Virus genome (UHGV): UHGV-2204638 | Origin: a virus | Strand: one strand, 5' to 3' | DNA length: 36,601 nucleotides | Shown here: positions 1 to 36,601 of the stretch, piece by piece | How the letters are laid out: each line of letters starts with the position of its first letter | Numbering within the stretch: position 1 is the stretch's first letter | The notes under the pieces: generated by a model | Told to the model about the DNA's origin: nothing | The model's database searches: none | Seen by the model: the letters and a program-made list of their open reading frames with translations, nothing else | Made by a program: the position numbers and the translations under genes

Positions 1-115
1 AAGGAAAAGATTAAAATATATACAGACACTTCTAAATTAATTTATGATTTATTCGGGGTTAAATCGGAGAAATAATATGTGAAGTTCTTCGATGGTATGG
101 AAGGCATTACATAAA

Positions 116-146
116 AGAACCCAATGCTTATTGGGTTCTTTTTTTC
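116..146 (+). terminator. Putative rho-independent terminator
   Basis: Hairpin agaacccaat-gctt-attgggttct followed by a run of seven T. Confidence 0.4.
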
Positions 147-685
147 TCTATCAGTGCTATTAGCAGGGAGAGATATCACCGGAGTTTAATGTGTGATTTT
201 TATTTATCGTCGAACCTGGATTGTTTATCATTGGCCTTAACAAAGCTAACGGCTAATAAGATTATTTCCATCACTTCGTGAGAGCTTCATGCCTTGAGAG
301 GATCTCAATTTTCTTTTGCAATGAGACAGGCGCTTCCTGTTGTTATGGTATAGTACCCCGTTATTGAGCCTCCTGAACAGTGATGCTGAATAACATAACC
401 CCATGATATATCGATAAAATAATCTCTACATTTGAAAATGCACGGTAATTCTGAAATGCAAAAAATCAACCAAACCAGCGCAATGCCTGAAAAAACTGAC
501 GTTCACTGGAGTGGTCGGTTTAGCGTTGCACCAATGCTCGATAGGATGTACCGTTGTTGAAAAACAAGTAGTTATACACTCTGTGGGAGCCTATTGGGAA
601 CCCGGCGTTTTCATTTCAAGGTGTAATCCATACGCGGCTTAAGAATGAGATATAATGCGACTTTTAGTGTTCCGCTTGAGAGGCC

Positions 686-1222
686 ATGATGCTTACCCTG
701 GACGAGATAGGTCAATCAGTACGTAACAATATCCAGTTGATTATTGATCATGTCGGCTTACCTCTTGCTGTTGGTCCGCTCAGTGATGATGATTACAAGA
801 TTCTGTGTGGTGGCTATGGTGAGCTTGAATGGGACTATGCGTTAAGCACCTATGGCAACTCCAGAGAAAAGTATGAGTTCTGCATAAAACTTGTTCAGCA
901 AGGTCGGGTTCAGGGAATACCATCAGGAGCAGCAATTTGTGTTTATGGGGTTGAAGAAAACATCTTTCGTATCCATATGATCGAAAGGTTTTCTAGAGAA
1001 GATGAATCTCACCCATTGAAAGGGCGCATGGTTTTACTCACTCTTATGAGTGCTTTTATATTTTGTAAAGCTGTTGAATGTAAAGTTGTCCACATTGTAG
1101 AGCCAGTACCAGAACTGGTGCAGTATTACGAGTCTTTTGGTTTCCGCATGGAACAGTGCGGTTATGTGATGTCTGCAGTCATTGATGAGCTGCAGGATAT
1201 CTTTCTTAAATTTGCTCAGTAG
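686..1222 (+). CDS. Hypothetical cargo protein, possibly GNAT-fold acetyltransferase-like
   Basis: 178-aa ORF in an AT-rich block with gagagg RBS and a TATAAT-like box about 30 nt upstream. The C-terminal VHIVEPVPELVQYYESFGF stretch resembles the GNAT beta4-alpha3 motif; this is from memory and weak. Confidence 0.45.
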   Translation: MMLTLDEIGQSVRNNIQLIIDHVGLPLAVGPLSDDDYKILCGGYGELEWDYALSTYGNSREKYEFCIKLVQQGRVQGIPSGAAICVYGVEENIFRIHMIERFSREDESHPLKGRMVLLTLMSAFIFCKAVECKVVHIVEPVPELVQYYESFGFRMEQCGYVMSAVIDELQDIFLKFAQ

Positions 1223-1418
1223 GTATAGACGAGAAGGGTCTACAAATTGTAGGATACCCGTCCAGATTACCTTAAAGGTACATCTATGGCAGTCGTTTTG
1301 TGCTTAAACTACTAAGAAACGATGTCACCAATCGACATGATCGATTGGCATAAGTTAGCGAAACAAGCTAGCTTTAAAGAGAGGGTTAGAGACGCCTTTA
1401 CTGTCTCGGGAGTTTTCT

Positions 1419-1592
1419 ATGAAAGATCAAAAAGCAACCAAGCCACAGGTTAAGTTCGACACAATGAAAGCATTCGCAGGTATGGGTGCTGCTGTTGAAG
1501 TTCTGATGAAGGCTGCTCCTAATGCGTTCACTCACGCTACTGTCTCTGGTAAAGAGCAGCAGGGTAAGCTTCGTCGTCGCAAAGCAGCATGA
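1419..1592 (+). CDS. Small hypothetical protein (57 aa)
   Basis: ORF MKDQKATKPQVKFDTMKAF... read directly from sequence, below the ORF-track cutoff. A terminator follows immediately. Confidence 0.35.
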   Translation: MKDQKATKPQVKFDTMKAFAGMGAAVEVLMKAAPNAFTHATVSGKEQQGKLRRRKAA

Positions 1593-1610
1593 TCATAGCT
1601 GGTGCTTTTT

Positions 1611-1640
1611 GAAAACCCGCCTTCAGGCGGGTTTTTTCTT
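1611..1640. terminator. Bidirectional rho-independent terminator
   Basis: gaaaacccgcc-ttca-ggcgggttttttc with A-tract upstream and T-tract downstream, sitting between the convergent genes ending at 1592 (+) and 1640 (-). Confidence 0.6.
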
Positions 1641-1921
1641 TAGTGATGTTCTTTGCCCTTCTGTTTGCCTGTTCTGACCTGTTCCCACTCGATACGTCCT
1701 TCTTCTCGTCTTTTGTCTATGTATTCCGCAAGATCCTGAATATTGATGCAACGTTTTGCTTTTTGTGATGTGCCGATGCGATATGTTGGAACGGGCAACT
1801 TACAAGCGTTTGCTTTTGCTTCTGCCGTGGCTGGACTCATGCCAAAGTACTTCTGGCTAACTGCTGAGAGTTCAATGTTAGGGGTATTGAATTCAGCCAT
1901 CAGTAAAAACAAGGTGTTCAT
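1640..1921 (-). CDS. PrtN/AlpA-type excisionase-like DNA-binding protein
   Basis: N-terminus MNTLFLLMAEF... is typical of PrtN-family excisionase-like prophage proteins (from memory). Start chosen at the ATG at 1921, which has GGAG 8 nt upstream; the track ORF extends to 1948 with a GTG. Confidence 0.6.
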   Translation of the reverse strand: MNTLFLLMAEFNTPNIELSAVSQKYFGMSPATAEAKANACKLPVPTYRIGTSQKAKRCINIQDLAEYIDKRREEGRIEWEQVRTGKQKGKEHH

Positions 1922-1957
1922 AATTTTCTCCATCAAAACCGGCTGCACCCGGGAAAA

Positions 1958-2530
1958 TCATAATTCTGTGCTGGTGGCAGGAATTAGTTTCTGCCAGATA
2001 GCGGAAACATATTTTGCCTGATGACGGGCATCAGCCAGGGCGTTGTGCCGTTCGCCATCGAAAGGCATGTCCATTTTTGGGTCGAATCCGATGGAACGCC
2101 CAAGCGTAATGATCGTGCGTACATCGTGGTCATTCCAGTACGCCCACGGGCAGATTTGTCCTGCTCGCTCGTAAGCTCCACGTAAAATTACGTTGTCGAA
2201 GGTGGCCCCGTTACCCCAGACTTTTAAATATTTTGTATTGTCTGCATGCTGATTAATGAAATGGCTCAGTTCAGAGAGTGCATCGCTGATCGACAAAGTA
2301 TCATCAATACAGATTGCAGCTCGTGCTTCAGAGCTCTGTTTCAACCACCACAGGATGGTATCGCCGTCAGGTGTAGCTCCTTGCTCCATAGCACTTTCCA
2401 GGCTAACAACCGTATAGAATTCTTGTTCGATGTCTCCGGTTTCTGGAGTGAAGAACACCGCGCCAATGGAAACGATCGGTGCATCCTTATTTTTCCCCAT
2501 CGTCTCAAGGTCGATCATTAAGTTATTCAT
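1958..2530 (-). CDS. DEDD-type 3'-5' exonuclease
   Basis: 190 aa; the MIDLETMG N-terminal motif and later acidic and H-x-A-x-x-D motifs fit DnaQ-like exonuclease motifs I-III. Confidence 0.6.
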   Translation of the reverse strand: MNNLMIDLETMGKNKDAPIVSIGAVFFTPETGDIEQEFYTVVSLESAMEQGATPDGDTILWWLKQSSEARAAICIDDTLSISDALSELSHFINQHADNTKYLKVWGNGATFDNVILRGAYERAGQICPWAYWNDHDVRTIITLGRSIGFDPKMDMPFDGERHNALADARHQAKYVSAIWQKLIPATSTEL

Positions 2531-3231
2531 TACTTCACCTCCTGCGGCGGTTCCGGTAGCGGCATCCAGTGAGTTGCTTGCTCAATACCATTACCCGGCT
2601 TAATCGTTGCATCTCCGCGCCGAAAGGTGCTTCCGGTATAGCGTGCGGAGCATATTAGCGGTTCAACCAGAGAGCTATCGAAATTCACTGAAATAAGCAC
2701 GTTCTGATTCTTTTCCGGCATTCGATCACTACAGCTTATCCAACCATCCGGAGTTACCGGAGAGTTGCCACCGTGAATATTTTCCGGAATATTTTGTTGT
2801 GCGTTTTGTGGTTGTTCGGATTTACCCTGAAGCATAGCGGCACGGCAGGCGTTCCAGCCTCTCACCTCTGCAATAGCGGCAAAAGCATCAACCGCGTACA
2901 TGCTAAGAGGATTAGGCATTGGTTTTTCTTCCGGTACTACTGGCACTGGAGGGGCGGCATAAAACTTCGTCCCCAGCGGCAACAACTTCATCGCTTTTTC
3001 TCCCTTAATGATGCGATAAGTTGATTTCCCGCCAAGGTCTACCGTTCCATCCATAACAAGGCCGAGTCGCTTCTCTGAAACCTCACCAATAGGCTCTGCT
3101 TCCAGCGATGCCAGAGCAATTCGTGCCAGTTCTTCCGCTTCTTCTGCTGGCAGTACAACGTTGCTACCAGGTCCGTATGTTTCGCGCCACTGCTTGATTG
3201 TCAGCAGTCGCTCTTTGGTAATAGTGATCAT
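2530..3231 (-). CDS. Phage protein with DUF551-like C-terminus
   Basis: 233 aa; start overlaps the stop of the downstream gene; C-terminal HWMPLPEPP motif. Confidence 0.5.
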   Translation of the reverse strand: MITITKERLLTIKQWRETYGPGSNVVLPAEEAEELARIALASLEAEPIGEVSEKRLGLVMDGTVDLGGKSTYRIIKGEKAMKLLPLGTKFYAAPPVPVVPEEKPMPNPLSMYAVDAFAAIAEVRGWNACRAAMLQGKSEQPQNAQQNIPENIHGGNSPVTPDGWISCSDRMPEKNQNVLISVNFDSSLVEPLICSARYTGSTFRRGDATIKPGNGIEQATHWMPLPEPPQEVK

Positions 3232-3307
3232 GCCGCGTTTCCTTCTTTCTTATTAACAATTACACCGTCATATATTTCATTAAGGTGCCCTCTCAACTCC
3301 ATGCGCC

Positions 3308-3742
3308 TTAATGCAGATAACATGTAATCGCATTCAACCTGCTTATTTCCAGTAAATGGCTTATCGTCAGGATTACCCCAACAGCAATTACCCTTGGGCA
3401 CCCATGCACTTTCCGTACTCTTCCGTTAACAACGTGAAGTAATCCCCAGCCAGGTGGTAAATCCTCAATTGAAATAATTCCCGGCTCACTAATAAAGAAT
3501 CGCCAGTCGCCCATTCCAAGAGACGGATTTTTACGAAAACGCTTTTTTCTATCTGCCAACAAGTCAGCACGAGAACATTTCGCCTCTATCAGGCATGATG
3601 CTGAATTTCTGAATCCCATAGCATCTGGCTGTTCTCCGGTACTGGTTACAGCTATAAAGCGGTCATGAAAACAAACCTTGAACCCGTTGCGCTTAAGGAA
3701 CTTGTACGCAATCTGACAGAGTTCGCGGTGTGTTAACGCCAT
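3308..3742 (-). CDS. PD-(D/E)XK nuclease-like protein, possibly frameshifted at the 3' end
   Basis: QPDAMGF...CLIEAK matches a PD...(D/E)xK signature. The last ~45 aa look non-protein-like and an alternative frame (3388..3570) is open. Confidence 0.4.
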   Translation of the reverse strand: MALTHRELCQIAYKFLKRNGFKVCFHDRFIAVTSTGEQPDAMGFRNSASCLIEAKCSRADLLADRKKRFRKNPSLGMGDWRFFISEPGIISIEDLPPGWGLLHVVNGRVRKVHGCPRVIAVGVILTISHLLEISRLNAITCYLH

Positions 3743-3743
3743 A

Positions 3744-4136
3744 TCACTCTCCTTTGATGCGAATGCCAGCGGCGCGGATTGCAGCGATGACCTCAGAAAC
3801 TTTGTATGCCATTACCGTTTGGTAATCCTCGTGAAAATCTGTTCGATGAAGCATGCTGCTAAGTTCTGGGAGCGATATTTCCCGCGCTTCCAGTTCTGCA
3901 ATGCGCTTCTCTGCGGCTTCCAGCGCATTTACCAGATCATCAACGATTCCAGCAGATTGGCGTGCGTAATCTGTAATTGCCAGCTCGCATTCAATTTCAG
4001 TTCCGTTTTCGTTTGTGTGGCAAATAGCAAAGTAATCGGAGTCGATTTCGTTATCAGCCAAACGCCTCAGCGTGTCGGCAACCAGCACTCCGTTTTCAAT
4101 CAGCATCTCTGTTGCGCGTTTGTTGATGTTGCTCAT
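3744..4136 (-). CDS. Hypothetical phage early protein
   Basis: 130-aa ORF in a chain of overlapping stop/start codons. Confidence 0.45.
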   Translation of the reverse strand: MSNINKRATEMLIENGVLVADTLRRLADNEIDSDYFAICHTNENGTEIECELAITDYARQSAGIVDDLVNALEAAEKRIAELEAREISLPELSSMLHRTDFHEDYQTVMAYKVSEVIAAIRAAGIRIKGE

Positions 4137-4891
4137 TGGGCGGCCTCCTGGCGGTCTATGCGTTCAATTTCGGCCAGAATAAGTGCGCCAGCTTTCACAA
4201 GGTCACGACGCGGCCCAGATTGCTTCCACCAATCAGGAGCCCACGGCCAATGCGCTGGCGTTGAGAGGCCTTGATTGTGTGCGTTAATCGCATAGCAAGC
4301 TGCAGCATCTGCCAGCTCACTGTTTTGATAGGCGTCGTCATGCTCAGACGTCCAGCCCTCAACGGCTTTCTGCCGCTGGCGCTCTGCTATCACATCTAGA
4401 ATTGCAGGATTGAACGTCCGCGCCTCCAGTTCTGCTATTTGATTCTCTGCTGCGTAGAGTTTGCGCTTCAGTTCTACGTTTTCCTCAGAAAGAGATACCG
4501 CTGCCTCCCAATTAACGATCCCCTCATGGCAGGCCTCCTGATATGCCGTCAGCACAACATCAAACAGATTGCCATCCTGTAGCAGCTTAGCCAGTTCAGG
4601 CTTCCAGGCTACGCAGTCATCATCAGGGTCCTGCATGTTGTAGACGTAAGTATCAAAGGCACCCATCAAGCGCCCGAATCCACCTTTGTCGTCTACCAGC
4701 ACTTGCCAGGCACGGAGAAGAAACAGTTTTTGATTACGATCTAAATCCGTCCGGGATAGTTCATCGGCGATAATGCTGATTTCACTACCGTTCCAGCGAG
4801 CGTCATTCCGTTGTGCCGCATGAAACAACTTCCAGAAATACTCGGTTTCTTCTTGGTCCGGGCGGCATTGCTTCAGTGTATGGACTGTCAT
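4133..4891 (-). CDS. Hypothetical phage early protein (Ea22/DUF550-like C-terminus)
   Basis: 252 aa; C-terminal HWPWAPDWWK...AGALILAEIERIDR resembles a conserved prophage C-terminal domain (from memory). Confidence 0.45.
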   Translation of the reverse strand: MTVHTLKQCRPDQEETEYFWKLFHAAQRNDARWNGSEISIIADELSRTDLDRNQKLFLLRAWQVLVDDKGGFGRLMGAFDTYVYNMQDPDDDCVAWKPELAKLLQDGNLFDVVLTAYQEACHEGIVNWEAAVSLSEENVELKRKLYAAENQIAELEARTFNPAILDVIAERQRQKAVEGWTSEHDDAYQNSELADAAACYAINAHNQGLSTPAHWPWAPDWWKQSGPRRDLVKAGALILAEIERIDRQEAAQ

Positions 4892-5205
4892 GCTGCACCG
4901 CCTTCAACGTTACGTAACCAGATGCATACCGCGCCATCTTCGGTGTTGTGAATTGAACCGACAAACCAACCTTCACCGGCTGGCGATTCTGGCTGCCAGG
5001 CTGAAATATCGTAACCATCAACTTCAGGATCGATGTCTTCTTCATCCCGGTAAACTACCGTCCATTCGAGGCCGTTTTTATCCAGCCAGGCGTTGAACTC
5101 ATCAGGTGAGATAAATTCACGACCATCGCAAAATTGCTCATAGACGGGGTGAGTCCAGTAGCCGTATTGGTCGCGTTCTACTGGTAATGCCGTAAATTTG
5201 CTCAT
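4888..5205 (-). CDS. Hypothetical phage early protein
   Basis: 105 aa, overlapping-stop operon member. Confidence 0.45.
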   Translation of the reverse strand: MSKFTALPVERDQYGYWTHPVYEQFCDGREFISPDEFNAWLDKNGLEWTVVYRDEEDIDPEVDGYDISAWQPESPAGEGWFVGSIHNTEDGAVCIWLRNVEGGAA

Positions 5206-5456
5206 TGGGCTGCTCCTTTGCGGACGTTTCGCAGAAGCTGGTTAAATATCAGCGTTAAGTTATTGCTGCATCCAAACGGCAGATCATTGACGCGGTATGT
5301 CGGTATCCCACCGCGTGCGCCAGACTTAACAATTCTCCCTGTTGCATAAAGCTGAGATAGTGCGCTGGCTACGGCTGGCGTCTTTTTACCCATCGCCCTT
5401 GCGATTTCACCGCTGGTGGCGTTCGGGTGGCCCTGGAGATATTCAAATACGGTCAT
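5202..5456 (-). CDS. Small winged-helix DNA-binding protein
   Basis: 84 aa; TSGEIARAMGKKTPAVASALSQLYATGRIVK looks like a wHTH. Confidence 0.45.
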   Translation of the reverse strand: MTVFEYLQGHPNATSGEIARAMGKKTPAVASALSQLYATGRIVKSGARGGIPTYRVNDLPFGCSNNLTLIFNQLLRNVRKGAAQ

Positions 5457-5620
5457 TGCGTTTTACCTTTACGTTCCTGTTCCAGTTGCGCCAATGATTC
5501 GGTTAATGCTGCGAACGTAGCTTCAAGCCTGGTAGCGACTTCGCGCATAAGCGATGCATGCTTTGGTGGCAATTCAGCCACGGAGGCAAACGCCTCCGCC
5601 ACGAGTTCTTTTACCTTCAT
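5453..5620 (-). CDS. Small hypothetical protein (55 aa)
   Basis: ORF MKVKELVAEAFASV... read from sequence, below the track cutoff. Its start and stop overlap the neighbouring genes in ATGA fashion at both ends. Confidence 0.4.
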   Translation of the reverse strand: MKVKELVAEAFASVAELPPKHASLMREVATRLEATFAALTESLAQLEQERKGKTQ

Positions 5621-6156
5621 GCGGCGCATTGACGCTGCTCCATCAACTCATTAAAGCGATTTATGAACATGCCGTATGACTGGCCTGGACGAACTGGATT
5701 GATGATGAATAGGTCCGTCGGGACAACGCCATCGAGGCATGGCCACACGGAACCTTCGTCAATCTCAAAATCGCGGCGTTCGCTGGCGAGCATCACCAGA
5801 TCGGCATATTTCACTGTTGGGTGTTGCTCCGTCGGTAGGCCAAATTTCTGGCGAATAGCAGCGTCTACGCGAGCTTCGATCACCTGGTAATCCGGTAACA
5901 GGCGCTTAAGCGGTGAGGGAATATCTTGCAGGTAGGCTTCGGCGGCATCATGAAGCAGTGCTTCTAAGGCAAACTCCTGCGGAACGAGATGGCTGGTTAA
6001 AACGCTATGCTGGCCGACGCTGTAAAACTCAGGAAGATGCCCTGCAAAGCGGCAGATATGAGACAACGCGGTAGCAATATCCTCGATCACGATATCGTCC
6101 TGTTGGATATCGAGGTAATTAAAATGTTTGCCGGATAATGTCTGAATGTAGCTCAT
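5617..6156 (-). CDS. HD-domain phosphohydrolase
   Basis: ALLHDAAEAY contains the HD motif. Start chosen at the ATG at 6156 with GGAG upstream. Confidence 0.6.
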   Translation of the reverse strand: MSYIQTLSGKHFNYLDIQQDDIVIEDIATALSHICRFAGHLPEFYSVGQHSVLTSHLVPQEFALEALLHDAAEAYLQDIPSPLKRLLPDYQVIEARVDAAIRQKFGLPTEQHPTVKYADLVMLASERRDFEIDEGSVWPCLDGVVPTDLFIINPVRPGQSYGMFINRFNELMEQRQCAA

Positions 6157-6264
6157 GGTTTTCTCCATATTGGCGCGCTGCACCGCGCCATTAAATTAAT
6201 GAATTGCTGAATTTAGCGTGCAGCAACCCAACCCATGCTTATGGGGGTAATTGTTGCCTGGTGT

Positions 6265-7182
6265 TTATCGCTTGGCTTCGCCGCCGAGAGAGGTTGTTAA
6301 TCCGTTAATGAGAGAGATAAGCTCGCCGGTCATCAGAACAAAGTCAGCGTCGAACCTCTGAGCCGCATCCTCACGGTCGATATCGTCGTTTTGTTCTGTA
6401 ATCTCATTAGAGAACTTAAGGCGTTTGATGCTGCCGTCATCGCAAAGAACGAACTGAATGCGCTGTTGCCAGTCGATAGACAGCTTTGTAACTACTTTGC
6501 CAGCTTCCAGATGCACATGAATTTCGTCACTGACCAGAGTCTGTTTTTTAAAGCGTCCAATACCACCATCTTCAAGAATAGCTTTCAGTTCGGCTTCATC
6601 ACCCAGGCCAAAGCCAGCAGGCGCACTACCGGAACGAACCCATTCGGTCATAGTTAGTTCGATCGGCGTTTCCATAGTCAGCGGTACCACCGGGAGAGAA
6701 CCGAGAGTTTTACGAAGCAGGGCCAGTGAGTCTTCGGCACGTTTAGCGCTGGCTGCATCAACCATGATCAGACCGTCGGTGACGTTGATCCACAAACTAA
6801 CAGTCGAGTTTTTGGAGAACGCCCGAGGAAGCAGGGAGTGCAACACTTCATCACGCAGCGAATCTTTCTCAGTTTTTTTGAGGCGACGCCCCTGATCGGA
6901 TTCCAGACGCGACACACGCTTGCGCAGTTCTTCAGCAATGACAGGAGATGGCAGTATTTTTTCTTCCCGGCGAATAACCAACAACACTTGATTATTGACA
7001 GTGTGATGCAAGCGATCTGACAGCTGACCAAGTGGTGATACCCAACCGGTTTTTGCCATATCCTGGCTACCGCATGGAGTGAAGCGAAATAGTTCAAGCT
7101 GCTGTTCCAGCTCTTCCTGGTTGATGGTGAAATCGCGATTAATGCGATACACCAACATATTTTTGAAAAACGGATTGTTCAT
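6265..7182 (-). CDS. rdgC: Recombination-associated protein RdgC homolog
   Basis: 305 aa, collinear and strongly similar to E. coli RdgC as recalled ([42 protein letters not shown]). Confidence 0.9.
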
Positions 7183-7339
7183 TCTCGGTTCCTCAACGCC
7201 TCTGCACCGGCGCTAAAAAGTTAGTTTCTCCATACACAACAGAGAAGGGCACCTGCATTGGTCGGCGGCTTGCAGAGACCGCTTTCTTTTTGCCCGGGTG
7301 GATTGGGTTATGAGCCCGTCGCCCGGTGATGCCCTTTTC

Positions 7340-7401
7340 TGTTGTGCCCTGAAAAAGGCTGGCGGTTACCGGAAATACACGGGAAAACACCGGGCCGCCA
7401 G
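7340..7401 (-). terminator. Putative tL1-like intrinsic terminator after the first leftward gene
   Basis: On the minus strand a 7+4 bp GC-rich hairpin (ctggcgg..ccgg / ccgg..ccgccag, 7359..7401) is followed within 3 nt by a run of five U; it lies in the 270-bp untranslated gap before rdgC. Confidence 0.4.
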
Positions 7402-7494
7402 AACAGGGAGTTACTTGTTATTGCTTTAGCCTGCTTTTAACCACATCAGGCGCGGTGGTATCTTGGTGTTCTCACACAACCAAGAGGGATGTTT

Positions 7495-7692
7495 ATGGGC
7501 GCTTTTGATAACCAGGAAATTACGTTACCCGCATGCCCTAAGTGCGGCACTAAGACGAAGAAGAAAATCGCTTGGCTCAAGTCGAACAAAAGTTTCACTT
7601 GTCGATGTGGAGCTACTATCAATGTCAACAGCAGCCAGCTTACTTCCGAAATCAGGAAGGTTGAGGACAAGCTGAAGAAGCTCTTTAAATAG
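7495..7692 (+). CDS. Small zinc-ribbon protein (65 aa), antisense to the 3' part of the ClpX-zinc-finger gene
   Basis: AAGAGGG RBS 7 nt before the ATG at 7495; CPKCG...(15 aa)...CRCG four-cysteine motif; lysine-rich C-terminus; a plus-strand terminator follows. Confidence 0.4.
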   Translation: MGAFDNQEITLPACPKCGTKTKKKIAWLKSNKSFTCRCGATINVNSSQLTSEIRKVEDKLKKLFK

Positions 7693-7890
7693 TTTTTTAT
7701 CGACTGATATTATTTCGTTATCAGAGGTTGGTTTTTCAGCCTCTGATTTTTTAGTCAGGATCATTTTTTCTACACATGTGACTACGCATTCCGAACAGAT
7801 GGCAGGTTCGTCCTTACCACCTTTTGCGACGATCTTTATCGCTCCCAGTTCGGTTGCTCCGCAAAATGAGCATGTGAATAAATGATTCAT
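7525..7890 (-). CDS. ClpX-type zinc-finger protein, first gene of the leftward operon
   Basis: CSFCG...(16 aa)...ICSECV matches the ClpX N-terminal C4 zinc-finger pattern. ATG at 7890 has GAGG 7 nt upstream. The C-terminal half is low-complexity and overlaps the plus-strand ORF 7495..7692. Confidence 0.5.
   Translation of the reverse strand: MNHLFTCSFCGATELGAIKIVAKGGKDEPAICSECVVTCVEKMILTKKSEAEKPTSDNEIISVDKKLFKELLQLVLNLPDFGSKLAAVDIDSSSTSTSETFVRLEPSDFLLRLSAALRACG
7720..7752 (+). terminator. Rho-independent terminator, plus-strand specific
   Basis: 8-bp stem atcagagg/cctctgat with a 12-nt loop, then six T; the reverse complement has no U-run. Confidence 0.5.
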
Positions 7891-7994
7891 GTAAACCTCT
7901 ACCCCCAACCTAAGTTTTCTGTCAGCGAATCATCCGGTCATTCATACGCCACCGGCGGCTACTTCGTGGGCGTCCTGCCTGTTCGTTACTGCAA

Positions 7995-8050
7995 CATCTT
8001 TAAGTTGTAATCTAGTTGTTGTTTTGGTTGTTGTCAACAACTTTATGTGG
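7995..8050 (-). promoter_or_regulatory. Leftward early promoter (pL-like) with operator-like palindromes
   Basis: The minus strand reads TTGACA (plus 8032..8037), a 17-nt spacer, then TAGATT (plus 8009..8014). The palindrome GTTGTTG-T-CAACAAC and AAGTTGT repeats overlap the promoter. Confidence 0.4.
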
Positions 8051-8099
8051 TTTTGACGGATGTGAAATGAGGGCAAGGGTTATCAAAAAAGGAGGTTGT

Positions 8100-8204
8100 A
8101 TGGACGATGCGCTTTTAATTACACAAGGGACACTTTCCTTCCGTGATTGGAAACTCTCAAATCACGGGAGGAAGATTGAAAAGGCGGGTAATAATGGTAA
8201 CTAA
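8100..8204 (+). CDS. Candidate small ORF (34 aa) convergent on cI
   Basis: Strong AGGAGG RBS 5 nt before the ATG; contains an 8-bp hairpin ccgtgatt/aatcacgg (8133..8165). Speculative. Confidence 0.25.
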   Translation: MDDALLITQGTLSFRDWKLSNHGRKIEKAGNNGN

Positions 8205-8231
8205 ATTTCTGAAGGAAGGTTTTTTGATGCA

Positions 8232-8918
8232 TTACCAAGTGCGCGATGACCAGAATACTCTACCTATAACGTGAATTCTTGAACGCCTATCTTCGAAGGT
8301 GAGTATTTCATCTGGATACTCATCTTTATTGAAACTTCTTAGAATCAGACCACCGTCAGGTAAATTGATCAATATTTTAACTCTAAGTAATACGCCATCA
8401 CGTATGGCATAAAGATCCCCATCACGAATAGGAACCGTTTGGGAAACATCAACAGCAACAAAATCTCCATTGTTAAGTACAGGTAGTAAACTATTGCCCC
8501 AAATTTTTACGATCTTTGCATTGGAGACACATACACCAGCTTTTCTTAAATCAATCCTTCTTAGCGGGAACCAGTCTACAGTTGATTCAACTATTTCAGC
8601 CAAACATCCATTACCCGCTGATAACTCGACATCTAGGACTGGAATGTTTGCAAAAATGTCAGGATCTAATGCTGTACTTTCAGCCTCCTTTACAACAAGG
8701 TCTGGGAAAGACGCGTTATCCTCAATGCCCAATTGCAACCACTTTTGAGAAACCCCTAACACTTTAGCAATCTCTTTAATTTTCCGAGGCTGTTGAGTTT
8801 CTCCATTCTCGATTTTCGCTACGGATTGTTGTGAAAGCCCAATTTTTTCAGCTAGTTGCGCCTGACTCATTCCTGCTTTTTCTCTTTCGCTTTTTAGTCT
8901 TTCTGCCAATGTTTTCAC
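8232..8918 (-). CDS. cI: cI-type prophage repressor (HTH-XRE N-terminus, S24 LexA-like peptidase C-terminus)
   Basis: QAQLAEKIGLSQQSVAKIENG is an XRE HTH; the C-terminal domain has the autocleavage-type serine and lysine context. Uses a GTG start with GAGGGGG upstream; divergent from the cro-like gene. Confidence 0.9.
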   Translation of the reverse strand: MKTLAERLKSEREKAGMSQAQLAEKIGLSQQSVAKIENGETQQPRKIKEIAKVLGVSQKWLQLGIEDNASFPDLVVKEAESTALDPDIFANIPVLDVELSAGNGCLAEIVESTVDWFPLRRIDLRKAGVCVSNAKIVKIWGNSLLPVLNNGDFVAVDVSQTVPIRDGDLYAIRDGVLLRVKILINLPDGGLILRSFNKDEYPDEILTFEDRRSRIHVIGRVFWSSRTW

Positions 8919-8944
8919 AACATATCCCCCTCGTTTTTATTGAG

Positions 8945-9040
8945 GTTACAACTTTATGTTTTAGCTTTCCAACATCTAAAAGTTGTGATAAAAGTTGTTG
9001 TAGTTGTATAATCGAAGTTATCAACAACTTTACTACTTAC
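8945..9040. promoter_or_regulatory. OR-like operator cluster with pR-like promoter
   Basis: Repeated ACAACTTT / AAAGTTGT half-sites and AAGTTATCAACAACTT. TTGTGA (8983..8988), 18-nt spacer, TATAAT (9007..9012), then RBS and cro ATG at 9056. Confidence 0.5.
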
Positions 9041-9055
9041 AGATAGGAGAAAGCT

Positions 9056-9304
9056 ATGACACCTGAGCAATTAGCCTTATCAGAGGCAATCGCTCTGGCT
9101 GGTGGTCAATCAGAATTGGCTCGGAAGCTCACAGCCAGCAGTGGTCGTTTAGTAAAGCAACAACATGTCTGGAACTGGTTGAACAGAGAAAAGCGTCCCC
9201 CTGCAAAACTCTCGATATTTATTGAAATGACCACTGGCGTATCAAAAGAAAAATTACGTCCAGATATTTTTCAAAAGATTAAAGACTTATCAGATGGAAA
9301 GTAA
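9056..9304 (+). CDS. Cro-like HTH regulator (YdaS-type)
   Basis: 82 aa; position divergent from cI; LALSEAIALAGGQSELARKL HTH; AGGAGA RBS. Confidence 0.75.
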   Translation: MTPEQLALSEAIALAGGQSELARKLTASSGRLVKQQHVWNWLNREKRPPAKLSIFIEMTTGVSKEKLRPDIFQKIKDLSDGK

Positions 9305-9326
9305 CCACAGTTTTAAGGAGATAGCC

Positions 9327-9878
9327 GTGGGTAAGCATCACTGGAAAGTAGAAAAACAGCCTGAGTGGTACGTGAAAGCTGTCAGAAAAACTATCGCGGC
9401 GTTGCCGGGTGGTTACGCTGAAGCTGCTGACTGGCTGGATGTAACAGAGAACGCATTATTTAACCGCCTTCGTGCCGATGGCGATCAGATTTTCCCGCTG
9501 GGATTGGCAATGGTTTTGCAACGTGCTGGTGGAACTCACTTCATTGCTGACGCTGTGGCGCAGTCTGCAAATGGCGTCTTTGTGTCTCTTCCTGACGTCG
9601 AGGATGTGGACAACGCCGATATTAACAAGCGCCTGCTGGAAGTCATTGAACAGATTGGCAGTTATTCCAGACAGATTCGTTCGGCAATCGAAGACGGTGT
9701 GGTGGAACCGCATGAGAAGACAGCAATTAACGACGAGCTGTATCTCTCAATTTCGAAGCTGCAGGAGCATGCAGCACTGGTCTACAAAATCTTTTGCATT
9801 TCAGAAAGTAATGACGCCCGCGAGTGTGCAGCTCCGGGCGCCGTGGCGTGTCGTGACTGTGGAGAAACTAACGCATGA
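9327..9878 (+). CDS. YdaT-like / CII-family regulatory protein
   Basis: Position after cro; resembles Rac YdaT-type proteins (from memory). Start chosen at the GTG at 9327 with AAGGAG 7 nt upstream; the track ORF starts at the ATG at 9294 with no RBS. Confidence 0.6.
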
Positions 9879-10213
9879 ACAGTTTAACAACACACTACCG
9901 TCGCTCGCAACTGATTGCGCTTCCTGTACCGGGTGGAAAAGCGAAGGTGGAGTATTGCTATGCAGTGAATGTACCAGGTGACAGGGAAATTGTAACCCAC
10001 AGCTTTGCCGAGTGGGCTGTGGGTGATTTCAACCGGCAGAAGGAGACAGTCCTTTGCAACAAGTTAACCGCTGGTTCAAAGATCACTACTGAGTGCCCGT
10101 CAGAGTCATTCGTTGGGAGCCGGAAACACAACGTGTTATCTACCTCCGTGAAGGCTATGAGCATGAATGCTTCAGTCCGCTCGAACAGTTTCGTCGTAAA
10201 TTCAGGGAAATAG
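9875..10213 (+). CDS. Hypothetical protein, possible frame disruption
   Basis: 112-aa ORF; its last ~25 aa look non-protein-like while an overlapping frame (10093..10233) reads [35 protein letters not shown]. Confidence 0.3.
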
Positions 10214-10222
10214 GGGTCGGTC

Positions 10223-11164
10223 ATGAGCACTAAATTAACCGGCTATGTATGGGATGGTTGTGCAGCGTCAGGTATGAAATTATCCAGCGTGGCAATTATG
10301 GCCCGCCTGGCTGATTTCAGTAATGACGAAGGTATGTGCTGGCCATCAATTGAAACCATTGCCCGCCAGATTGGCGCGGGGATGAGCACCGTCAGAACGG
10401 CTATCGCACGGCTGGAAGCAGAAGGCTGGTTAACGCGTAAGGCGCGTCGCCAGGGTAACCGCAATGCGTCGAATGTTTATCAGCTTAACGTTGCGAAGCT
10501 TCAGGCAGCGGCATTTTCTCAACTGTCAGATTCTGACCCGTCAAAATCTGACGCATCAAAATCTGACCCGTCAAAATTTGATGCGTCGAAATCTGGCAAA
10601 AAATCGGGTTTTCACCCGTCAGAATCTGGCGGGGATCCGTCAGTAAAATCAAAACATGATCCGTCAGATAAAAAACCTTCTCGTCCGGACGCTTCGCAAC
10701 CGGACACGCAGACGGCTGAACAGGATTTTTTAACTTGCCATCCTGATGCGGTTGTATTCAGCCCTAAAAAGCGCCAGTGGGGAACGCAGGATGATTTGAC
10801 CTGCGCACAGTGGCTCTGGAAAAAAATCATCGCCCTGTACGAGCAGGCTGCCGAATGTGACGGCGAGGTGGTTCGTCCCAAAGAACCGAACTGGACAGCC
10901 TGGGCAAACGAAATTCGCCTGATGTGTGTGCAGGATGGTCGTACTCACAAACAAATCTGCGAGATGTACAGCCGCGTCAGCCGCGATCCGTTCTGGTGCC
11001 GTAACGTGCTCAGCCCGTCGAAGCTGCGGGAAAAATGGGATGAGCTTTCCCTGCGCTTATCGCCGTCCGTCAGCACGTACACAGAAAAACGCGAAGACCC
11101 GTACTTCAAAGCCAGTTACGACAATGTGGACTACAGCCAGATCCCGGCAGGATTCAGGGGGTGA
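10223..11164 (+). CDS. Phage replication initiation protein (O-like, N-terminal wHTH)
   Basis: 313 aa; N-terminal winged-helix domain typical of phage initiators; an internal array of direct repeats encodes a low-complexity S/D/K/P linker. Confidence 0.65.
   Translation: MSTKLTGYVWDGCAASGMKLSSVAIMARLADFSNDEGMCWPSIETIARQIGAGMSTVRTAIARLEAEGWLTRKARRQGNRNASNVYQLNVAKLQAAAFSQLSDSDPSKSDASKSDPSKFDASKSGKKSGFHPSESGGDPSVKSKHDPSDKKPSRPDASQPDTQTAEQDFLTCHPDAVVFSPKKRQWGTQDDLTCAQWLWKKIIALYEQAAECDGEVVRPKEPNWTAWANEIRLMCVQDGRTHKQICEMYSRVSRDPFWCRNVLSPSKLREKWDELSLRLSPSVSTYTEKREDPYFKASYDNVDYSQIPAGFRG
10525..10670. repeat. Iteron-like direct repeats (candidate origin) inside the initiator gene
   Basis: At least six tandem copies of CCGTCA(A/G)AATCTG(A/G)C-like units, followed by an A-rich stretch. 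Confidence 0.55.
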
Positions 11165-11655
11165 GCATGAGTCTTTTGAATGACGTTCAGAAATTCATTG
11201 AAGCCCATCCGGGCTGTACTTCCGGAGACATTGCGGATGCTTTTGCAGGTTACTCACGGCAGCGCGTTCTGCAGTCAGCAAGCAAGTTACGTCAGAGTGG
11301 TCGTGTGGCTCACCGTTGTGAAGGAGATACACACAGACATTTCCAGCGCCTGACTGAGAGAGCGCAGGATCCGGAACCACAACCAGTTCGTGAAACCAGA
11401 CCTGTGCGCAATTTCTATGTCGGCACTAACGACCCGCGGGTGATTTTGTGCCTGACCCGCCAGGCGGAAGAACTGGAGTCCAGGGGCTTATACCGTCGTG
11501 CTGCAACGGTGTGGATGGCGGCATTCCGTGAAAGCCACTCCCAGCCAGAACGAAACAATTTTCTGGCGCGTCGTGAACGGTGTTTACGGAAAAGCAGTAA
11601 GCGGGCTGCATCAGGTGAAGAGTGGTATCTGTCAGGGAATTACGTGGGGGCTTAA
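11161..11655 (+). CDS. Putative PerC-family regulator with N-terminal wHTH
   Basis: EELESRGLYRRAATVWMAAF resembles the PerC/Pch conserved core (from memory); occupies the position after the initiator. Confidence 0.4.
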   Translation: MSMSLLNDVQKFIEAHPGCTSGDIADAFAGYSRQRVLQSASKLRQSGRVAHRCEGDTHRHFQRLTERAQDPEPQPVRETRPVRNFYVGTNDPRVILCLTRQAEELESRGLYRRAATVWMAAFRESHSQPERNNFLARRERCLRKSSKRAASGEEWYLSGNYVGA

Positions 11656-12308
11656 TGAGTAATAAATATTGCCAGGCGCTGGTGGAACTGCGGAACAAAC
11701 CAGCCCATGAACTGAAGGAAGTGGGCGATCAGTGGCGCACGCCGGACAACATTTTCTGGGGAATTAACACCCTGTTTGGCCCGTTTGTTCTGGATCTGTT
11801 CACTGACGGTGATAACGCCAAATGTGCCGCGTATTACACGGCGGAAGACAACGCGCTGGCGCATGACTGGTCAAAACGTCTTGCGGAGCTTAAAGGGGCT
11901 GCCTTTGGTAATCCCCCATACAGCCGCGCCAGTCAGCATGAGGGGCAATACATCACCGGCATGCGTTACATCATGAAACATGCCAGTGCCATGCGTGATA
12001 AGGGCGGGCGCTATGTTTTCCTGATCAAAGCTGCCACCAGCGAAGTGTGGTGGCCGGAAGATGCGGATCATATTGCTTTTATTCGCGGGCGTATTGGTTT
12101 TGAACTGCCTGCCTGGTTTATCCCGAAGGACGATAAGCAGGTGCCGACAGGCGCTTTCTTCGCTGGCGCTATTGCTGTTTTCGACAAGACCTGGAAGGGA
12201 CCGGCAATCAGCTACATCGGGCGTGATGAACTTGAGGCATGTGGTGAGGCGTTTCTGGCGCAGGTTCGCCAGCAGGCGGAAAAACTGGTCAGGGAGATGG
12301 CGGCATGA
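11655..12308 (+). CDS. Phage Dam-type N6-adenine DNA methyltransferase (orphan)
   Basis: NPPYS catalytic motif. Start chosen at the ATG at 11655, which overlaps the upstream stop as TAATG; the track ORF starts at 11622. No restriction-enzyme partner is adjacent. Confidence 0.8.
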   Translation: MSNKYCQALVELRNKPAHELKEVGDQWRTPDNIFWGINTLFGPFVLDLFTDGDNAKCAAYYTAEDNALAHDWSKRLAELKGAAFGNPPYSRASQHEGQYITGMRYIMKHASAMRDKGGRYVFLIKAATSEVWWPEDADHIAFIRGRIGFELPAWFIPKDDKQVPTGAFFAGAIAVFDKTWKGPAISYIGRDELEACGEAFLAQVRQQAEKLVREMAA

Positions 12309-12631
12309 CGACGTTAACTCAATGCCAGCAGCAGGTGCTGGATATGCTGATTTCTTACCAGAAAGAACGTGGCTTCCCGCCAACCAATCAGGAGGTGGCA
12401 ACCATGCTGGGATACCGTTCAGTGAATGCAGCGGTGGAGCATCTTCGCGCACTGGAGAAAAAAGGCGTCATCACGATAAAGCGTGGCGTGGCCCGGGGGA
12501 TCACGCTTCATACCGCAGTGAAGGACGACGACAGCGAAGCGGTCGGTATCATCCGCGCACTGCTTGCCGGTGAGGAGAACGCCAGGTTGCGTGCAGCCCA
12601 CTGGTTACATGAGAGGGGCTTGAAAGTATGA
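12305..12631 (+). CDS. LexA N-terminal-domain-like DNA-binding protein without peptidase domain
   Basis: 108 aa; QQQVLDMLISYQKERGFPPTNQEVATMLGYRSVNAAVEHLRALEKKGVI resembles the LexA winged-helix domain. Confidence 0.55.
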   Translation: MTTLTQCQQQVLDMLISYQKERGFPPTNQEVATMLGYRSVNAAVEHLRALEKKGVITIKRGVARGITLHTAVKDDDSEAVGIIRALLAGEENARLRAAHWLHERGLKV

Positions 12632-13017
12632 AGTTGATCCTTCCTTTCCCGCCCAGTGTGAACACGTACTGGCGACACCCCAACAAAGGGGCATTTGCTG
12701 GTAAGAGCCTGATAAGCGAGGCGGGGCGAAAATTCCAGAGCGCAGCGTGTGCAGCCATCATTGAGCAGTTACGTCGTCTGCCGAAACCAACGTCGGCACC
12801 AGCTTCAGTGGAGATCGTGTTGTTTCCTCCGGATAACCGGCTTCGCGATCTGGACAACTATAACAAGGCGCTGTTTGACGCCCTGACCCACGCGGGTGTG
12901 TGGGTGGACGACAGCCAGGTGAAAAGAATGCTGGTGGAGTGGGGGCCGGTTATCCCGGAAGGGAAGGTCGAAATCACTATCAGTAAGTACGAGAAAACGG
13001 CGGGTGCAGCCGCCTGA
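12628..13017 (+). CDS. rusA: RusA Holliday-junction resolvase
   Basis: PPSVNTYW and DLDNYNKALFDAL match RusA-family motifs. Confidence 0.85.
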   Translation: MKLILPFPPSVNTYWRHPNKGAFAGKSLISEAGRKFQSAACAAIIEQLRRLPKPTSAPASVEIVLFPPDNRLRDLDNYNKALFDALTHAGVWVDDSQVKRMLVEWGPVIPEGKVEITISKYEKTAGAAA

Positions 13018-13036
13018 TTAAGAGGAGAAACGAAGT

Positions 13037-13846
13037 ATGAATAATCTGATGGTTATTGATGGTATTGAAGTTCGTCGTGATGCTTATGGGCGTTACAGCC
13101 TGAACGATCTGCATCGCGCAGCAGTAGCATCTGGTGCAAATGCCAGAACCAAGGAGCCAGGAAAGTTTCTTTCCAGCCAACAAACTGTTGAGCTTGTTCA
13201 TGAATTAACCAACACCCAGAATTTGGGTGTTGACCCGGTGAGTGTGATTCATGGGGGAAATGAACGGGGAACGTATGTCTGTAAGGAACTGGTGTATGCC
13301 TATGCAATGTGGATCAGCCCGTCATTCCATCTGAAGGTGATCCGTACTTTCGATATGGTAACCAGCGCACCGGAAAAATTATCCGGACAGGCTGCTGACA
13401 AGATGCAGGCTGGCGTGATTCTGCTGGACTTTATGCGCCGGGAGTTAAATCTGTCTAACTCATCTGTGCTTGGGGCCTGTCAGAAACTCCAGGAGGCTGT
13501 TGGCTTACCGAATCTGGCACCGCGCTATGCCATTGATGCACCTGCTGACGCGCCTGATGGCTCAAGCCGCCCGACGCTGTCGCTGAGTGCACTGCTGAAG
13601 CAGTATGGTATCCGCCTGACGGCTAATCAGGCATATCACCAGATGGTGAAGCTGGGGATCGTCGAGCAGCGCGAACGATACAGCCGTACCGGGATTAACA
13701 ACATCAAAAAATTCTGGTCGCTGACGGCGAAAGGCTGCATGTTCGGCAAGAACATCACCAGTCCCGCAAATCCGCGTGAGACGCAGCCGCATTTCTTCGA
13801 ATCCCGATTCCCTGAGCTGTTAAAGCTGCTCGATACCGTTCATTGA
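13037..13846 (+). CDS. KilA-N domain protein (antirepressor-like)
   Basis: The N-terminal ~100 aa (GRYSLNDLHRA...YAYAMWISPSFHLKVIRTFD) fit the KilA-N domain; strong AGGAG RBS. Confidence 0.7.
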   Translation: MNNLMVIDGIEVRRDAYGRYSLNDLHRAAVASGANARTKEPGKFLSSQQTVELVHELTNTQNLGVDPVSVIHGGNERGTYVCKELVYAYAMWISPSFHLKVIRTFDMVTSAPEKLSGQAADKMQAGVILLDFMRRELNLSNSSVLGACQKLQEAVGLPNLAPRYAIDAPADAPDGSSRPTLSLSALLKQYGIRLTANQAYHQMVKLGIVEQRERYSRTGINNIKKFWSLTAKGCMFGKNITSPANPRETQPHFFESRFPELLKLLDTVH

Positions 13847-13847
13847 G

Positions 13848-14843
13848 GTGACCGTGAGAGCACTACTGACCCCTGAAATAGCCCCGCGTATGGGGATTGT
13901 ATTGTTCAGACCAGGTTCAGAGCTGATGCCCCTGTTTATGCAGGGGCGTGTCCTGCTGGAGCCTGAGCCGGAACGTTATTCATCTTTCGCCAGTGGTGCC
14001 GTTCCGGCGGCATCACAACCGCTGGCGGATGATCCTGCCGTTAGGGCCGTGTTCCGCAATGAGGCAGTGATCCGTCGTGCTGGTGGCGTGGAATGTCTTG
14101 AAAGCTGGTTACTTCGTGAAAAAGGCTGCCAGTGGCCTCATTCCGACTGGCACAGCGAGAACATGACCACAATGCGACACGCGCCGGGCGCGATCCGTCT
14201 GTGCTGGCACTGCGATAACCAGCTGCGCGATCAGTTCACGGAACGGCTGGAATCAATGGCAACGGATAACTGTGCCCGCTGGGTGTTGTCTGTAGTCCGT
14301 CTGGATCTCGGTTTTGATGATAACCATGCCGTGACAATGCCGGAACTGTGCTGGTGGCTGATTCGTAATGACCTGGCGGATGCCTTACCGGAAAGTGCAG
14401 CCCGTAAGGCACTGAGATTACCGAAGCCTGTTGTGCCGTCTGTCACCCGGGAAAGTGACCTTGTGCCTTCGGTTCCTGCCACCAGCATCATCCAGGATAA
14501 GGCGAAAAAGGTGCTGGCGCTGAAAGTGGATCCGGAGTCGCCGGAGTCTTTTATGTTACGCCCAAAACGTCGCCGCTGGGTTAATGAAAAGTACACGCGC
14601 TGGGTTAAGACACAGCCGTGTGCATGTTGTGGAAAGCCTGCTGATGATCCCCACCACCTGATAGGCCACGGTCAGGGGGGAATGGGTACAAAAGCGCATG
14701 ACCTCTTTGTGTTGCCTTTGTGCAGAAAGCATCACGACGAGCTGCATGCGGATACCGTGGCATTTGAAGAGAAGTATGGCTCCCAGCTGGAGCTGATATT
14801 TCGTTTTATCGATCGTGCGCTGGCAATAGGCGTGCTGGCCTGA
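13848..14843 (+). CDS. DUF968-like prophage protein with C-terminal Cys/His cluster
   Basis: CACCG...HHLIGHG...H...C..HH..H cluster resembles the DUF968 family found in nin regions (from memory). Confidence 0.5.
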   Translation: MTVRALLTPEIAPRMGIVLFRPGSELMPLFMQGRVLLEPEPERYSSFASGAVPAASQPLADDPAVRAVFRNEAVIRRAGGVECLESWLLREKGCQWPHSDWHSENMTTMRHAPGAIRLCWHCDNQLRDQFTERLESMATDNCARWVLSVVRLDLGFDDNHAVTMPELCWWLIRNDLADALPESAARKALRLPKPVVPSVTRESDLVPSVPATSIIQDKAKKVLALKVDPESPESFMLRPKRRRWVNEKYTRWVKTQPCACCGKPADDPHHLIGHGQGGMGTKAHDLFVLPLCRKHHDELHADTVAFEEKYGSQLELIFRFIDRALAIGVLA

Positions 14844-14860
14844 TTTTGTGGAGAAAGTTG

Positions 14861-15232
14861 ATGCGTGATATTCAAATGGTTCTTGAACGTTGGGGGGCAT
14901 GGGTGGCAAATAATCACGAGGATGTGGAATGGTCATCTGTTGCTGCAGGTTTTAAGGGATTAATTCCTTCGAAAGTAAAATCCCGCCCGCAATGTAGCGA
15001 TGACGATGGCCTGATCATTAGCTCTGCGATGACAGTTCTTAAGAAAAAGGAACCGTATCAATACGAATTACTGGAAATGTATTATGTGTATGGGGTTACA
15101 TTACGGGCGTTGGGGGTAAAACTGGGGATATCACTTAATCAGGTTGTTATCAGACTGCAGAAAGCTGAAGGGTTTATTGACGGTTGTCTGGCAATGTTGG
15201 GGGTATCTTTAGAAATTGATTGTTACATATAG
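14861..15232 (+). CDS. Q: Late-gene antiterminator Q (QuuD-type)
   Basis: MRDIQMVLERWGAW..NNHEDV.WSS.AAGFKGL..SKVKSRPQC is near-identical to the DLP12 QuuD N-terminus as recalled. ATG at 14861; the track ORF begins at a TTG at 14846. Confidence 0.8.
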   Translation: MRDIQMVLERWGAWVANNHEDVEWSSVAAGFKGLIPSKVKSRPQCSDDDGLIISSAMTVLKKKEPYQYELLEMYYVYGVTLRALGVKLGISLNQVVIRLQKAEGFIDGCLAMLGVSLEIDCYI

Positions 15233-15307
15233 TAATAAATTCAATCAAAGTAAATAATCATATTTTATTATAACCTCCTGATGATACCTGTTCATTGGGA
15301 GGTTATT

Positions 15308-15925
15308 ATGGATAAAAATGTAGAGCATGTATTAGTTGATGCAATCGAAAATAAGCAATCTTTAACAGTCGTTTACTTAGGAGGGAGCCAGCCCGGAACA
15401 TTAAGGAATATTTCTCCGATTAGTATAAATGGGGATAAATTGCGGGCAAGATGCCATAGTTCTGGAGCAGTAAAGGTTTTCAATCTTGGGAAAATACAGT
15501 TACCCAGTGACTCCTGCGCGGTATCTATGCACTATGGAGATTTAGAAGTTAAAGCTTATGAGACGATGCAGAGCGTAAATGACAACTTTCATGCCCTTTA
15601 TCCTGAAGGACGATGGGGTGTTGATTTTAATGAGCATCGCTTTGCTTTATTTGATTTTTTTAAAAACGGGAAACGAAAAAAAACGGCATTTATGGCAATT
15701 GAGTTCAGGGAAAGAGATGAAGAGAAAATAATAACAGGTGTAACAATTGATATTGGTATATCTGGAACAGTGATTTCTGAGAAGTCCCGAATCCCAAAAA
15801 GACGACCATGGGTAGTGGTTGGTCCCGAACACGGAGAATACAGTACTTATTCAACTTTGGACAAGGCTGCTACAGCGTTTTTTGAGAGGCTTTCGTTGAT
15901 AGCATCCGGCCTGGAAGATAATTGA
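15308..15925 (+). CDS. Unknown cargo (moron) protein, 205 aa, on an AT-rich island
   Basis: GGGAGG RBS 5 nt before the ATG at 15308; about 35% GC against ~52% in flanking phage genes; its own terminator lies downstream. The N-terminal region has a WYL/SH3-like beta-rich pattern; this is speculative. Confidence 0.6.
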   Translation: MDKNVEHVLVDAIENKQSLTVVYLGGSQPGTLRNISPISINGDKLRARCHSSGAVKVFNLGKIQLPSDSCAVSMHYGDLEVKAYETMQSVNDNFHALYPEGRWGVDFNEHRFALFDFFKNGKRKKTAFMAIEFRERDEEKIITGVTIDIGISGTVISEKSRIPKRRPWVVVGPEHGEYSTYSTLDKAATAFFERLSLIASGLEDN

Positions 15926-16054
15926 TTTTATGTTTGGTATTCAGAGTTCGCCGTGCTTAAGAAAGTCAAGATTCTAAAAATACTGAATGAGCTACTTGTG
16001 TTATAACAAAAATGCTATTAGTGTGTTAAGAGTGGTTACTTCGCCACACAACTT

Positions 16055-16080
16055 AAACCCGCCACTGAGCGGGTTTTTTG
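16055..16080 (+). terminator. Rho-independent terminator
   Basis: aaacccgc-cactga-gcgggtttttt. Confidence 0.6.
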
Positions 16081-16177
16081 TACCTGTAAACTTGGTGCAG
16101 TACAGTAAACACGCTGGTGGTCGTGAATACTGACTTTTTATCTTGCTGGATTTTTAGACAAGAGTTATTGGTATGTC

Positions 16178-16405
16178 ATGTTAACCAGAAGGGAAAAAGA
16201 CATGCTAAAACAGCAAGATATGACAGAAACCGCCGCCGCAGTCCTTCATTTCTTACCTGCTGACAAGTGGGTAACGCCACGCATGATGACGAGAACTACC
16301 GGAGTAAGCGAAGCCCGGTGCCAGTTAATACTGACTCAGTTAGTTCTGGCGGGTCTGGCGAAGGATAACGGCGGGTACGGGAATAAATTCAGACGCTGCC
16401 AGTAA
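16178..16405 (+). CDS. Small hypothetical protein, possible wHTH
   Basis: 75-aa ORF upstream of the methyltransferase. Confidence 0.35.
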   Translation: MLTRREKDMLKQQDMTETAAAVLHFLPADKWVTPRMMTRTTGVSEARCQLILTQLVLAGLAKDNGGYGNKFRRCQ

Positions 16406-16555
16406 TGGCGGTTTCCTGCTGTGAAAATGGGCGGCTGGTGGGTGTTGGTAGCACCTGCCAGCCATTCGCTCATGCTTACTGGTCACAAGCGAACCACGGC
16501 CCACTGCTTTAGCGCAAAAGCAGAGTGAGCCTACCAGAGTTACGCTTACTGATCC

Positions 16556-17608
16556 ATGAAAAATACTGTAAAAATAAACAGTGTTGATTTAATCAACGCT
16601 GATTGCCTGCATTTTATTCAGTCCCTGCCTGATGATTCCATTGACCTGATTGTTACCGATCCGCCTTACTTCAAGGTGAAACCTAACGGTTGGGACAATC
16701 AGTGGAAAGGGGATGAAGATTACCTTAAGTGGCTGGACCACTGTCTGGCCCAGTTCTGGCGGGTGTTGAAACCTGCCGGAAGCCTTTACCTGTTCTGTGG
16801 GCATCGCCTAGCATCTGATATTGAGATCATGATGCGTGAACGTTTCAACGTGCTTAACCATATCATCTGGGCGAAGCCGTCCGGACGTTGGAATGGGTGT
16901 AATAAAGAAAGTCTGCGCGCATATTTTCCTGCCACAGAGCGCGTTCTGTTTGCTGAACATTACCAGGGGCCATATCGCGGCAAAAGTGACGGCTATGCGG
17001 CAAAAGAAAGGGAACTCAAACAGCACATAATGGCACCGCTGATATCGTATTTCAGGGATGCTCGTGCCGAACTGGGTATAACGGCAAAACAAATTGCCGA
17101 AGCCACAGGTAAGAAAAATATGGTTTCCCACTGGTTTGGTGCCAGTCAGTGGCAGTTGCCGAATGAGGCTGACTATCGGAAGTTACAGGCACTGTTTTCC
17201 CGTATAGCGGCAGAGAAGTTTCAGGAACAACAACTGGAACAACCACACCACCAGCTGGTGGCATCTTATGATTCACTGAATCGCAAATATTCTGAATTGC
17301 TGGATGAGTTTAAATCTCTCCGGCGCTATTTCTCCGTATCAGTCTCCGTGCCTTATACCGATGTCTGGACGCATAAGCCCGTTCAGTTCTACCCGGGTAA
17401 ACATCCGTGCGAGAAACCGACGGATATGCTCCGGCAAATAATCAATGCCAGTAGTCGACCTGGTGATCTGGTTGCTGATTTCTTTATGGGATCCGGTTCC
17501 ACAATAAAAGCAGCAATGGCGCTGGGGCGTCGGGCGTTAGGTGTTGAACTTGAGTCAGAGCGGTTTAATCAGACGGTGAAAGAGGTAAGTGAACTGGTGG
17601 GGAAATAA
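16556..17608 (+). CDS. DNA methyltransferase, N4/N6 class (orphan)
   Basis: IVTDPPY motif after an N-terminal segment; 350 aa; no adjacent nuclease. Confidence 0.8.
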   Translation: MKNTVKINSVDLINADCLHFIQSLPDDSIDLIVTDPPYFKVKPNGWDNQWKGDEDYLKWLDHCLAQFWRVLKPAGSLYLFCGHRLASDIEIMMRERFNVLNHIIWAKPSGRWNGCNKESLRAYFPATERVLFAEHYQGPYRGKSDGYAAKERELKQHIMAPLISYFRDARAELGITAKQIAEATGKKNMVSHWFGASQWQLPNEADYRKLQALFSRIAAEKFQEQQLEQPHHQLVASYDSLNRKYSELLDEFKSLRRYFSVSVSVPYTDVWTHKPVQFYPGKHPCEKPTDMLRQIINASSRPGDLVADFFMGSGSTIKAAMALGRRALGVELESERFNQTVKEVSELVGK

Positions 17609-17684
17609 TTCTGGTGGCCACGTTGCGTGGCCTTTTTATTTCCAACACAGCACCCGCAAATATCGCGAGGTGAGAGATGACGAA

Positions 17685-18020
17685 ATGCCTCATAACCCAA
17701 ATACCTGGCCGGACTGGCTGGAGTTGTTTCAGAGCTGGTGGCGTGGAGACACACCGCTGGGTGCAGTGATTATGTCGATCGTTATGGCTGGTTTGCGCAT
17801 CGCCTATTTTGGCGGTGGTGGTGGCTGGAAGCGAAAAACGCTCGAGATTTTGCTCTGTGGCGCTCTGACGCTGACCTTTGCATCCGCTCTTGAATATGTC
17901 GGATGGCCTAAATCGCTTTCTGTTGCCATTGGTGGTGGCGTGGGGCTGATCGGTGTCGATGCTATTCGTGGGGCTGCAATGCGAGTAATCGGTAACAAAT
18001 TTGGTAGCTCGAAGGAGTAA
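17685..18020 (+). CDS. Holin (lambda S-like class)
   Basis: 111 aa with hydrophobic segments and a charged C-terminus, directly upstream of the endolysin. ATG at 17685 with a GAGG RBS; the track ORF from 17589 overlaps the methyltransferase. Confidence 0.65.
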   Translation: MPHNPNTWPDWLELFQSWWRGDTPLGAVIMSIVMAGLRIAYFGGGGGWKRKTLEILLCGALTLTFASALEYVGWPKSLSVAIGGGVGLIGVDAIRGAAMRVIGNKFGSSKE

Positions 18021-18023
18021 TTT

Positions 18024-18500
18024 ATGCAGGCACTAAATTCCCAGCGTAAAGCTTTCCTGGATATGGTGGCATGGTCAGAAGGAACGGATAACGGGCGACA
18101 ACCGACACGTAACCACGGTTATGATGTTATTGTTGGTGGCGAACTGTTCACTGATTACTCCGATCACCCTCGCAAACTTGTCACGCTAAACCCCAAACTC
18201 AAATCAACAGCCGCCGGACGTTACCAGCTTCTTTCACGCTGGTGGGATGCTTACCGTAAACAGCTTGGCCTGAAAGATTTTTCTCCAGAAAGCCAGGACG
18301 CTGTAGCTCTGCAGCAGATTAAAGAGCGTGGTGCTTTACCGATGATTGACCGCGGCAGTATTCGTCAGGCAATCGACCGTTGCAGCAATATCTGGGCGTC
18401 GTTACCTGGTGCAGGTTACGGTCAGTATGAACATAAAATCGGTGACCTGATTGCCCGATTTAAAAAAGCTGGTGGGGTAGTAAATGAAGCTGAGATATAA
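18024..18500 (+). CDS. R: Endolysin, lambda R-type lytic transglycosylase
   Basis: Near-identical over most of its length to lambda R as recalled (QRKAFLDM.AWSEGTDNGRQ.TRNHGYDVIVGGELFTDYSDHPRKLVTLNPKLKST.AGRYQLLSRWWDAYRKQLGLKDFSP). Confidence 0.9.
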   Translation: MQALNSQRKAFLDMVAWSEGTDNGRQPTRNHGYDVIVGGELFTDYSDHPRKLVTLNPKLKSTAAGRYQLLSRWWDAYRKQLGLKDFSPESQDAVALQQIKERGALPMIDRGSIRQAIDRCSNIWASLPGAGYGQYEHKIGDLIARFKKAGGVVNEAEI

Positions 18501-18852
18501 GCTGGTTATTGTTGCCTTCGTTGTTACCGTCATTGGTTCCTTCATCTGGTCTGCCGGGCATTACTACAGCAAATATCAGCACGAAAAGGAGCGTGCTGAT
18601 GAGGCTGTACGAAATGCTGAATCAGCAACTGCCATTACCCGTAACGTTCTGCAATCACTGCAAATCGTCAATACAGTTCTGGAGGCTAACCAGCATGCAA
18701 AACAGCAGATCGCACTGGAGTCACAGAGATTCGAAGTATCGAGATGCGCCGTAACGCTTTGCTGGCAGCAGTCAAATAGTCCGGATAAAGAACAGGAATA
18801 TATTTATGCCCCCTCGAACTCCAAAAGCCTGCCGCGTTCGCGGCTGCCGTAA
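18484..18852 (+). CDS. Rz-like i-spanin, possibly altered at the 3' end
   Basis: N-terminal transmembrane segment then charged helix, in the position after the endolysin. No embedded lipoprotein o-spanin ORF was found in either alternate frame; the 3' end overlaps the HNH gene. Confidence 0.45.
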   Translation: MKLRYKLVIVAFVVTVIGSFIWSAGHYYSKYQHEKERADEAVRNAESATAITRNVLQSLQIVNTVLEANQHAKQQIALESQRFEVSRCAVTLCWQQSNSPDKEQEYIYAPSNSKSLPRSRLP

Positions 18853-19156
18853 TACCACGACAGACCCGTCAGGCTACTGCGAAAGCCACAAAAGCGAAGG
18901 CTGGAAGCAATACAAGCCAGGACAATCCCGTCATCAGCGCGGTTATGGTTCGAAGTGGGATGTTATCCGCGTGCGTGTGTTGAAGCGTGACAAAGGACTG
19001 TGCCAGTTGTGCCTGCGTGCCGGTGTGGTGCGTGAAGCGAAAACCGTTGATCACATCATCCCTAAAGCGCATGGCGGCTCTGATGCCGACAGTAATCTGC
19101 AGAGCCTGTGCTGGCCGTGTCATAAGGCGAAGACGGCCCGTGAACGGTTGAAGTGA
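18806..19156 (+). CDS. HNH endonuclease (terminase-associated)
   Basis: CxxC...DHIIPKAHGGSDADSNLQSLCWPCH matches the HNH motif; sits immediately upstream of the small terminase subunit as in HK97-like phages. Confidence 0.8.
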   Translation: MPPRTPKACRVRGCRNTTTDPSGYCESHKSEGWKQYKPGQSRHQRGYGSKWDVIRVRVLKRDKGLCQLCLRAGVVREAKTVDHIIPKAHGGSDADSNLQSLCWPCHKAKTARERLK

Positions 19157-19182
19157 TAATAATTCTCAACTGCCTGAGGGGA

Positions 19183-19242
19183 GGGGCGGGTCAAATCCCT
19201 GCGGCCTGACGTCTTCCGGACTGCCCGCCCCATCGTTTTTTT
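19183..19242 (+). other. GC-rich inverted repeat plus T-tract (terminator and/or cos-proximal element)
   Basis: GGGGCGGG (19183..19190) pairs with CCCGCCCC (19224..19231); a run of seven T at 19236..19242. Confidence 0.35.
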
Positions 19243-19281
19243 ATACCCGCGAAAAATGAAATTTAACCAGGAGTGCCGCAT

Positions 19282-19776
19282 ATGGCTGGAACGGCGGGGC
19301 GTTCCGGGCGTCGCCCCAAGCCAACGGCGCGCAAGGCGCTGGCCGGAAACCCCGGCAAGCGAGCCCTGAATAAAGATGAACCTGTTTTTACGCCCATCAA
19401 AGGTGTTGAGCCACCGGAGTGGTTCGCAGAAGAAAATCTCCCTCTCGCCACGATCATGTGGCAACTGACAACCAAAGAACTCTGCGGTCAGGGCCTGTTG
19501 TGCGTGACTGACCTCGCGGTGCTTGAGCGGTGGTGCGTGGCCTATGAGTTCTGGCGACGTGCCGTGAAAAATATTGCCATACAGGGCAACACCATCACCG
19601 GTGCAATGGGCGGCAGGGTCAAAAATCCGGAGCTGACCGCCAAAAAAGAACAGGAGTCCGAGATGAGCAGCACGGGGGCAATGCTCGGACTCGACCCCAG
19701 CAGCCGCCAGCGTCTGATTGGCCTGGCGGGGCAGAAGAAAGCCACTAACCCGTTTCTGAAAATCATCGAGTCATGA
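19282..19776 (+). CDS. Terminase small subunit (P27/HK97 gp1-like)
   Basis: Position and size; AGGAG RBS 9 nt before the ATG at 19282. Confidence 0.7.
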
Positions 19777-21506
19777 GCCGGAAATCTTACCCCAACGTAA
19801 ATGCTGCCAATCAGTATGCCCGTGATGTTGTGCGCGGAAAGATTGTGGCCTGCCAGTTTGTGATTCAGGCCTGCCAGCGCCATCTTGATGACCTGATGGC
19901 GGAAAAAAGTAAGTCGTTTCGTTACCGCTTCGACAAGGACCTGGCTGAACGGGCCGCCAAATTTATTCAGCTGTTGCCGCATACCAAGGGTGAGTGGGCA
20001 TTCAAACGGATGCCCATCACGCTGGAGCCGTGGCAGCTCTTTGTGATCTGCTGTGCGTTTGGCTGGGTCAATAAAGGTACCCGGCTGCGCCGCTTCCGGG
20101 AGGTGTATACCGAAATCCCCCGTAAGAACGGCAAATCGGCAATCTCTGCCGGTGTCGCCCTGTATTGTTTTGCCTGTGATAACGAGTTTGGCGCGGAAGT
20201 GTATTCCGGTGCCACGACAGAGAAACAGGCGTGGGAAGTCTTTCGCCCGGCGCGACTGATGTGTAAACGCACACCCATGCTGACGGAAGCGTTCGGGATT
20301 GAGGTTAACGCCTCAAACATGAACCGTCCGGAGGATGGTGCGCGGTTTGAACCGCTGATCGGTAACCCCGGTGATGGTTCATCACCCCACTGTGCCGTGG
20401 TGGATGAATATCACGAGCACGCCACAGATGCGCTTTACACCACGATGCTTACCGGGATGGGGGCGCGACGTCAGCCACTGATGTGGGCTATCACTACCGC
20501 CGGGTACAACATTGAGGGGCCGTGCTACGACAAACGGCGGGAAGTCATCGAGATGCTCAACGGCTCGGTGCCTAACGATGAACTGTTCGGGATCATCTAT
20601 ACCGTTGACGAAGGCGACGACTGGACCGACCCGCAGGTACTTGAAAAAGCTAACCCGAATATCGGTGTGTCGGTTTATCGCGAGTTTTTGTTAAGCCAGC
20701 AGCAACGTGCGAAAAATAACGCCCGTCTGGCAAACGTCTTTAAAACAAAACACCTCAATATCTGGGTGTCGGCGCGTTCGGCGTATTTCAACCTGGTGAG
20801 CTGGCAGAGCTGCGAGGATAAATCACTGACTCTTGAGCTGTTCGAGGGGCAGCCGTGCATTCTGGCCTTTGACCTGGCGCGTAAGCTGGATATGAACAGC
20901 ATGGCGCGACTTTATACCCGCGAGATTGACGGTAAAACGCATTACTACAGTGTGGCCCCGCGTTTCTGGGTACCGTATGACACGGTGTATAGCGTCGAGA
21001 AAAATGAAGATCGCCGGACAGCCGAACGCTTTCAGAAATGGGTGGAAATGGGCGTCCTGACCGTTACCGATGGTGCAGAGGTGGATTATCGCTACATCCT
21101 CGAAGAGGCCAAAGCGGCGAACAAAATCAGCCCGGTCAGCGAGTCACCCATCGACCCTTTCGGGGCGACCGGGTTGTCACATGACCTTGCTGATGAAGAC
21201 CTGAACCCCGTCACCATCATTCAGAACTACACCAACATGTCCGACCCGATGAAAGAGCTGGAAGCGGCAATTGAATCGGGGCGCTTTCATCATGATGGCA
21301 ATCCCATCATGACCTGGTGTATCGGCAACGTGGTCGGCAAAACCATTCCGGGTAACGATGATGTGGTGAAGCCCGTCAAAGAGCAGGCGGAAAACAAAAT
21401 CGATGGTGCAGTTGCGCTGATTATGGCGGTTGGCAGAGCCATGCTGTACGAGAAAGAAGACACGCTGTCTGACCACATTGAGTCCTATGGGATCCGCTCG
21501 CTTTAA
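19773..21506 (+). CDS. Terminase large subunit
   Basis: 577 aa; ATPase and nuclease arrangement of HK97-type large terminases; start overlaps the small-subunit stop. Confidence 0.9.
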
Positions 21507-21517
21507 CTGAGGTAATT

Positions 21518-21700
21518 ATGATCATGCTGATTCTCGCGCCTCTGGTGGGCGTGCTGGGGGCGCTTTTGCTGGCGTATGGTGCCTGGCTGATTTATCCCCC
21601 GGCGGGGTTTGTTGTTGCCGGGGCGTTGTGTCTGTTCTGGTCGTGGCTGGTGGCGCGATATCTCGACCGTACACAGTCGTCTGTCGGCGGAGGTAAATAG
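21518..21700 (+). CDS. Small hydrophobic protein
   Basis: 60-aa ORF with two predicted transmembrane segments between terminase and portal. Confidence 0.3.
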
Positions 21701-22941
21701 TGTTCTTTTCGGGATTATTTCAACGAAAAAGTGACGCACCGGTGACCACGCCAGCAGAGCTGGCGGATGCTATCGGGTTGTCCTACGACACCTATACCGG
21801 AAAGCAGATCAGCAGCCAGCGGGCCATGCGACTGACGGCGGTTTTTTCCTGTGTCAGGGTGCTGGCGGAGTCGGTCGGGATGTTGCCCTGCAACCTGTAT
21901 CACCTGAACGGCAGCCTGAAGCAGAGAGCCACTGACGAACGTCTGCATAAGCTGATCTCCACGCATCCCAATGGCTATATGACGCCGCAGGAGTTCTGGG
22001 AGCTGGTGGTCACCTGTCTGTGCCTGCGGGGAAACTTTTACGCCTACAAAGTGAAAGCATTTGGCGAAGTGGCTGAACTGCTGCCCGTCGATCCCGGCTG
22101 TGTGGTACCGAAGCTTAACAGTAGCTGGGAACCGGTCTATCAGGTCACATTCCCGGATGGCTCCACGGATGTACTGAGCCAGGAGGATATCTGGCATGTG
22201 CGTACGCTGACGCTGGACGGACTGGTGGGGCTGAATCCCATCGCCTATGCCCGCGAGGCAATATCGCTGGCGGCAGCGACCGAAGAGCACGGGGCCAGAC
22301 TGTTCAGCAATGGTGCGGTGACGTCGGGTGTGTTGCGTACAGAGCAGACGCTGTCAGATCAGGCTTACGAGCGCCTGAAGAAAGATTTTGAGGAGCGTCA
22401 CACCGGGCTTGGCAATGCTCACCGCCCGATGATCCTTGAGATGGGGCTGGACTGGAAGTCGATGGCGCTGAACGCCGAGGACAGCCAGTTCCTGGAAACC
22501 CGCAAGTTTCAGCTTGAAGAAATCTGTCGTCTGTTCCGGGTGCCGTTGCACATGGTGCAGAACACCGATCGTGCCACCTTCAACAATATCGAAGAGCTGG
22601 GGCTGGGATTTATCAACTATTCACTGGTGCCGTATCTGACCCGCATCGAACAGCGGATCAACACCGGACTGGTACGAAAAAGTAAGCAGGGCGTTTATTA
22701 CGCCAAATTTAACGCCGGGGCGTTACTGCGCGGGGATATGAAGTCCCGTTTTGAAGCCTACGCCACCGGGATCAACTGGGGAATTTACTCTCCCAATGAC
22801 TGCCGCGACCTGGAAGATATGAATCCGCGTCCCGGTGGTGATGTCTATCTCACACCGATGAACATGACCACGAAACCCTCCGATGGCAGTAAAGCCGGTA
22901 AGCAGAAGGATAACGCCAATGCAGACGAAACAACGTCTTGA
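21700..22941 (+). CDS. Portal protein (HK97 family)
   Basis: 413 aa, in the terminase-portal-protease-capsid order. Confidence 0.85.
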   Translation: MFFSGLFQRKSDAPVTTPAELADAIGLSYDTYTGKQISSQRAMRLTAVFSCVRVLAESVGMLPCNLYHLNGSLKQRATDERLHKLISTHPNGYMTPQEFWELVVTCLCLRGNFYAYKVKAFGEVAELLPVDPGCVVPKLNSSWEPVYQVTFPDGSTDVLSQEDIWHVRTLTLDGLVGLNPIAYAREAISLAAATEEHGARLFSNGAVTSGVLRTEQTLSDQAYERLKKDFEERHTGLGNAHRPMILEMGLDWKSMALNAEDSQFLETRKFQLEEICRLFRVPLHMVQNTDRATFNNIEELGLGFINYSLVPYLTRIEQRINTGLVRKSKQGVYYAKFNAGALLRGDMKSRFEAYATGINWGIYSPNDCRDLEDMNPRPGGDVYLTPMNMTTKPSDGSKAGKQKDNANADETTS

Positions 22942-23569
22942 TGTACCGCTGAGTCTGAAATCTGTCAGTGACTCCGGTGAGTTTGAAGGGTATGGCTCCG
23001 TCTTTGGTGTAAAGGACAGCCACGATGATGTGGTGATGTCCGGGGCATTTGCTGCTTCCCTGCGGGCGTGGAGTGACAGAAAAGCGTTACCTGCGCTGCT
23101 CTGGCAGCACCGCATGGATGAACCCATCGGTGTTTACACCGAAATGAAGGAAGACGATGTCGGGCTTTACGTCAGGGGACGGTTGCTTATTGATGATGAT
23201 CCCCTCGCAAAACGCGCACATGCACACATGAAGGCCGGTTCGTTAACCGGCCTTTCTATTGGGTACGTCCTGAAAGACTGGGAATACGACCGGAGCAAAG
23301 AAGCCTTTCTGCTGAAAGAAATCGACCTCTGGGAAGTCAGCCTGGTGACGTTCCCGTCTAACGACGAGGCGCGGATCAGCGACGTCAAGAACGCACTGGC
23401 CCGCGGGGAAATCCCCGAACAGAAAAAAATCGAAAGAGTCCTGCGTGATGTCGGACTCTCCCGTACCCAGGCCAAAGCATTCATGGCCGGGGGCTATGGC
23501 GCACTGTCCCTGCGCGACGCTGAGGATGTGGGCTCTGCACTGAATGCACTGAAAAATCTGAACTTCTAA
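22919..23569 (+). CDS. Prohead protease (HK97 family)
   Basis: Position between portal and capsid; ATG at 22919; the track ORF from 22883 overlaps the portal more. Confidence 0.8.
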   Translation: MQTKQRLDVPLSLKSVSDSGEFEGYGSVFGVKDSHDDVVMSGAFAASLRAWSDRKALPALLWQHRMDEPIGVYTEMKEDDVGLYVRGRLLIDDDPLAKRAHAHMKAGSLTGLSIGYVLKDWEYDRSKEAFLLKEIDLWEVSLVTFPSNDEARISDVKNALARGEIPEQKKIERVLRDVGLSRTQAKAFMAGGYGALSLRDAEDVGSALNALKNLNF

Positions 23570-23583
23570 TCAGGAGAAATACG

Positions 23584-24789
23584 ATGGCGGTTGATATTAA
23601 AGATGTCGAACAGGTCGCGCAGGAGCTGCAGCAGAAGTTTGACGACTTCAAAGCAAAGAACGACAAGCGCGTGGATGCGATTGAGCAGGAAAAAGGCAAA
23701 CTTGCCGGGCAGGTGGAAACCCTGAACGGGAAACTCAGCGAGCTGGAAAACCTCAAAAGCGATCTTGAAAAAGAGCTGCTTGAGCTGAAACGTCCGGCAG
23801 GGGGTGCGCAAAATAAACTGGCCACCGAGCATAAAGAAGCGTTTGTGGGCTTCCTGCGTAAAGGCCGTGAAGATGGTCTGCGCGATCTGGAGCGCAAGGC
23901 ATTACAGGTGGGCACCGATGAAGACGGCGGCTATGCCGTGCCGGAAGCACTGGATCGCAACATTCTCACCCTGCTGAAAGATGAAGTGGTGATGCGCCAG
24001 GAAGCCACGGTGATCACCGTTGGCGGTTCCGACTACAAAAAACTGGTGAATCTGGGCGGCACGGCTTCCGGATGGGTGGGGGAAACGGATACGCGATCCC
24101 AGACTGCCACCTCCAGACTGGAGCTGATTGAACCTCTCATGGGGGAAATCTACGGCAACCCGCAGGCCACCCAGAAAATGCTGGACGATGCCTTCTTCAA
24201 CGTGGAGGCCTGGATCAACAGCGAGCTGGCAACCGAATTTGCCGAACAGGAAGAAATTGCCTTTACCTCAGGCGATGGCACCAAGAAGCCGAAAGGGTTC
24301 CTGGCGTATGAATCCACTGATGAAACCGATAAGGTCCGGGCGTTAGGAAAACTTCAGCATATTGTATCCGGCGAAGCGACGGCGGTGACCGCAGACGCCA
24401 TTATCAAACTGATTTACACGCTGCGTAAGGCACACCGCACTGGCGCGAAGTTCATGATGAACAACAACAGCCTGTTTGCCATCCGTCTGCTGAAAGACAG
24501 CGAGGGTAACTATCTGTGGCGTCCGGGGCTGGAGCTGGGGCAGCCGTCCTCTCTGGCGGGTTACGGTATCGCTGAAAACGAACAGATGCCGGATATCGCC
24601 GCTGATGCGAAAGCCATTGCATTTGGTAACTTCAAACGGGGTTACACCATCGTTGACCGTATCGGCACCCGCATTCTGCGTGACCCGTACACCAATAAAC
24701 CGTTTGTCGGTTTTTATACCACCAAGCGCACCGGCGGGATGCTGGTCGATTCGCAGGCCATCAAACTGCTGAAGATTGCAGCGGCGTAA
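23584..24789 (+). CDS. Major capsid protein (HK97 fold)
   Basis: 401 aa with N-terminal coiled-coil delta-like region, following the protease. Confidence 0.85.
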   Translation: MAVDIKDVEQVAQELQQKFDDFKAKNDKRVDAIEQEKGKLAGQVETLNGKLSELENLKSDLEKELLELKRPAGGAQNKLATEHKEAFVGFLRKGREDGLRDLERKALQVGTDEDGGYAVPEALDRNILTLLKDEVVMRQEATVITVGGSDYKKLVNLGGTASGWVGETDTRSQTATSRLELIEPLMGEIYGNPQATQKMLDDAFFNVEAWINSELATEFAEQEEIAFTSGDGTKKPKGFLAYESTDETDKVRALGKLQHIVSGEATAVTADAIIKLIYTLRKAHRTGAKFMMNNNSLFAIRLLKDSEGNYLWRPGLELGQPSSLAGYGIAENEQMPDIAADAKAIAFGNFKRGYTIVDRIGTRILRDPYTNKPFVGFYTTKRTGGMLVDSQAIKLLKIAAA

Positions 24790-24838
24790 TCACTCAGGGG
24801 CGCGGAACCGCGCCCCCTGTTCTGACGGGTGAAGAATC

Positions 24839-25039
24839 ATGATCCTGAAACAAGATCTGAAATGGTCACCGGACGGTATGCGTGTTGAGGTCATTCGGGC
24901 CGGTGAGTATGACGACGGGGCGCTTCCTGCCCGGGTGCAGGAGATTGCACTTCAGGCCGGGTTAGCAGAGCGCGGAACCAGTGCAAAAAGCAGTAAAGCG
25001 ACAAAAGAGAAAAAAGCCACGACCAGTAAAGAGGGCTGA
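24839..25039 (+). CDS. Small hypothetical head-region protein
   Basis: 66-aa ORF after the capsid gene. Confidence 0.3.
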   Translation: MILKQDLKWSPDGMRVEVIRAGEYDDGALPARVQEIALQAGLAERGTSAKSSKATKEKKATTSKEG

Positions 25040-25041
25040 GT

Positions 25042-25365
25042 ATGCTTCTGACAATGGAAGAGATTAAAGCCCAACTTCGGCTGGATGAGGATTTCGATGC
25101 TGATGACCGCCATCTGCAACTGCTGGCCTGTGCGGCACAAAAGCGGACGGAAACGTATCTGAACCGGAAGCTCTATGCACCGGATGAAACCATTCCGGAC
25201 AGCGATCCGGACGGGCTGCACCTGCCGGATGATATTCGTCTGGGGATGCTGATGCTTATCAGCCATTTTTACGAAAACCGCTCGTCGGTTACGGAAGTGG
25301 AGAAACTCGACATGCCGCAGAGTTTTGGCTGGCTTGTCGGCCCGTACAGGTACTTTCCGCAATGA
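25042..25365 (+). CDS. Head-tail connector (gp6-like)
   Basis: 107 aa; position and pattern. Confidence 0.6.
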   Translation: MLLTMEEIKAQLRLDEDFDADDRHLQLLACAAQKRTETYLNRKLYAPDETIPDSDPDGLHLPDDIRLGMLMLISHFYENRSSVTEVEKLDMPQSFGWLVGPYRYFPQ

Positions 25366-25772
25366 AAATTCGTCAGGCGCAGACCAGCGCAACCTACATT
25401 CTGCCGGACCCCGGTGAACTGAATAAACGCGTCCTGATCCGCCAGCGGGTGGATATGCCCGCGGATAACTTTGGCGTGGAGCCTCAATACCCGGTTACGT
25501 TCCGGACATGGGCGAAGGTTATCCAGACCAGTGCCACCACCTGGCAGGAAACCGCGCAGACCGGGGACGCCATCACCCATTACATCACCATTCGTTACCG
25601 CCGGGGGATCACCGCTGATTATGAGGTGGTCTGCGGTGACAGTGTGTACCGGGTGAAACGTCAGCGCGATCTGAACGGGGCGCGGCGCTTTCTGCTGCTG
25701 GAGTGTACGGAACTGGGCGAATTTACGCAGAGTCACGGAGGCAGCAATGGCGACTCCCTTTTTTCACGTTGA
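25362..25772 (+). CDS. Head closure / head-tail adaptor
   Basis: 136 aa; position. Confidence 0.55.
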   Translation: MKIRQAQTSATYILPDPGELNKRVLIRQRVDMPADNFGVEPQYPVTFRTWAKVIQTSATTWQETAQTGDAITHYITIRYRRGITADYEVVCGDSVYRVKRQRDLNGARRFLLLECTELGEFTQSHGGSNGDSLFSR

Positions 25773-26253
25773 TGTTCAGCAGCCCGCGGAGATGCGCTTT
25801 AACCGCGCCCGTGTCCGGCGGGCGTTTGTCACGATTGGGCAGCGTCATATGCGTGATGCCCGTCGGCTGGTGATGCGCCGTGCGCGGTCGGCACCGGGTG
25901 AAAACCCCGGTTATCAGACCGGACGCCTGGCTCGTTCGATTGGTTACATGGTGCCGAGAGCCAGTAAAAAGCGAGCCGGTTTTATGACACGCATTGCCCC
26001 TAACCAGCGCAACGGGAAGGGGAACCGGATGATCTCTGGTGACTTCTATCCGGCGTTTCTGTTTTTTGGTGTCCGGGGAGGAGCAAAACGTCGTCGTAGT
26101 CATCATCGTGGTGCATCCGGTGGCAGCGGCTGGCGGCTGGCTCCACGTAATAACTTTATGGTGGAAACTCTTGAAAAGAACCGCAGCTGGACACGCTATT
26201 TTCTGGCGCGGGAATTACGTAAATCACTGAAGCCGGAGCGACGACGCAGATGA
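25747..26253 (+). CDS. HK97 gp10-like neck protein
   Basis: 168 aa, basic; position. Confidence 0.5.
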   Translation: MATPFFHVDVQQPAEMRFNRARVRRAFVTIGQRHMRDARRLVMRRARSAPGENPGYQTGRLARSIGYMVPRASKKRAGFMTRIAPNQRNGKGNRMISGDFYPAFLFFGVRGGAKRRRSHHRGASGGSGWRLAPRNNFMVETLEKNRSWTRYFLARELRKSLKPERRRR

Positions 26254-26810
26254 AACTGACGCCTGTTATTGCTGCGCTGCGTGCCCGCTGCCCGTATTTT
26301 GAAAACCGGGTGGCAGGCGCGGCACAGTTCAAAAATCTGCCGGAGGTCGGAAAGCTGAGACTCCCGGCGGCATATGTTGTACCGGGTGATGATTCTCCGG
26401 GAGAAAACAAAAGCCAGACCGACTACTGGCAGGAGCTGAAAGAGGGCTTCTCCGTGGTTGTCATACTGAGTAACGGGCGTGATGAGCGCGGTCAGTTTGC
26501 TTCGTATGATGTGGTGGACGATGTCCGGCAGATGCTCTTTAAGGCCCTTCTGGGCTGGAACCCGGAAGCGTGCGGTAACCCGATTACCTATGACGGCGGC
26601 ACGCTGCTGGATCTGAATCGTCATGAGCTGATTTATCAGTTCGATTTTTCGGTCATCAGCGAGCTGACCGAAGACGATACCCGCCAGCAGGATGACCTGA
26701 ACAGTCTGGATGAACTGCGAACGCTGGCGATTGATGTTGATTATCTCGATCCCGGTAACGGGCCTGACGGCGATATCGAACATCACACCGAAATAACCCT
26801 TCCTTCCTGA
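26250..26810 (+). CDS. Putative tail terminator / tail completion protein
   Basis: 186 aa; position before the sheath. Confidence 0.45.
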   Translation: MKLTPVIAALRARCPYFENRVAGAAQFKNLPEVGKLRLPAAYVVPGDDSPGENKSQTDYWQELKEGFSVVVILSNGRDERGQFASYDVVDDVRQMLFKALLGWNPEACGNPITYDGGTLLDLNRHELIYQFDFSVISELTEDDTRQQDDLNSLDELRTLAIDVDYLDPGNGPDGDIEHHTEITLPS

Positions 26811-26818
26811 GGATCATC

Positions 26819-26989
26819 ATGTTTGTGAAACCTGTTAAAGGGCGGTCAGTACCTGACCCTGCCCGCGGCGACCTTTTGCCCGCCGAGGGGCGAAATGTTG
26901 ATGAGAACAACTACTGGCTGCGCCGTGAAGCAGCGGGTGATATCCGGCGCGTGAATAAAAAGGTGAACACCGATGACGATAAGCTTTAA
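26819..26989 (+). CDS. Small DUF2635-like protein preceding the sheath
   Basis: 56-aa ORF MFVKPVKGRSVPDPARGDLLPAEG...YWLRR read from sequence; such small genes precede sheath genes in Mu-like tail modules (from memory). Confidence 0.45.
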   Translation: MFVKPVKGRSVPDPARGDLLPAEGRNVDENNYWLRREAAGDIRRVNKKVNTDDDKL

Positions 26990-28469
26990 CACCATTCCGT
27001 CGAATACGCTGGTTCCGCTGTTTTATGCGGAAATGGATAACCAGGCGGCGAATACTGCACAGGACAGCGGGGCATCGTTGCTGATTGGTCACGCCAATAA
27101 CGGTGCAGAGATTGTTGCCAACAGTCTGGTGCTGATGCCGTCGGCAGACTATGCACGCCAGATTTGTGGTGCGGGAAGTCAGCTGGCGCGTATGGTCGAG
27201 GCTTATCGCCAGACCGACCCGTTTGGCGAGCTGTATGTGATTGCCGTTCCGGAAGCCACAGGCGCGGCGGCAACGGTTACGCTGACGGTGACCGGGGCGG
27301 CAACCGAAACCGGCACGGTGAATGTCTATGTTGGACGTACCCGCGTGCAGGCTCCGGTGACCAACGGCGATAACGTCACGACGATTGCCAGCAGTATCCA
27401 GGATGCCATCAATGCCGTTCCGGCCCTGCCGTTTACGGCTTCATCTTCGGCAGGCGTGGTCACACTGACCGCGCGTCATAAGGGGCTTTGCGGGAATGAA
27501 ATTCCTGTCAGCCTCAATTACTACGGCTTCGGTGGGGGCGAAGTGCTGCCAGCGGGCGTACAGATTGCCGTGGCGACGGGGACCGCCGGAACGGGCTCTC
27601 CTGTTCTCACCGGCGCGGTGGCTGCAATGGCGGATGAGCCGTTTGATTATATCGGCCTGCCGTTCAACGACACGGCCTCCGTTAACACGCTGGTGACCGA
27701 GATGAACGATACCAGCGGTCGCTGGAGCTATGCGCGTCAGCTGTATGGTCATGTGTATACGGCAAAGATCGGCACGTTGTCAGAACTGGTGACCGCAGGT
27801 GACCAGTTTAACCAGCAGCACATTACCCTGGCGGGATACGAAAAAGAGACCCAGACGCCTGCCGACGAGCTGGCGGCAAGCCGTACCGCCCGCGCAGCGG
27901 TGTTTATTCGCAACGATCCGGCACGTCCCACGCAGACCGGTGAGCTGGTGGGTATGCTGCCTGCGCCGAAGGGGAAACGGTTCACGATGACCGAACAACA
28001 GACCCTGCTGTCTCATGGCGTGGCAACGGCGTATGTCGAAAGCGGGGTGCTGCGCATTCAGCGTGATGTCACCACGTACAGGAAAAACGCTTACGGTGTT
28101 GCGGATAACAGCTACCTCGACAGCGAGACGCTGCATACCAGCGCGTATGTGCTGCGCAAACTGAAATCCGTCATTACCAGTAAGTACGGGCGTCACAAGC
28201 TTGCCAGCGACGGTACCCGCTTTGGTCCCGGTCAGGCGATTGTCACACCGGCGGTGATCAAAGGGGAACTGCTGGCAACCTACCGTCAGCTTGAGCGTGC
28301 GGGGATCGTGGAAAACTACGAACTGTTTAAGCAGTACCTGGTTGTGGAGCGTGATGCCAGCGATCCGAACCGCCTGAACACGCTGTTCCCGCCTGACTAT
28401 GTTAACCAGTTGCGTGTCTTTGCCGTGGTTAACCAGTTCCGTCTTCAGTATTCAGAGGAGTCTGCATAA
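26973..28469 (+). CDS. Tail sheath protein
   Basis: 498 aa; position and size. Confidence 0.85.
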   Translation: MTISFNTIPSNTLVPLFYAEMDNQAANTAQDSGASLLIGHANNGAEIVANSLVLMPSADYARQICGAGSQLARMVEAYRQTDPFGELYVIAVPEATGAAATVTLTVTGAATETGTVNVYVGRTRVQAPVTNGDNVTTIASSIQDAINAVPALPFTASSSAGVVTLTARHKGLCGNEIPVSLNYYGFGGGEVLPAGVQIAVATGTAGTGSPVLTGAVAAMADEPFDYIGLPFNDTASVNTLVTEMNDTSGRWSYARQLYGHVYTAKIGTLSELVTAGDQFNQQHITLAGYEKETQTPADELAASRTARAAVFIRNDPARPTQTGELVGMLPAPKGKRFTMTEQQTLLSHGVATAYVESGVLRIQRDVTTYRKNAYGVADNSYLDSETLHTSAYVLRKLKSVITSKYGRHKLASDGTRFGPGQAIVTPAVIKGELLATYRQLERAGIVENYELFKQYLVVERDASDPNRLNTLFPPDYVNQLRVFAVVNQFRLQYSEESA

Positions 28470-28825
28470 TGGCCCGTATCGGGGGAACCTGTTATTTCAA
28501 AATTGACGGTCAGCAGCTATCGCTGACCGGCGGCATTGAGGTGCCCATGAACAGGACGGTCAATGATGACATCATCGGCCTGGACGGTTCAGTGGACCGC
28601 AAGGAAACTCACCGTGCACCTTATGTCAAAGGGACCTTCAAGGTGCCGAAGAATTTTCCGGTGAGCAAAATCACCTCGTCTGATGAGATGACCATCACTG
28701 CCGAGCTGGCGAACGGTCAGGTCTATGTATTGTCGTCCGCCTGGCTGCACGGTGAAGCGAACCATAATGCCGAAGAAGGCACGGTTGATCTTGAGTTCCA
28801 CGGTGAAGAAGGGGATTACCAGTGA
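28469..28825 (+). CDS. Tail tube protein
   Basis: 118 aa directly after the sheath. Confidence 0.7.
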   Translation: MARIGGTCYFKIDGQQLSLTGGIEVPMNRTVNDDIIGLDGSVDRKETHRAPYVKGTFKVPKNFPVSKITSSDEMTITAELANGQVYVLSSAWLHGEANHNAEEGTVDLEFHGEEGDYQ

Positions 28826-29145
28826 TTGAGCTTGTACTTAAAAAACCGATCATCGCCCACAAAGAAACACTGCATGTGCTGGAAATACGTGAGCCTACGT
28901 ATGACGAGATTGAGGCGCTGGGGTTCCCTTTCTCTGTTTCGCCTGATGGTGGTATGAAAATGGACAGTCAGGTGGCGCTGAAATATATCCCGCTTCTGGC
29001 CGGGATCCCGCGCTCGTCTGCAGCGCAGATGACGAAGCTGGATATTTTCAAGGCAGGCATGATTGTAATGCGTTTTTTTACCGGCTTGGAGACGGAAGAG
29101 ACCTCCGGAAGCGATTCTACAATGTCGCGTGGTTCTGGAAATTAA
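28822..29145 (+). CDS. Tail assembly chaperone
   Basis: 107 aa between tube and tape measure. Confidence 0.55.
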   Translation: MIELVLKKPIIAHKETLHVLEIREPTYDEIEALGFPFSVSPDGGMKMDSQVALKYIPLLAGIPRSSAAQMTKLDIFKAGMIVMRFFTGLETEETSGSDSTMSRGSGN

Positions 29146-29237
29146 ACCCCCTTGAACTTCGCCGGACGGCTATTTCCCACTTTGCTGATCTGGAGGCAGA
29201 GGCCGTCCGTATAAATGAGGAGATGAAGCATGGCTGA
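29073..29237 (+). other. Candidate programmed -1 frameshift site and extension frame of the tail chaperone
   Basis: T TTT TTT heptamer (29073..29079) in X XXY YYZ register; the -1 frame stays open for 53 codons to a TGA at 29235..29237. Confidence 0.4.
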
Positions 29238-31137
29238 TAATTTTCAGCTGAAAGCCATCATCACCGCCGTTGACAGGCTATCCGGCCCGCTTAAAGGTAT
29301 GCAGCGTCAGCTTAAGGGATTTCAGAAAGAAGTCTCCAGCCTTGCTCTGGGCGCTGCCGGGGCGGGTACTGCAATAATGGGGGCACTGGTACTCCCTGTA
29401 AAATCAGCCATCACCCTTGAATCGAAGATGGCTGATGTCCGCAAAGTGGTGGACGGTCTGGATACGCCTGATGCGTTTAAGGCCATGACGGAGCAGGTGC
29501 GTGACCTGTCAACCGAACTGCCTATGTCGGCGGAAGGTATCGCTGAAATCGTGGCGGCGGGTGGTCAGGCCGGGATTGCACGTGATGAACTGATGCAGTT
29601 TGCCACTGATGCGGTGAAGATGGGCGTGGCCTTTGATACCACGGCTGAAGAGTCCGGGCAGATGATGGCCCAGTGGCGTACTGCGTTTAATATGACGCAG
29701 GATGAAGTGGCCGGGCTGGCTGACAAAATCAACTACCTTGGTAATACCGGCCCGGCGAACGCGAAGAAAATCTCCGATATTGTTACGCGTATTGGTCCTT
29801 TAGGTGGTGTTGCAGGTGTGGCTTCCGGCGAAATCGCGGCAATGGGGGCAACCATTGCCGGGATGGGCGTGGAGTCAGAAATTGCCGCCACAGGGATCAA
29901 GAACTTCATGCTTTCCCTGACCGCGGGAAATTCTGCGACAAAATCGCAGAAACAGGCATTGCGTTTTCTGCGGATCAATCCGAAGAAATTAGCTGCTGAT
30001 ATGCAGAAAGATGCCCGGGGCACCATGCTATCTGTACTGGATGCGATGGCTAAAGTGCCTAAAGAAAAACAGGCAGCTGTGCTGAATGCCCTGTTCGGGA
30101 AAGAGTCTCTGGGCGCGATAGCACCTCTGCTGACTAACCTTGATTTGTTGCGTACCAACTTCAGGCGGGTTGCGGATTCCCAGCAGTATGGCAGTTCGAT
30201 GCAGAAGGAATATGCTTCGAGGGCAGCGACGACGGAAAACCAGCTTTTACTTCTGCAAAATCAACTTGATGCCATTTCTTCCACGCTGGGGGAAACGTTT
30301 CTTCCTGAGGTTAATGATGGTCTTGAAGCGGTAAAACCGCTCCTTGAGGAAGTGAGAACGTTTGTCCGTGAAAACCCGGAGCTCGTTAAGACCATTGCTA
30401 AAATCGGTCTGGCCTTACTGACGGTGGGAGCCGCTGCAGGCTCTTTGTCCAGAATTATGAAAGTTCTCGGCGGTGTGATGAATATGACGCCTGCTAAGGG
30501 GCTGATTGCTCTTCTGGTTGGTGGCGCTTACCTCATTATTGATAACTGGGAAACCGTAGGTCCTGTCATAAAAAAAGTCTGGCACGTGATGGATGAAACG
30601 GCGCAGGCGATGGGGGGATGGGAAACTGTTCTGAAAGCGATTGCCCTGTTTATGGCAACCAAATGGGTTGCTGACGTTACCAAATCCATTACCGCAGTGA
30701 CCAGAGAGATGCGTACGCTGGGGAAGGTATCGGCAGAAACGGGATTGATGGGGAAAGGCCGCGGCTTTATCGGGAAGGCCGGGGTATATGGTTTTCTGGG
30801 AACCCTGATGTATGAGCCGGTTAAAGATACTCTGGAAAGTGTTGTTCCTGAAGATACGGTTAACTGGCTGGATAATAAAGGGCTGTTTCTGGCTTCAGAC
30901 TGGACGCCTTTTTTTGATCGTAAAGAGTACGAGCAATATCAGGCCAGCCTGAGTCAGTACAAACCCAATGTTCCGCTGTTGAATCCATCTTCTTCCATGA
31001 CACAGCACAGCGAGCTGAAAGTCACGTTCGAGAATGCTCCGCCAGGTATGAAGATAATTGATGTACCGGACAAAGCCGATCCCCTGATGAAAATCACGCA
31101 CGATGTGGGGTATTCCCCTTTTCGTTTTCCACGATAA
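29230..31137 (+). CDS. Tail tape measure protein
   Basis: 635 aa, alpha-helical and Ala/Gly-rich, with transmembrane-like segments. Confidence 0.85.
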   Translation: MADNFQLKAIITAVDRLSGPLKGMQRQLKGFQKEVSSLALGAAGAGTAIMGALVLPVKSAITLESKMADVRKVVDGLDTPDAFKAMTEQVRDLSTELPMSAEGIAEIVAAGGQAGIARDELMQFATDAVKMGVAFDTTAEESGQMMAQWRTAFNMTQDEVAGLADKINYLGNTGPANAKKISDIVTRIGPLGGVAGVASGEIAAMGATIAGMGVESEIAATGIKNFMLSLTAGNSATKSQKQALRFLRINPKKLAADMQKDARGTMLSVLDAMAKVPKEKQAAVLNALFGKESLGAIAPLLTNLDLLRTNFRRVADSQQYGSSMQKEYASRAATTENQLLLLQNQLDAISSTLGETFLPEVNDGLEAVKPLLEEVRTFVRENPELVKTIAKIGLALLTVGAAAGSLSRIMKVLGGVMNMTPAKGLIALLVGGAYLIIDNWETVGPVIKKVWHVMDETAQAMGGWETVLKAIALFMATKWVADVTKSITAVTREMRTLGKVSAETGLMGKGRGFIGKAGVYGFLGTLMYEPVKDTLESVVPEDTVNWLDNKGLFLASDWTPFFDRKEYEQYQASLSQYKPNVPLLNPSSSMTQHSELKVTFENAPPGMKIIDVPDKADPLMKITHDVGYSPFRFPR

Positions 31138-31161
31138 CGCAGTCCTTTTTGAGGTCAGTCT

Positions 31162-32538
31162 ATGGATTTATCCTCATTTCCCACCCGACCTTCATTACTT
31201 TCGTCGTCTTCAGGCTGGCGTGACAGACTTCAGGACGCGTCATTTCGCGGCGTATCGTTTAAGGTTGAAGAAGAAAGTGCGGGAACCGGTCGCCGTGTGG
31301 AAACACACGAATACCCGAACCGCGACAAACCCTATACCGAAGACCTGGGGAAAATCACTTTCCGCCCGTCCATCACAGCTTATGTGGTGGGAGATGACTG
31401 CTTTGACCAGCGCGATCGCCTGATTGAAGCGCTGAATAAACCCGGTCCCGGCACGCTTGTCCATCCGACTTACGGTGAGCTGAAAGTCTGTGTTGACGGG
31501 GAAGTTCGGGTCAGCACATCGAAGAGTGAAGGGCGTATTGTCCGCTTTGACCTGAAGTTTGTCGAAGCGGGAGAACTCTCTTACCCCACTTCAGGTGCGG
31601 CGACGGCGCAGACGCTGATGTCATCCTGTTCTGCACTGGATGACTGCATCAGTGACAGCTTCAGTGGTTTCAGTATCGATGGCGTGGCAGATTTTGTGCA
31701 GAACGATGTCGTCGGTAATGCCAGCACAATGCTTGGGTATGTTTCTGATGCGATGAAAGTGGTGGATTCTGCCGTATCGGATGCCGCCAGGCTGTTGCAG
31801 GGGGATATCTCGGTACTTCTGCCGCCGCCATCGTCAGGCAAAAATTTCGTTGAGCAGGTGCAGAAAATGTGGCGTACCGGGAAACGCCTTTATGGTAACG
31901 CCAGCGACCTGGTCACCATGATCAAAACGCTTTCCGGTGTCAGCCTTGGCAGCGATCTGCAACCGCGCGGCATCTGGAAAACGGACAGTAAAACCACCGC
32001 CACGGCGACGCAGCAGCGTAACGTGGTTGCCAGCACCCTTCGTACGACCGCAATCAGCGAAGCGGCGTATGCCGTCACACGATTGCCTGCGCCCACAACT
32101 TCCGCGGTGATGCAGAATGCCACAGTGGGGCAGTCAACAACACCCGCGCAGAGCACCGGCTGGCCTTCTGTCACGCATCCGGCACTGAACAATGCACCGG
32201 CGGTGAAAAACACGGTTGACCTGCCAACGTGGGAAGAACTGACCGACATTCGCGACACACTGAATACGGCAATTGATAAGGAGTTGTCCCGTACAACCAG
32301 TGATGCGCTGTTTCTGGCGCTGCGCCGGGTGAAAGCAGATCTGAATGCGGATATCAACACGCGCCTTGAACAGTCTGCACGGATCATTCAGCGCACACCG
32401 GATGAGGTTTTACCCGCGCTGGTGCTGGCGGCGACCTGGTTTGATAACGCGGCGCGTGACGCGGACATTATCCGGCGTAATGCCATTACGCATCCCGGCT
32501 TTGTGCCGGTGATCCCTCTGAAGGTGCCAGTGCAATGA
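31162..32538 (+). CDS. DNA circularisation protein (Mu N-like)
   Basis: 458 aa after the tape measure in a Mu-like tail order. Confidence 0.6.
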   Translation: MDLSSFPTRPSLLSSSSGWRDRLQDASFRGVSFKVEEESAGTGRRVETHEYPNRDKPYTEDLGKITFRPSITAYVVGDDCFDQRDRLIEALNKPGPGTLVHPTYGELKVCVDGEVRVSTSKSEGRIVRFDLKFVEAGELSYPTSGAATAQTLMSSCSALDDCISDSFSGFSIDGVADFVQNDVVGNASTMLGYVSDAMKVVDSAVSDAARLLQGDISVLLPPPSSGKNFVEQVQKMWRTGKRLYGNASDLVTMIKTLSGVSLGSDLQPRGIWKTDSKTTATATQQRNVVASTLRTTAISEAAYAVTRLPAPTTSAVMQNATVGQSTTPAQSTGWPSVTHPALNNAPAVKNTVDLPTWEELTDIRDTLNTAIDKELSRTTSDALFLALRRVKADLNADINTRLEQSARIIQRTPDEVLPALVLAATWFDNAARDADIIRRNAITHPGFVPVIPLKVPVQ

Positions 32539-33614
32539 ACGACAATGTCACGCTACGGGTAAATGGCCGGGAGTGGAATGGCTGGACATCGGTGCGCATC
32601 GGTGCCGGTATTGAACGGCTGGCGCGGGATTTCAGTGTGGAGATCACCCGCCAGTGGCCGGGAGATGAGGGGATTACCACGCTTCAGCCGCGCATTAAAA
32701 ACGGTTCAAAAGTGGAGGTGCTGATTGGTGATGAGCTGGTGATCACCGGCTGGGTGGAGGCGACGCCCGTTCGTTACGATGCCCGTTCGGTCAGCACCGG
32801 TATTGCCGGACGCAGTCTGACCGCTGACCTGATTGACTGTGCAGCCGAACCGACACAGTTTAACGGACGATCGCTGGTACAGATTGCGCAGGCGCTTGCT
32901 GCGCCTTTCGGCATTGAGGTGGTGAACAGCGGTGCGCCGTCGGGTGTTATTCCTGATGTCCAGCCTGATCACGGTGAAACGGTGATTGAGGTAATCAACA
33001 AAATACTCGGTCAGCAGCAGGCACTGGCTTACGACGACCCGCACGGCAGGCTGGTGATTGGCGGTATTGGCTCAACGCGGGCACATACCGCGCTGGTACT
33101 TGGGGAAAACATCCTTTCCTGCGATACGGAGAAGAGTATCCGGGAGCGGTTTTCTGTTTACCAGGTGGCGGGGCAGCGTGCCGGAAACGACGATGATTTC
33201 GGTGAGGCCACCACAACTGCGCTGCGGGCCCGCACAGAGGACGCATTTATTGCCCGTTACCGTCCGATGTATATCAGGCAGACAGGGCAGGCCACGGGGG
33301 CAGGCTGTATTGCGCGTGCTGACTTTGAAGCCCGACAACGGGCGGCGCGGACGGATGAAACCACTTATGTGGTGCAGGGCTGGCGACAGGGTAACGGTAC
33401 GCTGTGGCAGCCCAACCAGCGGGTGATTGTCTTCGATCCGGTCTGTGGTTTCGACAATACCGAACTGCTTGTCTCGGAAGTCACGTTTACTCAGGACCAG
33501 AATGGCACCCTGACGGAAATCCGTGTCGGCCCACCTGATGCTTATCTGCCTGAACCCGAAGCCCCCGGCGCGCGGAAAAAGAAAAAAACCAGAGTACAGG
33601 AGGACCCGTTCTGA
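32535..33614 (+). CDS. Baseplate hub / tail protein (Mu P-like)
   Basis: 359 aa; position. Confidence 0.6.
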   Translation: MNDNVTLRVNGREWNGWTSVRIGAGIERLARDFSVEITRQWPGDEGITTLQPRIKNGSKVEVLIGDELVITGWVEATPVRYDARSVSTGIAGRSLTADLIDCAAEPTQFNGRSLVQIAQALAAPFGIEVVNSGAPSGVIPDVQPDHGETVIEVINKILGQQQALAYDDPHGRLVIGGIGSTRAHTALVLGENILSCDTEKSIRERFSVYQVAGQRAGNDDDFGEATTTALRARTEDAFIARYRPMYIRQTGQATGAGCIARADFEARQRAARTDETTYVVQGWRQGNGTLWQPNQRVIVFDPVCGFDNTELLVSEVTFTQDQNGTLTEIRVGPPDAYLPEPEAPGARKKKKTRVQEDPF

Positions 33615-34162
33615 TGAAGGCGATTGAAACCATACAGCGACAACTCCTCGGCCTGATTGGGCGGGCGGTGGTGAAAAGCATCAGTGCCGCCACGAAATGT
33701 CAGACCGTGGATGTGTCCCTGATTGCCGGTGAACCCAAAGCCGGGGTTGAACATCTTGAACCCTACGGTTTTACCGCAAGGGCAAACAGCGGTGCGGAAG
33801 CGGTGGTGTTGTTTCCGGATGGTGACCGTTCTCATGCGGTGGTTGTTACGGTGTCGGACCGACGCTACCGCCTGAAAGGGCTGCAGACGGGTGAGGTGGC
33901 TGTCTATGACGATCAGGGGCAGTCCGTGACGCTGACCCGGGCGGGGATCGTGGTGGACGGTGCAGGTAAAACGATCACGTTTCGCAATGCGCCTAAGGCT
34001 CGTTTTGAAATGGACCTGGAAGTGACCGGACAGGTGAAAGACCTGTGCGACTCCAGCGGCACCACCATGTCAGCGATGCGGCTTGCCTATAACGGGCATC
34101 GTCACAGAGAGAACGGTCAGGGCAGTAACACCGACAAACCTGATAAAGCGATGGAGGCATGA
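33614..34162 (+). CDS. Baseplate assembly protein V / spike (gp45-like)
   Basis: 182 aa; position and pattern. Confidence 0.6.
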   Translation: MKAIETIQRQLLGLIGRAVVKSISAATKCQTVDVSLIAGEPKAGVEHLEPYGFTARANSGAEAVVLFPDGDRSHAVVVTVSDRRYRLKGLQTGEVAVYDDQGQSVTLTRAGIVVDGAGKTITFRNAPKARFEMDLEVTGQVKDLCDSSGTTMSAMRLAYNGHRHRENGQGSNTDKPDKAMEA

Positions 34163-34587
34163 TGGAACTGTGGCTGACGGTGAACGGTAAACGCACCTGT
34201 GCCAGCGCACCGATGGATCCGCTGACCCGTGCCGTGGTGATTTCCCTGTTCACCTGGCGGCGGGCTGAACCTGATGACAATGCCGACGTCCCGATGGGAT
34301 GGTGGGGGGATACCTGGCCTGCGGTACAGAATGACCGTTACGGCTCCCGACTGTGGCTGCTTCAGCGCAGCAAACTGACCAATCAGCTGGTGCAGACGGT
34401 AAGGGGGTATATCCGCGAATGCCTGCAATGGATGATTGATGACGGCGTGGTGTCCCGTATTGATCTGGATATCCGCCGCACCGGGATTAATGAACTGGGT
34501 AACAGTATCACTCTCTGGCGTCGTGACGGACCGGTAATGATTTCTTTTGATGATCTGTGGAGTGCGATAACGCATGGCGGACAGTGA
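34159..34587 (+). CDS. GP46-family baseplate protein
   Basis: 142 aa; position. Confidence 0.55.
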   Translation: MMELWLTVNGKRTCASAPMDPLTRAVVISLFTWRRAEPDDNADVPMGWWGDTWPAVQNDRYGSRLWLLQRSKLTNQLVQTVRGYIRECLQWMIDDGVVSRIDLDIRRTGINELGNSITLWRRDGPVMISFDDLWSAITHGGQ

Positions 34588-35632
34588 ATTTCAGCGCCCG
34601 ACGCTGGCAGAAAATATCAGTATGCTCCGTAACGATTTATTCGCCAGGCTGGACGTCAGCGACACGCTCCGGCGCATGGATGAAGACGTGCGGGCAAAGG
34701 TGTATGCGGCGGCGCTGCATACGGTTTACGGTTACATCGATTATCTGGCAATGAACATGCTGCCTGACCTGTGCGATGAGTCCTGGCTGGCGCGACATGC
34801 TGAGATGAAACGGTGTCCGCGCAAGGGAGCCACGGCTGCCAGTGGGTATATGCGCTGGGAAGGTGTCAGCGATGGCCTGAAGGTGACCGCCGGGAGTGTT
34901 ATTCAGCGCGATGACCTGGTGCAGTACACGACAACTGACGATGCAACCAGCTCCGGTGGTGTCCTGCGCGTGCCGATCGCCTGCTCAAGTGCAGGTGCGG
35001 TCGGTAACGCTGACGACGGTACGGCATTAATCCTGGTCACGCCGGTGAATGGTCTGCCGTCTTCCGGTGTGGCTGACACCCTGACAGGCGGATTTGATAC
35101 TGAAGAGCTGGAAACGTGGCGCGCCCGCGTCATTGAGCGGTATTACTGGACGCCGCAGGGCGGGGCTGACGGGGACTATGTTGTCTGGGCTAAAGAAGTG
35201 CCCGGCATTACCCGCGCATGGACATACCGTCACTGGATGGGAACGGGAACTGTCGGTGTGATGATTGCCAGCAGTGACCTGATTAATCCCATTCCGGAAG
35301 AATCAACGGAAACGGCGGCAAGACAACATATCGAGCCACTGGCCCCGGTGGCAGGCTCTGATTTGTATGTGTTTAGGCCGGTGGCACATACGGTGGATTT
35401 TCATATCCGCGTGACGCCGGACACACCGGAAATACGGGCTGCCATCACCGCGGAGTTGCGTTCGTTCCTGCTGCGTGATGGTTATCCGCAGGGAGAACTG
35501 AAGGTATCGCGTATCAGTGAGGCGATTTCCGGTGCGAACGGGGAATACAGCCATCAGTTGCTTGCACCGACAGACAATATCTCCATTGCAAAAAATGAAC
35601 TGGCGGTTCTGGGGACGATTTCATGGACGTGA
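34574..35632 (+). CDS. Baseplate J-like protein (gp47-like)
   Basis: 352 aa; position. Confidence 0.65.
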
Positions 35633-36207
35633 CAAACGATGATTACATCCGTCTGTTGTCGGCACTGTTGCCCCCCGGTCCGGCGTGGTCAGCCAGCGAT
35701 CCGGCGATTGCCGGTGCGGCACCGTCATTAACCCGTGTTCATCAGCGTGCGGATGCCCTGATGCGGGAGCTGGATCCGCGCACCACCACTGAACTGATAA
35801 ACCGCTGGGAGCGTCTGTGCAGCATGCCGGATGAATGTATTCCGGCAGGGACGCAGACCCTTCGCCAGCGTCAGCAACGGCTGGATGCGAAGGTTAATCT
35901 GGCGGGCGGCATCAATGAGGATTTTTACCTTGCACAGCTTGCTGCCCTGGGCAGACCAGATGCCAACATCACGCGATACGACAAAAGCACGTTCACCTGC
36001 TCATCGGTCTGTACTGACGCGGTGAATGCGCCGGAATGGCGGTATTACTGGCAGGTCAACATGCCAGCCGCCACAAACACCACCTGGATGACATGTGGCG
36101 ATCCCTGTGATTCCGCGCTGCGTATCTGGGGCGACACCGTTGTCGAATGTGTGCTTAACAAACTCTGCCCGTCGCATACCTACGTAATTTTTAAATATCC
36201 GGAGTAA
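35623..36207 (+). CDS. YmfQ/gp48-like tail protein (DUF2313)
   Basis: 194 aa; position after baseplate J. Confidence 0.55.
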
Positions 36208-36210
36208 TCC

Positions 36211-36601
36211 ATGCATCGTATAGACACGAAAACCGCGCAGAAGGATAAGTTCGGCGCGGGTAAGAACGGTTTTACCCGTGGTAACCCCCAGACCGGCACA
36301 CCTGCCACCGATCTGGATGATGACTACTTTGACATGTTGCAGGAGGAACTTTGCAGTGTTGTGGAGGCATCCGGTGCCAGCCTAGAGAAGGGGCGGCATG
36401 ACCAGCTGCTTACAGCGCTTCGTGCGCTGCTGTTAAGCCGCAAGAATCCGTTTGGCGATATCAAATCGGATGGCACGGTGAAAACGGCTCTCGAAAACCT
36501 TGGTTTGGGAGAAGGTTCGGCATTACCCGTTGGTGTGCCTGTTCCGTGGCCTTTAGCCACTCCACCAACAGGATGGCTGAAATGTAACGGCGCTCCATTT
36601 G
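36211..36601 (+). CDS. Tail fiber protein, N-terminal part (truncated by window end)
   Basis: Conserved tail-fiber N-terminus ([22 protein letters not shown]) and collar-like [18 protein letters not shown]. Confidence 0.6.

Follow-up and report, generated by a model that had tools for sequence, protein, structure and literature searches.

What are the two small genes at the left end of this phage genome, and do they work together? An earlier note, made from the sequence alone, had described two plus-strand ORFs, the larger reminiscent of GNAT-type toxins and the smaller in the wrong place for a canonical antitoxin. Both ORFs exist as it gave them (686..1222, 178 aa, and 1419..1592, 57 aa). 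We analysed their setting, their relatives and the sequence between them, taking as the window the whole 36,601-nt stretch of UHGV virus genome UHGV-2204638; the features of the locus are collected in Table 1.

Table 1. Features of the gene pair and its surroundings (window positions)
Feature	Position	Strand	Details
Host dusA 5' remnant	438..555	+	ATG at 438; translation MHGNSEMQKINQTSAMPEKTDVHWSGRFSVAPMLD; runs into the attL crossover core (~534-555)
Exchangeable cargo segment	605..1405	+	Putative promoter region, GNAT-like gene and RNA spacer
-10-like box	651..656	+	TATAAT; ~33-40 nt before the GNAT start codon, without a convincing -35
GNAT-like gene	689..1222	+	177 aa (178 aa from ATG 686); mEp460 gp23, WP_000956557, PHROG 4350
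Spacer RNA (predicted)	1223..1418	+	196 nt, multi-hairpin, conserved; aligned across 17 spacers
Spacer hairpins (predicted)	P1 1226-1242; P2 1264-1285; P3 1288-1327; P4 1328-1348; P5 1352-1374; P6 1389-1407	+	
Conserved single-stranded segment	1247-1255	+	UUGUAGGAU; in the spacer
Shine-Dalgarno of the small ORF	1408-1412	+	3' end of the spacer
Small gene	1419..1592	+	57 aa; mEp460 gp24, WP_000654815, PHROG 2741
3' UTR and intrinsic terminator	1593..1641		AGCUGGUGCUUUUUGA; stem 1611-1636 and U-run; shared head-to-head with the excisionase gene
PrtN-type excisionase gene	1640..1948	-	Followed by exonuclease, DUF551 and other genes of the early-left operon

A cargo slot just inside a dusA-integrated prophage

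The window covers the border of a prophage integrated at dusA in E. coli, and the gene pair lies just inside attL. [quoted passage not shown] 2015, PMC4482086). Here, the remnant spans 438..~540, and alignment with the attP of phages mEp460 and SKA5 places the crossover at ~534-555, with host-type sequence to its left and phage-identical sequence to its right; both phages carry a dusA-like 5' end beside int. The crossover core occurs once within the window, and the integrase gene is absent from it. In the closest genome the integrase lies 46 kb off, next to the restored dusA, and in strain 97.3, where the remnant is annotated as a partial tRNA-dihydrouridine synthase, full-length dusA and the integrase sit at the opposite end of the prophage. 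The integrase proximity to which the earlier note appealed therefore holds in the free phage, where the pair adjoins the integrase across attP, but not in the prophage. That the pair belongs to the prophage, on the other hand, is borne out both by the crossover and by its distribution, as matches to positions 600-1640 occur in 562 of the 5426 complete E. coli genomes, whereas 4841 match some part of 1-3000, most of them presumably through the host flank.

The cassette begins ~50 nt past attL and is, as had been noticed, transcribed against the early operon: the plus-strand pair converges on the PrtN-type excisionase gene, from which the early genes run onward on the minus strand. Its DNA had also been called AT-rich; the GC content is lower, but modestly so. 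The large ORF has 41.9% GC, the spacer 41.8% and the small ORF 47.7%; positions 1640-10000 likewise have 47.7%, and the window as a whole has 51.9%. The box at 651..656 is inferred to be a putative promoter, and a TAYAAT or TAAAAT hexamer stands at an equal distance in all contexts of the cassette, whether attP-xis, Q-holin or tail cluster; a two-hexamer promoter scan did not score it. A terminator scan returned sites with T-runs at 113-142 and 1611-1636. Both had been read as flanking the pair, yet only the latter is the cassette's own, kept in every context, whilst the former is the host's (DUF2713/yjbM gene) and lies outside the prophage, with the dusA promoter region and the remnant intervening. 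The displaced native dusA promoter region sits upstream of the remnant and is directed into the cassette. Since no terminator lies between this promoter and the cassette, readthrough from the host promoter would be expected in the lysogen.

The segment carrying the GNAT-like gene is exchangeable. Alignment with the attP of SKA5 puts its left breakpoint at ~604, and the right breakpoint falls at ~1406-1408, at the Shine-Dalgarno sequence of the small ORF. In an alternative allele, a Panacea antitoxin gene and a gene for a 139-aa putative toxin replace the GNAT-like gene and the spacer, leaving the small gene orphaned, which supports the suspicion that the site is a cargo hotspot. The full cassette occurs in 357 of the 5426 complete E. 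coli genomes (~6.6%) and is absent from most, and the Panacea allele occurs in ~205 (~3.8%). The orphan small gene traces to one recent replacement, and divergent Panacea pairs are found without the small ORF. Carriers of the cassette include the O157:H7, O111:H8, O145 and O55:H7 lineages of E. coli, together with many prophages of Salmonella, Enterobacter, Citrobacter, Cronobacter and Photorhabdus. Wherever a full-length match from the 357 E. coli carriers is listed, the GNAT gene is annotated as an intact CDS, free of a pseudogene flag. A terminator and a predicted promoter of its own between backbone genes, presence, absence or replacement among genomes (357 vs ~205) and different insertion sites (attP-xis, Q-holin, tail cluster) together mark the cassette as a self-contained and horizontally mobile accessory unit with the build of a moron.

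A predicted, very divergent acetyltransferase fold

The GNAT-like gene is 100% identical to gp23 of mEp460. Its true start is likely the second ATG, at 689, because all homologues begin ML(T/S)L, a Shine-Dalgarno sequence (GAGAGG) lies at 678-683 and the mEp460 and RefSeq annotations agree. Among cassettes from different genera, dN/dS is 0.05-0.2 for both genes of the pair, a mark of purifying selection, and neither is a chance ORF.

AF2 modelled the larger protein with a pLDDT of 92.8 and the canonical GNAT order of strands and helices, the core β1-α1-α2-β2-β3-β4-α3-β5-α4-β6 being complemented by extra helices at both the N- and the C-terminus. Structurally it comes closest to the protein N-terminal acetyltransferases NatD, Naa20 and RimI; TacT3, AtaT and KacT are further neighbours, SpeG structures are prominent among the Foldseek matches, and a viral fold library returned generic GNATs only. 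The acetyltransferase fold that the earlier note had wanted checked is thus present in the prediction, and it extends over the whole protein, beyond the C-terminal signature on which that note had relied. This signature is motif B, YYESFGF, in which Y148, G152 and F153 are invariant; hhalign aligned residues 144-157, and so motif B alone, with residues 111-124 of RimI, setting YYESFGF against LYESLGF and Y148 against Y115. An acidic residue, E or D, directly follows β5 in all homologues. The pyrophosphate-binding loop of motif A, Q/R-x-x-G-x-G/A, is absent between β4 and α3, where an invariant H109-P-L-K-G113-R-M115 keeps the central Gly alone.

Neither Pfam, including its Acetyltransf_* models, nor NCBIfam matched the protein at E<=1, and searches of PDB sequences, with single sequences and with profiles, gave no informative match for either member of the pair; a profile match to HIV gp41 constructs was rejected as a low-complexity artefact. 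No PADLOC model matches the cassette, and the weak profile matches in a library of 1.84 billion proteins contained no canonical GNAT Pfam domains, whilst some UniRef names read 'N-acetyltransferase domain'. On the strength of the model, the protein is a very divergent acetyltransferase fold. Its catalytic competence is not assured, given the HPLKGRM that stands in for a canonical motif A and the lack of a match to any Pfam acetyltransferase model. The protein is acidic, with a whole-protein pI of ~4.5-4.8 (4.3-4.9 across the family).

A small basic protein tied to the enzyme

The small gene, 100% identical to gp24 of mEp460, encodes a basic protein (pI 10.5) with disordered Lys/Arg-rich tails and the C-terminus ...RRRKAA. 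AF2 predicted one central helix at residues 15-37 (pLDDT 63), and a single helix between disordered tails would be typical of partners that fold on binding. The protein contains no Pfam domain and no RHH/DUF1778 or other DNA-binding fold. With this small ORF downstream and no RHH antitoxin upstream, the judgement that the pair is not a canonical toxin-antitoxin arrangement was well founded. The C-terminal K-A-A is kept in remote homologues, and such an end resembles the protease tags -LAA of ssrA and -RRKKAI of MuA. In PHROGs both proteins of the pair are listed as of 'unknown function', and a literature search found no study of either gene.

That the small ORF lies downstream had, however, also been taken to weaken a functional link between the two genes, and here the comparison with relatives points the opposite way: no part of the cassette is more tightly linked or better conserved than the small ORF. 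It follows the GNAT-like gene on the same strand, 93-251 nt away, in all 101 of the 101 loci, and the linked pair occupies at least four phage positions (attP-xis, Q-holin, tail gene clusters and other prophage ends). Remote GNAT-like homologues also have an ORF of 50-81 aa downstream. A fusion occurs in P0090, which joins a P0088-like GNAT (E 1e-45) to a C-terminal segment similar to the product of the ORF that follows P0088 (E 4e-8); the HMM of the small protein does not detect this extension, and the fusion is seen only via the P0088 downstream ORF. The latter, of 81 aa, has EV[LF]xxAAP in common with the 57-aa protein of the window, a likeness no more than suggestive of homology and not significant in hhalign. 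Fused versions lie between nagE and glnS in some chromosomes, and a remote member lies between the toxin-antitoxin genes PemK and CcdA. Charge is complementary across the family, with enzymes of pI 4.3-4.9 and partners of pI 9.3-11.1, and the sole acidic partner goes with a near-neutral enzyme. In Shewanella the two genes have diverged together (34% identity for the small ORF vs ~40% for the GNAT-like gene). The enzyme was never seen without the partner, whereas the partner stands without the enzyme in ~205 E. coli genomes, an asymmetry of loss that rests on a single replacement event. The small gene is an obligate partner of the GNAT-like gene.

Conservation is also distributed unevenly between the two. 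Nucleotide identity is 86.5% for the small gene vs 66% for the GNAT-like gene, and dN is 0.02-0.1 vs ~0.2. The small ORF and its 3' UTR exceed both the GNAT gene and the spacer by far in nucleotide conservation, down to synonymous sites (pS 0.3-0.45 vs 0.7-0.9). A partner better conserved than its enzyme runs counter to what toxin/antitoxin pairs usually show, and hints that the small protein may also touch a conserved host component. The 3' UTR and terminator, kept in all genomic contexts, have a median identity of 79% vs 34% further downstream. Positions 1603-1612 of the 3' UTR are complementary to 1427-1436 in the small ORF, a pairing that by itself is at chance level for a 1.2-kb region; in the MFE fold of the small mRNA, 1603-1612 pairs with an alternative partner.

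A predicted structured RNA between the genes

The 196-nt gap between the two ORFs is, judging from covariation in its sequence, a conserved structured RNA. Independent MFE folds of the spacers give an identical series of hairpins, with a fold z-score of -2.9, and in the spacer alignment 88% of cells are paired (21-44% in slid controls) and 21 are compensatory (1-8 in the controls). Changes of C-G to U-G and of A-U to G-U fit the plus strand. A covariance model built on the spacer finds one match per Enterobacteriaceae cassette, at E 1e-27 to 1e-40, whilst Rfam has no match in 1223-1418 even at E<=5 and, at gathering scores, no match anywhere in the window.

This RNA had been overlooked in the earlier note. 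Other candidates for the spacer were tried and rejected. A 43-aa ORF within it (1322..1453) is not a gene, as indels break the spacer between homologues. A type III toxin-antitoxin system, with its tandem RNA repeats, does not fit either: there are no tandem repeats in 500-1700, and the spacer hairpins are all different. Finally, sRNA-17 has been published for mEp460-like prophages of E. coli K1 (PMC7719688), and the sequence in the supplement of that paper is absent from the window.

Discussion

How might an acidic enzyme and a small basic protein work as a unit? We posit, tentatively and at somewhat less than an even chance, that the cassette is a mobile moron in which an acidic enzyme of GNAT fold is restrained or directed by its small basic partner, loosely in the manner of a toxin-antitoxin or abortive-infection system. 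The two proteins would bind each other, and the partner, basic and largely disordered, would sit on the enzyme's acidic surface for the acceptor substrate, whether as a pseudo-substrate, as a substrate or as a regulatory subunit. It could thereby hold in check, or steer, the transfer of acetyl groups to a polycationic target, at an alpha-amino or Lys amino group. The -KAA terminus may render the partner protease-labile, so that the enzyme would be released once synthesis of the partner stops. In the lysogen, transcription of the cassette could also start at the host dusA promoter that the insertion displaced, and the spacer RNA, together with pairing between the 3' UTR and the coding region, would probably set the ratio of partner to enzyme. 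Such a module would be a non-canonical toxin-antitoxin-like or abortive-infection-like one, to the benefit of the lysogen or the prophage. Counted against this proposal are the HPLKGRM motif A, the lack of PADLOC or Pfam matches, a partner without a DNA-binding fold, the pattern of a conserved partner, and a long structured spacer, where type II systems have their ORFs tightly coupled.

Among known systems, the GNAT/RHH type II pairs TacAT, AtaRT, KacAT and ItaRT offer a close parallel in build: a GNAT-fold enzyme of ~175 aa with a small, dedicated and linked partner, carried on mobile elements, in a slot interchangeable with another toxin-antitoxin pair. The cassette differs in that its partner is downstream, of 57 aa and without an RHH/DUF1778 domain, in the 196-nt structured RNA between the genes, in its atypical motif A and acidic enzyme (pI 4.8), and in the absence of any match at sequence level. 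To our knowledge, all GNAT antitoxins have a DNA-binding fold, unlike the small protein here. TacT and AtaT bind tRNA through a basic surface, and it seems unlikely that the acidic enzyme does the same. The N-alpha-acetyltransferases (bacterial RimI, eukaryotic NatD/Naa40 and Naa20, and archaeal Ard1) are only 10-13% identical to the enzyme, which has extra helices and the HPLKGRM loop and whose gene is phage-borne, with a dedicated mini-partner. SpeG, prominent among the structural matches, and the aminoglycoside acetyltransferases AAC(6') are likewise strongly acidic, as is expected of enzymes for polycationic acceptors, yet the cassette has no resistance-gene context, and we know of no partner protein of SpeG or AAC(6'). 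The moron concept is reportedly due to Hendrix and colleagues, with bor, lom and stx as lambdoid examples. The cassette resembles lambdoid morons in being an autonomous unit of lower GC that varies between near-identical phages and occupies classic sites such as Q-holin, and departs from them in comprising two proteins and a predicted structured RNA, not a single gene, possibly with a captured host dusA promoter. The Panacea (SocA-like) PanA-PanT pair, which takes the same slot in sister prophages, between attP-derived sequence and the small ORF, consists of unrelated proteins with the antitoxin first, and is absent from the window.

Perhaps the pair has no toxin-antitoxin logic at all, and is a non-toxic two-subunit enzyme, or an enzyme with its substrate, for lysogenic conversion; the small protein would then be an acetyl acceptor or targeting subunit, and the acetylated product or the holoenzyme would alter host physiology or exclude superinfecting phages. 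We consider this possible, if on the unlikely side. Co-occurrence, fusion and charge complementarity fit it equally well, the nearest folds (NatD, Naa20 and RimI) belong to enzymes that rely on partner subunits or on particular basic substrates, and the partner, rich in Lys, is better conserved than the enzyme. The stable position of the fused version between nagE and glnS, like that of a housekeeping-type gene, and the intact GNAT gene in every full-length match listed among the 357 genomes also suit it. However, a plain enzyme/substrate pair would tolerate the loss of either member, whereas this enzyme is never alone and the partner survives alone; the interchange of the slot with a toxin-antitoxin pair and the remote member between PemK and CcdA weigh on the same side. 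A role in counter-defence seems improbable, with the acetyltransferase inactivating a host immune protein and the small protein as its helper. AcrVA5, a phage GNAT anti-CRISPR, acts by acetylating a Lys of Cas12a. The enzyme here shares with AcrVA5 its small size, phage origin and fold, but no similarity beyond that fold; AcrVA5 is not known to have a partner, and the predicted expression logic differs. Such a role would fit a GNAT fold in a phage accessory region and the cassettes found in late or Q-dependent transcription units of several phages, but the -10-like box, the terminator and a direction of transcription opposed to the early operon suggest that the cassette is expressed in the prophage rather than in early infection. 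In the lysogen it lies downstream of a host promoter, fused and unfused relatives are found outside prophages, and the searches returned nothing similar to known anti-defence proteins.

Could the two genes, then, be independent of each other, the small ORF region being mainly an RNA element, such as a dual-function or 3'-UTR-type sRNA or a recombination 'linker', beside various cargos? Its far higher nucleotide conservation with the 3' UTR, synonymous sites included, a breakpoint of cargo exchange exactly at its Shine-Dalgarno sequence, the complementarity of the 3' UTR to the start of the ORF and the intact small ORF behind a different (Panacea) cargo would all be accommodated. We nonetheless regard independence as very improbable: the dN/dS of 0.05-0.2 means that the small protein itself is under selection, over long distances the small ORF diverges in step with the GNAT-like gene (as in Shewanella), with the two joined into a single gene in one branch, and divergent Panacea pairs lack the small ORF, which is therefore not a general cargo-flanking element. 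Scarcely credible, and largely refuted by the anatomy of the locus, is a canonical GNAT toxin acetylating tRNA like TacT or AtaT, with an unrecognised conventional antitoxin elsewhere. TacT3, AtaT and KacT are indeed among the structural neighbours, but at 8-15% identity; there is no upstream ORF and no RHH/DUF1778 protein nearby, the exchangeable segment holds the GNAT-like gene only, no Pfam acetyltransferase model matches, and the protein is acidic by its whole-protein pI.

We return to the enzyme restrained or directed by its partner, and to how far the RNA between them may belong to the mechanism. In a bolder form, which we think quite unlikely, the cassette would be a new class of three-component protein-RNA-protein module, with a divergent acidic GNAT under the control of a protease-labile pseudo-substrate protein as well as of a dedicated structured RNA, which could act as sensor, decoy or even substrate, and would serve as an abortive-infection or addiction device of temperate phages of Enterobacterales, including prophages of EHEC O157:H7 and Salmonella.

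To conclude, the full cassette is present in about one in fifteen complete E. coli genomes, and Pfam, NCBIfam, PADLOC and Rfam contain none of its three parts. Its structured spacer is a candidate for a new RNA motif, and at this site a dusA-targeting phage can be seen to set its exchangeable cargo right behind the host promoter that it displaces. Should the reading of an enzyme and its restrainer be true, the cassette would represent a new architecture for acetyltransferase toxin systems and for prophage-encoded immunity.

A cassette next to a displaced dusA 5' end

A structured RNA and two proteins, one with a GNAT fold and one small and basic, travel together as one co-inherited mobile unit. 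The two plus-strand ORFs picked out in the earlier note are real: both proteins, annotated as hypothetical in RefSeq, are 100% identical to gp23 and gp24 of phage mEp460, and both ORFs show a dN/dS of 0.05-0.2 when cassettes are compared across genera. The first probably starts at 689 (177 aa). The AT-richness described there also stands: GC is 42% across the large ORF and the spacer and 48-52% in their surroundings. Of the two flanking terminators, that at 1611-1636 is part of the unit, whilst that at 113-142 belongs to the host.

The E. coli chromosome occupies positions 1 to ~540, with the dusA frame broken after ...APMLD. Aligned to the attP regions of mEp460 and SKA5, the DNA left of ~534 is host-type, unlike the phage-borne dusA-like copy, and from ~534-555 rightwards it is phage-identical; this switch places attL at ~534-555, and all DNA to its right, including both genes, within the prophage. 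Such a layout is the known behaviour of elements with dusA-specific integrases, whose own copy takes the place of the dusA 5' end, while the original 5' end stays behind, a remnant marking the far border (PMC4482086). The gene order of free mEp460 (dinI <- int <- [dusA-like 5' end / attP] -> gp23 -> gp24, then <- xis(PrtN) <- exo) implies that the integrase comes to lie at the opposite end of the prophage. The window holds no integrase and a single copy of the att core, and in E. coli 97.3, the genome that comes closest (99.3% identity over 1-3000), the integrase adjoins intact dusA 46 kb away; the integrase-proximal location once proposed for the pair is therefore incorrect for the prophage.

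The displaced dusA 5' end, in which 34 codons are followed by 7 of phage origin and a stop, retains its upstream region and is aimed directly at the cassette without an intervening terminator, so integration sets the cargo behind a host promoter. At another locus (L115, 3780-3835), a remote GNAT-like/partner pair adjoins a tRNA 3'-end fragment (att remnant; no complete tRNA by ARAGORN) and a tyrosine integrase, giving the same 'int <- att -> GNAT -> partner' layout with another integrase family.

The element is a mosaic, with an mEp460-like early-left arm that includes a CI-type repressor and RdgC, and late genes of contractile-tail type. This arm is nearly identical to that of mEp460, a siphovirus, and E. 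coli 97.3, the closest genome for it, has lambda-like tail genes. Pfam recognises neither of two sizeable prophage ORFs, of 144 and 214 aa; the larger occupies the expected place of a Q-like antiterminator.

Features of the window and of related loci
Feature	Coordinates	Location or context	Remarks
DUF2713 (yjbM-like) gene end with terminator	113-142	host part of window	
dusA promoter region and first 34 codons	ATG at 438	host part of window	
Displaced dusA 5' end	438-560	window	
TAYAAT box	651-656	33-40 nt 5' of GNAT start	conserved across contexts
144-aa ORF	3308-3742 (-)	prophage	
Mosaic region	8232-36207	prophage	
214-aa ORF	15281-15925 (+)	prophage	downstream of DUF968 gene
Gap of ~630 bp	15926-16555	214-aa ORF to N6/N4 DNA methylase	
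Sheath	26973-28469	late genes	
Baseplate_J	34574-35632	late genes	
Cassette site		between attP and xis	E. coli, mEp460, Salmonella
Cassette site		between Q antiterminator and holin	Atlantibacter, Enterobacter, phage Eeyore
Cassette site		within tail gene cluster	Photorhabdus
Cassette site		prophage border	Shewanella
Panacea allele	L009 1986-3187; L010; L118-L120	slot equivalent to window 605-1405	same 57-aa gene after

A divergent GNAT fold

Sequence searches with the large protein gave zero matches in Pfam, NCBIfam, PADLOC and PDB, and its family, PHROG 4350, is annotated 'unknown function'. A search of 1.84 billion proteins gave 95 representatives of this small family at E<1e-3; it forms 51 clusters at 90% identity and is mostly found in Enterobacterales. 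The AlphaFold model (38-sequence alignment; pLDDT 92.8, pTM 0.89) shows the canonical GNAT strand/helix order. Of the 312 PDB hits from Foldseek at E<1e-3, all 50 that were listed are GNAT acetyltransferases (TM 0.5-0.6, 9-15% identity). The protein thus has a genuine GNAT fold, closest to that of alpha-amine acetylases, but is an outlier.

The C-terminal GNAT-like signature first read from the sequence is borne out by fold and motif alike: motif B is intact, with Y148, G152 and F153 invariant, and aligns with LYESLGF of RimI. In the alignment, the residue immediately after beta5 is acidic, E or D, in every case. The motif A loop is an invariant HPLKGRM, not Q/R-x-x-G-x-G/A, making this a GNAT superfamily member by fold, with an atypical CoA loop. 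The acceptor-side N-terminal region is unusually well conserved, which suggests one specific acceptor. The protein is also strongly acidic (pI 4.3-4.9 family-wide); polycationic acceptors are typical of acidic GNATs, so tRNA would be a less likely target than a basic protein or amine.

An obligate small partner

The GNAT-like protein comes with the small protein as its obligate partner: each of the 101 loci collected via the former has, 93-251 nt downstream and in the same orientation, a homologue of the 57-aa ORF. In phage Eeyore, this ORF (53 aa) is unannotated. Remote GNAT-like homologues (profile E 1e-25 to 1e-11) likewise have a 50-81-aa ORF directly downstream. One remote branch carries both as a single protein, P0090 (246 aa): its residues 1-190 align with the unfused homologue P0088 (E 1e-45), and residues 208-241 match the 81-aa ORF 3' of P0088 (E 4e-8), with APKGEAAG in both. 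The fusion (L202-L204) occupies a fixed chromosomal site in some bacteria, with nagE on one side and a TauE gene/glnS on the other.

Charges are complementary throughout: net values run from -8 to -18 in the enzyme and from +2 to +9 in the partner; where the partner is acidic, in a sole case, the enzyme is near neutral. The partner is predicted to form a single helix (15-37) with basic disordered tails, and its most persistent feature among distant relatives is a C-terminal -K-A-A. The C-termini of ssrA (-LAA) and MuA (-RRKKAI) are recognised by ClpX, and the resemblance to them may serve as a lead.

Cassette boundaries and a structured spacer

Identity is 66% in the GNAT gene, 50% in the spacer, 86.5% in the small ORF and 79% in the 3' UTR and terminator, and collapses beyond the cassette limits to 44% upstream and 34% downstream; the terminator after the small ORF is the same in all contexts. 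The cassette thus has the anatomy, and shares the features, of morons. The small ORF has a synonymous divergence (pS) of 0.3-0.45, far below the 0.7-0.9 (saturated) in the adjacent GNAT gene, and the non-coding 3' UTR is conserved nearly as much. This reflects either extra RNA-level constraints on the small mRNA or a 230-nt segment recombining between cassettes.

A perfect 10-nt complementarity, UCAAAAAGCA / UGCUUUUUGA, joins small-ORF codons 3-6 (1427-1436) to the conserved 3' UTR (1603-1612), extendable to ~15 bp (dG ~-18 kcal/mol); in L089 and L016, CAA>CAG is accompanied by U>C. On its own, this pairing is near chance level and absent from the MFE fold, where the same 3'-UTR stretch pairs instead with an internal GAAAGCA.

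Between the two genes lies a structured RNA, the 196-nt spacer, in which a succession of hairpins (P1-P6) is conserved, one abutting the Shine-Dalgarno of the small ORF, along with a single-stranded UUGUAGGAU. The spacer of the window folds better than shuffles (z -2.9). When 17 spacers are aligned by sequence, pairing in four helices reaches 88%, against 21-44% with partner columns slid, and these helices hold 21 compensatory cells, against 1-8 in these controls; many changes (C-G to U-G or A-U to G-U) are compatible with the plus strand only. Hairpin P3 is kept despite quite different sequences between cassettes. Searching with a covariance model gives a single hit in each Enterobacteriaceae cassette (E 1e-27 to 1e-40), loci outside the training set among them, and a weak copy in Xenorhabdus, with no further copy in the window and none in loci without the GNAT gene. 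The spacer matches no Rfam family, and is shorter or different in more distant cassettes (Photorhabdus, Shewanella, Eeyore). A reported mEp460-associated sRNA was ruled out as the spacer, being located elsewhere.

Cargo exchange and possible roles

The whole cassette occurs in 357 of 5426 complete E. coli genomes, and ~205 hold only the segment from the small-ORF Shine-Dalgarno onward. The members of this second group that were examined, like phages Lys8385Vzw and SKA5, have a Panacea-domain (SocA-like) antitoxin (190 aa) and a putative toxin of 128/139 aa in place of the GNAT gene and spacer. Only at the 65 E. coli loci whose allele is 99-100% identical does the small ORF accompany this pair; it is absent at 14 loci with divergent Panacea pairs (70-86% identity). 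The orphan gene is thus the footprint of one recent exchange of cargo and does not accompany other cargos in general.

Other genes use the same hotspot: E. coli 13E0725 has a CoiA-like gene after the 57-aa gene (L120 3320-4354), and one Salmonella genome an HTH-plus-2TM gene between the 57-aa gene and xis (L107 5381-5848). Enterobacter hormaechei prophages (L109-L112) carry the GNAT cassette in a slot equivalent to the ~630-bp gap of the window, which contains no ORF of at least 80 aa and no match to the cassette RNA model.

We propose that the partner, being basic and disordered, docks on the enzyme's acidic acceptor face, either restraining the enzyme (as a pseudo-substrate, antitoxin-like) or acting as its substrate or targeting subunit. 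In a lysogen, the cassette could be transcribed from its own -10-like box and, in addition, from the displaced dusA promoter, which can read into the cassette because no terminator was found between 146 and 1611. The spacer, and possibly the pairing of 3' UTR and small-ORF start, may tune partner synthesis.

Tentatively, and at less than even confidence, we prefer a toxin-antitoxin-like or abortive-infection-like role over a non-toxic holoenzyme or substrate one, which we hold to be only somewhat less likely. The same slot exchanges with a bona fide toxin-antitoxin pair, and a remote member (P0088, L201) is nested among PemK-type and CcdA-type toxin-antitoxin genes, adjoining an IS element. 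The asymmetry of loss also counts: the partner alone is tolerated and the enzyme alone is never seen, as would be expected of a harmful enzyme, but this stems from one event. Against this role, the partner lacks a DNA-binding fold and is the better conserved of the two proteins. The doubt already voiced about a canonical toxin-antitoxin layout was justified, as the position and fold of the partner and the sequence models all depart from the GNAT/RHH family; in its putative working, the cassette most resembles a GNAT toxin paired with a neutraliser of its own. Our literature search found no publication on these genes. This is a well-delimited and widespread three-part module, wholly uncharacterised and easy to test.

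What the first reader, a model, noticed from the sequence alone, without database searches (positions are those of the whole stretch)
1958..7182. Early-left operon rich in DNA-metabolism genes (exonuclease, PD-(D/E)XK nuclease, HD hydrolase, RdgC) instead of a recET or red system
The genes are chained by overlapping stop/start codons (for example ATGA overlaps at 5453..5456 and 5617..5620), implying translational coupling. RdgC is a host-type recombination modulator unusual as phage cargo, and the HD hydrolase could act on nucleotide pools or signalling nucleotides, which would be relevant to counter-defence. No SSAP-type recombinase was recognised.
Basis: partly seen in the sequence, partly recalled or inferred. 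Interest (0 to 1): 0.45.

Follow-up and report, generated by a model that had tools for sequence, protein, structure and literature searches.

The report
Prophage early-left operon lacking recombinase
This is the early leftward operon of an E. coli lambda-like prophage that carries no recombination genes of its own and is instead packed with correctly oriented Chi sites for the host RecBCD enzyme, a type of phage described in 2025, so the finding is real but mostly ordinary.

Summary
Window 1958-7182 is a tight chain of ten minus-strand genes with six ATGA stop/start overlaps. The four annotations are right:
- RdgC: Pfam 6e-116, 67% identical to E. coli RdgC.
- HD protein: 63% identical to the K-12 prophage protein YfdR.
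- DnaQ/DEDDh 3'-5' exonuclease.
- MmcB-like PD-(D/E)XK nuclease.

No annealing protein, 5'-3' exonuclease or RecBCD inhibitor was found anywhere in the window.

- The PD-(D/E)XK gene is a frameshifted pseudogene.
- The operon starts further right, at a PL promoter (8037-8009) flanked by operators. A zinc-ribbon ORF and a terminator-like, conserved structured leader lie upstream of rdgC.
- The window holds 20 Chi sites (1.5 expected), 17 on one strand. Twelve of those sit in the 11 kb just left of the terminase genes.
- This is the "no Rec module, Chi-rich" lambdoid class of Genome Res 2025, which already notes RdgC, DnaQ-type and YfdR-type (called yfbR there) genes in such operons.

RdgC is also not unusual phage cargo: it occurs in 355 phage records, including P1 HrdC. 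Nothing supports a counter-defence role for the HD protein.

Verdict: a new member of a known kind, of modest interest.

The parts
7992..8050 (-). OL operators (CAACnnCTnnAnGTnG at 7992-8007 and 8035-8050) flanking the PL promoter (-35 TTGACA 8037-8032, -10 TAGATT 8014-8009)
   Evidence: The same 16-mer recurs in the cI-cro gap at 8970-8985, with variants at 8945-8960 and 9021-9036. It is the only minus-strand promoter-like site in 1500-9300. The mosaic joint with the hetero-immune relative falls at 7988.
7525..7908 (-). First PL gene: ClpX-type C4 zinc-ribbon protein (PGAP start at 7890), function unknown
   Evidence: Pfam zf-C4_ClpX 8.4e-6, 26.0 bits, just under the 27-bit cut-off. phrog_20296 3.9e-68. 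Weak matches to the ClpX N-domain in PDB. Present in F1055 and Phi06_2987; not found in LLS, phiNP, SfII or KpF5.
7351..7401 (-). GC-rich hairpin (CTGGCGG...CCGCCAG) followed by CCUUUUUC; resembles an intrinsic terminator and lies between the zinc-ribbon ORF and rdgC
   Evidence: Read from the sequence and from folds. Every homologous leader has a hairpin of different sequence plus U5-6 at the same place. LLS shows compensatory changes.
7235..7346 (-). Conserved long RNA hairpin (~112 nt) with an invariant inner hairpin, directly upstream of rdgC
   Evidence: Inverted repeat I5: 17-nt arms, 94% complementary. Leader fold z = -3.3. Conserved in LLS, phiNP, F1055, SfII and Phi06_2987, with 5 of 36 pairs compensatory. 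No Rfam match. Unlike HK022 putL.
6265..7182 (-). RdgC homologue (305 aa)
   Evidence: PF04381 6.1e-116; NCBIfam NF001460 513 bits against a 501 cut-off. 67% identical to K-12 RdgC without gaps. Residues shown to matter in E. coli RdgC are kept: R97, K100, K101, R118, F120, Q212, E218, H222 and K227, with K98 replaced by R (alignment against PMC2965237).
5617..6156 (-). YfdR-type HD-domain protein (179 aa; an alternative GTG start lies at 6183)
   Evidence: 63% identity to K-12 CPS-53 YfdR over the full length. phrog_318 3.7e-98. PDB 2gz4 2.8e-13. H33, H69-D70 and the ADL aspartate are present. The Pfam YfbR-like match is below its cut-off (20.6 against 25.9).
5453..5629 (-). 58-aa ORF, unknown function (alternative start at 5620)
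   Evidence: phrog_12248 2.1e-32; no Pfam family at E <= 0.01.
5202..5456 (-). 84-aa winged-helix protein
   Evidence: phrog_1687 (MarR-like) 3.7e-24. Pfam MarR_2/HTH_24 matches are below their cut-offs.
4888..5205 (-). 105-aa ORF, unknown function
   Evidence: phrog_1372 7.7e-48.
4133..4891 (-). 252-aa protein: N-terminal domain, Ea22-like coiled coil, and a C-terminal helical domain of unknown function
   Evidence: Only PHROGs of unknown function. 2876 homologues, all hypothetical. AF2 gives a confident helical C-terminal domain. No PDB fold match. Matches only uncharacterised phage proteins in BFVD.
3744..4136 (-). 130-aa Ea22-like coiled-coil protein (PGAP: ead/Ea22-like, N-terminus missing)
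   Evidence: phrog_1667 3e-26; PGAP annotation of the 99.7%-identical locus.
3228..3742 (-). MmcB-like PD-(D/E)XK nuclease gene, inactivated by a 1-nt deletion in the Trp115 codon (between 3399 and 3398)
   Evidence: Intact relatives are 171 aa. The two halves lie in different frames. D40, E53 and K55 are invariant. AF2 pLDDT 84.6. Foldseek top hit is 3dnx at E 1e-5, followed by Hjc, HincII and R2 endonucleases. PGAP flags the gene as frameshifted.
2530..3231 (-). DUF551 protein (233 aa; shares the DUF551 domain with YfdS)
   Evidence: PF04448 4e-22. YfdS of CPS-53 carries DUF551 (PMC4776307).
1958..2530 (-). DnaQ-like DEDDh 3'-5' exonuclease (190 aa)
   Evidence: PF16473 2.5e-74. phrog_255. 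PDB 8kel exodeoxyribonuclease 3.5e-9. PADLOC DEDDh 1.8e-5. Motifs IDLET, FDN and H-x4-D are present in the sequence.
1640..1921 (-). PrtN-family excisionase-like gene, last gene of the operon
   Evidence: PF11112 3.1e-23; phrog_1300 excisionase 1.1e-39.
1611..1636 (.). Bidirectional terminator-like hairpin at the end of the operon
   Evidence: 11-bp stem flanked by A and T runs.
9098..18475 (+). Cluster of 12 co-oriented Chi sites (GCTGGTGG) in the immunity, early-right and lysis region, just left of the terminase genes (19273-21506). Five more plus-strand sites lie at 1970, 5412, 21646, 22002 and 27944. Only three are on the minus strand.
   Evidence: 20 sites against 1.5 expected; none of 100 shuffles reached 20. 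Density, strand and segment statistics.

Best explanation
The region is most of the PL (early-left) operon of a temperate lambda-like prophage inserted in dusA.

Transcription and layout:
- Transcription starts at PL (about 8005) under repressor control.
- It passes a zinc-ribbon ORF and a terminator-like hairpin plus a conserved structured leader.
- It then runs through rdgC, a yfdR-type HD gene, three small ORFs, two Ea22-like coiled-coil genes, a dead MmcB-like nuclease gene, a DUF551 gene, a DnaQ-type 3'-5' exonuclease and an excisionase.
- It ends at the hairpin at 1611-1636.

Recombination:
- The operon contains no phage recombination module: no annealing protein, no 5'-3' exonuclease, no SSB and no RecBCD inhibitor.
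- Inferred: the phage outsources recombination-dependent replication and concatemer formation to host RecBCD and RecA.
- It would do so through 17 co-oriented Chi sites concentrated to the left of cos, as shown experimentally for phage LLS.

The listed genes:
- They are mosaic accessory genes, not a substitute recombinase.
- RdgC most likely acts, as in E. coli, as a ring-shaped DNA-binding dimer that restrains RecA filaments and co-protease activity on phage or host DNA early after induction or infection (inferred).
- The YfdR-type protein is a weak dNMP phosphatase and/or DnaA binder that may damp host replication initiation (inferred from the K-12 homologue).
For: Shown here:
- OL/PL placement puts rdgC downstream of PL.
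- Gene identities are established.
- The tested early-left and early-right ORFs of the window contain no SSAP, Exo, RecE or Gam. They do include RusA and a DUF968/HNH protein.
- The exonuclease is of 3'-5' DEDDh type, the wrong polarity for a Red-alpha/RecE partner.
- There are 20 Chi sites against 1.5 expected by shuffling and about 8 at the K-12 genome density (P = 2e-4). The strand split is 17:3 (P = 0.003). Density is 1.34 per kb in the 11 kb left of the terminase genes.
- The isolated phages F1055 (Salmonella) and KpF5 (Klebsiella), which carry the closest RdgC copies, are Chi-rich and oriented: 14+/2- and 18+/0-. F1055's early-left ORFs contain no SSAP in PHROGs; KpF5's annotation lists no recombinase.
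- F1055 has the same frame: cI, zinc-ribbon ORF, RdgC, YfdR-type, variable ORFs, DUF551, DnaQ exonuclease, xis, int.
- LLS has repressor, leader, yfdP, yfdQ, YfdR-type, small ORFs, DnaQ exonuclease, xis, int, and shares the leader sequence.

From the literature:
- LLS grows less well without RecBCD. Rec-less lambdoid phages are Chi-rich near the right end. RdgC, DnaQ-type and YfdR-type (called yfbR there) genes occur in such early-left operons and are not counted as Rec-module genes (PMC12315714).
- RdgC inhibits RecA strand exchange, ATPase and LexA cleavage (as cited in PMC11077077).
- YfdR binds DnaA (PMC4776307).
Against: - Dependence on RecBCD and RecA is inferred by analogy and has not been tested for this phage.
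- Resident prophages could pick up Chi passively, a caveat the 2025 paper itself raises. The density of 2.5 times the host level and the clustering next to cos argue against that.
- A RecA inhibitor in a phage that needs RecA is paradoxical and unexplained.
- RdgC-bearing phages are not uniformly Chi-rich or recombinase-free: SP069 has 0 Chi, EPP-1 has 0, and PdC23 has an Erf protein and 8 Chi.
- Six ORFs have no assigned function, so an unrecognised recombination protein cannot be formally excluded.
- Two genes are degraded, so this particular prophage may be partly decayed.
Confidence: 0.8

Rival explanations
1. The exonuclease, PD-(D/E)XK nuclease, RdgC and perhaps some unknown ORFs together form a new phage recombination or repair system that functionally replaces Red or RecET.
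For: All are DNA-acting proteins in the operon position where Rec modules normally sit. Six ORFs remain uncharacterised.
Against: - The exonuclease has 3'-5' DEDDh polarity.
- The PD-(D/E)XK gene is frameshifted here and independently in other database copies.
- The genes are separated by unrelated ORFs and assort independently. Only 1 of 5426 E. coli genomes has the whole 5.2-kb arrangement, while pieces occur in 2972.
- The 2025 survey finds these gene types near int or near cI, often together with canonical Rec modules.
- The 252-aa protein has no SSAP-like fold.
- Chi enrichment points to use of the host pathway.
Confidence: 0.06
2. The operon is chiefly a host-takeover or counter-defence cluster. 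The HD enzyme would degrade defence-signalling nucleotides or dNTP/dNMP pools, and RdgC would shield phage DNA or block RecA-dependent or DNA-sensing defences.
For: The genes are expressed early. HD enzymes can act on nucleotides. The K-12 homologue YfdR interacts with a host protein, DnaA. Overexpressed host rdgC triggered a retron toxin/antitoxin system in one screen.
Against: - No PADLOC or anti-defence family match except a generic DEDDh hit.
- YfdR has low nucleotide affinity and no reported defence phenotype.
- The HD protein is a common lambdoid accessory gene found in CPS-53, LLS, SfII, F1055 and ST64B.
Confidence: 0.08
3. RdgC here is a RexA-like immunity-region gene, expressed from the prophage with cI and acting in exclusion or in the lysis-lysogeny switch, as suggested for lambdoid RdgC homologues in PMC12315714.
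For: RexA and RdgC share a fold (PMC11077077). rdgC lies about 1 kb from cI on the same strand.
Against: In this window the OL operators and PL (7992-8050), a whole ORF and a terminator-like hairpin lie between cI and rdgC. No promoter-like site was found directly upstream of rdgC. rdgC is therefore a PL gene, repressed in the lysogen.
Confidence: 0.07
4. The region is a decaying, non-functional remnant of a cryptic prophage with no current biology.
For: There are two degraded genes: a frameshifted nuclease and a truncated Ea22-like gene.
Against: - The other eight ORFs are intact, with preserved overlaps and Shine-Dalgarno sequences.
- The window has complete-looking regulatory, lysis, terminase and structural genes.
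- Close relatives occur as a 43.7-kb circular molecule in assemblies and as the isolated phage F1055.
Confidence: 0.1

Closest known systems
Phage LLS and the 'no Rec module, Chi-rich' class of lambdoid phages (Genome Res 2025, PMC12315714)
   Same: - Lambdoid gene order.
- Early-left operon without SAP, nuclease, SSB or anti-RecBCD genes.
- YfdR-type phosphatase and a DnaQ-like exonuclease next to xis.
- No N homologue.
- Shared leader sequence downstream of PL (79-80% identity).
- Chi at about 2.5 times host density, strongly co-oriented and concentrated near the right end (LLS 20 vs 3; this window 17 vs 3).
   Different: - LLS has yfdP-yfdQ where this phage has a zinc-ribbon ORF and rdgC.
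- LLS integrates at ssrA, this one at dusA.
- Different immunity, and myovirus-type tail genes as in F1055.
- RecBCD dependence has been shown for LLS only.
Salmonella phage F1055 (OP745618.1)
   Same: Same frame of the early-left operon: repressor, ClpX-type zinc-ribbon ORF, leader, RdgC (71% identity), YfdR-type HD, variable small ORFs, DUF551 protein, DnaQ exonuclease, xis. Similar right operon (O-like, PerC-like, Dam, RusA). 14+/2- Chi.
   Different: The middle ORFs differ (mosaic). int lies next to xis. The host is Salmonella. No PD-(D/E)XK or Ea22-like genes were identified in the F1055 early-left ORFs tested.
E. coli K-12 cryptic prophage CPS-53 (KplE1) yfdP-yfdQ-yfdR-yfdS-yfdT-torI cluster
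   Same: Same kind of early-left operon remnant. YfdR is 63% identical to the HD protein. YfdS carries DUF551, like ORF 2530-3231. A recombination directionality factor sits at the end.
   Different: CPS-53 has no rdgC, exonuclease or nuclease gene and is defective. yfdQ/yfdP are absent from this window.
E. coli RdgC and phage P1 HrdC
   Same: Full-length, ungapped 67% identity to RdgC, with the interface and fingertip residues conserved. 55.7% identity to the P1 hrdC product. P1 also needs host recombination and is Chi-rich (PMC12315714).
   Different: Encoded in a repressor-controlled phage early operon. No biochemical or genetic data exist for any phage copy.
Lambda Red (Exo, Beta, Gam) and Rac RecET
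   Same: Same operon position in lambdoid genomes.
   Different: None of the defining components is present.

Membership tests
Lambdoid phages without a Rec module and rich in Chi (LLS functional type) | Lambdoid regulatory layout: divergent PL/PR with shared operators around a cI-type repressor, cro/cII-like genes, an O-like gene, Q, then lysis and terminase genes | tested here: met
Lambdoid phages without a Rec module and rich in Chi (LLS functional type) | No single-strand annealing protein, Rec-module nuclease, SSB or anti-RecBCD gene | tested here: met
   Pfam, PHROG and NCBIfam scans of the early-left and early-right ORFs. Fold searches of the 252-aa protein. Six ORFs remain of unknown function.
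Lambdoid phages without a Rec module and rich in Chi (LLS functional type) | Many Chi sites, mostly on the strand that is active for RecBCD entering from the right end, concentrated near that end | tested here: met
   20 sites against 1.5 expected; 17 plus to 3 minus; 12 plus-strand sites in 9.1-18.5 kb, left of the terminase genes at 19.3 kb. The window does not contain the whole phage.
Lambdoid phages without a Rec module and rich in Chi (LLS functional type) | Growth aided by host RecBCD | not testable with these tools
   Needs plating or burst assays on recB, recC, recD and recA hosts.
RdgC (PF04381 / NF001460) | Full-length match above the curated thresholds | tested here: met
   387 bits against 25 (Pfam); 513 bits against 501 (NCBIfam equivalog).
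RdgC (PF04381 / NF001460) | Residues required for ring dimer stability and DNA loading (F120, K227, Q212, E218, fingertip R97/K98/K100/K101) | tested here: met
   All are conserved in the ungapped alignment, with K98 replaced by R (one search read against PMC2965237).
RdgC (PF04381 / NF001460) | DNA binding as a toroidal dimer; inhibition of RecA; rescue of priA rdgC synthetic lethality | not testable with these tools
   Biochemistry and genetics are needed.
YfdR / YfbR-type HD 5'-deoxynucleotidase | H...HD...D metal-binding motif and full-length similarity to YfdR | tested here: met
   63% identity over 178 aa. H33, H69-D70 and the downstream Asp are conserved.
YfdR / YfbR-type HD 5'-deoxynucleotidase | Match to the Pfam YfbR-like model or the NCBIfam 5'-deoxynucleotidase equivalog above the cut-off | tested here: not met
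   20.6 bits against 25.9 (Pfam); 16.8 bits against 122 (NCBIfam). It belongs with YfdR, not with YfbR proper.
YfdR / YfbR-type HD 5'-deoxynucleotidase | dNMP phosphatase activity; DnaA binding | not testable with these tools
   Known only for the K-12 protein (PMC4776307).
PD-(D/E)XK nuclease, MmcB-like | Restriction-endonuclease-like fold with a D...E-x-K motif | tested here: met
   D40, E53 and K55 are invariant in 32 homologues. Foldseek hit to 3dnx at E 1e-5, TM 0.59/0.67. A profile hit to the same chain covers the motif.
PD-(D/E)XK nuclease, MmcB-like | Intact reading frame | tested here: not met
   1-nt deletion in codon 115. The C-terminal 56 residues are out of frame.
DnaQ-like DEDDh 3'-5' exonuclease (Rv2179c-like) | Full-length Pfam match and the Exo I-III motifs | tested here: met
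   PF16473 249 bits. D7/E9, the FDN motif and H-x4-D are present.
Lambda Red / RecET recombination module | SSAP (Beta, RecT, Erf, Sak or Sak4) with a 5'-3' exonuclease and usually a RecBCD inhibitor | tested here: not met
   No such family was matched by any tested ORF.
RexA-like gene of the immunity (cI) transcript | Located between cI and OL/PL, co-transcribed with cI | tested here: not met
   OL/PL lie between cI and rdgC.
HK022-type put antitermination RNA (for the leader) | Sequence or structure similarity to putL/putR | tested here: not met
   No similarity to the HK022 PL-nun interval and no Rfam match. Function was not tested.

The most novel reading that the evidence does not exclude
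Two linked possibilities remain open.

1. The phage RdgC may be an early-expressed tuner of host RecA. It could suppress RecFOR-loaded filaments and RecA co-protease activity while leaving RecBCD-Chi-loaded RecA usable. That would be adaptive specifically for phages that outsource recombination, such as this prophage, F1055, KpF5 and P1.

2. The conserved two-part leader upstream of rdgC (GC hairpin plus U-tract, then a ~112-nt hairpin with an invariant inner loop) is shared by N-less lambdoid phages: LLS, phiNP, SfII, F1055, and, for its 55-nt core at least, mEp460 and SfV. It may be a new cis-acting RNA element that controls read-through or processing of the early-left transcript.
Probability: 0.15. 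Interest if true: 0.55.

Novelty: new member of a known kind. Interest (0 to 1): 0.25.

Why it matters
The region adds one more clear example, found blind from raw sequence, of a lambdoid phage that has given up its own recombinase and instead carries oriented Chi sites. It also settles, for this phage, that rdgC is a PL gene rather than part of the cI transcript.

The open questions are modest but testable:
- Why does a RecA-dependent phage carry a RecA inhibitor?
- How do these N-less phages read through the terminator-like leader?

None of this overturns current understanding.

Tried and rejected
1. Rfam scans of the whole window at gathering thresholds, and of 6100-9400 at E <= 1, found nothing.
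2. I compared the leader with HK022 putL. I located nun, PL and cI in HK022 and found no similarity.
3. Fold search of the 252-aa protein against PDB gave no significant match. BFVD gave only uncharacterised phage proteins and a weak MazG-like hint, probability 0.51. My early guess that its C-terminal domain is DUF550/MazG-like is not supported.
4. A PADLOC scan of ten proteins returned only a generic DEDDh hit.
5. I tested whether RdgC-bearing phages are generally Chi-rich and recombinase-free. That holds for F1055 and KpF5, but not for SP069 (0 Chi), EPP-1 (0 Chi) or PdC23 (has Erf). I dropped it as a general rule.
6. I tested whether the zinc-ribbon ORF could be a general N analogue. It was not found in LLS, phiNP, SfII or KpF5, so this was rejected.
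7. I first took the window to be the prophage of strain 97.3. That is wrong for 7989-9813, which is a different immunity module. No complete E. coli genome in the collection holds the exact window.
8. Supplementary tables of PMC12315714 are not held, so its per-phage classification could not be consulted.

Full report
**Where the window comes from.**
- The 5.2-kb finding is 99.9% identical to a prophage of E. coli O68:H12 strain 97.3. That prophage lies next to a truncated dusA fragment.
- The identity holds for window 1-7988 and again from 9814. The stretch 7989-9813 (operators, cI, cro) is a different immunity module.
- No complete E. coli genome in the collection contains the exact window.
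- A related element is present as a 43.7-kb circular record in strains AH02 and CT01, with the match beginning at window 435. Relatives therefore excise.
- The rest of the window carries cro/cII-like, O-like, PerC-like, Dam, RusA, KilA-N, DUF968/HNH and Q genes, then lysis genes, terminase and structural genes. This is a lambdoid temperate phage.

**The observation.**
- Ten minus-strand ORFs fill 1958-7182.
- Read directly from the sequence, the junctions are ATGA at 5620-5617, 5456-5453, 5205-5202, 4891-4888, 4136-4133 and 3231-3228, TAATG at 2530, and a 1-nt spacer at 3743.
- The 58-aa ORF more probably starts at 5629, which has a GGAG upstream and is PGAP's choice.
- Most overlapped starts have their own Shine-Dalgarno sequence inside the upstream gene.
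- The pattern is real, but it is equally common in the right operon and the structural genes of the same phage. It says "phage operon", nothing more.

**Gene identities.**
- RdgC (6265-7182):
  - Pfam 6e-116, and above the NCBIfam equivalog cut-off.
  - 67% identical to K-12 RdgC without a gap.
  - Every residue shown by Briggs et al. to matter for the ring interfaces and the DNA-loading fingertip is conserved, with K98 replaced by R.
- HD protein (5617-6156):
  - 63% identical to YfdR of the K-12 cryptic prophage CPS-53.
  - It falls below the YfbR-specific model cut-offs.
  - YfdR has much lower nucleotide affinity than YfbR. It binds DnaA and moderately inhibits the DiaA-DnaA and DnaB-DnaA contacts (PMC4776307).
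- Exonuclease (1958-2530): a DEDDh 3'-5' enzyme (PF16473, 2.5e-74; PDB exodeoxyribonuclease 8kel, 3.5e-9).
- ORF 3308-3742:
  - It belongs to a 171-aa family with invariant D40, E53 and K55.
  - An AlphaFold model of an intact member (pLDDT 84.6) matches the MmcB-like protein 3dnx at E 1e-5, followed by Hjc, HincII and R2 endonucleases. The PD-(D/E)XK call is therefore right.
  - In this window a G is missing from the Trp115 codon. The last 56 residues lie in another frame, and PGAP flags the gene as frameshifted.
- Remaining ORFs:
  - A DUF551 protein, sharing that domain with YfdS.
  - Two Ea22-like coiled-coil proteins.
  - A small winged-helix protein.
  - Two ORFs of unknown function.
  - The 252-aa protein has a confident helical C-terminal domain with no PDB match and only uncharacterised phage relatives.

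**Operon boundaries.**
- A 16-mer, CAACnnCTnnAnGTnG, occurs at 7992-8007 and 8035-8050. It recurs in the cI-cro gap at 8970-8985, with variants.
- Between the two left copies lies the only minus-strand promoter-like site of the region: TTGACA, 17 nt, TAGATT. This is OL/PL.
- The first PL gene is a ClpX-type zinc-ribbon ORF (7908-7525).
- Next comes a 342-nt structured leader (fold z = -3.3). It has a GC hairpin with a U-tract (7401-7351) and then a ~112-nt hairpin (7346-7235).
- rdgC follows. It is therefore a PL gene. For this phage that contradicts the suggestion in PMC12315714 that lambdoid rdgC may ride on the cI transcript like rexA.
- The operon ends after the PrtN-type excisionase at a bidirectional hairpin (1611-1636).

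**No recombinase, and why.**
- None of the early-left or early-right ORFs matches an SSAP, Exo, RecE, SSB or Gam/Abc2 family.
- The only recombination-related gene is RusA, alongside a DUF968/HNH protein.
- The window contains 20 Chi octamers against 1.5 expected from shuffles and about 8 at K-12 density (P = 2e-4). Seventeen are on the plus strand (P = 0.003).
- Twelve of those lie in the 11 kb between the immunity region and the terminase genes. That is the DNA RecBCD would traverse when entering from the right end after cos cleavage.
- This is the signature described for phage LLS and 71 other Rec-less lambdoid phages. LLS has 20 versus 3 Chi at 2.5 times host density and grows less well without RecBCD (PMC12315714).
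- LLS also shares the leader sequence, the YfdR-type gene and the DnaQ-like exonuclease next to xis.
- Salmonella phage F1055 has the same frame, including the zinc-ribbon ORF and RdgC, and 14+/2- Chi. Klebsiella phage KpF5 has 18+/0-.
- The paper explicitly lists RdgC homologues and DnaQ-type nucleases as early-left genes that are not Rec-module members, and separately notes YfdR-type (yfbR) genes as common in such operons.

**How unusual is RdgC in a phage?**
- It is uncommon but well precedented: 355 of 50,697 phage records. These include P1 (hrdC), ICP1, many Vibrio and Pseudomonas phages and the 9NA-like virulent phages.
- This allele with its leader occurs in 33 of 5426 complete E. coli genomes, including Nissle 1917.
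- The whole 5.2-kb arrangement occurs once, while fragments occur in 2972 genomes. That is typical mosaicism.

**Mechanism.**
- Shown: gene content, promoter placement, absence of Rec genes, and Chi enrichment and orientation.
- Inferred by analogy with LLS: recombination-dependent growth through host RecBCD and RecA.
- Inferred from E. coli RdgC (RecA strand exchange, ATPase and LexA cleavage inhibited): the phage copy restrains RecA early in the lytic programme or during establishment of lysogeny. A similar idea has been voiced for host rdgC induced by lambda infection.
- How this squares with a need for RecA is unknown.
- I tested a general RdgC-Chi link and it fails outside the E. coli, Salmonella and Klebsiella lambdoid trio.

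**Comparison and verdict.**
- The closest relatives are the LLS-type lambdoid phages, F1055 and the CPS-53 yfd cluster.
- The emphasis on RdgC rarity and on an HD counter-defence role is not supported.
- The nuclease pseudogene and the Chi signature were missed.
- This is a new member of a known kind. Interest is modest at 0.25.
- The residual novelty lies in the untested role of phage RdgC and in the conserved leader RNA.

Noticed in passing
window 7235-7401 (minus strand): Two-part leader upstream of rdgC: a GC-rich hairpin plus U-tract, then a ~112-nt hairpin with an invariant inner hairpin. The same layout occurs downstream of PL in LLS, phiNP, F1055, SfII and Phi06_2987, with terminator stems of different sequence. 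The 55-nt core is in about 260 E. coli genomes and about 48 phage records. There is no Rfam family, no similarity to HK022 putL, and no N homologue in the window.
   Followed up: partly
window 7525-7908 (minus strand): The first gene after PL encodes an acidic protein with a ClpX-type C4 zinc ribbon. It is shared only with F1055 and Phi06_2987 among the relatives examined. Its function is unknown; it could be a ClpX-related mimic or adaptor.
   Followed up: partly
window 7989-9813: The immunity module (OL/PL, cI, cro and the 5' end of the cII-like gene) is unrelated to that of the otherwise 98-99.7% identical prophage in strain 97.3. The mosaic joint falls exactly at OL.
   Followed up: yes
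window 435-545; NZ_CP081704.1 and NZ_CP081794.1: The left prophage end abuts a 35-codon dusA fragment, and no integrase lies next to the excisionase. A related element is deposited as a 43.7-kb circular record in strains AH02 and CT01, so relatives excise. The integrase is presumably beyond the right end of the window.
   Followed up: partly
window 3228-3742 and proteins P0001, P0002, P0019-P0022: Besides this copy, several database members of the 171-aa PD-(D/E)XK family are 144-aa products; the one retrieved (P0002) is frameshifted at a different site into the same alternative frame. This may reflect recurrent inactivation or sequencing errors at G runs; it was not resolved.
   Followed up: partly
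window 686-1222, 1419-1592 and 15281-15925: Low-GC (0.39-0.40) plus-strand ORFs at the att-proximal end and downstream of Q (phrog_4350, phrog_2741, phrog_8498; all of unknown function). They look like morons.
   Followed up: no
window 11622-12308 and 16556-17608: Two DNA methyltransferase genes: a Dam-like N6-adenine enzyme in the early-right operon, and a second one between Q and the lysis genes.
   Followed up: no
L013 (Pantoea phage PdC23) 34718-35617: Here the RdgC homologue sits in the early-right operon after the helicase loader. It coexists with Erf, NinB/Orf and a Ref-like nuclease, so phage RdgC is not tied to recombinase-less genomes.
   Followed up: yes

Follow-up and report, generated by a model that had tools for sequence, protein, structure and literature searches.

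Organization of the early-left interval

Positions 7,340 to 7,890 of a 36,601-nt stretch of viral DNA (UHGV virus genome UHGV-2204638; hereafter the window) probably form a variable first-gene slot of an early-left operon, in which two convergent transcription units overlap and the C-terminal tail of the first gene product is dictated by ZnR, an unannotated zinc-ribbon gene on the opposite strand (Table 1). The first unit, transcribed from pL on the minus strand, would be a small accessory early gene whose conserved folded part is a zinc finger of about 45 residues only. The second, on the plus strand, would be a moron-like self-contained cassette made up of an extended -10 promoter, a Shine-Dalgarno site, the ZnR ORF and an intrinsic terminator. 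The zinc-finger ORF lacks its own stop codon and therefore runs on, gaining a tail of about 75 residues set by ZnR. The pL transcript would next meet a conserved terminator-like hairpin, which may act as a partial terminator, and then a conserved three-helix RNA before reaching rdgC. ZnR would be expressed from the repressed prophage and, since the ZnR mRNA would be complementary to the first gene over its 3' half, pL and ZnR expression would antagonise each other. The ZnR promoter, both terminators and the translation of the tail are predictions from sequence. An earlier note had read 7340..7890 as a single gene followed by a terminator; instead, the interval holds two overlapping convergent genes, with the last ~75 codons of the annotated one lying antisense to ZnR.

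The prophage, an N-less lambdoid of the SfV/ST64B/LLS type, shares 99% identity with a prophage of E. coli Nissle 1917. Its zinc-finger ORF begins 112 nt downstream of the operator-flanked pL-like promoter, in agreement with the earlier placement of this gene as the first after pL, and is preceded by the Shine-Dalgarno-like GGGGGTAGAGG at 7906..7896. Transcription from pL probably starts near 8002, and the operator copies found there recur at the pR/pRM region (8948-9036). The 5' leader of the transcript is 88-98% identical in ST64B, SfV, SfII, mEp460, F1055 and others, where it stands ahead of differing first genes. It folds no better than its shuffles (z +1.7), and no second copy of it was found in the window. 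A putative leader peptide of 7 aa (MNDRMIR) was dropped because its ATG is missing in ST64B.

Table 1. Features of the early-left interval and its surroundings (window coordinates; a dot marks features given without a strand)
Feature	Position	Strand	Remarks
rdgC, next early-left gene	6265..7182	-	PF04381, E 6e-116
Structured RNA, ~115 nt	7234..7347	-	19-bp basal stem P1, 5-bp P2, 3-bp P3 hairpin (7317..7305), variable hairpin P4
tL1-like intrinsic-terminator-like hairpin, then CC and U5	7352..7401 (hairpin 7401..7359; U5 7356..7352)	-	Position kept in relatives
Conserved block: two small hairpins plus ZnR promoter/5'UTR	7440..7485	.	Also in relatives without ZnR; twice in L007
Extended -10 motif TGGTATCTT, predicted ZnR promoter	7456..7464	+	Invariant in 8/9 diverged ZnR loci
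ZnR, unannotated 65-aa zinc-ribbon gene	7495..7692	+	67 aa if started at the alternative ATG 7489; Shine-Dalgarno 7482-7489
Predicted intrinsic terminator of ZnR	7720..7752	+	12-bp stem, 4-nt loop, T6; dG -17.6, z -5.1
121-aa ORF, PGAP 'ClpX C4-type zinc finger protein' (phrog_20296)	7525..7890	-	ATG at 7890
ClpX N-domain-type C4 zinc finger, residues 4-42	7765..7881	-	Only part common to 57-66-aa homologues
C-terminal tail, about residues 46-121 (~75 codons)	7525..7755	-	Antisense through ZnR frame and across reverse complement of ZnR terminator
5' leader of pL transcript, ~61-66 nt	7920..7985	-	Recognised by conservation
pL-like sigma-70 promoter TTGACA-17-TAGATT	8009..8037	-	10/12 consensus matches; operator-like repeats overlap
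oL-type operator copies CAAC-N8-GTTG	7992-8011, 8035-8054, plus 8014-8034 (span 7992..8054)	.	Repeat families D1, D3, D4, D6 and inverted repeats I2, I7

An overlooked zinc-ribbon gene on the opposite strand

Members of the ZnR cassette carry the CPxCG...CxCG signature, with C16, C19, W29, C38 and C40 invariant across the sampled family. The homologues of ZnR form 336 clusters and are mostly stand-alone proteins of 62-76 aa that align end to end. The AF2 model (pLDDT 80.6) shows a zinc ribbon plus a helix, and a Foldseek search with this model returned generic zinc ribbons only. No match for ZnR was found in Pfam, PHROG or PADLOC; the Lar restriction-alleviation family (PF14354) scored 17.7 bits and the YnfU zinc-ribbon model (NF038384) 16.9, below their cut-offs of 28.6 and 36.

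The extended -10 motif stands 30-39 nt ahead of the ZnR ATG. Both this invariant motif and the downstream hairpin are kept in diverged ZnR loci, including one outside the pL context (L041), in which the cassette is placed between lysis and terminase genes. The stem of the predicted terminator, which sits inside the zinc-finger ORF and reads on the minus strand as a hairpin without a U-run, shows a compensatory A:T to G:C change in L003. From these predicted signals ZnR would have its own promoter and terminator and form an autonomous cassette, like the phage morons, whose varied genomic contexts it also shares. It faces against the operon, as in the cis-antisense pairs lambda oop/cII and P22 sar/ant. 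In contrast to both morons and cis-antisense pairs, however, ZnR lies wholly within the frame of the flanking gene and is always read through in frame, and it encodes a member of an uncharacterised zinc-ribbon family.

Selection was compared over the overlap by NG86. Omega was 0.09-0.32 in the ZnR frame and 0.47-4.3 (mostly 0.5-1) in the antisense frame of the tail, with 0.10 for the rdgC control. On these estimates, purifying selection over the overlap acts on the ZnR frame alone, and the tail evolves near-neutrally. The estimates also overturned a first indication of dual coding from raw codon-phase counts, which were symmetric. The ORF crosses the ZnR cassette in the sole minus-strand frame without a stop. 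The same holds for loci found via ZnR itself: all upstream genes with a real N-terminal part (coding for ClpX-type zinc-finger, AlpA and PF27050 proteins and for proteins of 143, 231, 142 and 138 aa) continue in the stop-free frame, so that in-frame fusion to the antisense-ZnR frame occurs in all of the ~7 independent contexts. The stop of the tail is always at the same ZnR Leu13 codon, and the codons TTA, CTA and TCA are missing from the 30 distinct Leu/Ser codon states, a deviation that is weakly significant (P about 0.0125). Fusion in every context together with avoidance of the forbidden codons hints at selection for read-through or for the tail itself, and a purely accidental tail would leave both unexplained.

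Two other readings of the coding content were weighed. That the 121-aa ORF encodes a true protein of two domains, with the plus-strand ZnR ORF as a chance shadow, would suit the facts that gene callers and PGAP annotate the minus-strand ORF only and that phrog_20296 spans its full length. This reading is effectively refuted by the large family of stand-alone ZnR homologues, the invariant Cys4 and Trp and the strong purifying selection on the ZnR frame; a confidently predicted fold and a conserved promoter motif, Shine-Dalgarno site and terminator belonging to ZnR also speak against it. True dual coding, in which the tail is a functional C-terminal module of many first-gene proteins and both strands are selected over 7525..7692, is unlikely. 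It would account for the single stop-free frame kept by the upstream gene at every ZnR-found locus, the codon avoidance and the fixed stop. But the omega of the tail is in the range expected of a frame constrained only via shared second codon positions, its AF2 confidence is 40-60 (pLDDT 53 for the ORF overall), its Leu/Ser/Ala-rich composition is what the opposite strand of a Lys/Glu-rich gene would give, and the short homologues of the zinc-finger protein manage without it. On the preferred reading, with the tail set by ZnR, the shared 'C-terminal domain' of the first-gene proteins would be an antisense shadow. At this locus PGAP, PHROGs and metagenome gene callers list a 'ClpX zinc finger protein' of 121 aa, and in relatives 'fusion' proteins of 130-231 aa; such annotation overlooks a widespread small zinc-ribbon gene on the opposite strand.

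A free ClpX-type zinc finger

The zinc-finger ORF has cysteines at C7, C10, C32 and C35, plus C39, in the ClpX pattern CSFCG...ICxECVxxC, that is, two CxxC knuckles about 18-21 residues apart in CSFCG and ICxECV context. Pfam zf-C4_ClpX (PF06689) matched with E 7.6e-6 and 26.2 bits, 0.8 bit short of the gathering cut-off of 27, and precomputed PF06689 matches are recorded for P0001, P0012 and P0013. All seven PDB sequence matches (7/7) were ClpX N-domains, and in hhalign a profile of five homologues aligned with E. coli ClpX residues 12-48 at a probability of 96.8% (E 2.5e-10, 38% identity). These profile matches indicate that the finger is homologous to the ClpX N-terminal zinc-binding domain (ZBD), and the domain search thereby bears out the earlier assignment made from the CxxC...CxxC module; the name 'ClpX C4-type zinc finger protein' had already been given by NCBI. 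No AAA+ ATPase module follows the finger in the 121-aa ORF, and NCBIfam ClpX models match over their first ~70 positions only (20.7 bits against a cut-off of 359). Like the ClpX N-domain (PF06689; structures 1OVX and 2DS5-2DS8), the phage finger has the full motif including the fifth cysteine, but it stands alone without an AAA+ module, carries three extra residues between its knuckles and is fused to an antisense-derived tail.

Only the first ~45 residues of the ORF are conserved, and short homologues of 57-66 aa end just past the finger. With the N-terminal 59 aa as query, only two homologues were recovered. The short phage 'ClpX C4-type zinc finger proteins' (phrog_5259; gp38 of Salmonella phage F1055, gp52 of Salmonella phage 118970_sal3; P0013) are 55-69% identical to the ORF over the aligned N-terminal region, and in F1055 and sal3 their genes occupy the same place, first after cI/pL, behind a common leader. 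Unlike the 121-aa ORF, they have their own stop codons and no overlapping ZnR cassette. A search with PADLOC for defence systems gave no match for either protein or for the relatives of ZnR.

A ClpX-decoy function of the finger is plausible from its homology. Isolated ClpX ZBD inhibits N-domain-dependent degradation in vitro, and the decoy reading rests on this activity together with the domain homology. Early after induction, the free finger would act as a decoy or poison of ClpX N-domain interactions, either by blocking adaptor and substrate docking or by interfering with ZBD dimerisation. The idea in the earlier note of a mimic of the ClpX adaptor-docking domain is compatible with the homology. 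A generic nucleic-acid- or protein-binding C4 finger, serving as an early regulator unconnected to ClpX biology, is a doubtful though serious alternative: identity to ClpX is low and extends over 37 residues, and in relatives the slot is often occupied by a gene for a DNA-binding HTH protein of the AlpA or MerR type, yet outside the phage family all detectable sequence relatives of the finger are ClpX N-domains. If the decoy reading is true, making a free ClpX N-domain ahead of all other early products would give the phage a simple means to redirect ClpXP and, once shown, would add a new class of anti-protease factor.

The first-gene slot and the absence of N

The slot is bounded by the conserved leader on one side and by the hairpin and structured RNA, likewise conserved, on the other. 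In relatives it holds unrelated genes (SfV orf33, and those for an mEp460 HTH protein and for AlpA-type and PF27050-type proteins), and it is empty in LLS, ST64B, cdtI and phiNP. The flanking RNA elements are conserved whatever the slot holds and are therefore not partners of the zinc-finger protein. In position, the order of pL, leader, first gene and terminator-like hairpin resembles lambda N/nutL/tL1. In contrast to lambda, the locus has no arginine-rich motif, boxA match or N homologue, and its slot is variable or empty in relatives. The earlier note was right that the first gene is not an N-type antiterminator, as the protein has neither the arginine-rich motif nor an N-family match in PHROGs. 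It was likewise right in seeing no nut site between pL and the gene, in that a scan for boxA only (YGCTCTTWA, <=1 mismatch) was empty on the transcribed strand downstream of pL (7890-8005) and of pR; cro overlaps the next gene, which leaves no room for nutR. An N-like antiterminator elsewhere was looked for and not found: no arginine-rich small ORF is present in the early operons, and the only ARM-like ORFs are antisense ORFs in structural genes.

As in HK022, an N-less lambdoid phage has here a conserved RNA segment just downstream of pL. A put-like antitermination has been suggested for the relative LLS, which has no N homologue (PMC12315714). A covariance model (R1) was built from six put sequences, with HK022 putL (98.9 bits) and putR (55.1 bits) as positive controls. 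Unlike with HK022, it found no put RNA in the pL leader; across the window and 12 related loci no match rose above noise, and a run over 6900-9400 with filters off was likewise negative. It also rejected the leader as a put-like RNA, which a by-eye CGAAC..GGC and a second stem of 37 nt had suggested.

An N-substitute role of the zinc-finger protein is unlikely. Specifically, it is highly improbable that the protein is a functional N analogue acting through the conserved upstream leader as an antiterminator past the downstream hairpin, even though it is encoded by the first gene after pL, is followed by a terminator-like hairpin and has no other recognisable antiterminator beside it in the early operons. 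Relatives with an unrelated first gene or none have this leader, hairpin and structured RNA as well, so that read-through cannot depend on the zinc-finger protein; for the same reason the role of N that the earlier note had implied for this gene is not supported. The arginine-rich motif is missing, and the gene is present in 37 of 5426 E. coli genomes, against 1493 of the same genomes with parts of a 911-nt query spanning the leader and the downstream RNA elements. For LLS, the question has been raised of how lambdoid phages lacking both N and put get past their early terminators (PMC12315714); the conserved leader and structured RNA are concrete candidates for this.

The terminator-like hairpin and the structured RNA

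The hairpin that the earlier note had seen with its U-run between the gene and rdgC is indeed predicted there. It has a stem of 7+4 bp, a loop of 17 nt and a dG of -18.3 kcal/mol (z -2.0). Its stability is equalled by 9 of 200 shuffles, so that taken alone it is only modestly better than chance. It has the GC-rich stem-loop and U-tract of an intrinsic terminator, with a long loop and a short U-run; the loop is the reason why a simple terminator scan missed it. Of 13 diverged relatives, however, 12 keep an equivalent GC-rich hairpin followed by CTTTTT in this position.

The structured RNA directly follows the hairpin and its U-tract and is contiguous with them in 12 of the 13 relatives. Its stems have 97.2% of cells paired, compared to 43-56% in slid controls, with four compensatory pairs and one invariant U:G pair. 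The P3 hairpin falls within 14 nt (CGGGCUCAUAACCC) identical to the anticodon arm of E. coli initiator tRNA. Rfam gave nothing at gathering scores in the whole window, and two noise matches (E 5-9) at E<=10 in 7100-8250; ARAGORN found no tRNA or tmRNA in the window. A 65-aa ORF over the structured RNA (7193..7390, minus strand) was rejected as coding because relatives differ by large mid indels while the stems covary. The RNA is absent from E. coli K-12 CPS-53 (yfdP region), and knowledge of the K-12 transcriptome is thus of no help.

With regard to the working of the hairpin, the partial-terminator role proposed above competes with a tentative and rather doubtful reading in which the hairpin is not primarily a terminator and instead forms the 5' element of one composite regulatory RNA with 7347..7234. 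Such an RNA could serve read-through, processing or stability independently of N and put, or could mimic the tRNA anticodon arm. Beyond the contiguity of the two parts, this would fit the two tandem hairpin-plus-long-stem units present in LLS and ST64B, the complementarity of the U-tract to GAAAAGG of the P1 5' arm (by sequence inspection) and the 17-nt loop with only five U, which is atypical of a strong terminator. However, a GC-rich stem and then a U-run is the signature of a terminator, no Rfam family covers the RNA, and we know of no mechanism for a downstream RNA acting on an upstream terminator.

A wider proposal, which we regard as speculative and improbable, is that N-less lambdoid early-left operons are run by undescribed RNA elements and that selected in-frame translation across antisense ZnR couples pL firing to silencing. 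The gene silenced may be the lysogen-expressed gene of the ZnR cassette. The group could comprise SfV, ST64B, LLS, mEp460, cdtI and several Stx2/Stx2c phages, and the elements could be the invariant leader and, after the terminator-like hairpin, the ~115-nt three-helix RNA displaying the copy of the initiator-tRNA anticodon arm. The latter could bring about read-through or processing without a protein, could act as a decoy for factors directed at anticodon arms (e.g., tRNA-fMet-cleaving VapC toxins or 30S P-site/IF3 interactions), or could control translation of the first conserved gene.

The locus occurs in the probiotic strain E. coli Nissle 1917 and is hence directly testable there.

The first early-left gene encodes a ClpX-type zinc finger

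The window belongs to a lambdoid prophage of the SfV/ST64B type, and its segment 7150-8060 (911 nt) matches an E. coli Nissle 1917 prophage with 99.2% identity over 92% of its length and E. coli O68:H12 97.3 with 99.8% identity. The first early-left gene (the ClpX-zf ORF; features are collected in the table) encodes a protein starting MNHLFTCSFCG...PAICSECVVTCVE, in which the earlier note had recognized the ClpX N-terminal zinc finger. Three comparisons agree with that assignment: the Pfam match to zf-C4_ClpX (E 7.6e-6) scores 26.2 bits, slightly below the gathering score of 27; a PDB sequence search returned ClpX N-domains as its sole matches; and a profile of five homologues gave an hhalign probability of 96.8% when aligned with residues 12-48 of E. 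coli ClpX. The annotation is already in databases, as PGAP names the same 121-aa protein of the 99.2%-identical Nissle 1917 prophage 'ClpX C4-type zinc finger protein'.

The gene starts 112 nt downstream of the inferred pL start. Copies of a CAAC-N8-GTTG palindrome lie on both sides of this promoter and again around the divergent pR/pRM beside the cI-like gene, and the promoter is therefore taken to be the repressor-controlled pL. Its leader is 88-98% identical among phages that differ in immunity regions and first genes, some of which carry no first gene at all; possible roles are as a recombination linker or as a binding site for some factor. Thermodynamic folding gave no unusual structure in the leader, and the window holds no second copy. 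As a candidate put element the leader was rejected by the covariance model described below, and it also lacks boxA.

Features of the locus and of related loci (L-numbers; L047, LLS; L043, ST64B); positions are those of the window unless a locus is named
Feature	Position	Strand	Remarks
cI-like repressor gene	8232..8918		adjoins pR/pRM region
pL-like promoter	8037..8009	-	TTGACA-17-TAGATT
Conserved pL leader	7920..7985	-	about 61-66 nt
Ribosome-binding sequence of ClpX-zf ORF	7906..7896	-	purine-rich
ClpX-zf ORF	7525..7890	-	ATG at 7890; 121 aa
ZnR ORF	7489/7495..7692	+	CPKCG...CRCG zinc-ribbon protein; preceded by AAGAGGGA
Two-hairpin block	7440..7485; L007 4471-4519, 5488-5539; L001 3571-3613; L047 2366-2493		with TGGTATCTT motif
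Terminator-like hairpin	7401..7359	-	dG -18.3, then CC and U5
Structured RNA	7347..7234	- (pL strand)	~115 nt; directly after terminator-like hairpin, upstream of rdgC
Tandem hairpin-plus-stem units	L047 1960-2600; L043 1871-2690
Small GC-rich hairpin	7196..7213	-	just 5' of rdgC Shine-Dalgarno site
Tandem short repeats	10464..10650; L058 5248-5604	+ (window)	inside replication-initiator-like ORF 10223..11164 (window)

The N position is variable

The early operons hold no N-like protein, arginine-rich ORF or boxA, in keeping with the earlier note, which saw no N-type antiterminator in the first gene and no nut site between pL and that gene. Casjens and colleagues noted the lack of an N homologue in the relative LLS and speculated that it uses put-like antitermination (PMC12315714). 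Six put RNAs were used to build a covariance model; it recovers HK022 putL and putR and found no match in the window or in 12 related loci, nor in 6900-9400 with filters off; put is thus not supported for this phage group. On the early-right side, cro and the gene after it overlap, so that there is no space for nutR or putR.

The slot between leader and downstream hairpin varies among relatives: it holds a 98-aa protein in SfV, a 122-aa HTH protein in mEp460 and AlpA or PF27050 proteins in other prophages, while in LLS, ST64B, cdtI and phiNP about 0.5-1 kb is free of annotated genes. Because of this variability, recognized here for the first time, the zinc-finger gene is better viewed as an exchangeable accessory gene than as a substitute for N. 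Overall, what the earlier note had observed and its ClpX assignment stand, whereas the N-like role is lost.

An overlapping gene on the opposite strand

Homologues of the ClpX-zf protein in Salmonella phages F1055 and 118970_sal3 and in Salmonella genomes have only 57-66 aa, and similarity to them ends past about residue 45. The remaining ~75 residues (the tail) resemble the C-termini of proteins whose N-terminal parts differ widely (AlpA-type HTH, PF27050, coiled-coil and others), and they coincide with ZnR, an ORF on the plus strand. AlphaFold gave the 121-aa ORF a pLDDT of 53, with 40-60 in the tail, and ZnR a confident model (80.6), a zinc ribbon with a C-terminal helix.

An exhaustive HMMER search assigned ZnR to a family that spans at least 336 clusters, whose members are mostly stand-alone proteins of 62-76 aa that align end to end; four cysteines and one tryptophan are invariant in an alignment of 19 sequences. 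The extended -10 motif TGGTATCTT is invariant in 8 of 9 loci, 30-39 nt before the ZnR start, including L041, where lysis genes lie on one side of the cassette and terminase genes on the other. The ORF is followed by a 12-bp hairpin with T6, whose stem shows a compensatory change. Nei-Gojobori estimates from nine diverged cassette copies gave an omega of 0.09-0.32 for the ZnR frame (rdgC control, 0.10) and 0.47-4.3 for the antisense frame of the tail. We conclude that ZnR is a genuine gene, autonomous and unannotated, and that the 'ClpX zinc finger protein' owes its C-terminal two-thirds, the tail, to antisense read-through. Both the hidden gene and the artefactual 'C-terminal domain' are new here. 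By computation, the locus comprises two convergent overlapping units, a ClpX-type finger and a variable slot, and of the two overlapping frames only that of ZnR shows selection.

True dual coding, with selected proteins encoded on both strands, has two points in its favor. In every context, including those found via ZnR and not via the tail, the upstream gene enters the cassette in the sole stop-free minus-strand frame and always ends at the same ZnR Leu13 codon (TTA or CTA), as seen with seven different N-terminal parts; and codon use in ZnR avoids the three triplets that would put a stop in that frame (P about 0.01). This leaves two readings: selection for translation across the cassette, or a weakly constrained role of the tail. 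We regard dual coding as an unlikely rival and retain the read-through tail.

Two ZnR copies on IMG/VR contigs, one with the third zinc-binding Cys changed to Tyr (L032) and one with a 1-nt frameshift close to its start (L038), are possibly decaying copies or sequencing errors. The two-hairpin block with the TGGTATCTT motif also occurs in relatives without ZnR, in some as a partial match only. One Ewingella-type prophage has two copies, both lying upstream of a gene of opposite orientation, and in LLS the block comes immediately after pL. It may serve antisense morons as a portable promoter or belong to the pL transcript as an RNA element.

Terminator-like hairpin and structured RNA

The hairpin that the earlier note placed between the zinc-finger gene and rdgC was recovered, and 12 of 13 relatives have an equivalent hairpin with CTTTTT at the corresponding position. 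Judged from sequence, it is a plausible intrinsic terminator, although its loop is long and its U-run short. The conserved structured RNA behind it, newly delimited here, stands upstream of yfdP in relatives and consists of a 19-bp basal stem, an inner 5-bp helix and a 3-bp hairpin. Across 13 diverged sequences, standard pairs make up 97.2% of pair cells, versus 43-56% in slid controls, with compensatory changes at four pairs; one invariant U:G pair and variable G:U/U:G at five others set the strand. Its invariant core, which holds CGGGCUCAUAACCC, identical to 14 nt of the E. coli initiator tRNA anticodon arm, was found in 62 phage records, with SfV, SfII, SfIV, mEp460, cdtI, 2H10 and many Stx2c phages among its carriers. 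Rfam has no family for this RNA.

In LLS and ST64B the early-left leader, 0.6-0.8 kb free of genes, carries two tandem units, each made up of a terminator-like hairpin, a U-run and then a long stem, CACAAC...GTTGTG. A deletion or recombination appears to have joined, in the window, the unit-1 hairpin to the unit-2 structured RNA. The small GC-rich hairpin keeps its position before the first conserved gene (rdgC or yfdP) in relatives, with GCGCCGGTGCAGAGGCGT versus TGGCGGTGGCAGCCGCCA as its sequence. Past the long stem, a conserved (A/G)TGGAGAAAC starts short ORFs, 6-12 codons in length, whose ends lie close to the Shine-Dalgarno site.

Predicted function

Upon induction, the first product made from pL would be the free zinc finger, and the hairpin would probably end a share of the transcripts. 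The ClpX N-domain is dimeric and offers a docking site to SspB and to substrates such as lambda O and MuA; when isolated, it inhibits the reactions that use this docking in vitro. Because of this, a free copy of the finger could act as a ClpX decoy or poison subunit, a tentative prediction that we consider somewhat doubtful. ZnR is probably expressed from the prophage, and its mRNA would be antisense to the first gene's 3' half.

The tandem short repeats, which encode ...SDPSKSDASKSDPSKFDASKS..., are reminiscent of the ori iterons within lambda O, and the same repeats lie upstream of yfdP in the K-12 CPS-53 remnant.

Follow-up and report, generated by a model that had tools for sequence, protein, structure and literature searches.

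A probable codon-in-register antisense pair of protein-coding genes at the head of the early-left operon of a lambdoid prophage

The locus and its setting in the prophage

The window analysed here is the whole 36,601-nucleotide stretch of the virus genome UHGV-2204638. Its first leftward early gene (7525..7890, minus strand) is an ATG-initiated coding sequence for a protein of 121 amino acids, made up of a ClpX-like zinc finger, a linker and a module that lies antisense to a second gene. This second gene, on the plus strand, encodes a zinc-ribbon protein of 65 amino acids at 7495..7692 (ORF span 7489/7495..7692) and ends in the stop codon TAG at 7690-7692. The two genes overlap by 168 nucleotides (7525-7692). 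It follows from the coordinates that the codon triplets of both strands coincide, with position 1 of the plus codons opposite position 3 of the minus codons and position 2 opposite position 2. The minus-strand stop TAA (7525-7527) is thus the Leu11 codon TTA of the zinc-ribbon gene, and the plus-strand stop TAG is read on the minus strand as the Leu codon CTA. The ribosome-binding site AAGAGGG and the ATG at 7495 are outside the minus-strand coding sequence, while the plus-strand ORF from 7525 onwards and its terminator are inside it.

A pL-like promoter (8009..8041, minus strand; TTGACA at 8037-8032, a 17-nucleotide spacer and TAGATT at 8014-8009) has the minus-strand gene as its first downstream ORF and would drive its transcription. 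A palindrome, GTTGTTG-T-CAACAAC (7+1+7), overlaps the -35 element of this promoter at 8027-8041, and more copies of GTTGTTG are found nearby. Judging from their sequence and position, the palindrome and its copies are likely operators of the cI-like repressor with HTH and S24 domains that is encoded on the minus strand at 8232-8918. A cro-like gene follows on the plus strand (9056-9304). The next leftward gene after the pair belongs to the RdgC family (6265-7182; Pfam E = 6e-116), and several related prophages likewise have an RdgC gene after the module. The interval that separates rdgC from the first pL gene contains a conserved non-coding region (7190-7465), which is also present in an E. 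coli prophage that carries no module (L106, 1080-1560). This region includes a leftward hairpin (7359-7401; z = -2.05) with CCUUUUUC behind it, which may act as a leftward terminator.

Downstream of the pL-like promoter and ahead of the first gene, a 66-nucleotide segment (7920-7985) is 86-98% identical in ST64B, SfII, SfIV, SfV, mEp460, Yersinia YeP1-3, Klebsiella and Pantoea phages, and is unannotated everywhere it was found. It might be a leader or an antitermination-type site. Folded as a leftward RNA, the region 7915-7990 was no more stable than shuffled sequences (z = +1.0). No RNA family was detected with Rfam, either at the gathering threshold over the whole window or at E<=1 over 7000-8300.

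The plus-strand zinc-ribbon gene

The product of the plus-strand ORF 7495-7692 is MGAFDNQEITLPACPKCGTKTKKKIAWLKSNKSFTCRCGATINVNSSQLTSEIRKVEDKLKKLFK, in which the two zinc knuckles CPKCG and CRCG are followed by a C-terminal amphipathic, lysine-rich helix. The ATG at 7495 corresponds to the homologous start in all relatives of the ORF. As read from the sequence, a Shine-Dalgarno motif AAGAGGG (7482..7488), supplied by CACACAACCAAGAGGG, is located 6 nucleotides 5' of this ATG; across the family, GGAG, GAGG or AGGA occurs at -16..-4 of the homologous start in 38 of 53 loci, and a Shine-Dalgarno-like motif precedes the start in most of the others. The original prediction for this locus had described an ORF with these knuckles and a lysine-rich tail at 7495..7692, a well-spaced AAGAGGG before it, a strong hairpin with a T-tract that works on the plus strand only, and the nesting of the unit inside the first leftward gene, at the head of the pL operon. 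All these elements are indeed present.

When 1.84 billion cluster representatives were scanned exhaustively with HMMER, 331 clusters emerged at E<=1e-3, nearly all of them standalone proteins of 62-76 amino acids that match from end to end. The exact ORF of the window had been called just once in a collection of 5.8 billion proteins. At the DNA level, relatives were found in Shimwellia, Ewingella and Kluyvera-type prophages, in a Thalassotalea metagenome-assembled genome and in many viral contigs; they retain the ORF, the cysteine residues and the Shine-Dalgarno motif before the start, and the ORF is intact in every distinct relative except three. In the family alignment (A3), C14, C17, C36, C38 and W27 are invariant or nearly so, and the conserved core consists of the four cysteines, one tryptophan and the C-terminal helix. 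AlphaFold, run on the family alignment, places strands at 8-43 and a helix at 46-64 with a pLDDT of 83, a model in which the predicted fold is confidently that of a zinc ribbon plus a helix. On this comparative evidence, the ORF is a real gene of an unnamed family of zinc-ribbon proteins of approximately 65-75 amino acids.

Neither protein of the pair scored above threshold in Pfam, PHROGs, NCBIfam or PADLOC. Three prophage-encoded families with a CxxC...CxC arrangement and lengths of 50-65 amino acids invite comparison with the zinc-ribbon protein, namely Lar, YnfU and the translational activator Com of phage Mu. However, it stays below all the curated cut-offs, and the resemblance is limited to generic zinc knuckles. 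For Lar (PF14354) it reached 17.8 bits against 28.6, with 4 of 46 family members matching at E<0.01; for YnfU (NF038384/PF23499) 16.9 bits against 36, with weak Pfam matches for 7 of 46 members; and for Mu Com (PF10122) 16 bits against 22.9, over residues 2-21 only. We therefore rejected all three identities. Searches of PDB sequence profiles and with Foldseek returned only generic zinc ribbons, and among the solved structures none proved to be related. From its sequence, the protein looks like a small zinc ribbon of the kind that binds nucleic acids or proteins.

Promoter and terminator of the plus-strand unit

Upstream of the plus-strand ATG, GGTGGTATCTTGG is invariant in nine diverged enteric variants, among which nucleotide conservation spans approximately 7436 to 7716. 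This segment could provide an extended -10 element, and we regard it as a weak promoter candidate for the zinc-ribbon gene (7436..7464, plus strand; -35 TTTAAC at 7436-7441, extended -10-like TGgTATCTT at 7456-7464). No sigma-70 promoter emerged upstream of the gene in a scan by consensus, and the invariant TGgTATCTT lies partly in the flanking conserved non-coding region that is also present in the prophage without the module. The 5' leader of the zinc-ribbon gene folds no better than shuffled sequences. Another promoter-like site, TTTAAA-18-TATTAT with a TG (7684-7713), is found on the plus strand at the end of the zinc-ribbon gene, just 5' of the terminator; it probably arose by chance, the sequence being AT-rich.

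The intrinsic terminator of the plus-strand unit (7720..7752) consists of a 12-bp stem at 7720-7747 and a T-run (U5-6) to 7752, so that in a plus-strand transcript the hairpin stands directly before a U-tract. Its folding energy is -17.6 kcal/mol (z = -7.1 relative to shuffled sequences), whereas the opposite strand gives a weaker fold (-13) and has no U-tract. On the minus strand, these same nucleotides encode part of the linker (KKSEAEKPTSD). The hairpin is kept in three enteric sub-groups, those with the ClpX finger, with AlpA and of L012, and the L012 and L003 groups show compensatory pairs (A-U/G-U/G-C and G-C/A-U). It is absent in four of the seven enteric sub-groups (the L013, L010, L035 and L040-44 groups).

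The minus-strand gene and its module

PGAP and RefSeq annotate the minus-strand gene as 'ClpX C4-type zinc finger protein' (WP_016240143). Its ClpX-type C4 finger (7765..7890, minus strand) comprises residues 1-42 with CSFCG...CSEC. The Pfam score for zf-C4_ClpX (PF06689) is 26.1 bits against a cut-off of 27 (E = 7.7e-6), with the CxxC...CxxC pattern present, and the ClpX entry of NCBIfam matches residues 5-75 with E = 1.6e-4. Residues 7-42 resemble the N-terminal domain of ClpX, with CSFCG...ICSECV, but in contrast to ClpX the protein has no AAA+ module and the finger is fused to the antisense-partner module. The same type of finger occurs in another protein (P0008) with an unrelated tail. 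It could contact the host ClpX system.

The conserved minus-frame module (7525..7716; E59-G121 plus the stop) is the part that runs codon-in-register antisense to the zinc-ribbon gene. The part of the minus-strand protein within the overlap had been described as low-complexity, a description that applies to just approximately 10 residues (SSSTSTSETF); the flanking segments LFKELLQLVLNLPDFGSKLAA and RLEPSDFLLRLSAALRACG are conserved. The segment opposite CRCG is variable and rich in S, T and A. The junction codons ExITIDK, which are in the minus frame and outside the plus-strand ORF, vary at the minus-strand wobble positions.

In enteric prophages, the C-terminal 63 residues recur in frame behind at least five different N-termini: the ClpX-like finger found here, an AlpA-type HTH (P0005), a coiled coil (P0006/7), of which L012 has a longer relative, and two more types (L035 and L040-45). 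With every one of these types, the module gene is the first leftward of the repressor. Five in-frame junctions would not be expected if the module were non-coding on the minus strand. Outside the enterics, the minus-strand partner is a free-standing, acidic operon protein of approximately 100-110 amino acids, and its gene encloses the whole zinc-ribbon gene. The partner in enteric lambdoid prophages has lost its own N-terminus, which has been replaced by varied N-terminal domains. These arrangements speak against the suggestion that the minus-strand gene is functionally shorter than annotated. The module, an acidic domain, tolerates numerous N-terminal partners. AlphaFold was uninformative for the minus-strand protein (pLDDT 51 on an alignment of 7 sequences), and neither PDB sequence profiles nor Foldseek gave a match for it.

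Distribution and loci with one partner

Over the 521 bases that surround the pair, the window shows 100% identity to a prophage of E. coli Nissle 1917, and the module is present in 44 of 5426 complete E. coli genomes. In the Nissle genome (NZ_CP022686.1) the locus is at 463,686-464,176. The E. coli prophage L106 shares the flanking non-coding region and the arrangement of the repressor but has no module. Both partners are co-conserved in Enterobacterales, Alteromonadales and many unassigned viral contigs with 38-68% GC. In the Thalassotalea prophage and in L110 the module is found after cro, beside a cI-like gene; in L108 it is within a Mu-like phage; and in a sub-group that we call 'MFE' (L080-L090, L099-L105) the dual-coded module is in the lysis cassette, away from immunity genes. 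This cassette also holds an endolysin, a spanin-like poly-Pro lipoprotein and a TM/coiled-coil protein. The pair is a mobile module present in many phages of Proteobacteria.

Some loci carry only one intact partner. In L066 and L067/68 the zinc-ribbon gene stands in plus-strand operons and the minus frame has 2-4 internal stops. The reverse is seen in the marine contigs L063/64 (1372-1809), in which the plus-strand gene has lost its second cysteine pair through a double frameshift over CSCG, with a CAA>TAA change that is Leu-synonymous on the minus strand; their minus-strand gene is intact and operon-coupled, and carries an 8-codon tandem duplication (GDLLVNAT x2). In two metagenome contigs (L039 and L057, near 1535), a 1-nucleotide deletion at plus codon 12 kills the zinc-ribbon ORF and lengthens the minus-strand ORF by approximately 26 codons, and the zinc-ribbon protein of L033 has a C36Y change. 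These last cases may reflect genuine decay, or errors of assembly.

PGAP and most gene callers annotate the minus-strand gene only, and one partner has been dropped in every RefSeq record of E. coli that has the module. Among cultured phages, the collection searched holds the family only in one unannotated E. coli phage fragment, and a literature search found no description of this antisense pair. A paper on a 'phage repressor' of strain Nissle (PMC5987069) concerns a different sequence, and its primers are absent from both the window and the Nissle locus.

Evidence that both frames code

The minus-strand ORF is intact in 30 of the 30 viral loci found through the plus-strand protein, by which most of our loci were ascertained, and in three of three further loci where gene callers had picked the plus-strand gene. 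It is intact in all enteric and marine loci and broken solely in L066 and L067/68. Conversely, two loci found via the minus-strand protein also have intact plus-strand ORFs. An open antisense frame is, by itself, poor evidence of coding, given that composition alone leaves 22 of 32 family genes free of internal stops in antisense. For this reason we replaced openness as an argument with the extent of the ORF, its coupling within operons, its N-terminal extension and the classes of substitution.

At the 33 non-enteric loci identified by nucleotide pattern or through called plus-strand proteins, excluding L066 and L067/68, the in-register minus-strand ORF starts with an ATG that is 15-30 codons past the plus-strand stop and ends at or before the plus-strand N-terminus. 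It usually has its own ribosome-binding site. It overlaps the upstream minus-strand gene by the 4 nucleotides ATGA in at least nine loci, and its stop overlaps the start of the next gene in six. The N-terminal extension, which is outside the plus-strand gene, is itself conserved: when an HMM built from one sub-group was scanned against six frames of 33 loci, the correct frame gave the top six non-training matches.

The codons of the minus strand opposite C14, C17, W27, C36 and C38 tell of the other frame. In 24 loci with an intact minus-strand ORF they are GCA, ACA or CCA in 120 of 120 cases, against a background use of these codons of 16%, 20% and 25%, respectively, and the minus-strand residue toggles between Ala and Thr as the plus codon toggles between TGC and TGT.

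Pairwise raw p3/p1 ratios were ambiguous alone and were replaced by a four-class analysis with controls, in which each difference was sorted according to what it does in the two frames, with normalisation by opportunity. NS/NN compares changes that are silent only in the minus frame with those that alter both frames, and SN/NN does the same for changes silent only in the plus frame. NS/NN was 2.42 (2.14-2.74) in the enteric overlap, 7.6 (4.7-15) in the marine group and 1.90 (1.77-2.07) in the 'MFE' sub-group, with bootstrap intervals that are too narrow because the resampled codon pairs share phylogeny; the corresponding SN/NN values were 4.4, 13.9 and 2.5. Adjacent single-coding genes of the same genomes, scored with a phantom antisense frame, gave an NS/NN of 1.09 (0.94-1.26) and an SN/NN of 1.98, and the plus-only pair L066-L067, which is a single pair, gave 1.05 and 2.55. 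NS/NN points the same way in all three clades, and neither control shows this direction, the ratio there being approximately 1. Among 93 dual-coded pairs at a divergence similar to that of the plus-only pair, NS/NN was 1.51 and 96% exceeded 1. Changes silent in only one frame were accepted 2-14 times more often than those altering both, and the commonest class of substitution was silent in both frames.

Both ORFs are intact across diverged homologues, with a separable signature of purifying selection on each frame. From these comparisons we consider it highly probable that both reading frames are under purifying selection and form a dual-coding pair. Of the two options left by the original prediction, the analysis of conservation and selection in both frames that it had proposed (NS/NN 1.9-7.6 and SN/NN 2.5-13.9 in three clades) favours a genuine sense/antisense pair, with both partners conserved well beyond E. 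coli. Selection on the minus frame only, which had been named as the result that would count against such a pair, is not what the SN/NN values and the NCA codons (120/120) indicate.

Discussion

The reading that best accounts for these observations is that 7495-7692 on the plus strand and 7525-7890 on the minus strand are a genuine antisense gene pair with codons in register, whose products would belong to alternative states; on the sequence evidence we regard this as probable. A broader claim, to which we lean only slightly, is that the pair is an old, mobile two-protein module in which approximately 200 bp are read codon-for-codon on both strands, which has been kept as a unit in phages of distant Proteobacteria, and of which each partner can survive alone. 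The products, a basic zinc ribbon and an acidic protein of approximately 100 amino acids, are hydropathically complementary and, as far as their sequences suggest, may bind or oppose each other. Moreover, the shared DNA may enforce absolute linkage of the two genes and mutually exclusive expression in the lysogenic and the lytic state.

For how the alternative states would come about we offer, with some reserve, a working model of convergent transcription. With pL repressed, the plus-strand unit would be transcribed from its putative weak extended -10 promoter, and the transcript would end at its own terminator, before reaching pL and cI. Upon induction, transcription from pL would pass the hairpin, which has no U-tract in that direction, so that the minus-strand protein would be made; the same transcription would suppress the plus-strand unit by transcriptional interference and RNA pairing.

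A role of the plus-strand unit mainly as a cis-antisense RNA, which would damp the first pL gene by pairing or convergent collision while its protein is secondary, seems unlikely, but it is the best of the alternatives and does not conflict with a genuine gene pair. The unit faces pL in convergent orientation and overlaps the 3' part of the first early gene, it has a strong terminator just upstream of the codons for the ClpX finger, and the module adjoins immunity genes in enteric, marine and other prophages. However, selection at the amino-acid level on the plus frame is not needed for a role of RNA only, the terminator is not conserved across all sub-groups, and in one sub-group the module is found in the lysis cassette rather than near immunity genes.

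Somewhat less probable still is that only the zinc-ribbon gene is functional and that the minus-strand ORF merely runs on, the codons TTA, CTA and TCA being rare in the family. The real minus-strand product would then be a ClpX-like finger of approximately 45 amino acids with a meaningless tail. The low-confidence AlphaFold model of the minus-strand protein and the variable S/T/A-rich segment opposite CRCG agree with this idea, as does the fact that an in-register antisense frame without internal stops (22 of 32 family loci) is expected from composition. Against it stand the NS/NN values of 1.9-7.6 compared with 1.05-1.09 in the controls, and the in-frame fusion to at least five unrelated N-termini, for which the chance by frame alone is approximately (1/3)^4 or less. 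In addition, the non-enteric minus-strand ORF has its own ribosome-binding site and ATG, a conserved N-terminal extension and 4-nucleotide coupling to its neighbours, and the minus-strand gene outlives the loss of the plus-strand gene in L063/64. Finally, that only the minus-strand gene is functional, and the plus-strand ORF a shadow opened by the amino-acid composition of the minus-strand protein, is very improbable: PGAP and most callers do annotate just that gene, and the zinc-ribbon gene is lost in L063/64, frameshifted in L039/L057 and altered (C36Y) in L033, but a shadow ORF would hardly account for NCA codons at all 120 of the sites opposite Cys and Trp (background 16-25%), an SN/NN of 2.5-13.9, valid start codons with Shine-Dalgarno motifs retained family-wide, plus-only loci in plus-strand operons, 331 clusters of standalone proteins, a confident zinc-ribbon model and a terminator on the plus strand only that is conserved with compensatory changes.

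The genuine gene pair that we prefer has counterparts among known systems. Morons of lambdoid prophages are cassettes of promoter, gene and terminator. The zinc-ribbon unit is like them in being small, autonomous, provided with a strong terminator and located beside the immunity region, and in that its module is present or absent among related prophages (L106 being without it). In contrast to morons, it is inside a coding gene and not between genes, and its promoter is only a candidate. The original prediction had raised a moron of the immunity region and a brake on early-left transcription as possible functions; the lack of the module in L106 and the retention of the terminator, with compensatory changes, in three sub-groups are compatible with such a cassette. 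The oop RNA of lambda, which acts against cII, and the sar RNA of P22, which acts against ant, are short non-coding RNAs. The predicted convergent transcript of the plus-strand unit likewise runs across the 3' part of an early gene and is delimited by a terminator but, unlike oop and sar, it encodes a conserved protein.

Closer parallels are the antisense embedded genes of E. coli O157:H7, such as ano, which were described from RNA-seq and Ribo-seq (PMC9927249, PMC5960689), three of them in one study (PMC9927249). They too are short ORFs antisense inside an annotated gene, with their own ribosome-binding site, promoter and terminator elements, and ignored by annotation pipelines. The O157:H7 genes are known from single strains and expression data, and their 'mother' gene is the older partner. 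The pair described here differs in its broad co-conservation, in that each partner also occurs alone and in the selection on both frames, and it is known from sequence alone. Long antiparallel ORFs have also been viewed sceptically (bioRxiv 10.1101/724807).

Long antisense coding overlaps in bacteria and phages are disputed and discarded by annotation rules, and those known are mostly from single strains and rest on expression data alone. Here, comparative evidence alone separates the two constraints, with the one-partner loci as natural controls. The family of at least 331 clusters without a name points to a systematic gap in annotation. Experimentally, each gene of the pair is separately mutable, given that the plus-strand start is outside the minus-strand coding sequence and the minus-strand linker (7693-7764) is outside that of the plus strand; the host, E. 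coli, including the probiotic strain Nissle 1917, offers an experimental system. The position of the module, first in the early-left operon and beside the repressor, bears on the wiring of lysis and lysogeny in lambdoid prophages that lack N. Should the pair indeed be such an old and mobile module of two proteins, no other antisense overlap of protein-coding genes so far seen in bacterial viruses would be as widely conserved.

Follow-up and report, generated by a model that had tools for sequence, protein, structure and literature searches.

Lambdoid origins consist of iterons in the middle of gene O together with an AT-rich tract, and the iterons, 4 or 6 in number, lengthen the protein (PMC7466680). 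The stretch of viral DNA analysed here (UHGV virus genome UHGV-2204638, 36,601 nucleotides, hereafter the window) carries a set of short repeats inside a gene of the early region, and the question is whether these repeats form part of an origin, serve some other purpose on the DNA, or simply code for a repetitive peptide. Our reading, to which we give a probability of roughly 0.78 on sequence comparisons, is that the array forms the initiator-binding half of the prophage origin and lies within the initiator gene, where the linker is encoded.

The initiator gene and its protein

The earlier note had taken the ORF that holds the repeats for a replication initiator, and profile matching bears this out, as the protein matches PHROG 391 'replication initiation O-like' at E = 2e-134. 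Homologues include E. coli K-12 yfdO and SfIV gp41, and the genes of SfII, SfIV and Kati, annotated as replication protein O or primosomal protein, are 98–99% identical to it by megablast. The gene and its two folded parts are:

10223–11164, plus strand: replication initiator gene, 313 aa (PHROG 391 and annotation of relatives)
10223–10519, plus strand: N-terminal winged-helix DNA-binding domain, aa 1–99 (Pfam, AF2, Foldseek)
10718–11056, plus strand: C-terminal domain, aa 166–278 (homology to the C-domains of lambda O and phi80 gp15)

In the N-domain, residues 23–70 match Pfam HTH_36 (PF13730, E = 3.5e-12), DnaD_N is matched at E = 0.0015, and the AF2 model runs helix-helix-helix-helix-strand-strand-helix with a pLDDT of about 70–87. 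Foldseek with the full model returned MarR/ArsR winged helices and the DnaD N-domain 2v79 at weak E-values of 0.01–0.1; at the level of a predicted structure, this supports a winged helix that is DnaD/MarR-like and nothing more specific. BLASTP detected no similarity of the N-domain to lambda O or phi80 gp15, and a Pfam scan of the whole protein gave no match to Phage_rep_O (PF04492) at E ≤ 0.01, a family that matches lambda O at 6e-36 and phi80 gp15 at 6e-25. The C-domain aligns with lambda O at 36% identity (aa 131–277, E = 4e-26) and with phi80 gp15 at 35% identity (E = 2e-25) by BLASTP, many O proteins resemble it at 39% identity by tblastn, and the protein ends in a conserved tail, ...IPxGFRG. 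The name 'Replication protein 15' has been carried over to one homologue (P0081). We presume that the N-domain (aa 1–99) is the reader of the iterons and that the C-domain (aa 166–278) is the module which recruits the replisome.

Six near-palindromic units in linker-coding DNA

A 13-mer with the consensus RTCARAWTCTGAY occurs as six near-palindromic units at 10525–10630, which is gene nt 303–408 or aa 101–136, between the winged helix and the C-domain. The units and the spacing between them, to which no strand is assigned, are:

10525–10597: iterons 1–5, tandem 13-bp near-palindromes with 2-bp spacers, 15-bp period
10525–10537: iteron 1, GTCAGATTCTGAC
10540–10552: iteron 2, GTCAAAATCTGAC
10555–10567: iteron 3, ATCAAAATCTGAC
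10570–10582: iteron 4, GTCAAAATTTGAT
10585–10597: iteron 5, GTCGAAATCTGGC
10598–10617: degenerate spacer between iterons 5 and 6, AAAAAATCGGGTTTTCACCC
10618–10630: iteron 6, stand-alone, GTCAGAATCTGGC, with an equivalent (gene nt about 396–426) in most type-A loci

When up to two mismatches were allowed, all six sites fell within these 106 bp and no further site was present on either strand in the rest of the 36.6-kb window; counted as strand-matches, the window holds 7 against 0.95 expected from shuffles. The earlier note had described at least six tandem repeats reaching to about 10670. Five of the six are tandem and the sixth lies 33 bp on from the fifth, a distance of 2 × 15 + 3, and the more distant end is explained by two 'CCGTCAG' half-units, GATCCGTCAGTAA at 10634 and GATCCGTCAGATAA at 10658. 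The spacer at 10598–10617 is probably a decayed unit plus 3 bp, and the stand-alone position of iteron 6 suggests from sequence that the binding unit is the 13-mer GTCA...TGRC. Every unit was recovered as a near-palindrome by a repeat search, unit 1 with perfect arms of 6+6.

Several other patterns in this segment were set aside. Tandem Repeats Finder reported 10532–10595 both as 4.3 copies of a 15-bp period and as 2.1 copies of a 30-bp period, and the 30-bp super-period, which comes from alternating CC and GC spacers in the window, is not conserved in the pentapeptide patterns of relatives, so we attach no meaning to it. A small terminator-like hairpin with a T-run on the minus strand (10618–10605, between iterons 5 and 6) is one of 4 such sites where 4.6 are expected and was treated as chance; the peptide coded by its stem (S/A/G-G-F-H/D) differs among homologues. 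A match of the palindromes to a known RNA family, a miRNA hairpin, was spurious, scoring 30.7 bits against a gathering score of 97.

A proposed path from derepression to helicase recruitment

Upstream of the initiator the gene order is a cI-like gene (8232–8918, minus strand), a YdaS/Cro-like gene, a CII-like gene, a DUF4222 gene and then the initiator itself. One promoter match is relevant here:

8983–9012, plus strand: pR-like sigma-70 promoter match TTGTGA-18-TATAAT, 10 of 12 consensus positions, 5′ of the cro-like gene

Sigma-70-like sites are no more numerous in the region than shuffles predict; judged by its position, this promoter would have the initiator gene and the repeats transcribed rightward. 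We propose that derepression would start rightward early transcription and hence production of the initiator, that dimers formed through the N-terminal winged helix would bind the six 13-bp palindromes (a single unit being, for example, GTCAGAATCTGAC), that the loaded array would destabilise the adjoining A-rich box at 10631–10681 until it melts, and that the lambda-O-like C-domain would then recruit the host replicative helicase. The distance from the GTCA to the TGAC core of a unit is 9 bp, about one helical turn. These steps, from initiator binding through melting of the box to helicase recruitment and origin firing, are ones that we infer, and 'candidate origin', the wording of the earlier note, stays right. 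A scan of 17 other ORFs of the early region gave no match to the P, DnaC or DnaB families. The C-domain is of the type that binds P in lambda, yet no loader or helicase gene lies alongside. A P-like neighbour was recognised by eye at L013, a type-B locus with a different C-terminal tail.

The geometry of the array deserves attention, as known iteron origins have a spacing of about two turns. Here, at a period of 15 bp, each site is rotated by about 154 degrees round the helix relative to its neighbour, and thus a wrapped O-some of the lambda kind is no obvious fit. An alternative that we regard as unlikely, while keeping it in view, is an origin of a different make from the lambda O-some: dimers would spiral round straight DNA with the 15-bp period of 1.4 turns, Dam methylation or SeqA would gate firing at the two conserved GATCCGTCAG boxes next to the array, and the helicase would be recruited without a phage loader, perhaps via the IPxGFRG tail. 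Most likely, the array represents a well-known kind of element with a new specificity, in an arrangement that is ordinary for lambda-like prophages; it is unusual in its short period of 15 bp, which stays in frame, in GATC boxes that are invariant and in having no helicase-loader gene close by.

The A-rich box and its GATC motifs

The candidate for strand opening lies directly downstream of iteron 6:

10631–10681, no strand assigned: A-rich box with two GATC-bearing half-sites, conserved, proposed DNA-unwinding element

An A-rich stretch adjacent to the repeats had been noticed before, and it can be located at two places, namely an A6 run at 10598–10603 and the segment 10631–10675, where the A fraction reaches 44%, the highest in the gene and among the top 1% for the window. 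The 40-bp stretch of lowest stability in the gene is 10642–10681 (GC 30%, in the 2% tail of the window). The box contains two GATCCGTCAG motifs, and at the DNA level its consensus across relatives is GggGATCCGTcAGTAA...GATCCAtcAg; all 70 of the 70 loci have the first GATC (10634) and 63 of them the second (10658), across two N-domain subtypes. A-rich 12-mer repeats follow the iterons in types C and D as well. Together with the O-like initiator and with the constraint at the DNA level, the co-variation with the N-domain and the lambda- and phi80-like position described below, this least stable A-rich segment next to the array supports the candidate-origin reading of the earlier note, which all the computational tests favour.

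These observations bear on two other roles that the DNA could have. In the first, the initiator-binding sites would serve mainly autoregulation, copy control, handcuffing or incompatibility, and strands would be opened elsewhere in the early region. Repeats of one kind do serve both initiation and negative control in iteron plasmids (PMC4980987), the AT content of the box is only moderate, 70% over 40 bp, with the G+C-containing GATCCGTCAG motifs interrupting it, and no DnaA box with at most one mismatch was found near the array (the best match has 2 mismatches and lies far from it), nor a convincing IHF site, although one IHF-like site with 1 mismatch exists. However, the 36.6-kb window holds no other cluster of the 13-mer, the A-rich box is conserved as DNA together with the array, and the same position is the origin in the homologous arrangement of lambda and phi80 (PMC7466680). 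We therefore consider a purely regulatory array to be quite improbable.

In the second, the motifs would be read by a factor other than the initiator, whether Dam/SeqA at GATC, the product of the downstream PerC/MarR-like winged-helix gene (11161–11655) or a host protein, and the array would be a regulatory or sequestration site. The near-invariance of the GATC motifs fits this, as does a phage Dam methylase gene at 11622–12308, two genes downstream of the initiator; moreover, GATCCGTCAGTAA in the box is common to the two N-domain subtypes and thus tracks N-domain specificity less tightly than the tandem units do. Against it, the tandem 13-mers follow the type of N-domain and not the downstream gene, since type-A arrays sit with varied downstream genes (methylases, ParB-like, yfdN-like), SfIV lacks the methylase and still has the array (PMC3851460), and the GTCA core is common to subtype A iterons, subtype B iterons and the GATC box. 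Little room seems left for such a factor as the main reader of the array.

Selection acts on the DNA of the repeats

The repeats are in frame with the ORF 10223–11164 and encode SD(P/A)SK pentapeptides, and the linker at aa 103–164 is predicted to be disordered, with a pLDDT below 50 in the AF2 model, so that they do encode a linker as had been proposed. Whether the code or the DNA is under constraint was read from the wobble positions of 318 units in 61 species-level genes. Inside the 13-mer these positions carry 1.3–1.75 bits, with TCA present in 305 of the 318 units and T at the wobble position of the TCT codon in 277, whereas the two spacer bases, which set the P/A/T residue, carry only 0.55–0.84 bits; in the N-domain of these genes, where wobble positions are saturated, the mean wobble information over conserved four-fold codons is 0.37 bits. 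A codon count made without reference to the motif gave the same picture: TCA and TCT make up 83% of Ser codons in the linker vs 36% outside, AGC makes up 4% vs 28%, and AAA makes up 97% of Lys codons vs 67%. A K to E swap is tolerated where the A to G change in the DNA improves the dyad. The repeats are thus constrained as DNA and not as protein.

A mere low-complexity, slippage-prone linker (SDPSK)n with no function on the DNA would account for a 15-bp period equal to 5 codons in frame, for a disordered peptide and for unit numbers that differ between relatives, but it is strongly disfavoured, because wobble bases are fixed while the spacer bases that determine amino acids and the K/E/N/D position vary, because a dyad that is meaningless for the protein is present in every unit, and because sister types with 22–23-bp periods are read in three frames.

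The array co-varies with the N-domain and is exchanged with it

Related genes (61, from about 20 enterobacterial genera) carry the 13-mer at the same gene position, and at ≤2 mismatches it is present in all type-A genes except the divergent L018. In the 14 loci with other or divergent N-domains the type-A 13-mer was found in none (0/14), despite their common C-domain, and these loci have different arrays of their own at the equivalent spot: a 15-bp array in type B, GTCAAnnnTTGAC, 22 bp × 4.8 in L069, 23 bp × 5.3 in L067, 23 bp in L014 and 21/24 bp in L075. The 22- and 23-bp arrays cannot be protein repeats, since their periods are not multiples of 3 and they are read in several frames. Within type A no finer covariation can be followed, because there is essentially no variation in either the recognition helix (STVRT...) or the iteron consensus.

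The repeats are not absent from isolated phages, as megablast aligns SfII, SfIV, Kati and others with the gene from end to end, unbroken, at about 98–99% identity, and six units were counted directly in SfIV. When repeat number was compared across relatives, as had been suggested, it was found to vary, with variants having as few as two full units; the two-unit array that was examined is a strongly contracted one in a degraded Salmonella prophage. A plasmid collection considered as a source of natural mini-replicons yielded for the most part prophages, in records that are large or wrongly assigned, or else circularised phage genomes. In one 16-kb circle with lambdoid early and lysis genes only, the recorded sequence of the type-B initiator contains a frameshift; this circle is unusable as a case of autonomous replication.

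The alignments also show where modules are joined. phiNP aligns with gene nt 2–479 only and mEp460_4F5 with nt 443–942 only, and in many loci the match covers just residues 1 to about 168; by these alignments, the N-domain, the iterons and the A-rich box are exchanged as one block. It is very doubtful that the main role of the array is that of a hotspot for recombination or module exchange, joining N- and C-terminal initiator modules, since, although mosaic boundaries lie close by (gene nt about 443–479) and many relatives have only the part up to about residue 168 in common, the junctions fall downstream of the array and the A-rich box and not inside the array, and the conserved palindromes and the co-variation with the N-domain would be left unexplained.

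Comparison with known origins

The lambda-like arrangement proposed earlier holds at the level of position: the annotated iterons lie at nt 349–433 of lambda O and nt 365–441 of phi80 gene 15, and the present array at nt 303–408. As in the lambda ori, several direct repeats, each of them an imperfect inverted repeat, sit in the middle part of an initiator gene of the rightward early operon, in the DNA that codes for the linker, and an A-rich tract follows on the side of the homologous C-domain. Unlike lambda, the N-domain here is HTH_36 instead of Phage_rep_O, 13-bp iterons repeat with a 15-bp in-frame period instead of roughly 18–19 bp at 20–24 bp, there are six sites instead of four (ITN1–4), the A-rich tract is weaker and broken by two conserved GATC-bearing half-sites, and no P gene follows the initiator. 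phi80 gene 15 likewise has four annotated gp15-binding sites, an A-rich tract and then a 35%-identical C-domain, but its N-domain is Phage_rep_O, its period is 20–21 bp, its iteron is unrelated (TTCCCGAAAACGGGAA-like) and the P-like gene 14 comes next. The 6-iteron origins of Stx phages likewise have repeats that lengthen the protein (PMC7466680).

In P22 and L, gene 18 contains iterons of its own, and for phage L six imprecise 11-bp repeats were proposed as the origin from sequence alone (PMC8022706). Their initiators are distantly related lambdoid ones, each with its own internal iteron set, and phage L shares with the present case both the short repeats and the kind of inference; the proteins and repeats themselves are unrelated, and P22 and L have their own DnaB-type helicase (gene 12), absent here. 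The iteron plasmids pSC101, R6K, RK2 and P1 oriR also combine a winged-helix initiator, tandem iterons and an AT-rich unwinding element alongside (PMC4980987). Their iterons of 17–22 bp with about two-turn spacing lie outside the rep gene, whereas those here (13/15 bp) are translated, and they have one or more DnaA boxes, none of which was found near the present array. P1 oriR needs Dam-methylated GATC sites, a possible parallel to the conserved GATC boxes. Among the DnaD-like replisome organisers of Firmicutes phages, SPP1 G38P has its oriL within gene 38. The N-terminal winged helix here is DnaD-like (Foldseek 2v79, 9a5c) and would likewise have the origin in its own gene; the likeness in sequence and fold is weak, and the C-domain is lambda-O-like, not DnaD/DnaB-2-like.

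A search of the accessible literature found no report of binding or replication for the 13-mer element, and none of the papers searched contains the iteron sequence; the SfIV genome paper mentions a replication module by homology only, and papers on yfdO/CPS-53 do not address the origin. Current annotation names such genes merely 'helix-turn-helix' or 'primosomal' protein and leaves the origin unmarked. The iteron RTCARAWTCTGAY with the A-rich/GATC box offers annotators a sequence signature of the origin, by which prophages could be sorted into replication-specificity (incompatibility) types, and the segment is a compact candidate replicon for vectors. It is moreover a clean example of dual coding, in which the grammar of a binding site dictates the sequence of a disordered linker; conceptually the lambda paradigm is extended and not changed. 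Initiators of this type are met with very often: among 5426 complete E. coli genomes, 1576 contain 80% or more of the gene, the K-12 copy being truncated, and the type occurs as well in the serotype-converting Shigella phages SfII and SfIV.

The array and its gene

The prophage in the window is lambdoid, of the SfII/SfIV/CPS-53 type, and its early region is arranged as follows.

Genes of the early region in their order
8232–8918, minus strand: cI-like repressor
9056–9304, early right operon: YdaS/Cro-like protein
9294–9878, early right operon: CII-like protein
9875–10213, early right operon: DUF4222 protein
10223–11164, early right operon: initiator
11161–11655, plus strand, early right operon, next after the initiator: PerC/MarR-like protein
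11622–12308, early right operon, after the PerC/MarR-like gene: Dam methylase
12305–12631, plus strand, between Dam methylase and RusA: LexA-like DNA-binding protein
Then, in this order, early right operon: RusA, KilA-N, DUF968/HNH, Q

The gene at 11161–11655 sits where lambda has P and overlaps the initiator stop codon by 4 nt; its 164-aa product is a MarR-like winged helix in the N-terminal part and a PerC domain (yfdN family) in the C-terminal part. The 108-aa product of 12305–12631 is a stand-alone LexA DNA-binding domain without a protease domain.

Six copies of a 13-mer start at 10525, 10540, 10555, 10570, 10585 and 10618, and their 15-bp period was recovered both by Tandem Repeats Finder and by a repeat search, in which every unit is a near-palindrome GTCAGA-W-TCTGAC. 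At up to two mismatches these are the only sites in 36.6 kb, where 0.95 matches are expected. The earlier note had described tandem repeats that encode a linker rich in S, D, K and P; we confirmed the six 13-mers in the sequence, and the units are translated in frame to SD(P/A)SK pentapeptides within the linker. The remainder of the stretch that it had marked, to ∼10670, is accounted for by two additional half-units (GATCCGTCAGTAA at 10634 and GATCCGTCAGATAA at 10658) and an A-rich run. A terminator-like hairpin on the minus strand at 10605–10618, between iterons 5 and 6 (CGGGTGAAAACCCG, then ATTTTTT), was considered and rejected: the site count does not exceed the shuffle expectation and the encoded peptide varies among homologues.

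The AlphaFold2 model of the initiator has a winged-helix N-domain (aa 1–99), a disordered linker (aa 103–164, pLDDT <50), part of which the repeats encode, and a helical C-domain (aa 164–278). Genes of SfII, SfIV, Kati and other isolated phages, annotated as ‘replication protein O’ or ‘primosomal protein’, are 98–99% identical to the initiator gene; 1576 of the 5426 complete E. coli genomes contain at least 80% of it, and a 5′-truncated copy adjoins yfdN in K-12 derivatives.

Likeness to known origins

Directly 3′ of iteron 6 lies GGGGATCCGTCAGTAAAATCAAAACATGATCCGTCAGATAAAAAACC, an A-rich box with the strongest A-strand bias in the gene. The gene's least stable 40-bp window, 10642–10681 (GC 30%), falls in this box and is in the 2% tail of all such windows of the 36.6 kb. 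The box is conserved as DNA in genes with the window protein's N-domain type (type A) and with its sister winged-helix type (type B): GATCCGT-AGTAA is essentially invariant, wobble bases of GAT, TCA and GTA included, and the first GATC (10634–10637) is present in 70 of 70 loci, the second (10658–10661) in 63. In two other N-domain types (C and D) this place is taken by A-rich 12-mer repeats, and neither a DnaA box nor a good IHF site was found near the window's box, which we read as a candidate unwinding element.

In lambda, an A-rich tract comes after the four annotated O-binding iterons (gene nt 349–433) and is itself succeeded by a region that aligns with the window initiator (36% identity, E = 4e-26), and in phi80 four gp15-binding sites (gene nt 365–441) are followed in the same way (35% identity). 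Lambdoid origins consist of iterons and an AT-rich tract in mid-O, a single iteron being an imperfect inverted repeat to which an O dimer binds, and no more than two iterons with the AT tract are needed for unwinding; in Stx phages the iterons number six and O is longer to match (PMC7466680). In P22 and L, gene 18 contains iterons of its own, and for L six 11-bp repeats were proposed as the origin from sequence (PMC8022706). The window element agrees with such origins in where it lies, how its repeats are built, the A-rich tract beside it, the homology of the C-domain and its modularity, and the likeness to the lambda ori in gene O that had been noted earlier is borne out by the equivalent position, the tract and the C-domain. 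It departs from the strict lambda O family in two features: its N-domain is Pfam HTH_36, not Phage_rep_O, and a scan of the 17 other early-region ORFs yielded no P-type loader and no homologue of DnaC or DnaB. Its short unit (13 bp) sets it apart from known iteron origins, as does its 15-bp period (∼1.4 helical turns), at which neighbouring dimers would lie on nearly opposite faces of the helix.

We give a probability of about 0.78 to the reading that the array is the initiator-binding part of an origin. Initiator dimers would bind the 13-mers via the winged helix (9 bp separate the GTCA and TGAC cores, a usual distance where a dimer touches successive major grooves), occupancy of the array would promote melting of the adjoining A-rich box, and the O-like C-domain would recruit the host helicase. 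An array that binds the initiator mainly for control, with the origin elsewhere, would involve the same protein and sites; it is unlikely beside the lambda-like setting, from which we infer that the origin fires at the array. The candidate-origin finding is correct, with good support from comparative evidence; the array is to be expected in a lambdoid replication module, and its specificity type is new. Experiments may be worthwhile on the spacing of 15 bp, on the invariant boxes with GATC and on a possible helicase recruitment without a loader.

Several observations adjoin these regions. Both GATC sites lie within GATCCGTCAG boxes, with GAT as the Asp codon in every case; SfIV is without Dam methylase (PMC3851460), the window's Dam gene lies two genes downstream of the initiator, and methylation may be linked to origin use. 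Tandem A-rich 12-mers follow the iterons of two other initiator types, in loci L067 (2768–2801, ACAGAGAATACA × 2.8) and L014 (2780–2822, ACAAGAGAATAC × 3.7); they encode TENT/TQEI peptides and are the AT-rich element in repeated form. At 10682–10691 a perfect 10-bp palindrome, CGTCCGGACG, adjoins the box near the N/C module mosaic junction and is not conserved in most relatives. Right of the A-rich tract, lambda (L084, nt ∼862–885) has the hyphenated dyad TTCGTCAGA-GAAT-TCTGGCGAA and phi80 (L082, nt ∼8779–8802) has TTCGTCCGA-GAAT-TCTGACGAA; the arms equal the type-A half-site GTCAGA/TCTGAC (compare 10525–10630), a match that may be due to chance, to common ancestry or to a host factor in common. 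An extreme C-terminal peptide, ...(I/L)P-x-GFR(G/S) (11092–11161 in the window; compared in L005, L024, L057, L067, L069 and L013), is conserved, irrespective of N-domain type, in initiators without a downstream P- or DnaC-like gene, and may be where a host replication protein docks; a lambda-P-like ORF follows the gene of a type-B relative whose tail differs (...WEDVL).

Co-variation of arrays with the N-domain

The 13-mer is absent from all 14 loci coding for initiator relatives with other N-domains (including the divergent one of L018), and such loci carry their own arrays at the same spot of the gene.

Arrays of loci with other N-domains
Type B: 15-bp units, GTCAAnnnTTGAC
L069: 22-bp unit × 4.8
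L067: 23-bp unit × 5.3
L014: 23-bp unit
L075: alternating 21 and 24 bp

Periods of 22 and 23 bp are not multiples of three, hence these units are read in differing frames and can be DNA elements only. Citrobacter phage phiNP shares only nt 2–479 of the gene, phage mEp460_4F5 only nt 443–942, and ∼40 loci match just residues 1 to ∼168; these mosaic boundaries indicate that N-domain, array and A-rich box move as a single specificity module. Because arrays co-vary with the N-domain, binding of the 13-mers by the initiator is strongly suggested. The Dam methylase and a winged-helix protein are encoded downstream, and recognition of the array by another factor, such as Dam/SeqA or that protein, is quite improbable beside this co-variation.

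Selection on the repeats in relatives

From 80 genomes we took a single homologous locus for each species, and 61 of these genes had the same N-domain type (66–100% amino acid identity in the N-domain), from Escherichia, Salmonella-like genera, Citrobacter, Enterobacter, Kluyvera, Pantoea, Rahnella, Ewingella, Yersinia, Providencia, Proteus and others. All 61 carry 2–9 copies of the 13-mer (up to three mismatches) in a shared frame and gene position. Of the 318 units, 305 have TCA as the first Ser codon and 277 have T at the wobble of the second; wobble bases within the 13-mer are almost fixed (1.3–1.75 bits), and conservation is lowest (0.55–0.84 bits) at the two spacer bases, which decide between Pro, Ala and Thr. 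Conserved four-fold codons in the N-domain of the same genes are near saturation at the wobble (mean 0.37 bits). Codons counted by amino acid alone, thus without selection on the motif, were biased between linker and elsewhere as well: Ser TCA plus TCT 83% versus 36%, Ser AGC 4% versus 28%, and Lys AAA 97% versus 67%. Charge-reversing K to E changes are common, and the underlying A-to-G transition perfects the dyad. Fixed wobble with variable amino-acid-choosing bases is the pattern of selection on a DNA site and the opposite of peptide selection; function of the repeats at the DNA level is close to certain and, although they do encode linker, a pure protein linker is very improbable. A recombination hotspot is just as improbable a reading of the array.

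Repeat number was compared across relatives, as the earlier note had proposed, and the array is kept. The six-unit form predominates (313-aa cluster, 5414 member sequences); contraction is seen far less often (87 members in the 303-aa cluster, a handful in those of 287 and 282 aa), and Klebsiella has expanded arrays of up to ∼10 pentapeptides. A Salmonella prophage remnant at icd, without head and tail genes, has an array of just two units. The whole gene aligns in one megablast piece in isolated phages SfII, SfIV, Kati and others, and a direct count gave six units for both SfIV and a Shigella flexneri prophage. Finally, a 15,977-bp circular E. coli ‘plasmid’ (L085, NZ_CP148542.1) has lambdoid immunity, early and lysis genes only, with a DnaC-like ATPase and a type-B initiator that carries a frameshift as deposited; such a circle may be a lambda-dv-like mini-replicon that arose naturally, or an artefact of assembly.

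Follow-up and report, generated by a model that had tools for sequence, protein, structure and literature searches.

A two-domain WYL protein encoded between the antiterminator Q gene and the inferred late promoter in the virus genome UHGV-2204638

WYL domains are understood mainly as the sensing half of transcription factors, such as DriD, PafBC, CapW and BrxR, or as Cas accessories, and some of them bind RNA. In DriD of Caulobacter crescentus, single-stranded DNA is contacted by Tyr168, Ser172 and Arg178, together with Arg204 and Trp206 on beta5 (PMC9186387). A second point of comparison is provided by the cargo genes of 933W/QuuD-type lambdoid phages, nmpC of DLP12 and orf53/54 of phage cdtI, which are inserted after the short Q gene, ahead of the conserved pR'-tR' block. 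The locus described here combines the two. In the window, by which the whole analysed stretch of 36,601 nucleotides is meant, a WYL gene occupies the same insertion site; in contrast to nmpC and orf53/54, which lie on the opposite strand as independent units, it is read in the same direction as Q, with which it has co-diverged, and no promoter was detected for it. The best reading, to which a probability of about 0.5 is given, is that its product senses single-stranded nucleic acid without being an enzyme and takes part in phage conflict, probably through exclusion or defence.

The island between Q and pR'

The antiterminator Q gene (14858..15232, plus strand) was determined to be of the short 933W/DLP12-QuuD type (PF06530, E 4.6e-48). 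Counted from the ATG, Q has 124 residues, with an alternative TTG start possible at 14846, and it shares 56-65% of its amino acids with Q of Stx2a/933W-type phages, 434B/DLP12 and PhiR40_1. From the Q stop to pR' extends a low-GC island of 763 bp (15233..15995, plus strand), the sole ORF of which is the WYL gene (15308..15925, plus strand); the single ORF of 205 aa was found exactly as the preliminary description had given it. The GC content of the island was 37.9%, compared with a window mean of 52.1% (sd 5.2). This is the lowest-GC region of the window, and just 7 of the 717 sliding 763-nt windows had a GC content of 38.5% or less. The low-GC block reported earlier is therefore real, but the accompanying figure of roughly 35% applies to the local minimum alone (0.34 at 15200..15499).

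Two features of a moron were detected in the island, the deviant base composition and the insertion between elements that stand side by side in related phages: the Q stop of 933W-type phages directly adjoins the -35 element of pR'. The combination of an own promoter and an own terminator was not found, and searches of the flanks revealed neither direct repeats nor insertion scars. The variability among related phages, which had been proposed as a check, was observed, as relatives with the same Q type have different cargo or none at the site. The island was present in 51 of 5426 complete E. coli genomes (about 1%); none of the 50,697 deposited phage records contained it at the nucleotide level, and a homologue of the WYL protein occurred in 2 of the 50,697 sequenced phage isolates. 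In IMG/VR contigs, 41 near-identical intact copies of the gene were counted. A second allele, 71% identical, occurs in an Stx2 prophage.

Comparison with this second allele resulted in a dN/dS of 0.22 and a dS of 0.85 for the WYL gene; because of this dN/dS value, 15308..15925 is a real coding gene under purifying selection. The dN/dS values of the parts in the same two-allele comparison were 0.13 for the WYL domain, 0.79 for the linker and 0.23 for the C-terminal domain. Between the same two lineages the dS of Q was 0.80, and Q and the WYL gene have co-diverged. At equal dS, the dN of the WYL gene was 0.186 vs 0.076 for Q.

The late promoter pR' (15996..16024, plus strand) was assigned by homology to a 933W-type phage. 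It consists of the -35 element TTGTGT (15996..16001), a 17-nt spacer with the palindrome TGTTATAACA, and the -10 element TAGTGT (16019..16024), and is positionally homologous to the TTTACG-17-TATCAT element found where Q ends in an Stx2 phage of the 933W type. Positional counterparts were found also in PhiR40_1, mEp460_4F5 and cdtI, and the element is kept in the lineage of the second allele; the inferred pR' was not called by the strict consensus promoter scan. It is followed by a conserved initially transcribed block, GTTAAGAGTGGTTACTTCGCCACACAACTT (16025..16054, plus strand), which is specific to short-Q-type phages: it is common to five of them and present also in the 933W-type phage, whereas the long-Q phages SfV and Ayreon lack it and their shared sequence begins at the terminator.

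The intrinsic terminator tR' (16055..16080, plus strand), AAACCCGC-CACTGA-GCGGGTTT with a T-run, forms an 8-bp hairpin of -13.8 kcal/mol; it was not listed by the consensus terminator scanner. Phages without the WYL gene had the hairpin and the DNA 3' of it at 96-100% identity, and the annotations of two of them, SfV and Ayreon, give tR' as a terminator. The preliminary description was right in recognizing this hairpin, but not in attributing it to the island, as it is the backbone tR', which together with the preceding 30 nt is common to gene-less phages.

The WYL gene quite probably lies between the Q stop and pR', its end at 15925 preceding both the inferred pR' and tR'. It had been placed between Q and the lysis cassette, at the location where Stx phages carry their morons. 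This had to be abandoned: tR' is followed by a 75-aa ORF and a DNA methyltransferase, and only then by the holin, and the analogy with Stx-type morons fails because stx lies downstream of pR'-tR'. In the Stx2 phage with the second allele (L058), stx2AB is located far downstream, beyond the methyltransferase. The local map is thereby fixed as Q, island, pR', conserved transcribed block and tR', which corrects the expectation of an stx-like expression.

Leader hairpin and transcription of the WYL gene

A GGGAGG ribosome-binding site is located at 15297..15302, 5 nt ahead of the ATG (15308..15310). The motif itself was reported correctly, but it can hardly be called strong, as both the SD and the AUG are base-paired in the predicted RNA fold of the leader (15264..15312, plus strand; inverted repeat I2). 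The inner stem of this hairpin comprises 15 bp (15270..15284 with 15292..15306) and the outer stem pairs 15264..15268 with 15308..15312. The 98-nt leader folds at -23.4 kcal/mol with a z of -2.95, and none of 200 shuffles was equally stable. The hairpin is kept in the 71%-identical allele with one-sided changes only; it is without covariation support, because two-sided compensatory changes do not occur between the alleles. As a family-wide trait the SD hairpin was rejected, since both E. coli alleles have it and the upstream regions of distant homologues do not. No known RNA family was found with Rfam in the leader and hairpin, the only sub-threshold match being STnc130 on the opposite strand, over tR'.

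In the consensus scan, no promoter-like plus-strand site passed upstream of the WYL ORF. An own sigma-70 promoter in 15233..15307 was not found by hand either: the best candidate found by hand, TTCAAT-17-TTTTAT, is weak, and its spacing is destroyed by an 11-nt indel in the other allele, the leader spacing of the two alleles being different. A weak or non-sigma-70 promoter may precede the gene. The parsimonious reading is that the gene is transcribed by read-through from Q, as part of the early-right operon; the SD hairpin would then throttle translation, and unmodified transcripts would end at tR'. The gene had earlier been considered well placed for expression in the lysogen, which is not supported, given its position upstream of pR', the empty promoter scan and the sequestered SD. 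As the last gene of an early lytic operon, and without a recognizable promoter, it suits a role in the lytic cycle or in anti-defence at least as well as a defence expressed in the lysogen.

The WYL pocket and the C-terminal domain

The gene product is a soluble two-domain protein of 205 aa, and its anatomy and WYL identity are held with high confidence. Codons 1-66 (15308..15505, plus strand) encode a helix, beginning at residue 3, and a five-stranded Sm/SH3-like barrel, the arrangement of a WYL domain (PF13280). The resemblance to a WYL/SH3-like ligand-sensing barrel, suggested earlier for the N-terminal part, was confirmed by profile and structure model. In contrast, the statement that the protein matches no nameable family was not upheld: it belongs to phrog_8498 (E 2.9e-126), and in some genomes the identical protein is named "WYL domain-containing protein" by PGAP. 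The match of the window protein to PF13280 was sub-threshold (E 0.0085), its 16.5 bits falling short of the cut-off of 21.8; 49 of 81 relatives matched it, with the best E of 4.8e-08, and the family profile matched the WYL domain of DriD with an E of 1e-4. The PADLOC WYL models resulted in E values of 1.4e-3 and 6.6e-3, which are weak matches to a generic Cas-associated WYL accessory.

The invariant or near-invariant residues of the WYL domain were determined to be Y23, G25, G26, S27, P29, G30, R33, P37, A47, C49, K56, F58 and K62. The motif Y-x-GGS-x-PG-x-x-R-E-[IV]-x-P is the same as in DriD, where it bears the phosphate contacts, and in the HMM alignment the family consensus iiYhGGSqpGavReIaP stands against FRYEGGSTPGRTREVTP of DriD. 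Y23, S27 and R33 align with Tyr168, Ser172 and Arg178, so that the ligand-contact residues of a WYL domain are present in the window protein. The conservation was 100% for Y23, R33 and K56, 95% for F58 and 91% for S27. By position only, K56 and F58 on beta5 may be equivalent to Arg204 and Trp206. This likeness suggests that the window protein, like DriD, probably binds single-stranded nucleic acid; judged from the three aligned residues and the two positional equivalences, such a ligand of the WYL pocket is slightly favoured. The eponymous W-Y-L tripeptide on beta4 is missing, with K-L-R-A-R-C here and K-V-R-A-R-C in the family consensus. This does not exclude membership, because the tripeptide is degenerate also in accepted members, DriD itself having NYL (PMC9186387).

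Codons 67-85 (15506..15562, plus strand) form a variable linker of low confidence, with pLDDT below 50 at residues 69-81. The remaining codons 86-205 with the stop (15563..15925, plus strand) encode a family-specific alpha/beta domain composed of a helix, an antiparallel sheet and a long helix, with the conserved residues G/W103, K119-N-G121, K125, R166-P-W168, A187 and F191. The pTM of the structure model was 0.50 and its inter-domain geometry is uncertain. No recognizable relative of the C-terminal domain was found and no effector activity could be named for it. Conserved acidic or His residues are lacking throughout the family and no enzyme motif was detected, on account of which the protein most probably acts by binding and not by catalysis. 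A transmembrane segment was not found in the window protein (maximum Kyte-Doolittle 19-residue mean of 1.03).

Relatives of the protein and its possible roles

The family comprises at least 954 clusters at 50% identity (E <= 1e-3), or 191 at E <= 1e-30. Its architecture is uniform and nearly all members have 187-210 aa, about 195 aa being usual; the only additions in longer relatives are zinc ribbons combined with transmembrane helices, transmembrane anchors at the N terminus, or an extension without annotation. Members occur singly in the lysogeny modules of temperate phages, beside CI or integrase, as well as in satellites and beside known defence genes. The survey covered about 20 independent contexts, with no background statistics for comparison, and several of these (L131, L132, L009, L010) were uninformative. 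In L064, L076 and L134 the homologue directly follows a CI-like gene, co-oriented and with an 8-nt gap, and in L115 it lies inside a CI...integrase operon. In phage PY3 and in L075 it is located between the integrase and a LexA-like repressor; elsewhere it adjoins an S24 repressor (L081), lies near an integrase (L138) or closes a satellite-like element (L133). Defence genes precede it in two further contexts: NsnB, PDC-S15 and PD-T4-2 A/B in L007, and an AAA_13 ATPase and an Mrr_cat-nSTAND3 gene in L137. A family member is carried also by a 209-kb cyanophage. The neighbours differed in every independent context inspected, and a conserved partner gene was not found. No described defence-system model of PADLOC-DB v2 was matched by the window protein, and the literature searched neither mentioned WP_000360285 nor described a phage WYL protein without an HTH.

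These contexts make a role in phage conflict plausible, the membrane-anchored variants of the family and the sporadic occurrence in E. coli also being counted in its favour, and a defence or exclusion role is given slightly less than an even chance. In the proposed mechanism, the WYL pocket would bind single-stranded nucleic acid, probably ssDNA from phage replication or DNA damage, and ligand binding would alter how the C-terminal domain oligomerizes or binds partners. Acting stoichiometrically, the protein would take part in conflicts of phages with one another or with the host, and would most probably exclude or abort other phages.

Four other explanations were weighed against this reading. 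As an anti-defence factor made early with Q, the protein would use its pocket to sponge an ssDNA or nucleotide signal, or to decoy BrxR- or CapW-type control, thereby blunting host defences in lytic growth. That the gene closes the early-right operon and that no separate promoter was found for it are in agreement with this, as are the small size, the absence of enzymatic features, the binder-type conservation and the faster dN of the WYL gene relative to Q at equal dS; host WYL repressors reportedly switch on defence by sensing ssDNA (PMC11662680). However, relatives in chromosomal defence islands and in CI-linked, lysogen-expressed positions would be unusual for anti-defence genes, membrane-anchored variants (P0127, P0143, P0144, P0090) are ill-suited to a soluble sponge, a homologue is found in just two of the sequenced isolates, and BFVD and PDB searches gave no similarity to known sponges; this role is considered unlikely. 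Slightly more doubtful is a phage-intrinsic regulator or DNA-metabolism accessory, an ssDNA sensor which would report replication or damage to CI or Q, or to recombination/RecA functions, by protein contact. In most phage contexts a master regulator adjoins the gene, here Q and elsewhere a CI-like or LexA-like repressor, Q and the WYL gene have diverged at equal dS, and DriD and PafBC, the nearest WYL proteins of solved structure, are regulators of the response to DNA damage which are activated by ssDNA and contact RNA polymerase. Against this stand the members in non-phage chromosomal islands near defence genes and in the cyanophage, the missing conserved partner and the related phages of the same Q type which manage without the gene; the similarity to PsiB and frataxin was at noise level, without sequence support.

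A narrower form, an ssDNA checkpoint wired to the phage master switches via direct contact with Q, CI or RNA polymerase, is improbable. It would explain why the gene is found next to Q, with which it co-diverges, or, in many unrelated temperate phages, next to a CI/LexA-like repressor, and would have to signal by protein contact because the window protein has no DNA-binding domain; if true, it would represent a new class of WYL signalling, from sensor to protein partner instead of sensor to promoter. A gene without function, carried along with an AT-rich fragment of horizontal origin or left over from its decay, would account for the frameshifted or truncated copies (P0003, P0006, P0241) and the occluded ribosome-binding site, but is made very improbable by the dN/dS at the given dS, by the full-length architecture maintained across the clusters and by the intact copies in IMG/VR. 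A conventional WYL transcription factor of the YafY/BrxR/CapW type was effectively refuted. The WYL domain is common to that family, and three relatives are named "predicted DNA-binding transcriptional regulator YafY" in IMG. In contrast to the wHTH-WYL-WCX regulators (DriD, PafBC, CapW, BrxR, YafY), however, the window protein opens directly with the WYL helix and barrel, and 205 aa leave no space for a wHTH. An HTH search of the protein and 81 relatives gave no family match and no WCX dimerization fold was found in the window protein; the W-Y-L is replaced by K-[LV]-R-A-R-C and the C-terminal domain is unrelated. For these reasons the protein cannot regulate transcription by binding promoters as those regulators do.

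Lambda rexAB sits directly downstream of the CI repressor gene, and the homologues 3' of CI-like genes resemble it by position only, without a relationship in sequence or fold. The window gene, moreover, adjoins Q instead of CI and encodes a single soluble protein, not a two-component sensor and channel. Some family members join a small sensor to transmembrane helices, as is the case with the CARF-, SAVED- and STING-sensor effector fusions of nucleotide-signalling defence; the window protein differs from these in having no such helices and no conserved signal-generating partner gene adjacent to it.

A putative ssDNA-type WYL pocket is joined here to an unfamiliar 120-residue domain, which replaces HTH and WCX. 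Should the protein protect the lysogen or manipulate immunity, a single gene would form a compact system without enzymatic activity, and WYL sensing would gain a new mode of output. An effect on induction or late transcription would be of practical interest, because the allele of the Stx2 prophage adjoins the Q-pR' switch that controls toxin and lysis.

The low-GC island between Q and the late control signals

The antiterminator Q gene (14858..15232, plus strand; Pfam PF06530, E 4.6e-48) is followed by a low-GC island (15233..15995). Its sole ORF, the WYL gene (15308..15925, plus strand, 205 aa), is preceded by a GGGAGG ribosome-binding site (15297..15302, plus strand) with the ATG five bases downstream. 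Around the gene the GC content drops from 0.52-0.59 to 0.34-0.40. The island, with 37.9% GC, is the minimum of the window (mean 52.1%, sd 5.2), and the sliding windows with at most 38.5% GC (7 of 717) were all located at it. Compared with the second allele, a 71%-identical homologue in another prophage lineage, the dN/dS of the WYL gene was 0.22 overall, and 0.13, 0.23 and 0.79 for the N-terminal domain, the C-terminal domain and the linker, respectively. The overall value shows that the ORF is a genuine gene, and a dead gene is excluded by this purifying selection.

In the classical order, Q is followed by pR', a short transcribed region and tR'. In a 933W-type Stx2 phage, whose Q is 56% identical to that of the window, TTTACG-17 nt-TATCAT was found exactly at the Q stop codon, with GATAAGAGTGGTTACATTGCCACGCAG next and AACCCGCCGATGCGCGGG-T7 last. 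The same architecture was detected in the window: the inferred pR' (15996..16024, plus strand) consists of TTGTGT (15996..16001), 17 nt and TAGTGT (16019..16024), and is followed by the conserved transcribed block GTTAAGAGTGGTTACTTCGCCACACAACTT (16025..16054, plus strand, 30 nt directly 5' of the terminator) and a hairpin plus T-run (16055..16080, plus strand). It is also kept in the lineage of the second allele. By homology, the 933W-type phage appears to settle the Q-pR'-tR' map of the window, which argues that the island is an insertion separating Q from its own promoter and that the supposed island terminator is tR'. By megablast, none of the 50,697 phage records covered the ORF, and many were 96-100% identical from window position 16007-16056 onward. 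The 30-nt block is common to the short-Q phages (933W/DLP12-QuuD type) PhiR40_1, mEp460_4F5, 569R4 and cdtI, and the sequence shared with the long-Q phages SfV and Ayreon begins only at the terminator stem. The terminator and the DNA 3' of it are phage backbone.

The physical features listed in the preliminary description (ORF, GGGAGG, GC drop, hairpin with T-run) were thus largely confirmed, except that the terminator assigned to the island is the backbone tR', as judged by homology with the 933W-type phage and phages lacking the WYL gene. The position between Q and the lysis cassette needed correction as well: the gene does not directly adjoin the cassette, because a 75-aa wHTH-like ORF (16178..16405) and an N6/N4 DNA methyltransferase gene (16556..17608) precede the holin and lysozyme genes. 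The proposed comparison of related phages revealed a variable site, since the Q-pR' gap of other short-Q phages holds unrelated cargo on the opposite strand: an unannotated 148-aa ORF in PhiR40_1, two ORFs in cdtI and nmpC in DLP12/434B. In contrast, stx of Stx phages lies downstream of pR'-tR'. The island resembles a moron in position and composition but not in having its own promoter and terminator.

The island was present in 51 of 5426 complete E. coli genomes and the WYL gene in 41 IMG/VR contigs, and a homologue of any kind in only 2 of the 50,697 deposited phage genomes. At the same site, the second allele lies behind a Q that has diverged along with it. The dS values between the two lineages were 0.80 for Q, 0.85 for the WYL gene and 0.27 for the upstream DUF968 gene. 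The equal and far higher values of Q and the WYL gene suggest an old linked module and not a recent insertion. The dS jump at 14843..14858, between the DUF968/HNH gene (13848..14843) and Q, implies a recombination joint just upstream of Q. One copy of the second allele (L058, 8642..9882) was located in a prophage contig that encodes Stx2; the gene order there is Q, WYL gene, 77-aa ORF, methyltransferase, stx2A and stx2B.

The expectation that the gene is well placed for expression in the lysogen was not supported at the window locus: the promoter scan found no plus-strand promoter-like site 5' of the ORF, and a strong leader hairpin pairs the SD and AUG (inner 15-bp stem formed by 15270..15284 and 15292..15306). 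The folding energy computed for the 98-nt leader, -23.4 kcal/mol (z -2.95), was matched by 0 of 200 shuffled sequences. The hairpin is kept in the second allele, where changes are one-sided only, and was not seen upstream of distant relatives. No terminator was found in the scan between Q and the ORF, and the 75-nt leader has an 11-nt indel between the two alleles, abolishing any common -35/-10 spacing; a weak promoter may still exist. Read-through from Q would transcribe the gene, which would then be the last one in the early-right operon and be translated poorly "by design"; unmodified transcripts would end at tR'.

Domains of the WYL protein

The initial guess of a WYL/SH3-like barrel proved right. 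Pfam WYL was sub-threshold on the window protein (16.5 bits; cut-off 21.8) and the PADLOC WYL models gave E 1.4e-3, while PF13280 was matched by 49 of 81 relatives (best E 4.8e-08). Among PDB sequences, the family profile matched the WYL domain of DriD, a wHTH-WYL-WCX regulator of Caulobacter crescentus, at E 1e-4 across the motif Y-x-GGS-x-PG-x-x-R-E-[IV]-x-P. In DriD, Tyr168, Ser172 and Arg178 of this motif contact ssDNA phosphates, and Arg204 and Trp206 of beta5 stack on bases (PMC9186387). The counterparts of the former are Y23, S27 and R33 (100%, 91% and 100% conserved in the family); in beta5, K56 and F58 are 100% and 95% conserved. The W-Y-L tripeptide is absent from beta4, which reads K-L-R-A-R-C. 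The barrel starts at residue 3, and domain searches detected no HTH in the window protein or the 81 relatives. The protein contains, and would work like, a WYL sensor domain, but it is not one of the wHTH-WYL-WCX regulators; lacking HTH and WCX, it cannot be a conventional WYL transcription factor.

Residues 86-205, modelled alone, gave a confident structure (pLDDT 86.6, pTM 0.75), predicted as a helix, an antiparallel sheet and a long helix. The model had no BFVD match at E <= 0.001, and the domain no Pfam or NCBIfam match. Its conserved positions are G/W103, K119-N-G121, K125, R166-P-W168, A187 and F191. Nowhere in the protein, which is predicted to be soluble and lacks a hydrophobic segment, does an Asp, Glu or His reach 75% conservation; this profile suggests a binder and not an enzyme. 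Judged from sequence, the protein combines a WYL pocket carrying DriD-type phosphate-contact residues with no DNA-binding or catalytic module.

Relatives and possible function

By exhaustive HMM search the family comprises 954 clusters (50% identity) at E <= 1e-3, of which 191 also reach E <= 1e-30. Almost every member has 187-210 aa and spans both domains; most members derive from metagenomes and marine/aquatic Proteobacteria and Bacteroidota. Precomputed Pfam domains and functional names are lacking throughout, the exception being a few automatic "YafY" labels. No literature on the family was found; it is catalogued in PHROG (phrog_8498, the entry for an identical protein, function unknown) and under a PGAP name, and is otherwise unstudied. 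The protein is best described as an architectural variant in which a WYL sensor is joined to a novel output domain.

No conserved neighbour gene was found across the contexts examined, and the gene therefore probably works by itself or together with host factors. The locations of relatives nevertheless appear to recur. In four loci (L063, L064, L076, L134) a CI-like repressor gene lies directly 5' of the homologue with an 8-nt gap, the Cro/YdaS gene being divergent; lambda rexAB sits at the same place of the immunity region, a positional likeness. Further lysogeny-module locations are a CI...integrase operon (L115), a site between integrase and a LexA-like repressor (Pseudoalteromonas phage PY3, L075), and sites adjoining an S24 repressor (L081) or near integrase and a probable repressor (L138). 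Among other phage or satellite sites, the homologue was flanked by structural or terminase genes on one side and Rha on the other (L065, L069), or marked the end of a capsid-encoding, satellite-like island (L133). In chromosomal islands it lies directly 3' of NsnB-like, PDC-S15 and PD-T4-2 A and B genes (L007), 3' of an AAA_13 ATPase and an Mrr_cat-nSTAND3 protein (L137), or beside IS elements and a Metallophos/AAA_27 pair (L136). The contexts of L131, L132, L009 and L010 were uninformative. A few members are membrane-anchored: N-terminal helices occur in P0127, P0143 and P0144, and zinc ribbons plus C-terminal transmembrane helices in P0090. An unannotated extension of ~160 aa is carried by P0068, L075 (6485..7576), PY3_2 and phrog_31886; L129 (2006..3115) is another of the architecture variants. 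These contexts suggest a single-gene family at locations typical of accessory conflict genes.

The WYL pocket would bind single-stranded nucleic acid, most likely ssDNA, and the bound ligand would alter how the C-terminal domain assembles or binds partners. The protein would act stoichiometrically. Exclusion of, or defence against, other phages is tentatively favoured as the output (probability about 0.45), because relatives occur in defence islands and at positions that are linked to CI and expressed in lysogens, some variants join the sensor to a membrane anchor, and an occluded ribosome-binding site suits a product harmful in excess. The protein matched no described defence system in PADLOC. 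An anti-defence binder, which would suit the early-operon position at the window locus but not the chromosomal defence-island and membrane-anchored relatives, is unlikely. An ssDNA checkpoint intrinsic to the phage, with Q, CI or RecA as its target, would agree with the striking adjacency to master regulators and the co-divergence with Q, but not with the non-phage contexts, and is considered unlikely as well. For a screen of defence or anti-defence activity and for WYL biochemistry, the protein is a good and inexpensive candidate.

Signals around pR' and late genes

Each short-Q phage has its own palindrome ~15 nt 5' of the pR' -10 hexamer: TGTTATAACA in the window, TTTACAATCGTAAA in PhiR40_1, TTTACGATCGTAAA in the 933W type, GCGTACGC in mEp460_4F5 and ACCGCGGT in cdtI (at 19 nt). 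The transcribed block and tR' are constant across these phages (window pR' 15996..16024; L001, L004, L005, L068). The palindromes may serve as Q-binding elements specific to each allele. Within the RBS hairpin lies a good sigma-70-like site, TGAACA-16-TATAAT (10/12 matches; 15294..15267, minus strand), which is directed antisense into the Q 3' end and recalls the anti-Q promoter of lambda; it is weaker in the second allele. A sub-threshold match to Rfam STnc130, an enterobacterial sRNA (31.6 bits, gathering score 55, E 0.023; 16047..16183, minus strand), overlaps tR' and the conserved DNA after it.

Of the first genes 3' of tR' (16178..17608), the 75-aa ORF belongs to phrog_331 with weak MarR/TrmB matches, and the methyltransferase is an orphan (PF01555; PADLOC MTase_II, E 2.5e-152). 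The pair is kept in SfV, mEp460, cdtI and Stx2c phages, preceding the holin in the late operon. The listed holin ORF (17589..18020, GTG start) shares 20 nt with the methyltransferase 3' end. Since its Pfam match begins only at residue 35, the holin probably starts downstream of this GTG. The 18484..18852 ORF and a 116-aa ORF (18806..19156), which contains an HNH-type motif (...CWPCHKAKT...) and follows the Rz region, overlap at the end of the former.

What the first reader, a model, noticed from the sequence alone, without database searches (positions are those of the whole stretch)
29073..29237. Candidate programmed -1 frameshift in the tail assembly chaperone
A T TTT TTT slippery heptamer lies 22 codons before the chaperone stop, and the -1 frame is open for 53 codons, ending just inside the tape-measure start. 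A frameshifted chaperone extension upstream of the tape measure is a conserved feature of tailed phages (established knowledge; lambda G/GT, P2 E/E').
Basis: partly seen in the sequence, partly recalled or inferred. Interest (0 to 1): 0.45.

Follow-up and report, generated by a model that had tools for sequence, protein, structure and literature searches.

The report
Frameshift site in phage tail chaperone
This is a genuine but ordinary example of a well-known phage trick: a run of seven T's lets some ribosomes slip back one base, so one tail-assembly gene makes a short and a long protein. It is the same site phage P2 uses, and the databases have not annotated it here.

Summary
The chaperone ORF 28822-29145 (Pfam PF10109) contains an in-phase T_TTT_TTT at 29073-29079, 22 codons before its stop. 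The -1 frame then runs 52 sense codons to a TGA at 29235-29237, inside the tape-measure start (ATGGCTGA).

The window is an SfIV-like prophage with a Mu-like contractile tail.

Within the window alone the evidence is modest, because T7 runs are not enriched. The comparative evidence is decisive:
- In 124 of 129 related loci the C-terminal part lies in the -1 frame.
- 75 of 77 distinct sequences, from Escherichia to Pseudomonas, Burkholderia and Methylococcales, carry an in-phase T_TTT_TTN at the same protein position.
- The preceding codon always ends in T, whatever amino acid it encodes.
- Substitutions in the extension fall mainly on its own third codon positions (66/22/269).
- That frame has no start codon in the window.
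- Fused profiles align colinearly with P2 E+E' (97.6%, E 3.6e-12), whose -1 shift at T_TTT_TTG is annotated in the P2 record and described in the literature.

No downstream stimulatory structure is predicted.

Verdict: an unannotated new member of the known P2 E/E+E' (lambda G/GT-type) -1 frameshift. Interest is low.

The parts
28822..29145 (+). Short (zero-frame) tail assembly chaperone, 107 aa, P2 gpE-like
   Evidence: Pfam PF10109 Phage_TAC_7 at 32.1 bits (cut-off 25) and phrog_166 at E 1e-25. Annotated as 'tail protein' or 'phage tail assembly protein' in SfIV and E. coli records.
29073..29079 (+). Slippery heptamer T_TTT_TTT, in X_XXY_YYZ phase (CGT TTT TTT)
   Evidence: Sequence and phase. 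An in-phase T_TTT_TTN sits at the homologous position in 75 of 77 distinct related sequences and in P2-like phages.
29079..29237 (+). -1 frame extension (E'-like domain), 52 codons plus TGA. The predicted fusion joins 28822..29079 and 29079..29237 to give 138 aa.
   Evidence: Translation. phrog_32181 at E 3e-5. Conserved motif A-x-(F/Y)-W-(R/K)-x-N-P ... A-x-R-I. Differences by codon position are 66/22/269 in the non-overlapped part. No ATG/GTG/TTG in this frame from 28947 to 29222.
29146..29229 (+). Apparent 84-nt intergenic gap between the annotated chaperone and the tape-measure gene. It is in fact coding in the -1 frame.
   Evidence: Searches show the gap in public annotations. One search shows the coding-type substitution pattern.
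29217..29222 (+). GAGGAG Shine-Dalgarno for the tape-measure gene, embedded in the end of the extension (7 nt before the ATG)
   Evidence: Read from the sequence. Inference.
29230..31137 (+). Tail tape measure protein, 635 aa. Its start overlaps the -1 stop (ATGGCTGA).
   Evidence: PF10145 at E 6e-43 and phrog_28 at E 1e-142.
28469..28825 (+). Tail tube protein (upstream neighbour)
   Evidence: PF10618 at E 2e-33.
26973..28469 (+). Tail sheath protein (context: contractile, Mu-like tail module)
   Evidence: PF04984, PF17482 and PF17481.

Best explanation
A programmed -1 ribosomal frameshift of the P2 E/E+E' type, which is the functional class of lambda G/GT.

Most ribosomes translating the chaperone gene 28822-29145 finish at the zero-frame stop and make a 107-aa protein.

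A minority do something else. With tRNA-Phe in the P and A sites on TTT-TTT (29074-29079), both tRNAs slip back one base onto T-TT/T-TT (29073-29078). Decoding then resumes at TAC (29079-81) and continues for 52 codons to the TGA at 29235-37. The product is a 138-aa fusion: the common N-terminal chaperone domain plus an E'-like C-terminal domain.

By analogy with lambda G/GT, the common domain coats the tape measure protein encoded immediately downstream. The extension recruits the tube protein, so that the tube polymerises around the tape measure at a fixed short:long ratio.

Shown here: the site, its phase, its conservation, the protein-coding constraint on the -1 frame, and homology to P2 E+E'.

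Inferred: that slippage is ribosomal, how efficient it is, and the assembly role.
For: (1) Exact anatomy of the site.

(2) tblastn with the conceptual fusion finds both halves, as two pieces in different frames, in 28 of 30 phage records at 98% down to 34% identity.

(3) In 124 of 129 loci the C-terminal part is in the -1 frame relative to the N-terminal part.

(4) 75 of 77 distinct sequences have an in-phase T_TTT_TT(T/C/G) at the same protein position (..FF..). The codon before it is CGT, GGT, AAT, AGT, CCT, GTT or ATT. That is seven different amino acids, always with T at the wobble position. The same holds in P2-like phages (GGT, CTT, ACT).

(5) In relatives, the window where both frames are open shrinks to 39-48 nt centred on the heptamer. 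This pins down the shift site.

(6) The zero-frame tails after the site vary in length (4-22 codons) and are poorly conserved. The -1 peptide is conserved. Its nucleotide differences fall 66/22/269 on codon positions 1/2/3.

(7) The -1 frame has no start codon upstream of 29223.

(8) The N-terminal domain is in Pfam PF10109, 'E, or 41 or 14'. Fused profiles align colinearly with P2-like E+E' over 123 columns, at probability 97.6% and E 3.6e-12, with GFF aligned to the P2 GFL shift site.

(9) The P2 record annotates E+E' as a joined CDS with a '-1 translational frameshift' at the T6G. The literature describes it: PMC3091744 cites Christie 2002 and Xu 2004, and so does the review PMC5009743.
Against: - There are no protein or ribosome-profiling data.
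- No public record of this phage group annotates the shift.
- The SfIV genome paper never uses the word frameshift.
- No stimulatory downstream structure is predicted (z = 0.19; no consensus pairs).
- No conserved upstream SD-like element was seen by eye. Efficiency would therefore rest on the heptamer alone. The review reports U_UUU_UUU as much less shift-prone than A_AAA_AAG in E. coli.
- The extension does not reach Pfam PF06528. On its own it aligns to P2 E' only weakly (E 1e-3, probability 20%).
Confidence: 0.88

Rival explanations
1. Transcriptional slippage. RNA polymerase stutters on the T7 run and adds one U to a fraction of mRNAs. Ordinary translation of those mRNAs gives the same FF-Y... 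fusion.
For: The site is a homopolymer, and an extra U would produce exactly the same protein. Selection for T at the preceding wobble position also lengthens the run, so it fits this model too. Genomic T8 and T5 variants show that the run is prone to length changes, at least during replication or sequencing.
Against: Most relatives, and P2 itself, have only six T's (T6C or T6G), always in the X_XXY_YYZ phase. The review describes bacterial transcriptional slippage for runs of 9 A or T. The P2 site is annotated and cited as translational. Mannheimia phage PHL101 has the non-homopolymeric ribosomal shift motif G_GGA_AAG in this region instead.
Confidence: 0.05
2. The -1 ORF is a separate small gene translated from its own start, as annotated in phage vB_EcoM-689R6, and is not a fusion.
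For: One record annotates it as an independent hypothetical protein. PHROGs holds a family of such small ORFs (phrog_32181). P2-like records often list a separate 'GpE family' ORF.
Against: In this window there is no ATG, GTG or TTG in that frame between 28947 and 29222. The ORF listing finds no ORF of 30 aa or more there. The open -1 frame always starts before the heptamer and overlaps the chaperone ORF.
Confidence: 0.01
3. Mutational frameshift or assembly error. The real gene is a single 138-aa ORF, and the T7 is a length error of a T8 or T5 run. Or the reverse: the site is a decaying relic with no function.
For: In-frame fused versions exist in databases: T5 (P0001, L224, L225), T8 (L019), and an extra G downstream (P0003-P0007, one of them seen on 661 contigs).
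Against: The two-frame layout is the rule in 124 of 129 loci across many genera, including isolated viable phages such as SfIV, SfV and phiP27. The fused variants arise by different, unrelated indels. Some sit in assemblies where neighbouring genes are also broken. A relic would not keep a 66/22/269 codon-position pattern.
Confidence: 0.03

Closest known systems
Bacteriophage P2 gpE / gpE+E' (tail assembly chaperone pair; -1 frameshift at T_TTT_TTG)
   Same: - Same Pfam family for the common domain (PF10109).
- Fused profiles are homologous over both frames (97.6%, E 3.6e-12).
- Same shift-site position (..G-F-F/L..) and phase, with a T-ending preceding codon.
- Similar extension length (52 vs 57 codons).
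- The -1 stop overlaps the tape-measure start by 8 nt in both (ATGGCTGA vs ATGAGTAA).
- Same gene order: tube, chaperone, tape measure.
- No significant downstream structure is predicted for the P2 site here. A citing paper reports the same for P2.
   Different: - The heptamer ends in T (Phe-Phe) rather than G (Phe-Leu).
- The zero-frame tail after the site is 22 codons here against 7 in P2.
- The extension does not reach the Pfam E' model PF06528.
- The surrounding tail module is Mu-like (Mu N and P homologues), not P2-like.
- Sequence identity to P2 E+E' is only about 15%.
Bacteriophage lambda gpG / gpGT (-1 frameshift at G_GGA_AAG)
   Same: Same logic and position: two products from one start, between the major tail/tube gene and the tape measure. 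The long form arises by a low-level -1 shift. The roles in tail assembly are described in PMC5009743.
   Different: No detectable sequence relationship: only PF10109 was hit. The slippery sequence is different. Lambda is a siphovirus tail, whereas this is a contractile tail.
Bacteriophage Mu gp41 (tail assembly chaperone; -2 frameshift)
   Same: The tail module of the window is Mu-like: sheath, tube, DNA-circularisation protein N and hub P homologues. Mu gp41 is named in the title of the same Pfam family.
   Different: Mu is reported to use a -2 shift into the +1 frame. Its sequence has no T run. Here the extension is in the -1 frame, and the +1 frame closes after 25 codons.

Membership tests
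P2 E/E+E'-type chaperone pair | Common N-terminal domain belongs to Pfam PF10109 (Phage_TAC_7) | tested here: met
   32.1 bits against a cut-off of 25, covering residues 5-86. P2 E+E' scores 47.8 bits against the same model.
P2 E/E+E'-type chaperone pair | -1 frame extension belongs to Pfam PF06528 (Phage_P2_GpE, the E' part) | tested here: not met
   No hit even at E <= 10. Profile-profile comparison of the extension alone against P2-like E' is weak (E 1.1e-3, probability 20%). The fused profiles do align colinearly through the extension. The conclusion is distant homology without family-model membership.
P2 E/E+E'-type chaperone pair | [quoted passage not shown] | tested here: met
   CGT TTT TTT at 29071-29079. 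GFF aligns with P2 GFL in the profile alignment. P2 has GGT TTT TTG.
P2 E/E+E'-type chaperone pair | -1 ORF of about 50-60 codons that ends at or inside the start of the tape-measure gene | tested here: met
   52 codons, with TGA at 29235-37 overlapping the ATG at 29230. The same layout occurs in 10 other phages.
P2 E/E+E'-type chaperone pair | Both the short and the frameshifted long protein are made, and both are needed for tail assembly | not testable with these tools
   Needs protein detection and genetics.
lambda G/GT-type conserved tail frameshift (functional class of Xu, Hendrix and Duda 2004) | Two overlapping ORFs between the major tail/tube gene and the tape-measure gene, the second reached by a frameshift and lacking its own start | tested here: met
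   Gene order. No start codon in the -1 frame. The arrangement is conserved in 124 of 129 loci.
lambda G/GT-type conserved tail frameshift (functional class of Xu, Hendrix and Duda 2004) | Sequence relationship to lambda gpG/gpT | tested here: not met
   The Pfam scan returned only PF10109. No direct comparison with the lambda sequences was run.
Mu gp41-type (-2 frameshift) | Extension encoded in the +1 frame and reached by a -2 shift | tested here: not met
   The extension is in the -1 frame. The +1 frame has a stop after 25 codons.

The most novel reading that the evidence does not exclude
Natural hard-wired fusions of the two frames may be tolerated alternative states rather than sequencing errors or dead prophages. 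Examples are the extra G seen in a Shigella flexneri allele on hundreds of contigs, and the T5 or T8 run-length variants. If so, the T run would double as a mutational switch that sets the short:long chaperone ratio, or turns tail production off and on.

Separately, Mu-like tail modules carrying a P2-type -1 site, while Mu itself uses -2, would show that the recoding mode is exchanged together with the chaperone and tape-measure cassette.
Probability: 0.1. Interest if true: 0.35.

Novelty: new member of a known kind. Interest (0 to 1): 0.15.

Why it matters
The main value is for annotation. The 84-nt 'gap' between the chaperone and the tape-measure gene in SfIV, SfV, phiP27, ST64B-type phages and over a thousand E. 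coli prophage copies is coding. A 138-aa tail assembly protein is missing from those records.

The comparative set also gives a clean example of selection on a synonymous site. The base before the slippery run is always T, behind seven different amino acids.

It shows too that a Mu-like tail module can carry the P2-type -1 site rather than Mu's -2 site.

None of this changes what is understood about phage tail assembly.

Tried and rejected
- **Downstream stimulatory structure.** The single-sequence fold of 29073-29160 gives z = 0.19. The 51-nt folds for the window and 7 relatives including P2 give z between -0.9 and +0.6. RNAalifold on 10 homologues finds 0 pairs. Rejected.
- **Upstream SD-like stimulator.** Nothing conserved was seen by eye in the aligned upstream sequences. 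This was not tested formally.
- **T7 enrichment in the window.** Not significant.
- **Structure prediction of the fused protein.** P0001 with a 22-sequence alignment gave pLDDT 47 and pTM 0.31. That is too poor to search with, so no fold search was run.
- **Solved structures by sequence.** No meaningful hit.
- **NCBIfam.** No model hit for the fusion, the extension or P2 E+E'.
- **Viral-contig scan with P2 E+E'.** It gave only near-identical copies. Diverse P2-like loci were therefore taken from the phage collection instead.
- **Literature.** Christie et al. 2002 (PMC135442) is not held. Xu et al. 2004 could not be read. I could not check whether SfV or relatives are in their list of 28 phages. 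The supplement of PMC10885494 did not list them.

Full report
**Observation.**
The ORF at 28822-29145 (+) starts at a GTG that overlaps the stop of the tail tube gene and encodes 107 aa. The run of seven T's lies at 29073-29079. T 29073 is the wobble base of CGT (Arg), followed by the zero-frame codons TTT TTT, so the phase is the classical X_XXY_YYZ. Twenty-one sense codons and the stop follow in the zero frame. Read from 29079, the -1 frame gives 52 sense codons and a TGA at 29235-37, which lies 8 nt inside the next gene (ATGGCTGA, ATG at 29230). Every number in the finding is right.

**What the surroundings are.**
The window is 97-99% identical to Shigella phage SfIV and to Escherichia phage vB_EcoM-720R4 over its structural genes. 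The same kilobase has matches in 1095 of 5426 complete E. coli genomes, and in 236 of them the match covers at least 80% of it.

The local gene order is as follows:
- sheath, 26973-28469
- tube, 28469-28825 (PF10618)
- the ORF in question (PF10109, 'Phage tail assembly chaperone proteins, E, or 41 or 14')
- tape measure, 29230-31137 (PF10145)
- a Mu N-like DNA-circularisation/hub protein
- a Mu P-like baseplate hub

This is a Mu-like contractile tail module. None of the records examined annotates a frameshift here. They show an 84-nt gap instead. One phage record calls the -1 ORF a separate hypothetical protein. The SfIV genome paper does not contain the word frameshift.

**Is it more than chance?**
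Inside the window the case is only moderate. T7 runs are not enriched (12 against 9.4 expected). Among 35 in-phase XXXYYYZ heptamers in 48 long ORFs, 3 have a -1 ORF that passes the zero-frame stop.

**The comparative evidence settles it.**
- A tblastn search with the conceptual fusion finds both halves as two pieces in 28 of 30 phage records. Identity runs from 98% down to 34%, in phages of Escherichia, Shigella, Salmonella, Yersinia, Pantoea, Edwardsiella, Paraburkholderia and Pseudomonas.
- I added 80 viral contigs and 37 loci from one-genome-per-species bacterial assemblies. In 124 of the resulting 129 loci the C-terminal part is in the -1 frame relative to the N-terminal part.
- Of 77 distinct sequences, 75 carry an in-phase T_TTT_TT(T/C/G) at the same protein position..FF...
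- The codon in front of the run is CGT, GGT, AAT, AGT, CCT, GTT or ATT. That is seven different amino acids, always ending in T. This is what re-pairing of the P-site tRNA after a -1 slip requires.
- In several relatives the stretch where both frames are open is only 39-48 nt and is centred on the heptamer. The shift can hardly happen anywhere else.

**The -1 frame is coding.**
The zero-frame tails after the site differ in length (4 to 22 codons) and are poorly conserved. The -1 peptides share a motif, (Y/F)-x-x-A-x-(F/Y)-W-(R/K)-x-N-P ... A-x-R-I.

I compared seven diverged members of the window's clade over the part of the extension that lies beyond the zero-frame stop. Their nucleotide differences fall 66/22/269 on positions 1/2/3 of the -1 codons. 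The pairs are not independent, but the bias is plain. Part of the conservation at the very end may also serve the tape-measure ribosome-binding site (GAGGAG, 29217-22; inference).

In the window the -1 frame opens at 28947 and has no ATG, GTG or TTG until 29223. The conserved peptide can therefore only be reached from the chaperone ORF.

**Comparison with known systems.**
The P2 record annotates E (91 aa) and E+E' (142 aa) as a joined CDS with a '-1 translational frameshift'. The sequence there is GGT TTT TTG, and E' ends in ATGAGTAA, overlapping the tape-measure gene T. That is the same layout as here.

A paper on P2-like Burkholderia phages summarises the P2 data, citing Christie 2002 and Xu 2004. 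It states that no downstream structure is found in P2 (PMC3091744).

P2 E+E' hits PF10109 with its E part and PF06528 with its E' part. The window's protein hits PF10109 only. Its extension is not recognised by PF06528, and on its own it aligns only weakly to a profile of P2-like E' peptides (E 1.1e-3). A profile of 22 fused proteins of this clade does align colinearly with a profile of seven P2-like fused proteins. The alignment covers 123 columns spanning both frames, at probability 97.6% and E 3.6e-12, with GFF on top of the P2 GFL.

Other P2-like phages keep T_TTT_TTG behind GGT, CTT or ACT. One has T_TTT_TTC, and Mannheimia PHL101 has G_GGA_AAG in this region instead.

Mu, whose tail genes otherwise resemble those of the window, is reported to use a -2 shift (PMC5009743). 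It has no T run. Here the +1 frame closes after 25 codons. The recoding site is therefore of the P2 kind in a Mu-like module.

**Mechanism.**
The best-supported reading is a tandem -1 slip of two tRNA-Phe on T_TTT_TTT, giving ...M-R-F-F-Y-R-L-G.... No downstream structure is predicted:
- z = 0.19 for the window
- z near 0 for seven relatives and P2
- no consensus pairs in ten homologues

The review notes that U_UUU_UUU is much less shift-prone than A_AAA_AAG in E. coli. That fits a low fixed ratio of long to short form.

The roles are inferred from lambda G/GT as described in the review. The common domain binds the tape measure, and the extension recruits the tube protein.

The main rival is transcriptional slippage on the T run, which would give the same protein. 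It is disfavoured for three reasons. Most relatives and P2 have only six T's in strict phase. One relative uses a non-homopolymeric motif. Bacterial polymerase slippage is described for runs of about nine. No computation here can exclude it.

**Variants.**
A few database sequences have the two frames fused in the DNA:
- T5 (P0001; L224 and L225 read gcgTTTTTacc)
- T8 (L019)
- an extra G 27 nt downstream in a Shigella flexneri allele; one such protein is on record from 661 contigs (P0003-P0007)
- a 1-nt deletion in Salmonella phage 118970_sal3, which explains its odd 132-aa annotation

Some of these assemblies also have broken neighbouring genes, so homopolymer errors are likely for part of them. 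They do not weaken the main conclusion, because the two-frame layout is the rule across genera.

**Verdict.**
The finding is real and its interpretation is right. It is an unannotated member of a well-known class of recoding sites, homologous to the P2 E/E+E' site described in the literature. It is useful for annotation and unsurprising to a specialist.

Noticed in passing
window ~28850 (tube/chaperone boundary): SfV, SfII, SfI and SKA5 are about 97% identical to the window through the sheath and tube genes, but the match stops at the start of the chaperone gene (query positions 1-451 of 28400-29400). Their chaperone is only about 40% identical at protein level. The chaperone and tape-measure genes seem to be exchanged as one cassette.
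   Followed up: partly
L013 (Paraburkholderia phage IPK) 830-900: The conserved Phe-Phe is encoded TTC TTC with no T run. The zero and -1 frames overlap by only 9 nt (GGG CGC GTA A) just before the stop. Either a different, stop-adjacent shift site is used, or the unverified record has an error.
   Followed up: no
L020 1480-1490; proteins P0003-P0007: A Shigella flexneri allele of the phiP27-like chaperone has one extra G (CCTCCGGGAAAC) 27 nt after the T7. This fuses the frames into a single 140-142 aa ORF. One such protein is on record from 661 contigs. It would make only a long form.
   Followed up: partly
L224 and L225 850-856; L019 ~1446: Run-length variants of the slippery site also fuse the frames: T5 instead of T7 (gcgTTTTTacc), and T8 in L019. 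Some carrier assemblies have other fragmented tail genes, which suggests homopolymer sequencing errors.
   Followed up: partly
L008 (Salmonella phage 118970_sal3) 592-990: The annotated 132-aa 'tail protein' is a chimera caused by a 1-nt deletion (TCTAC-ACACC) downstream of the T7.
   Followed up: yes
L221 (Mannheimia phage PHL101) 582-588: This P2-like phage has G_GGA_AAG (the lambda-type heptamer) near the end of its E gene, in place of T_TTT_TTG. A 52-codon E'-like -1 extension follows.
   Followed up: no
window 31116-31122: An in-phase C_CCT_TTT lies 5 codons before the tape-measure stop. Its -1 frame is open for 33 codons and runs past the stop into the start of the next gene. This is probably chance. 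No conservation check was done.
   Followed up: no
L006 (vB_EcoM-689R6) 3662-3844: The -1 extension of the SfV-type allele is annotated as an independent 'hypothetical protein'. Its annotated start is a GTG upstream of the slippery site. This is an annotation artefact of the unrecognised frameshift.
   Followed up: yes
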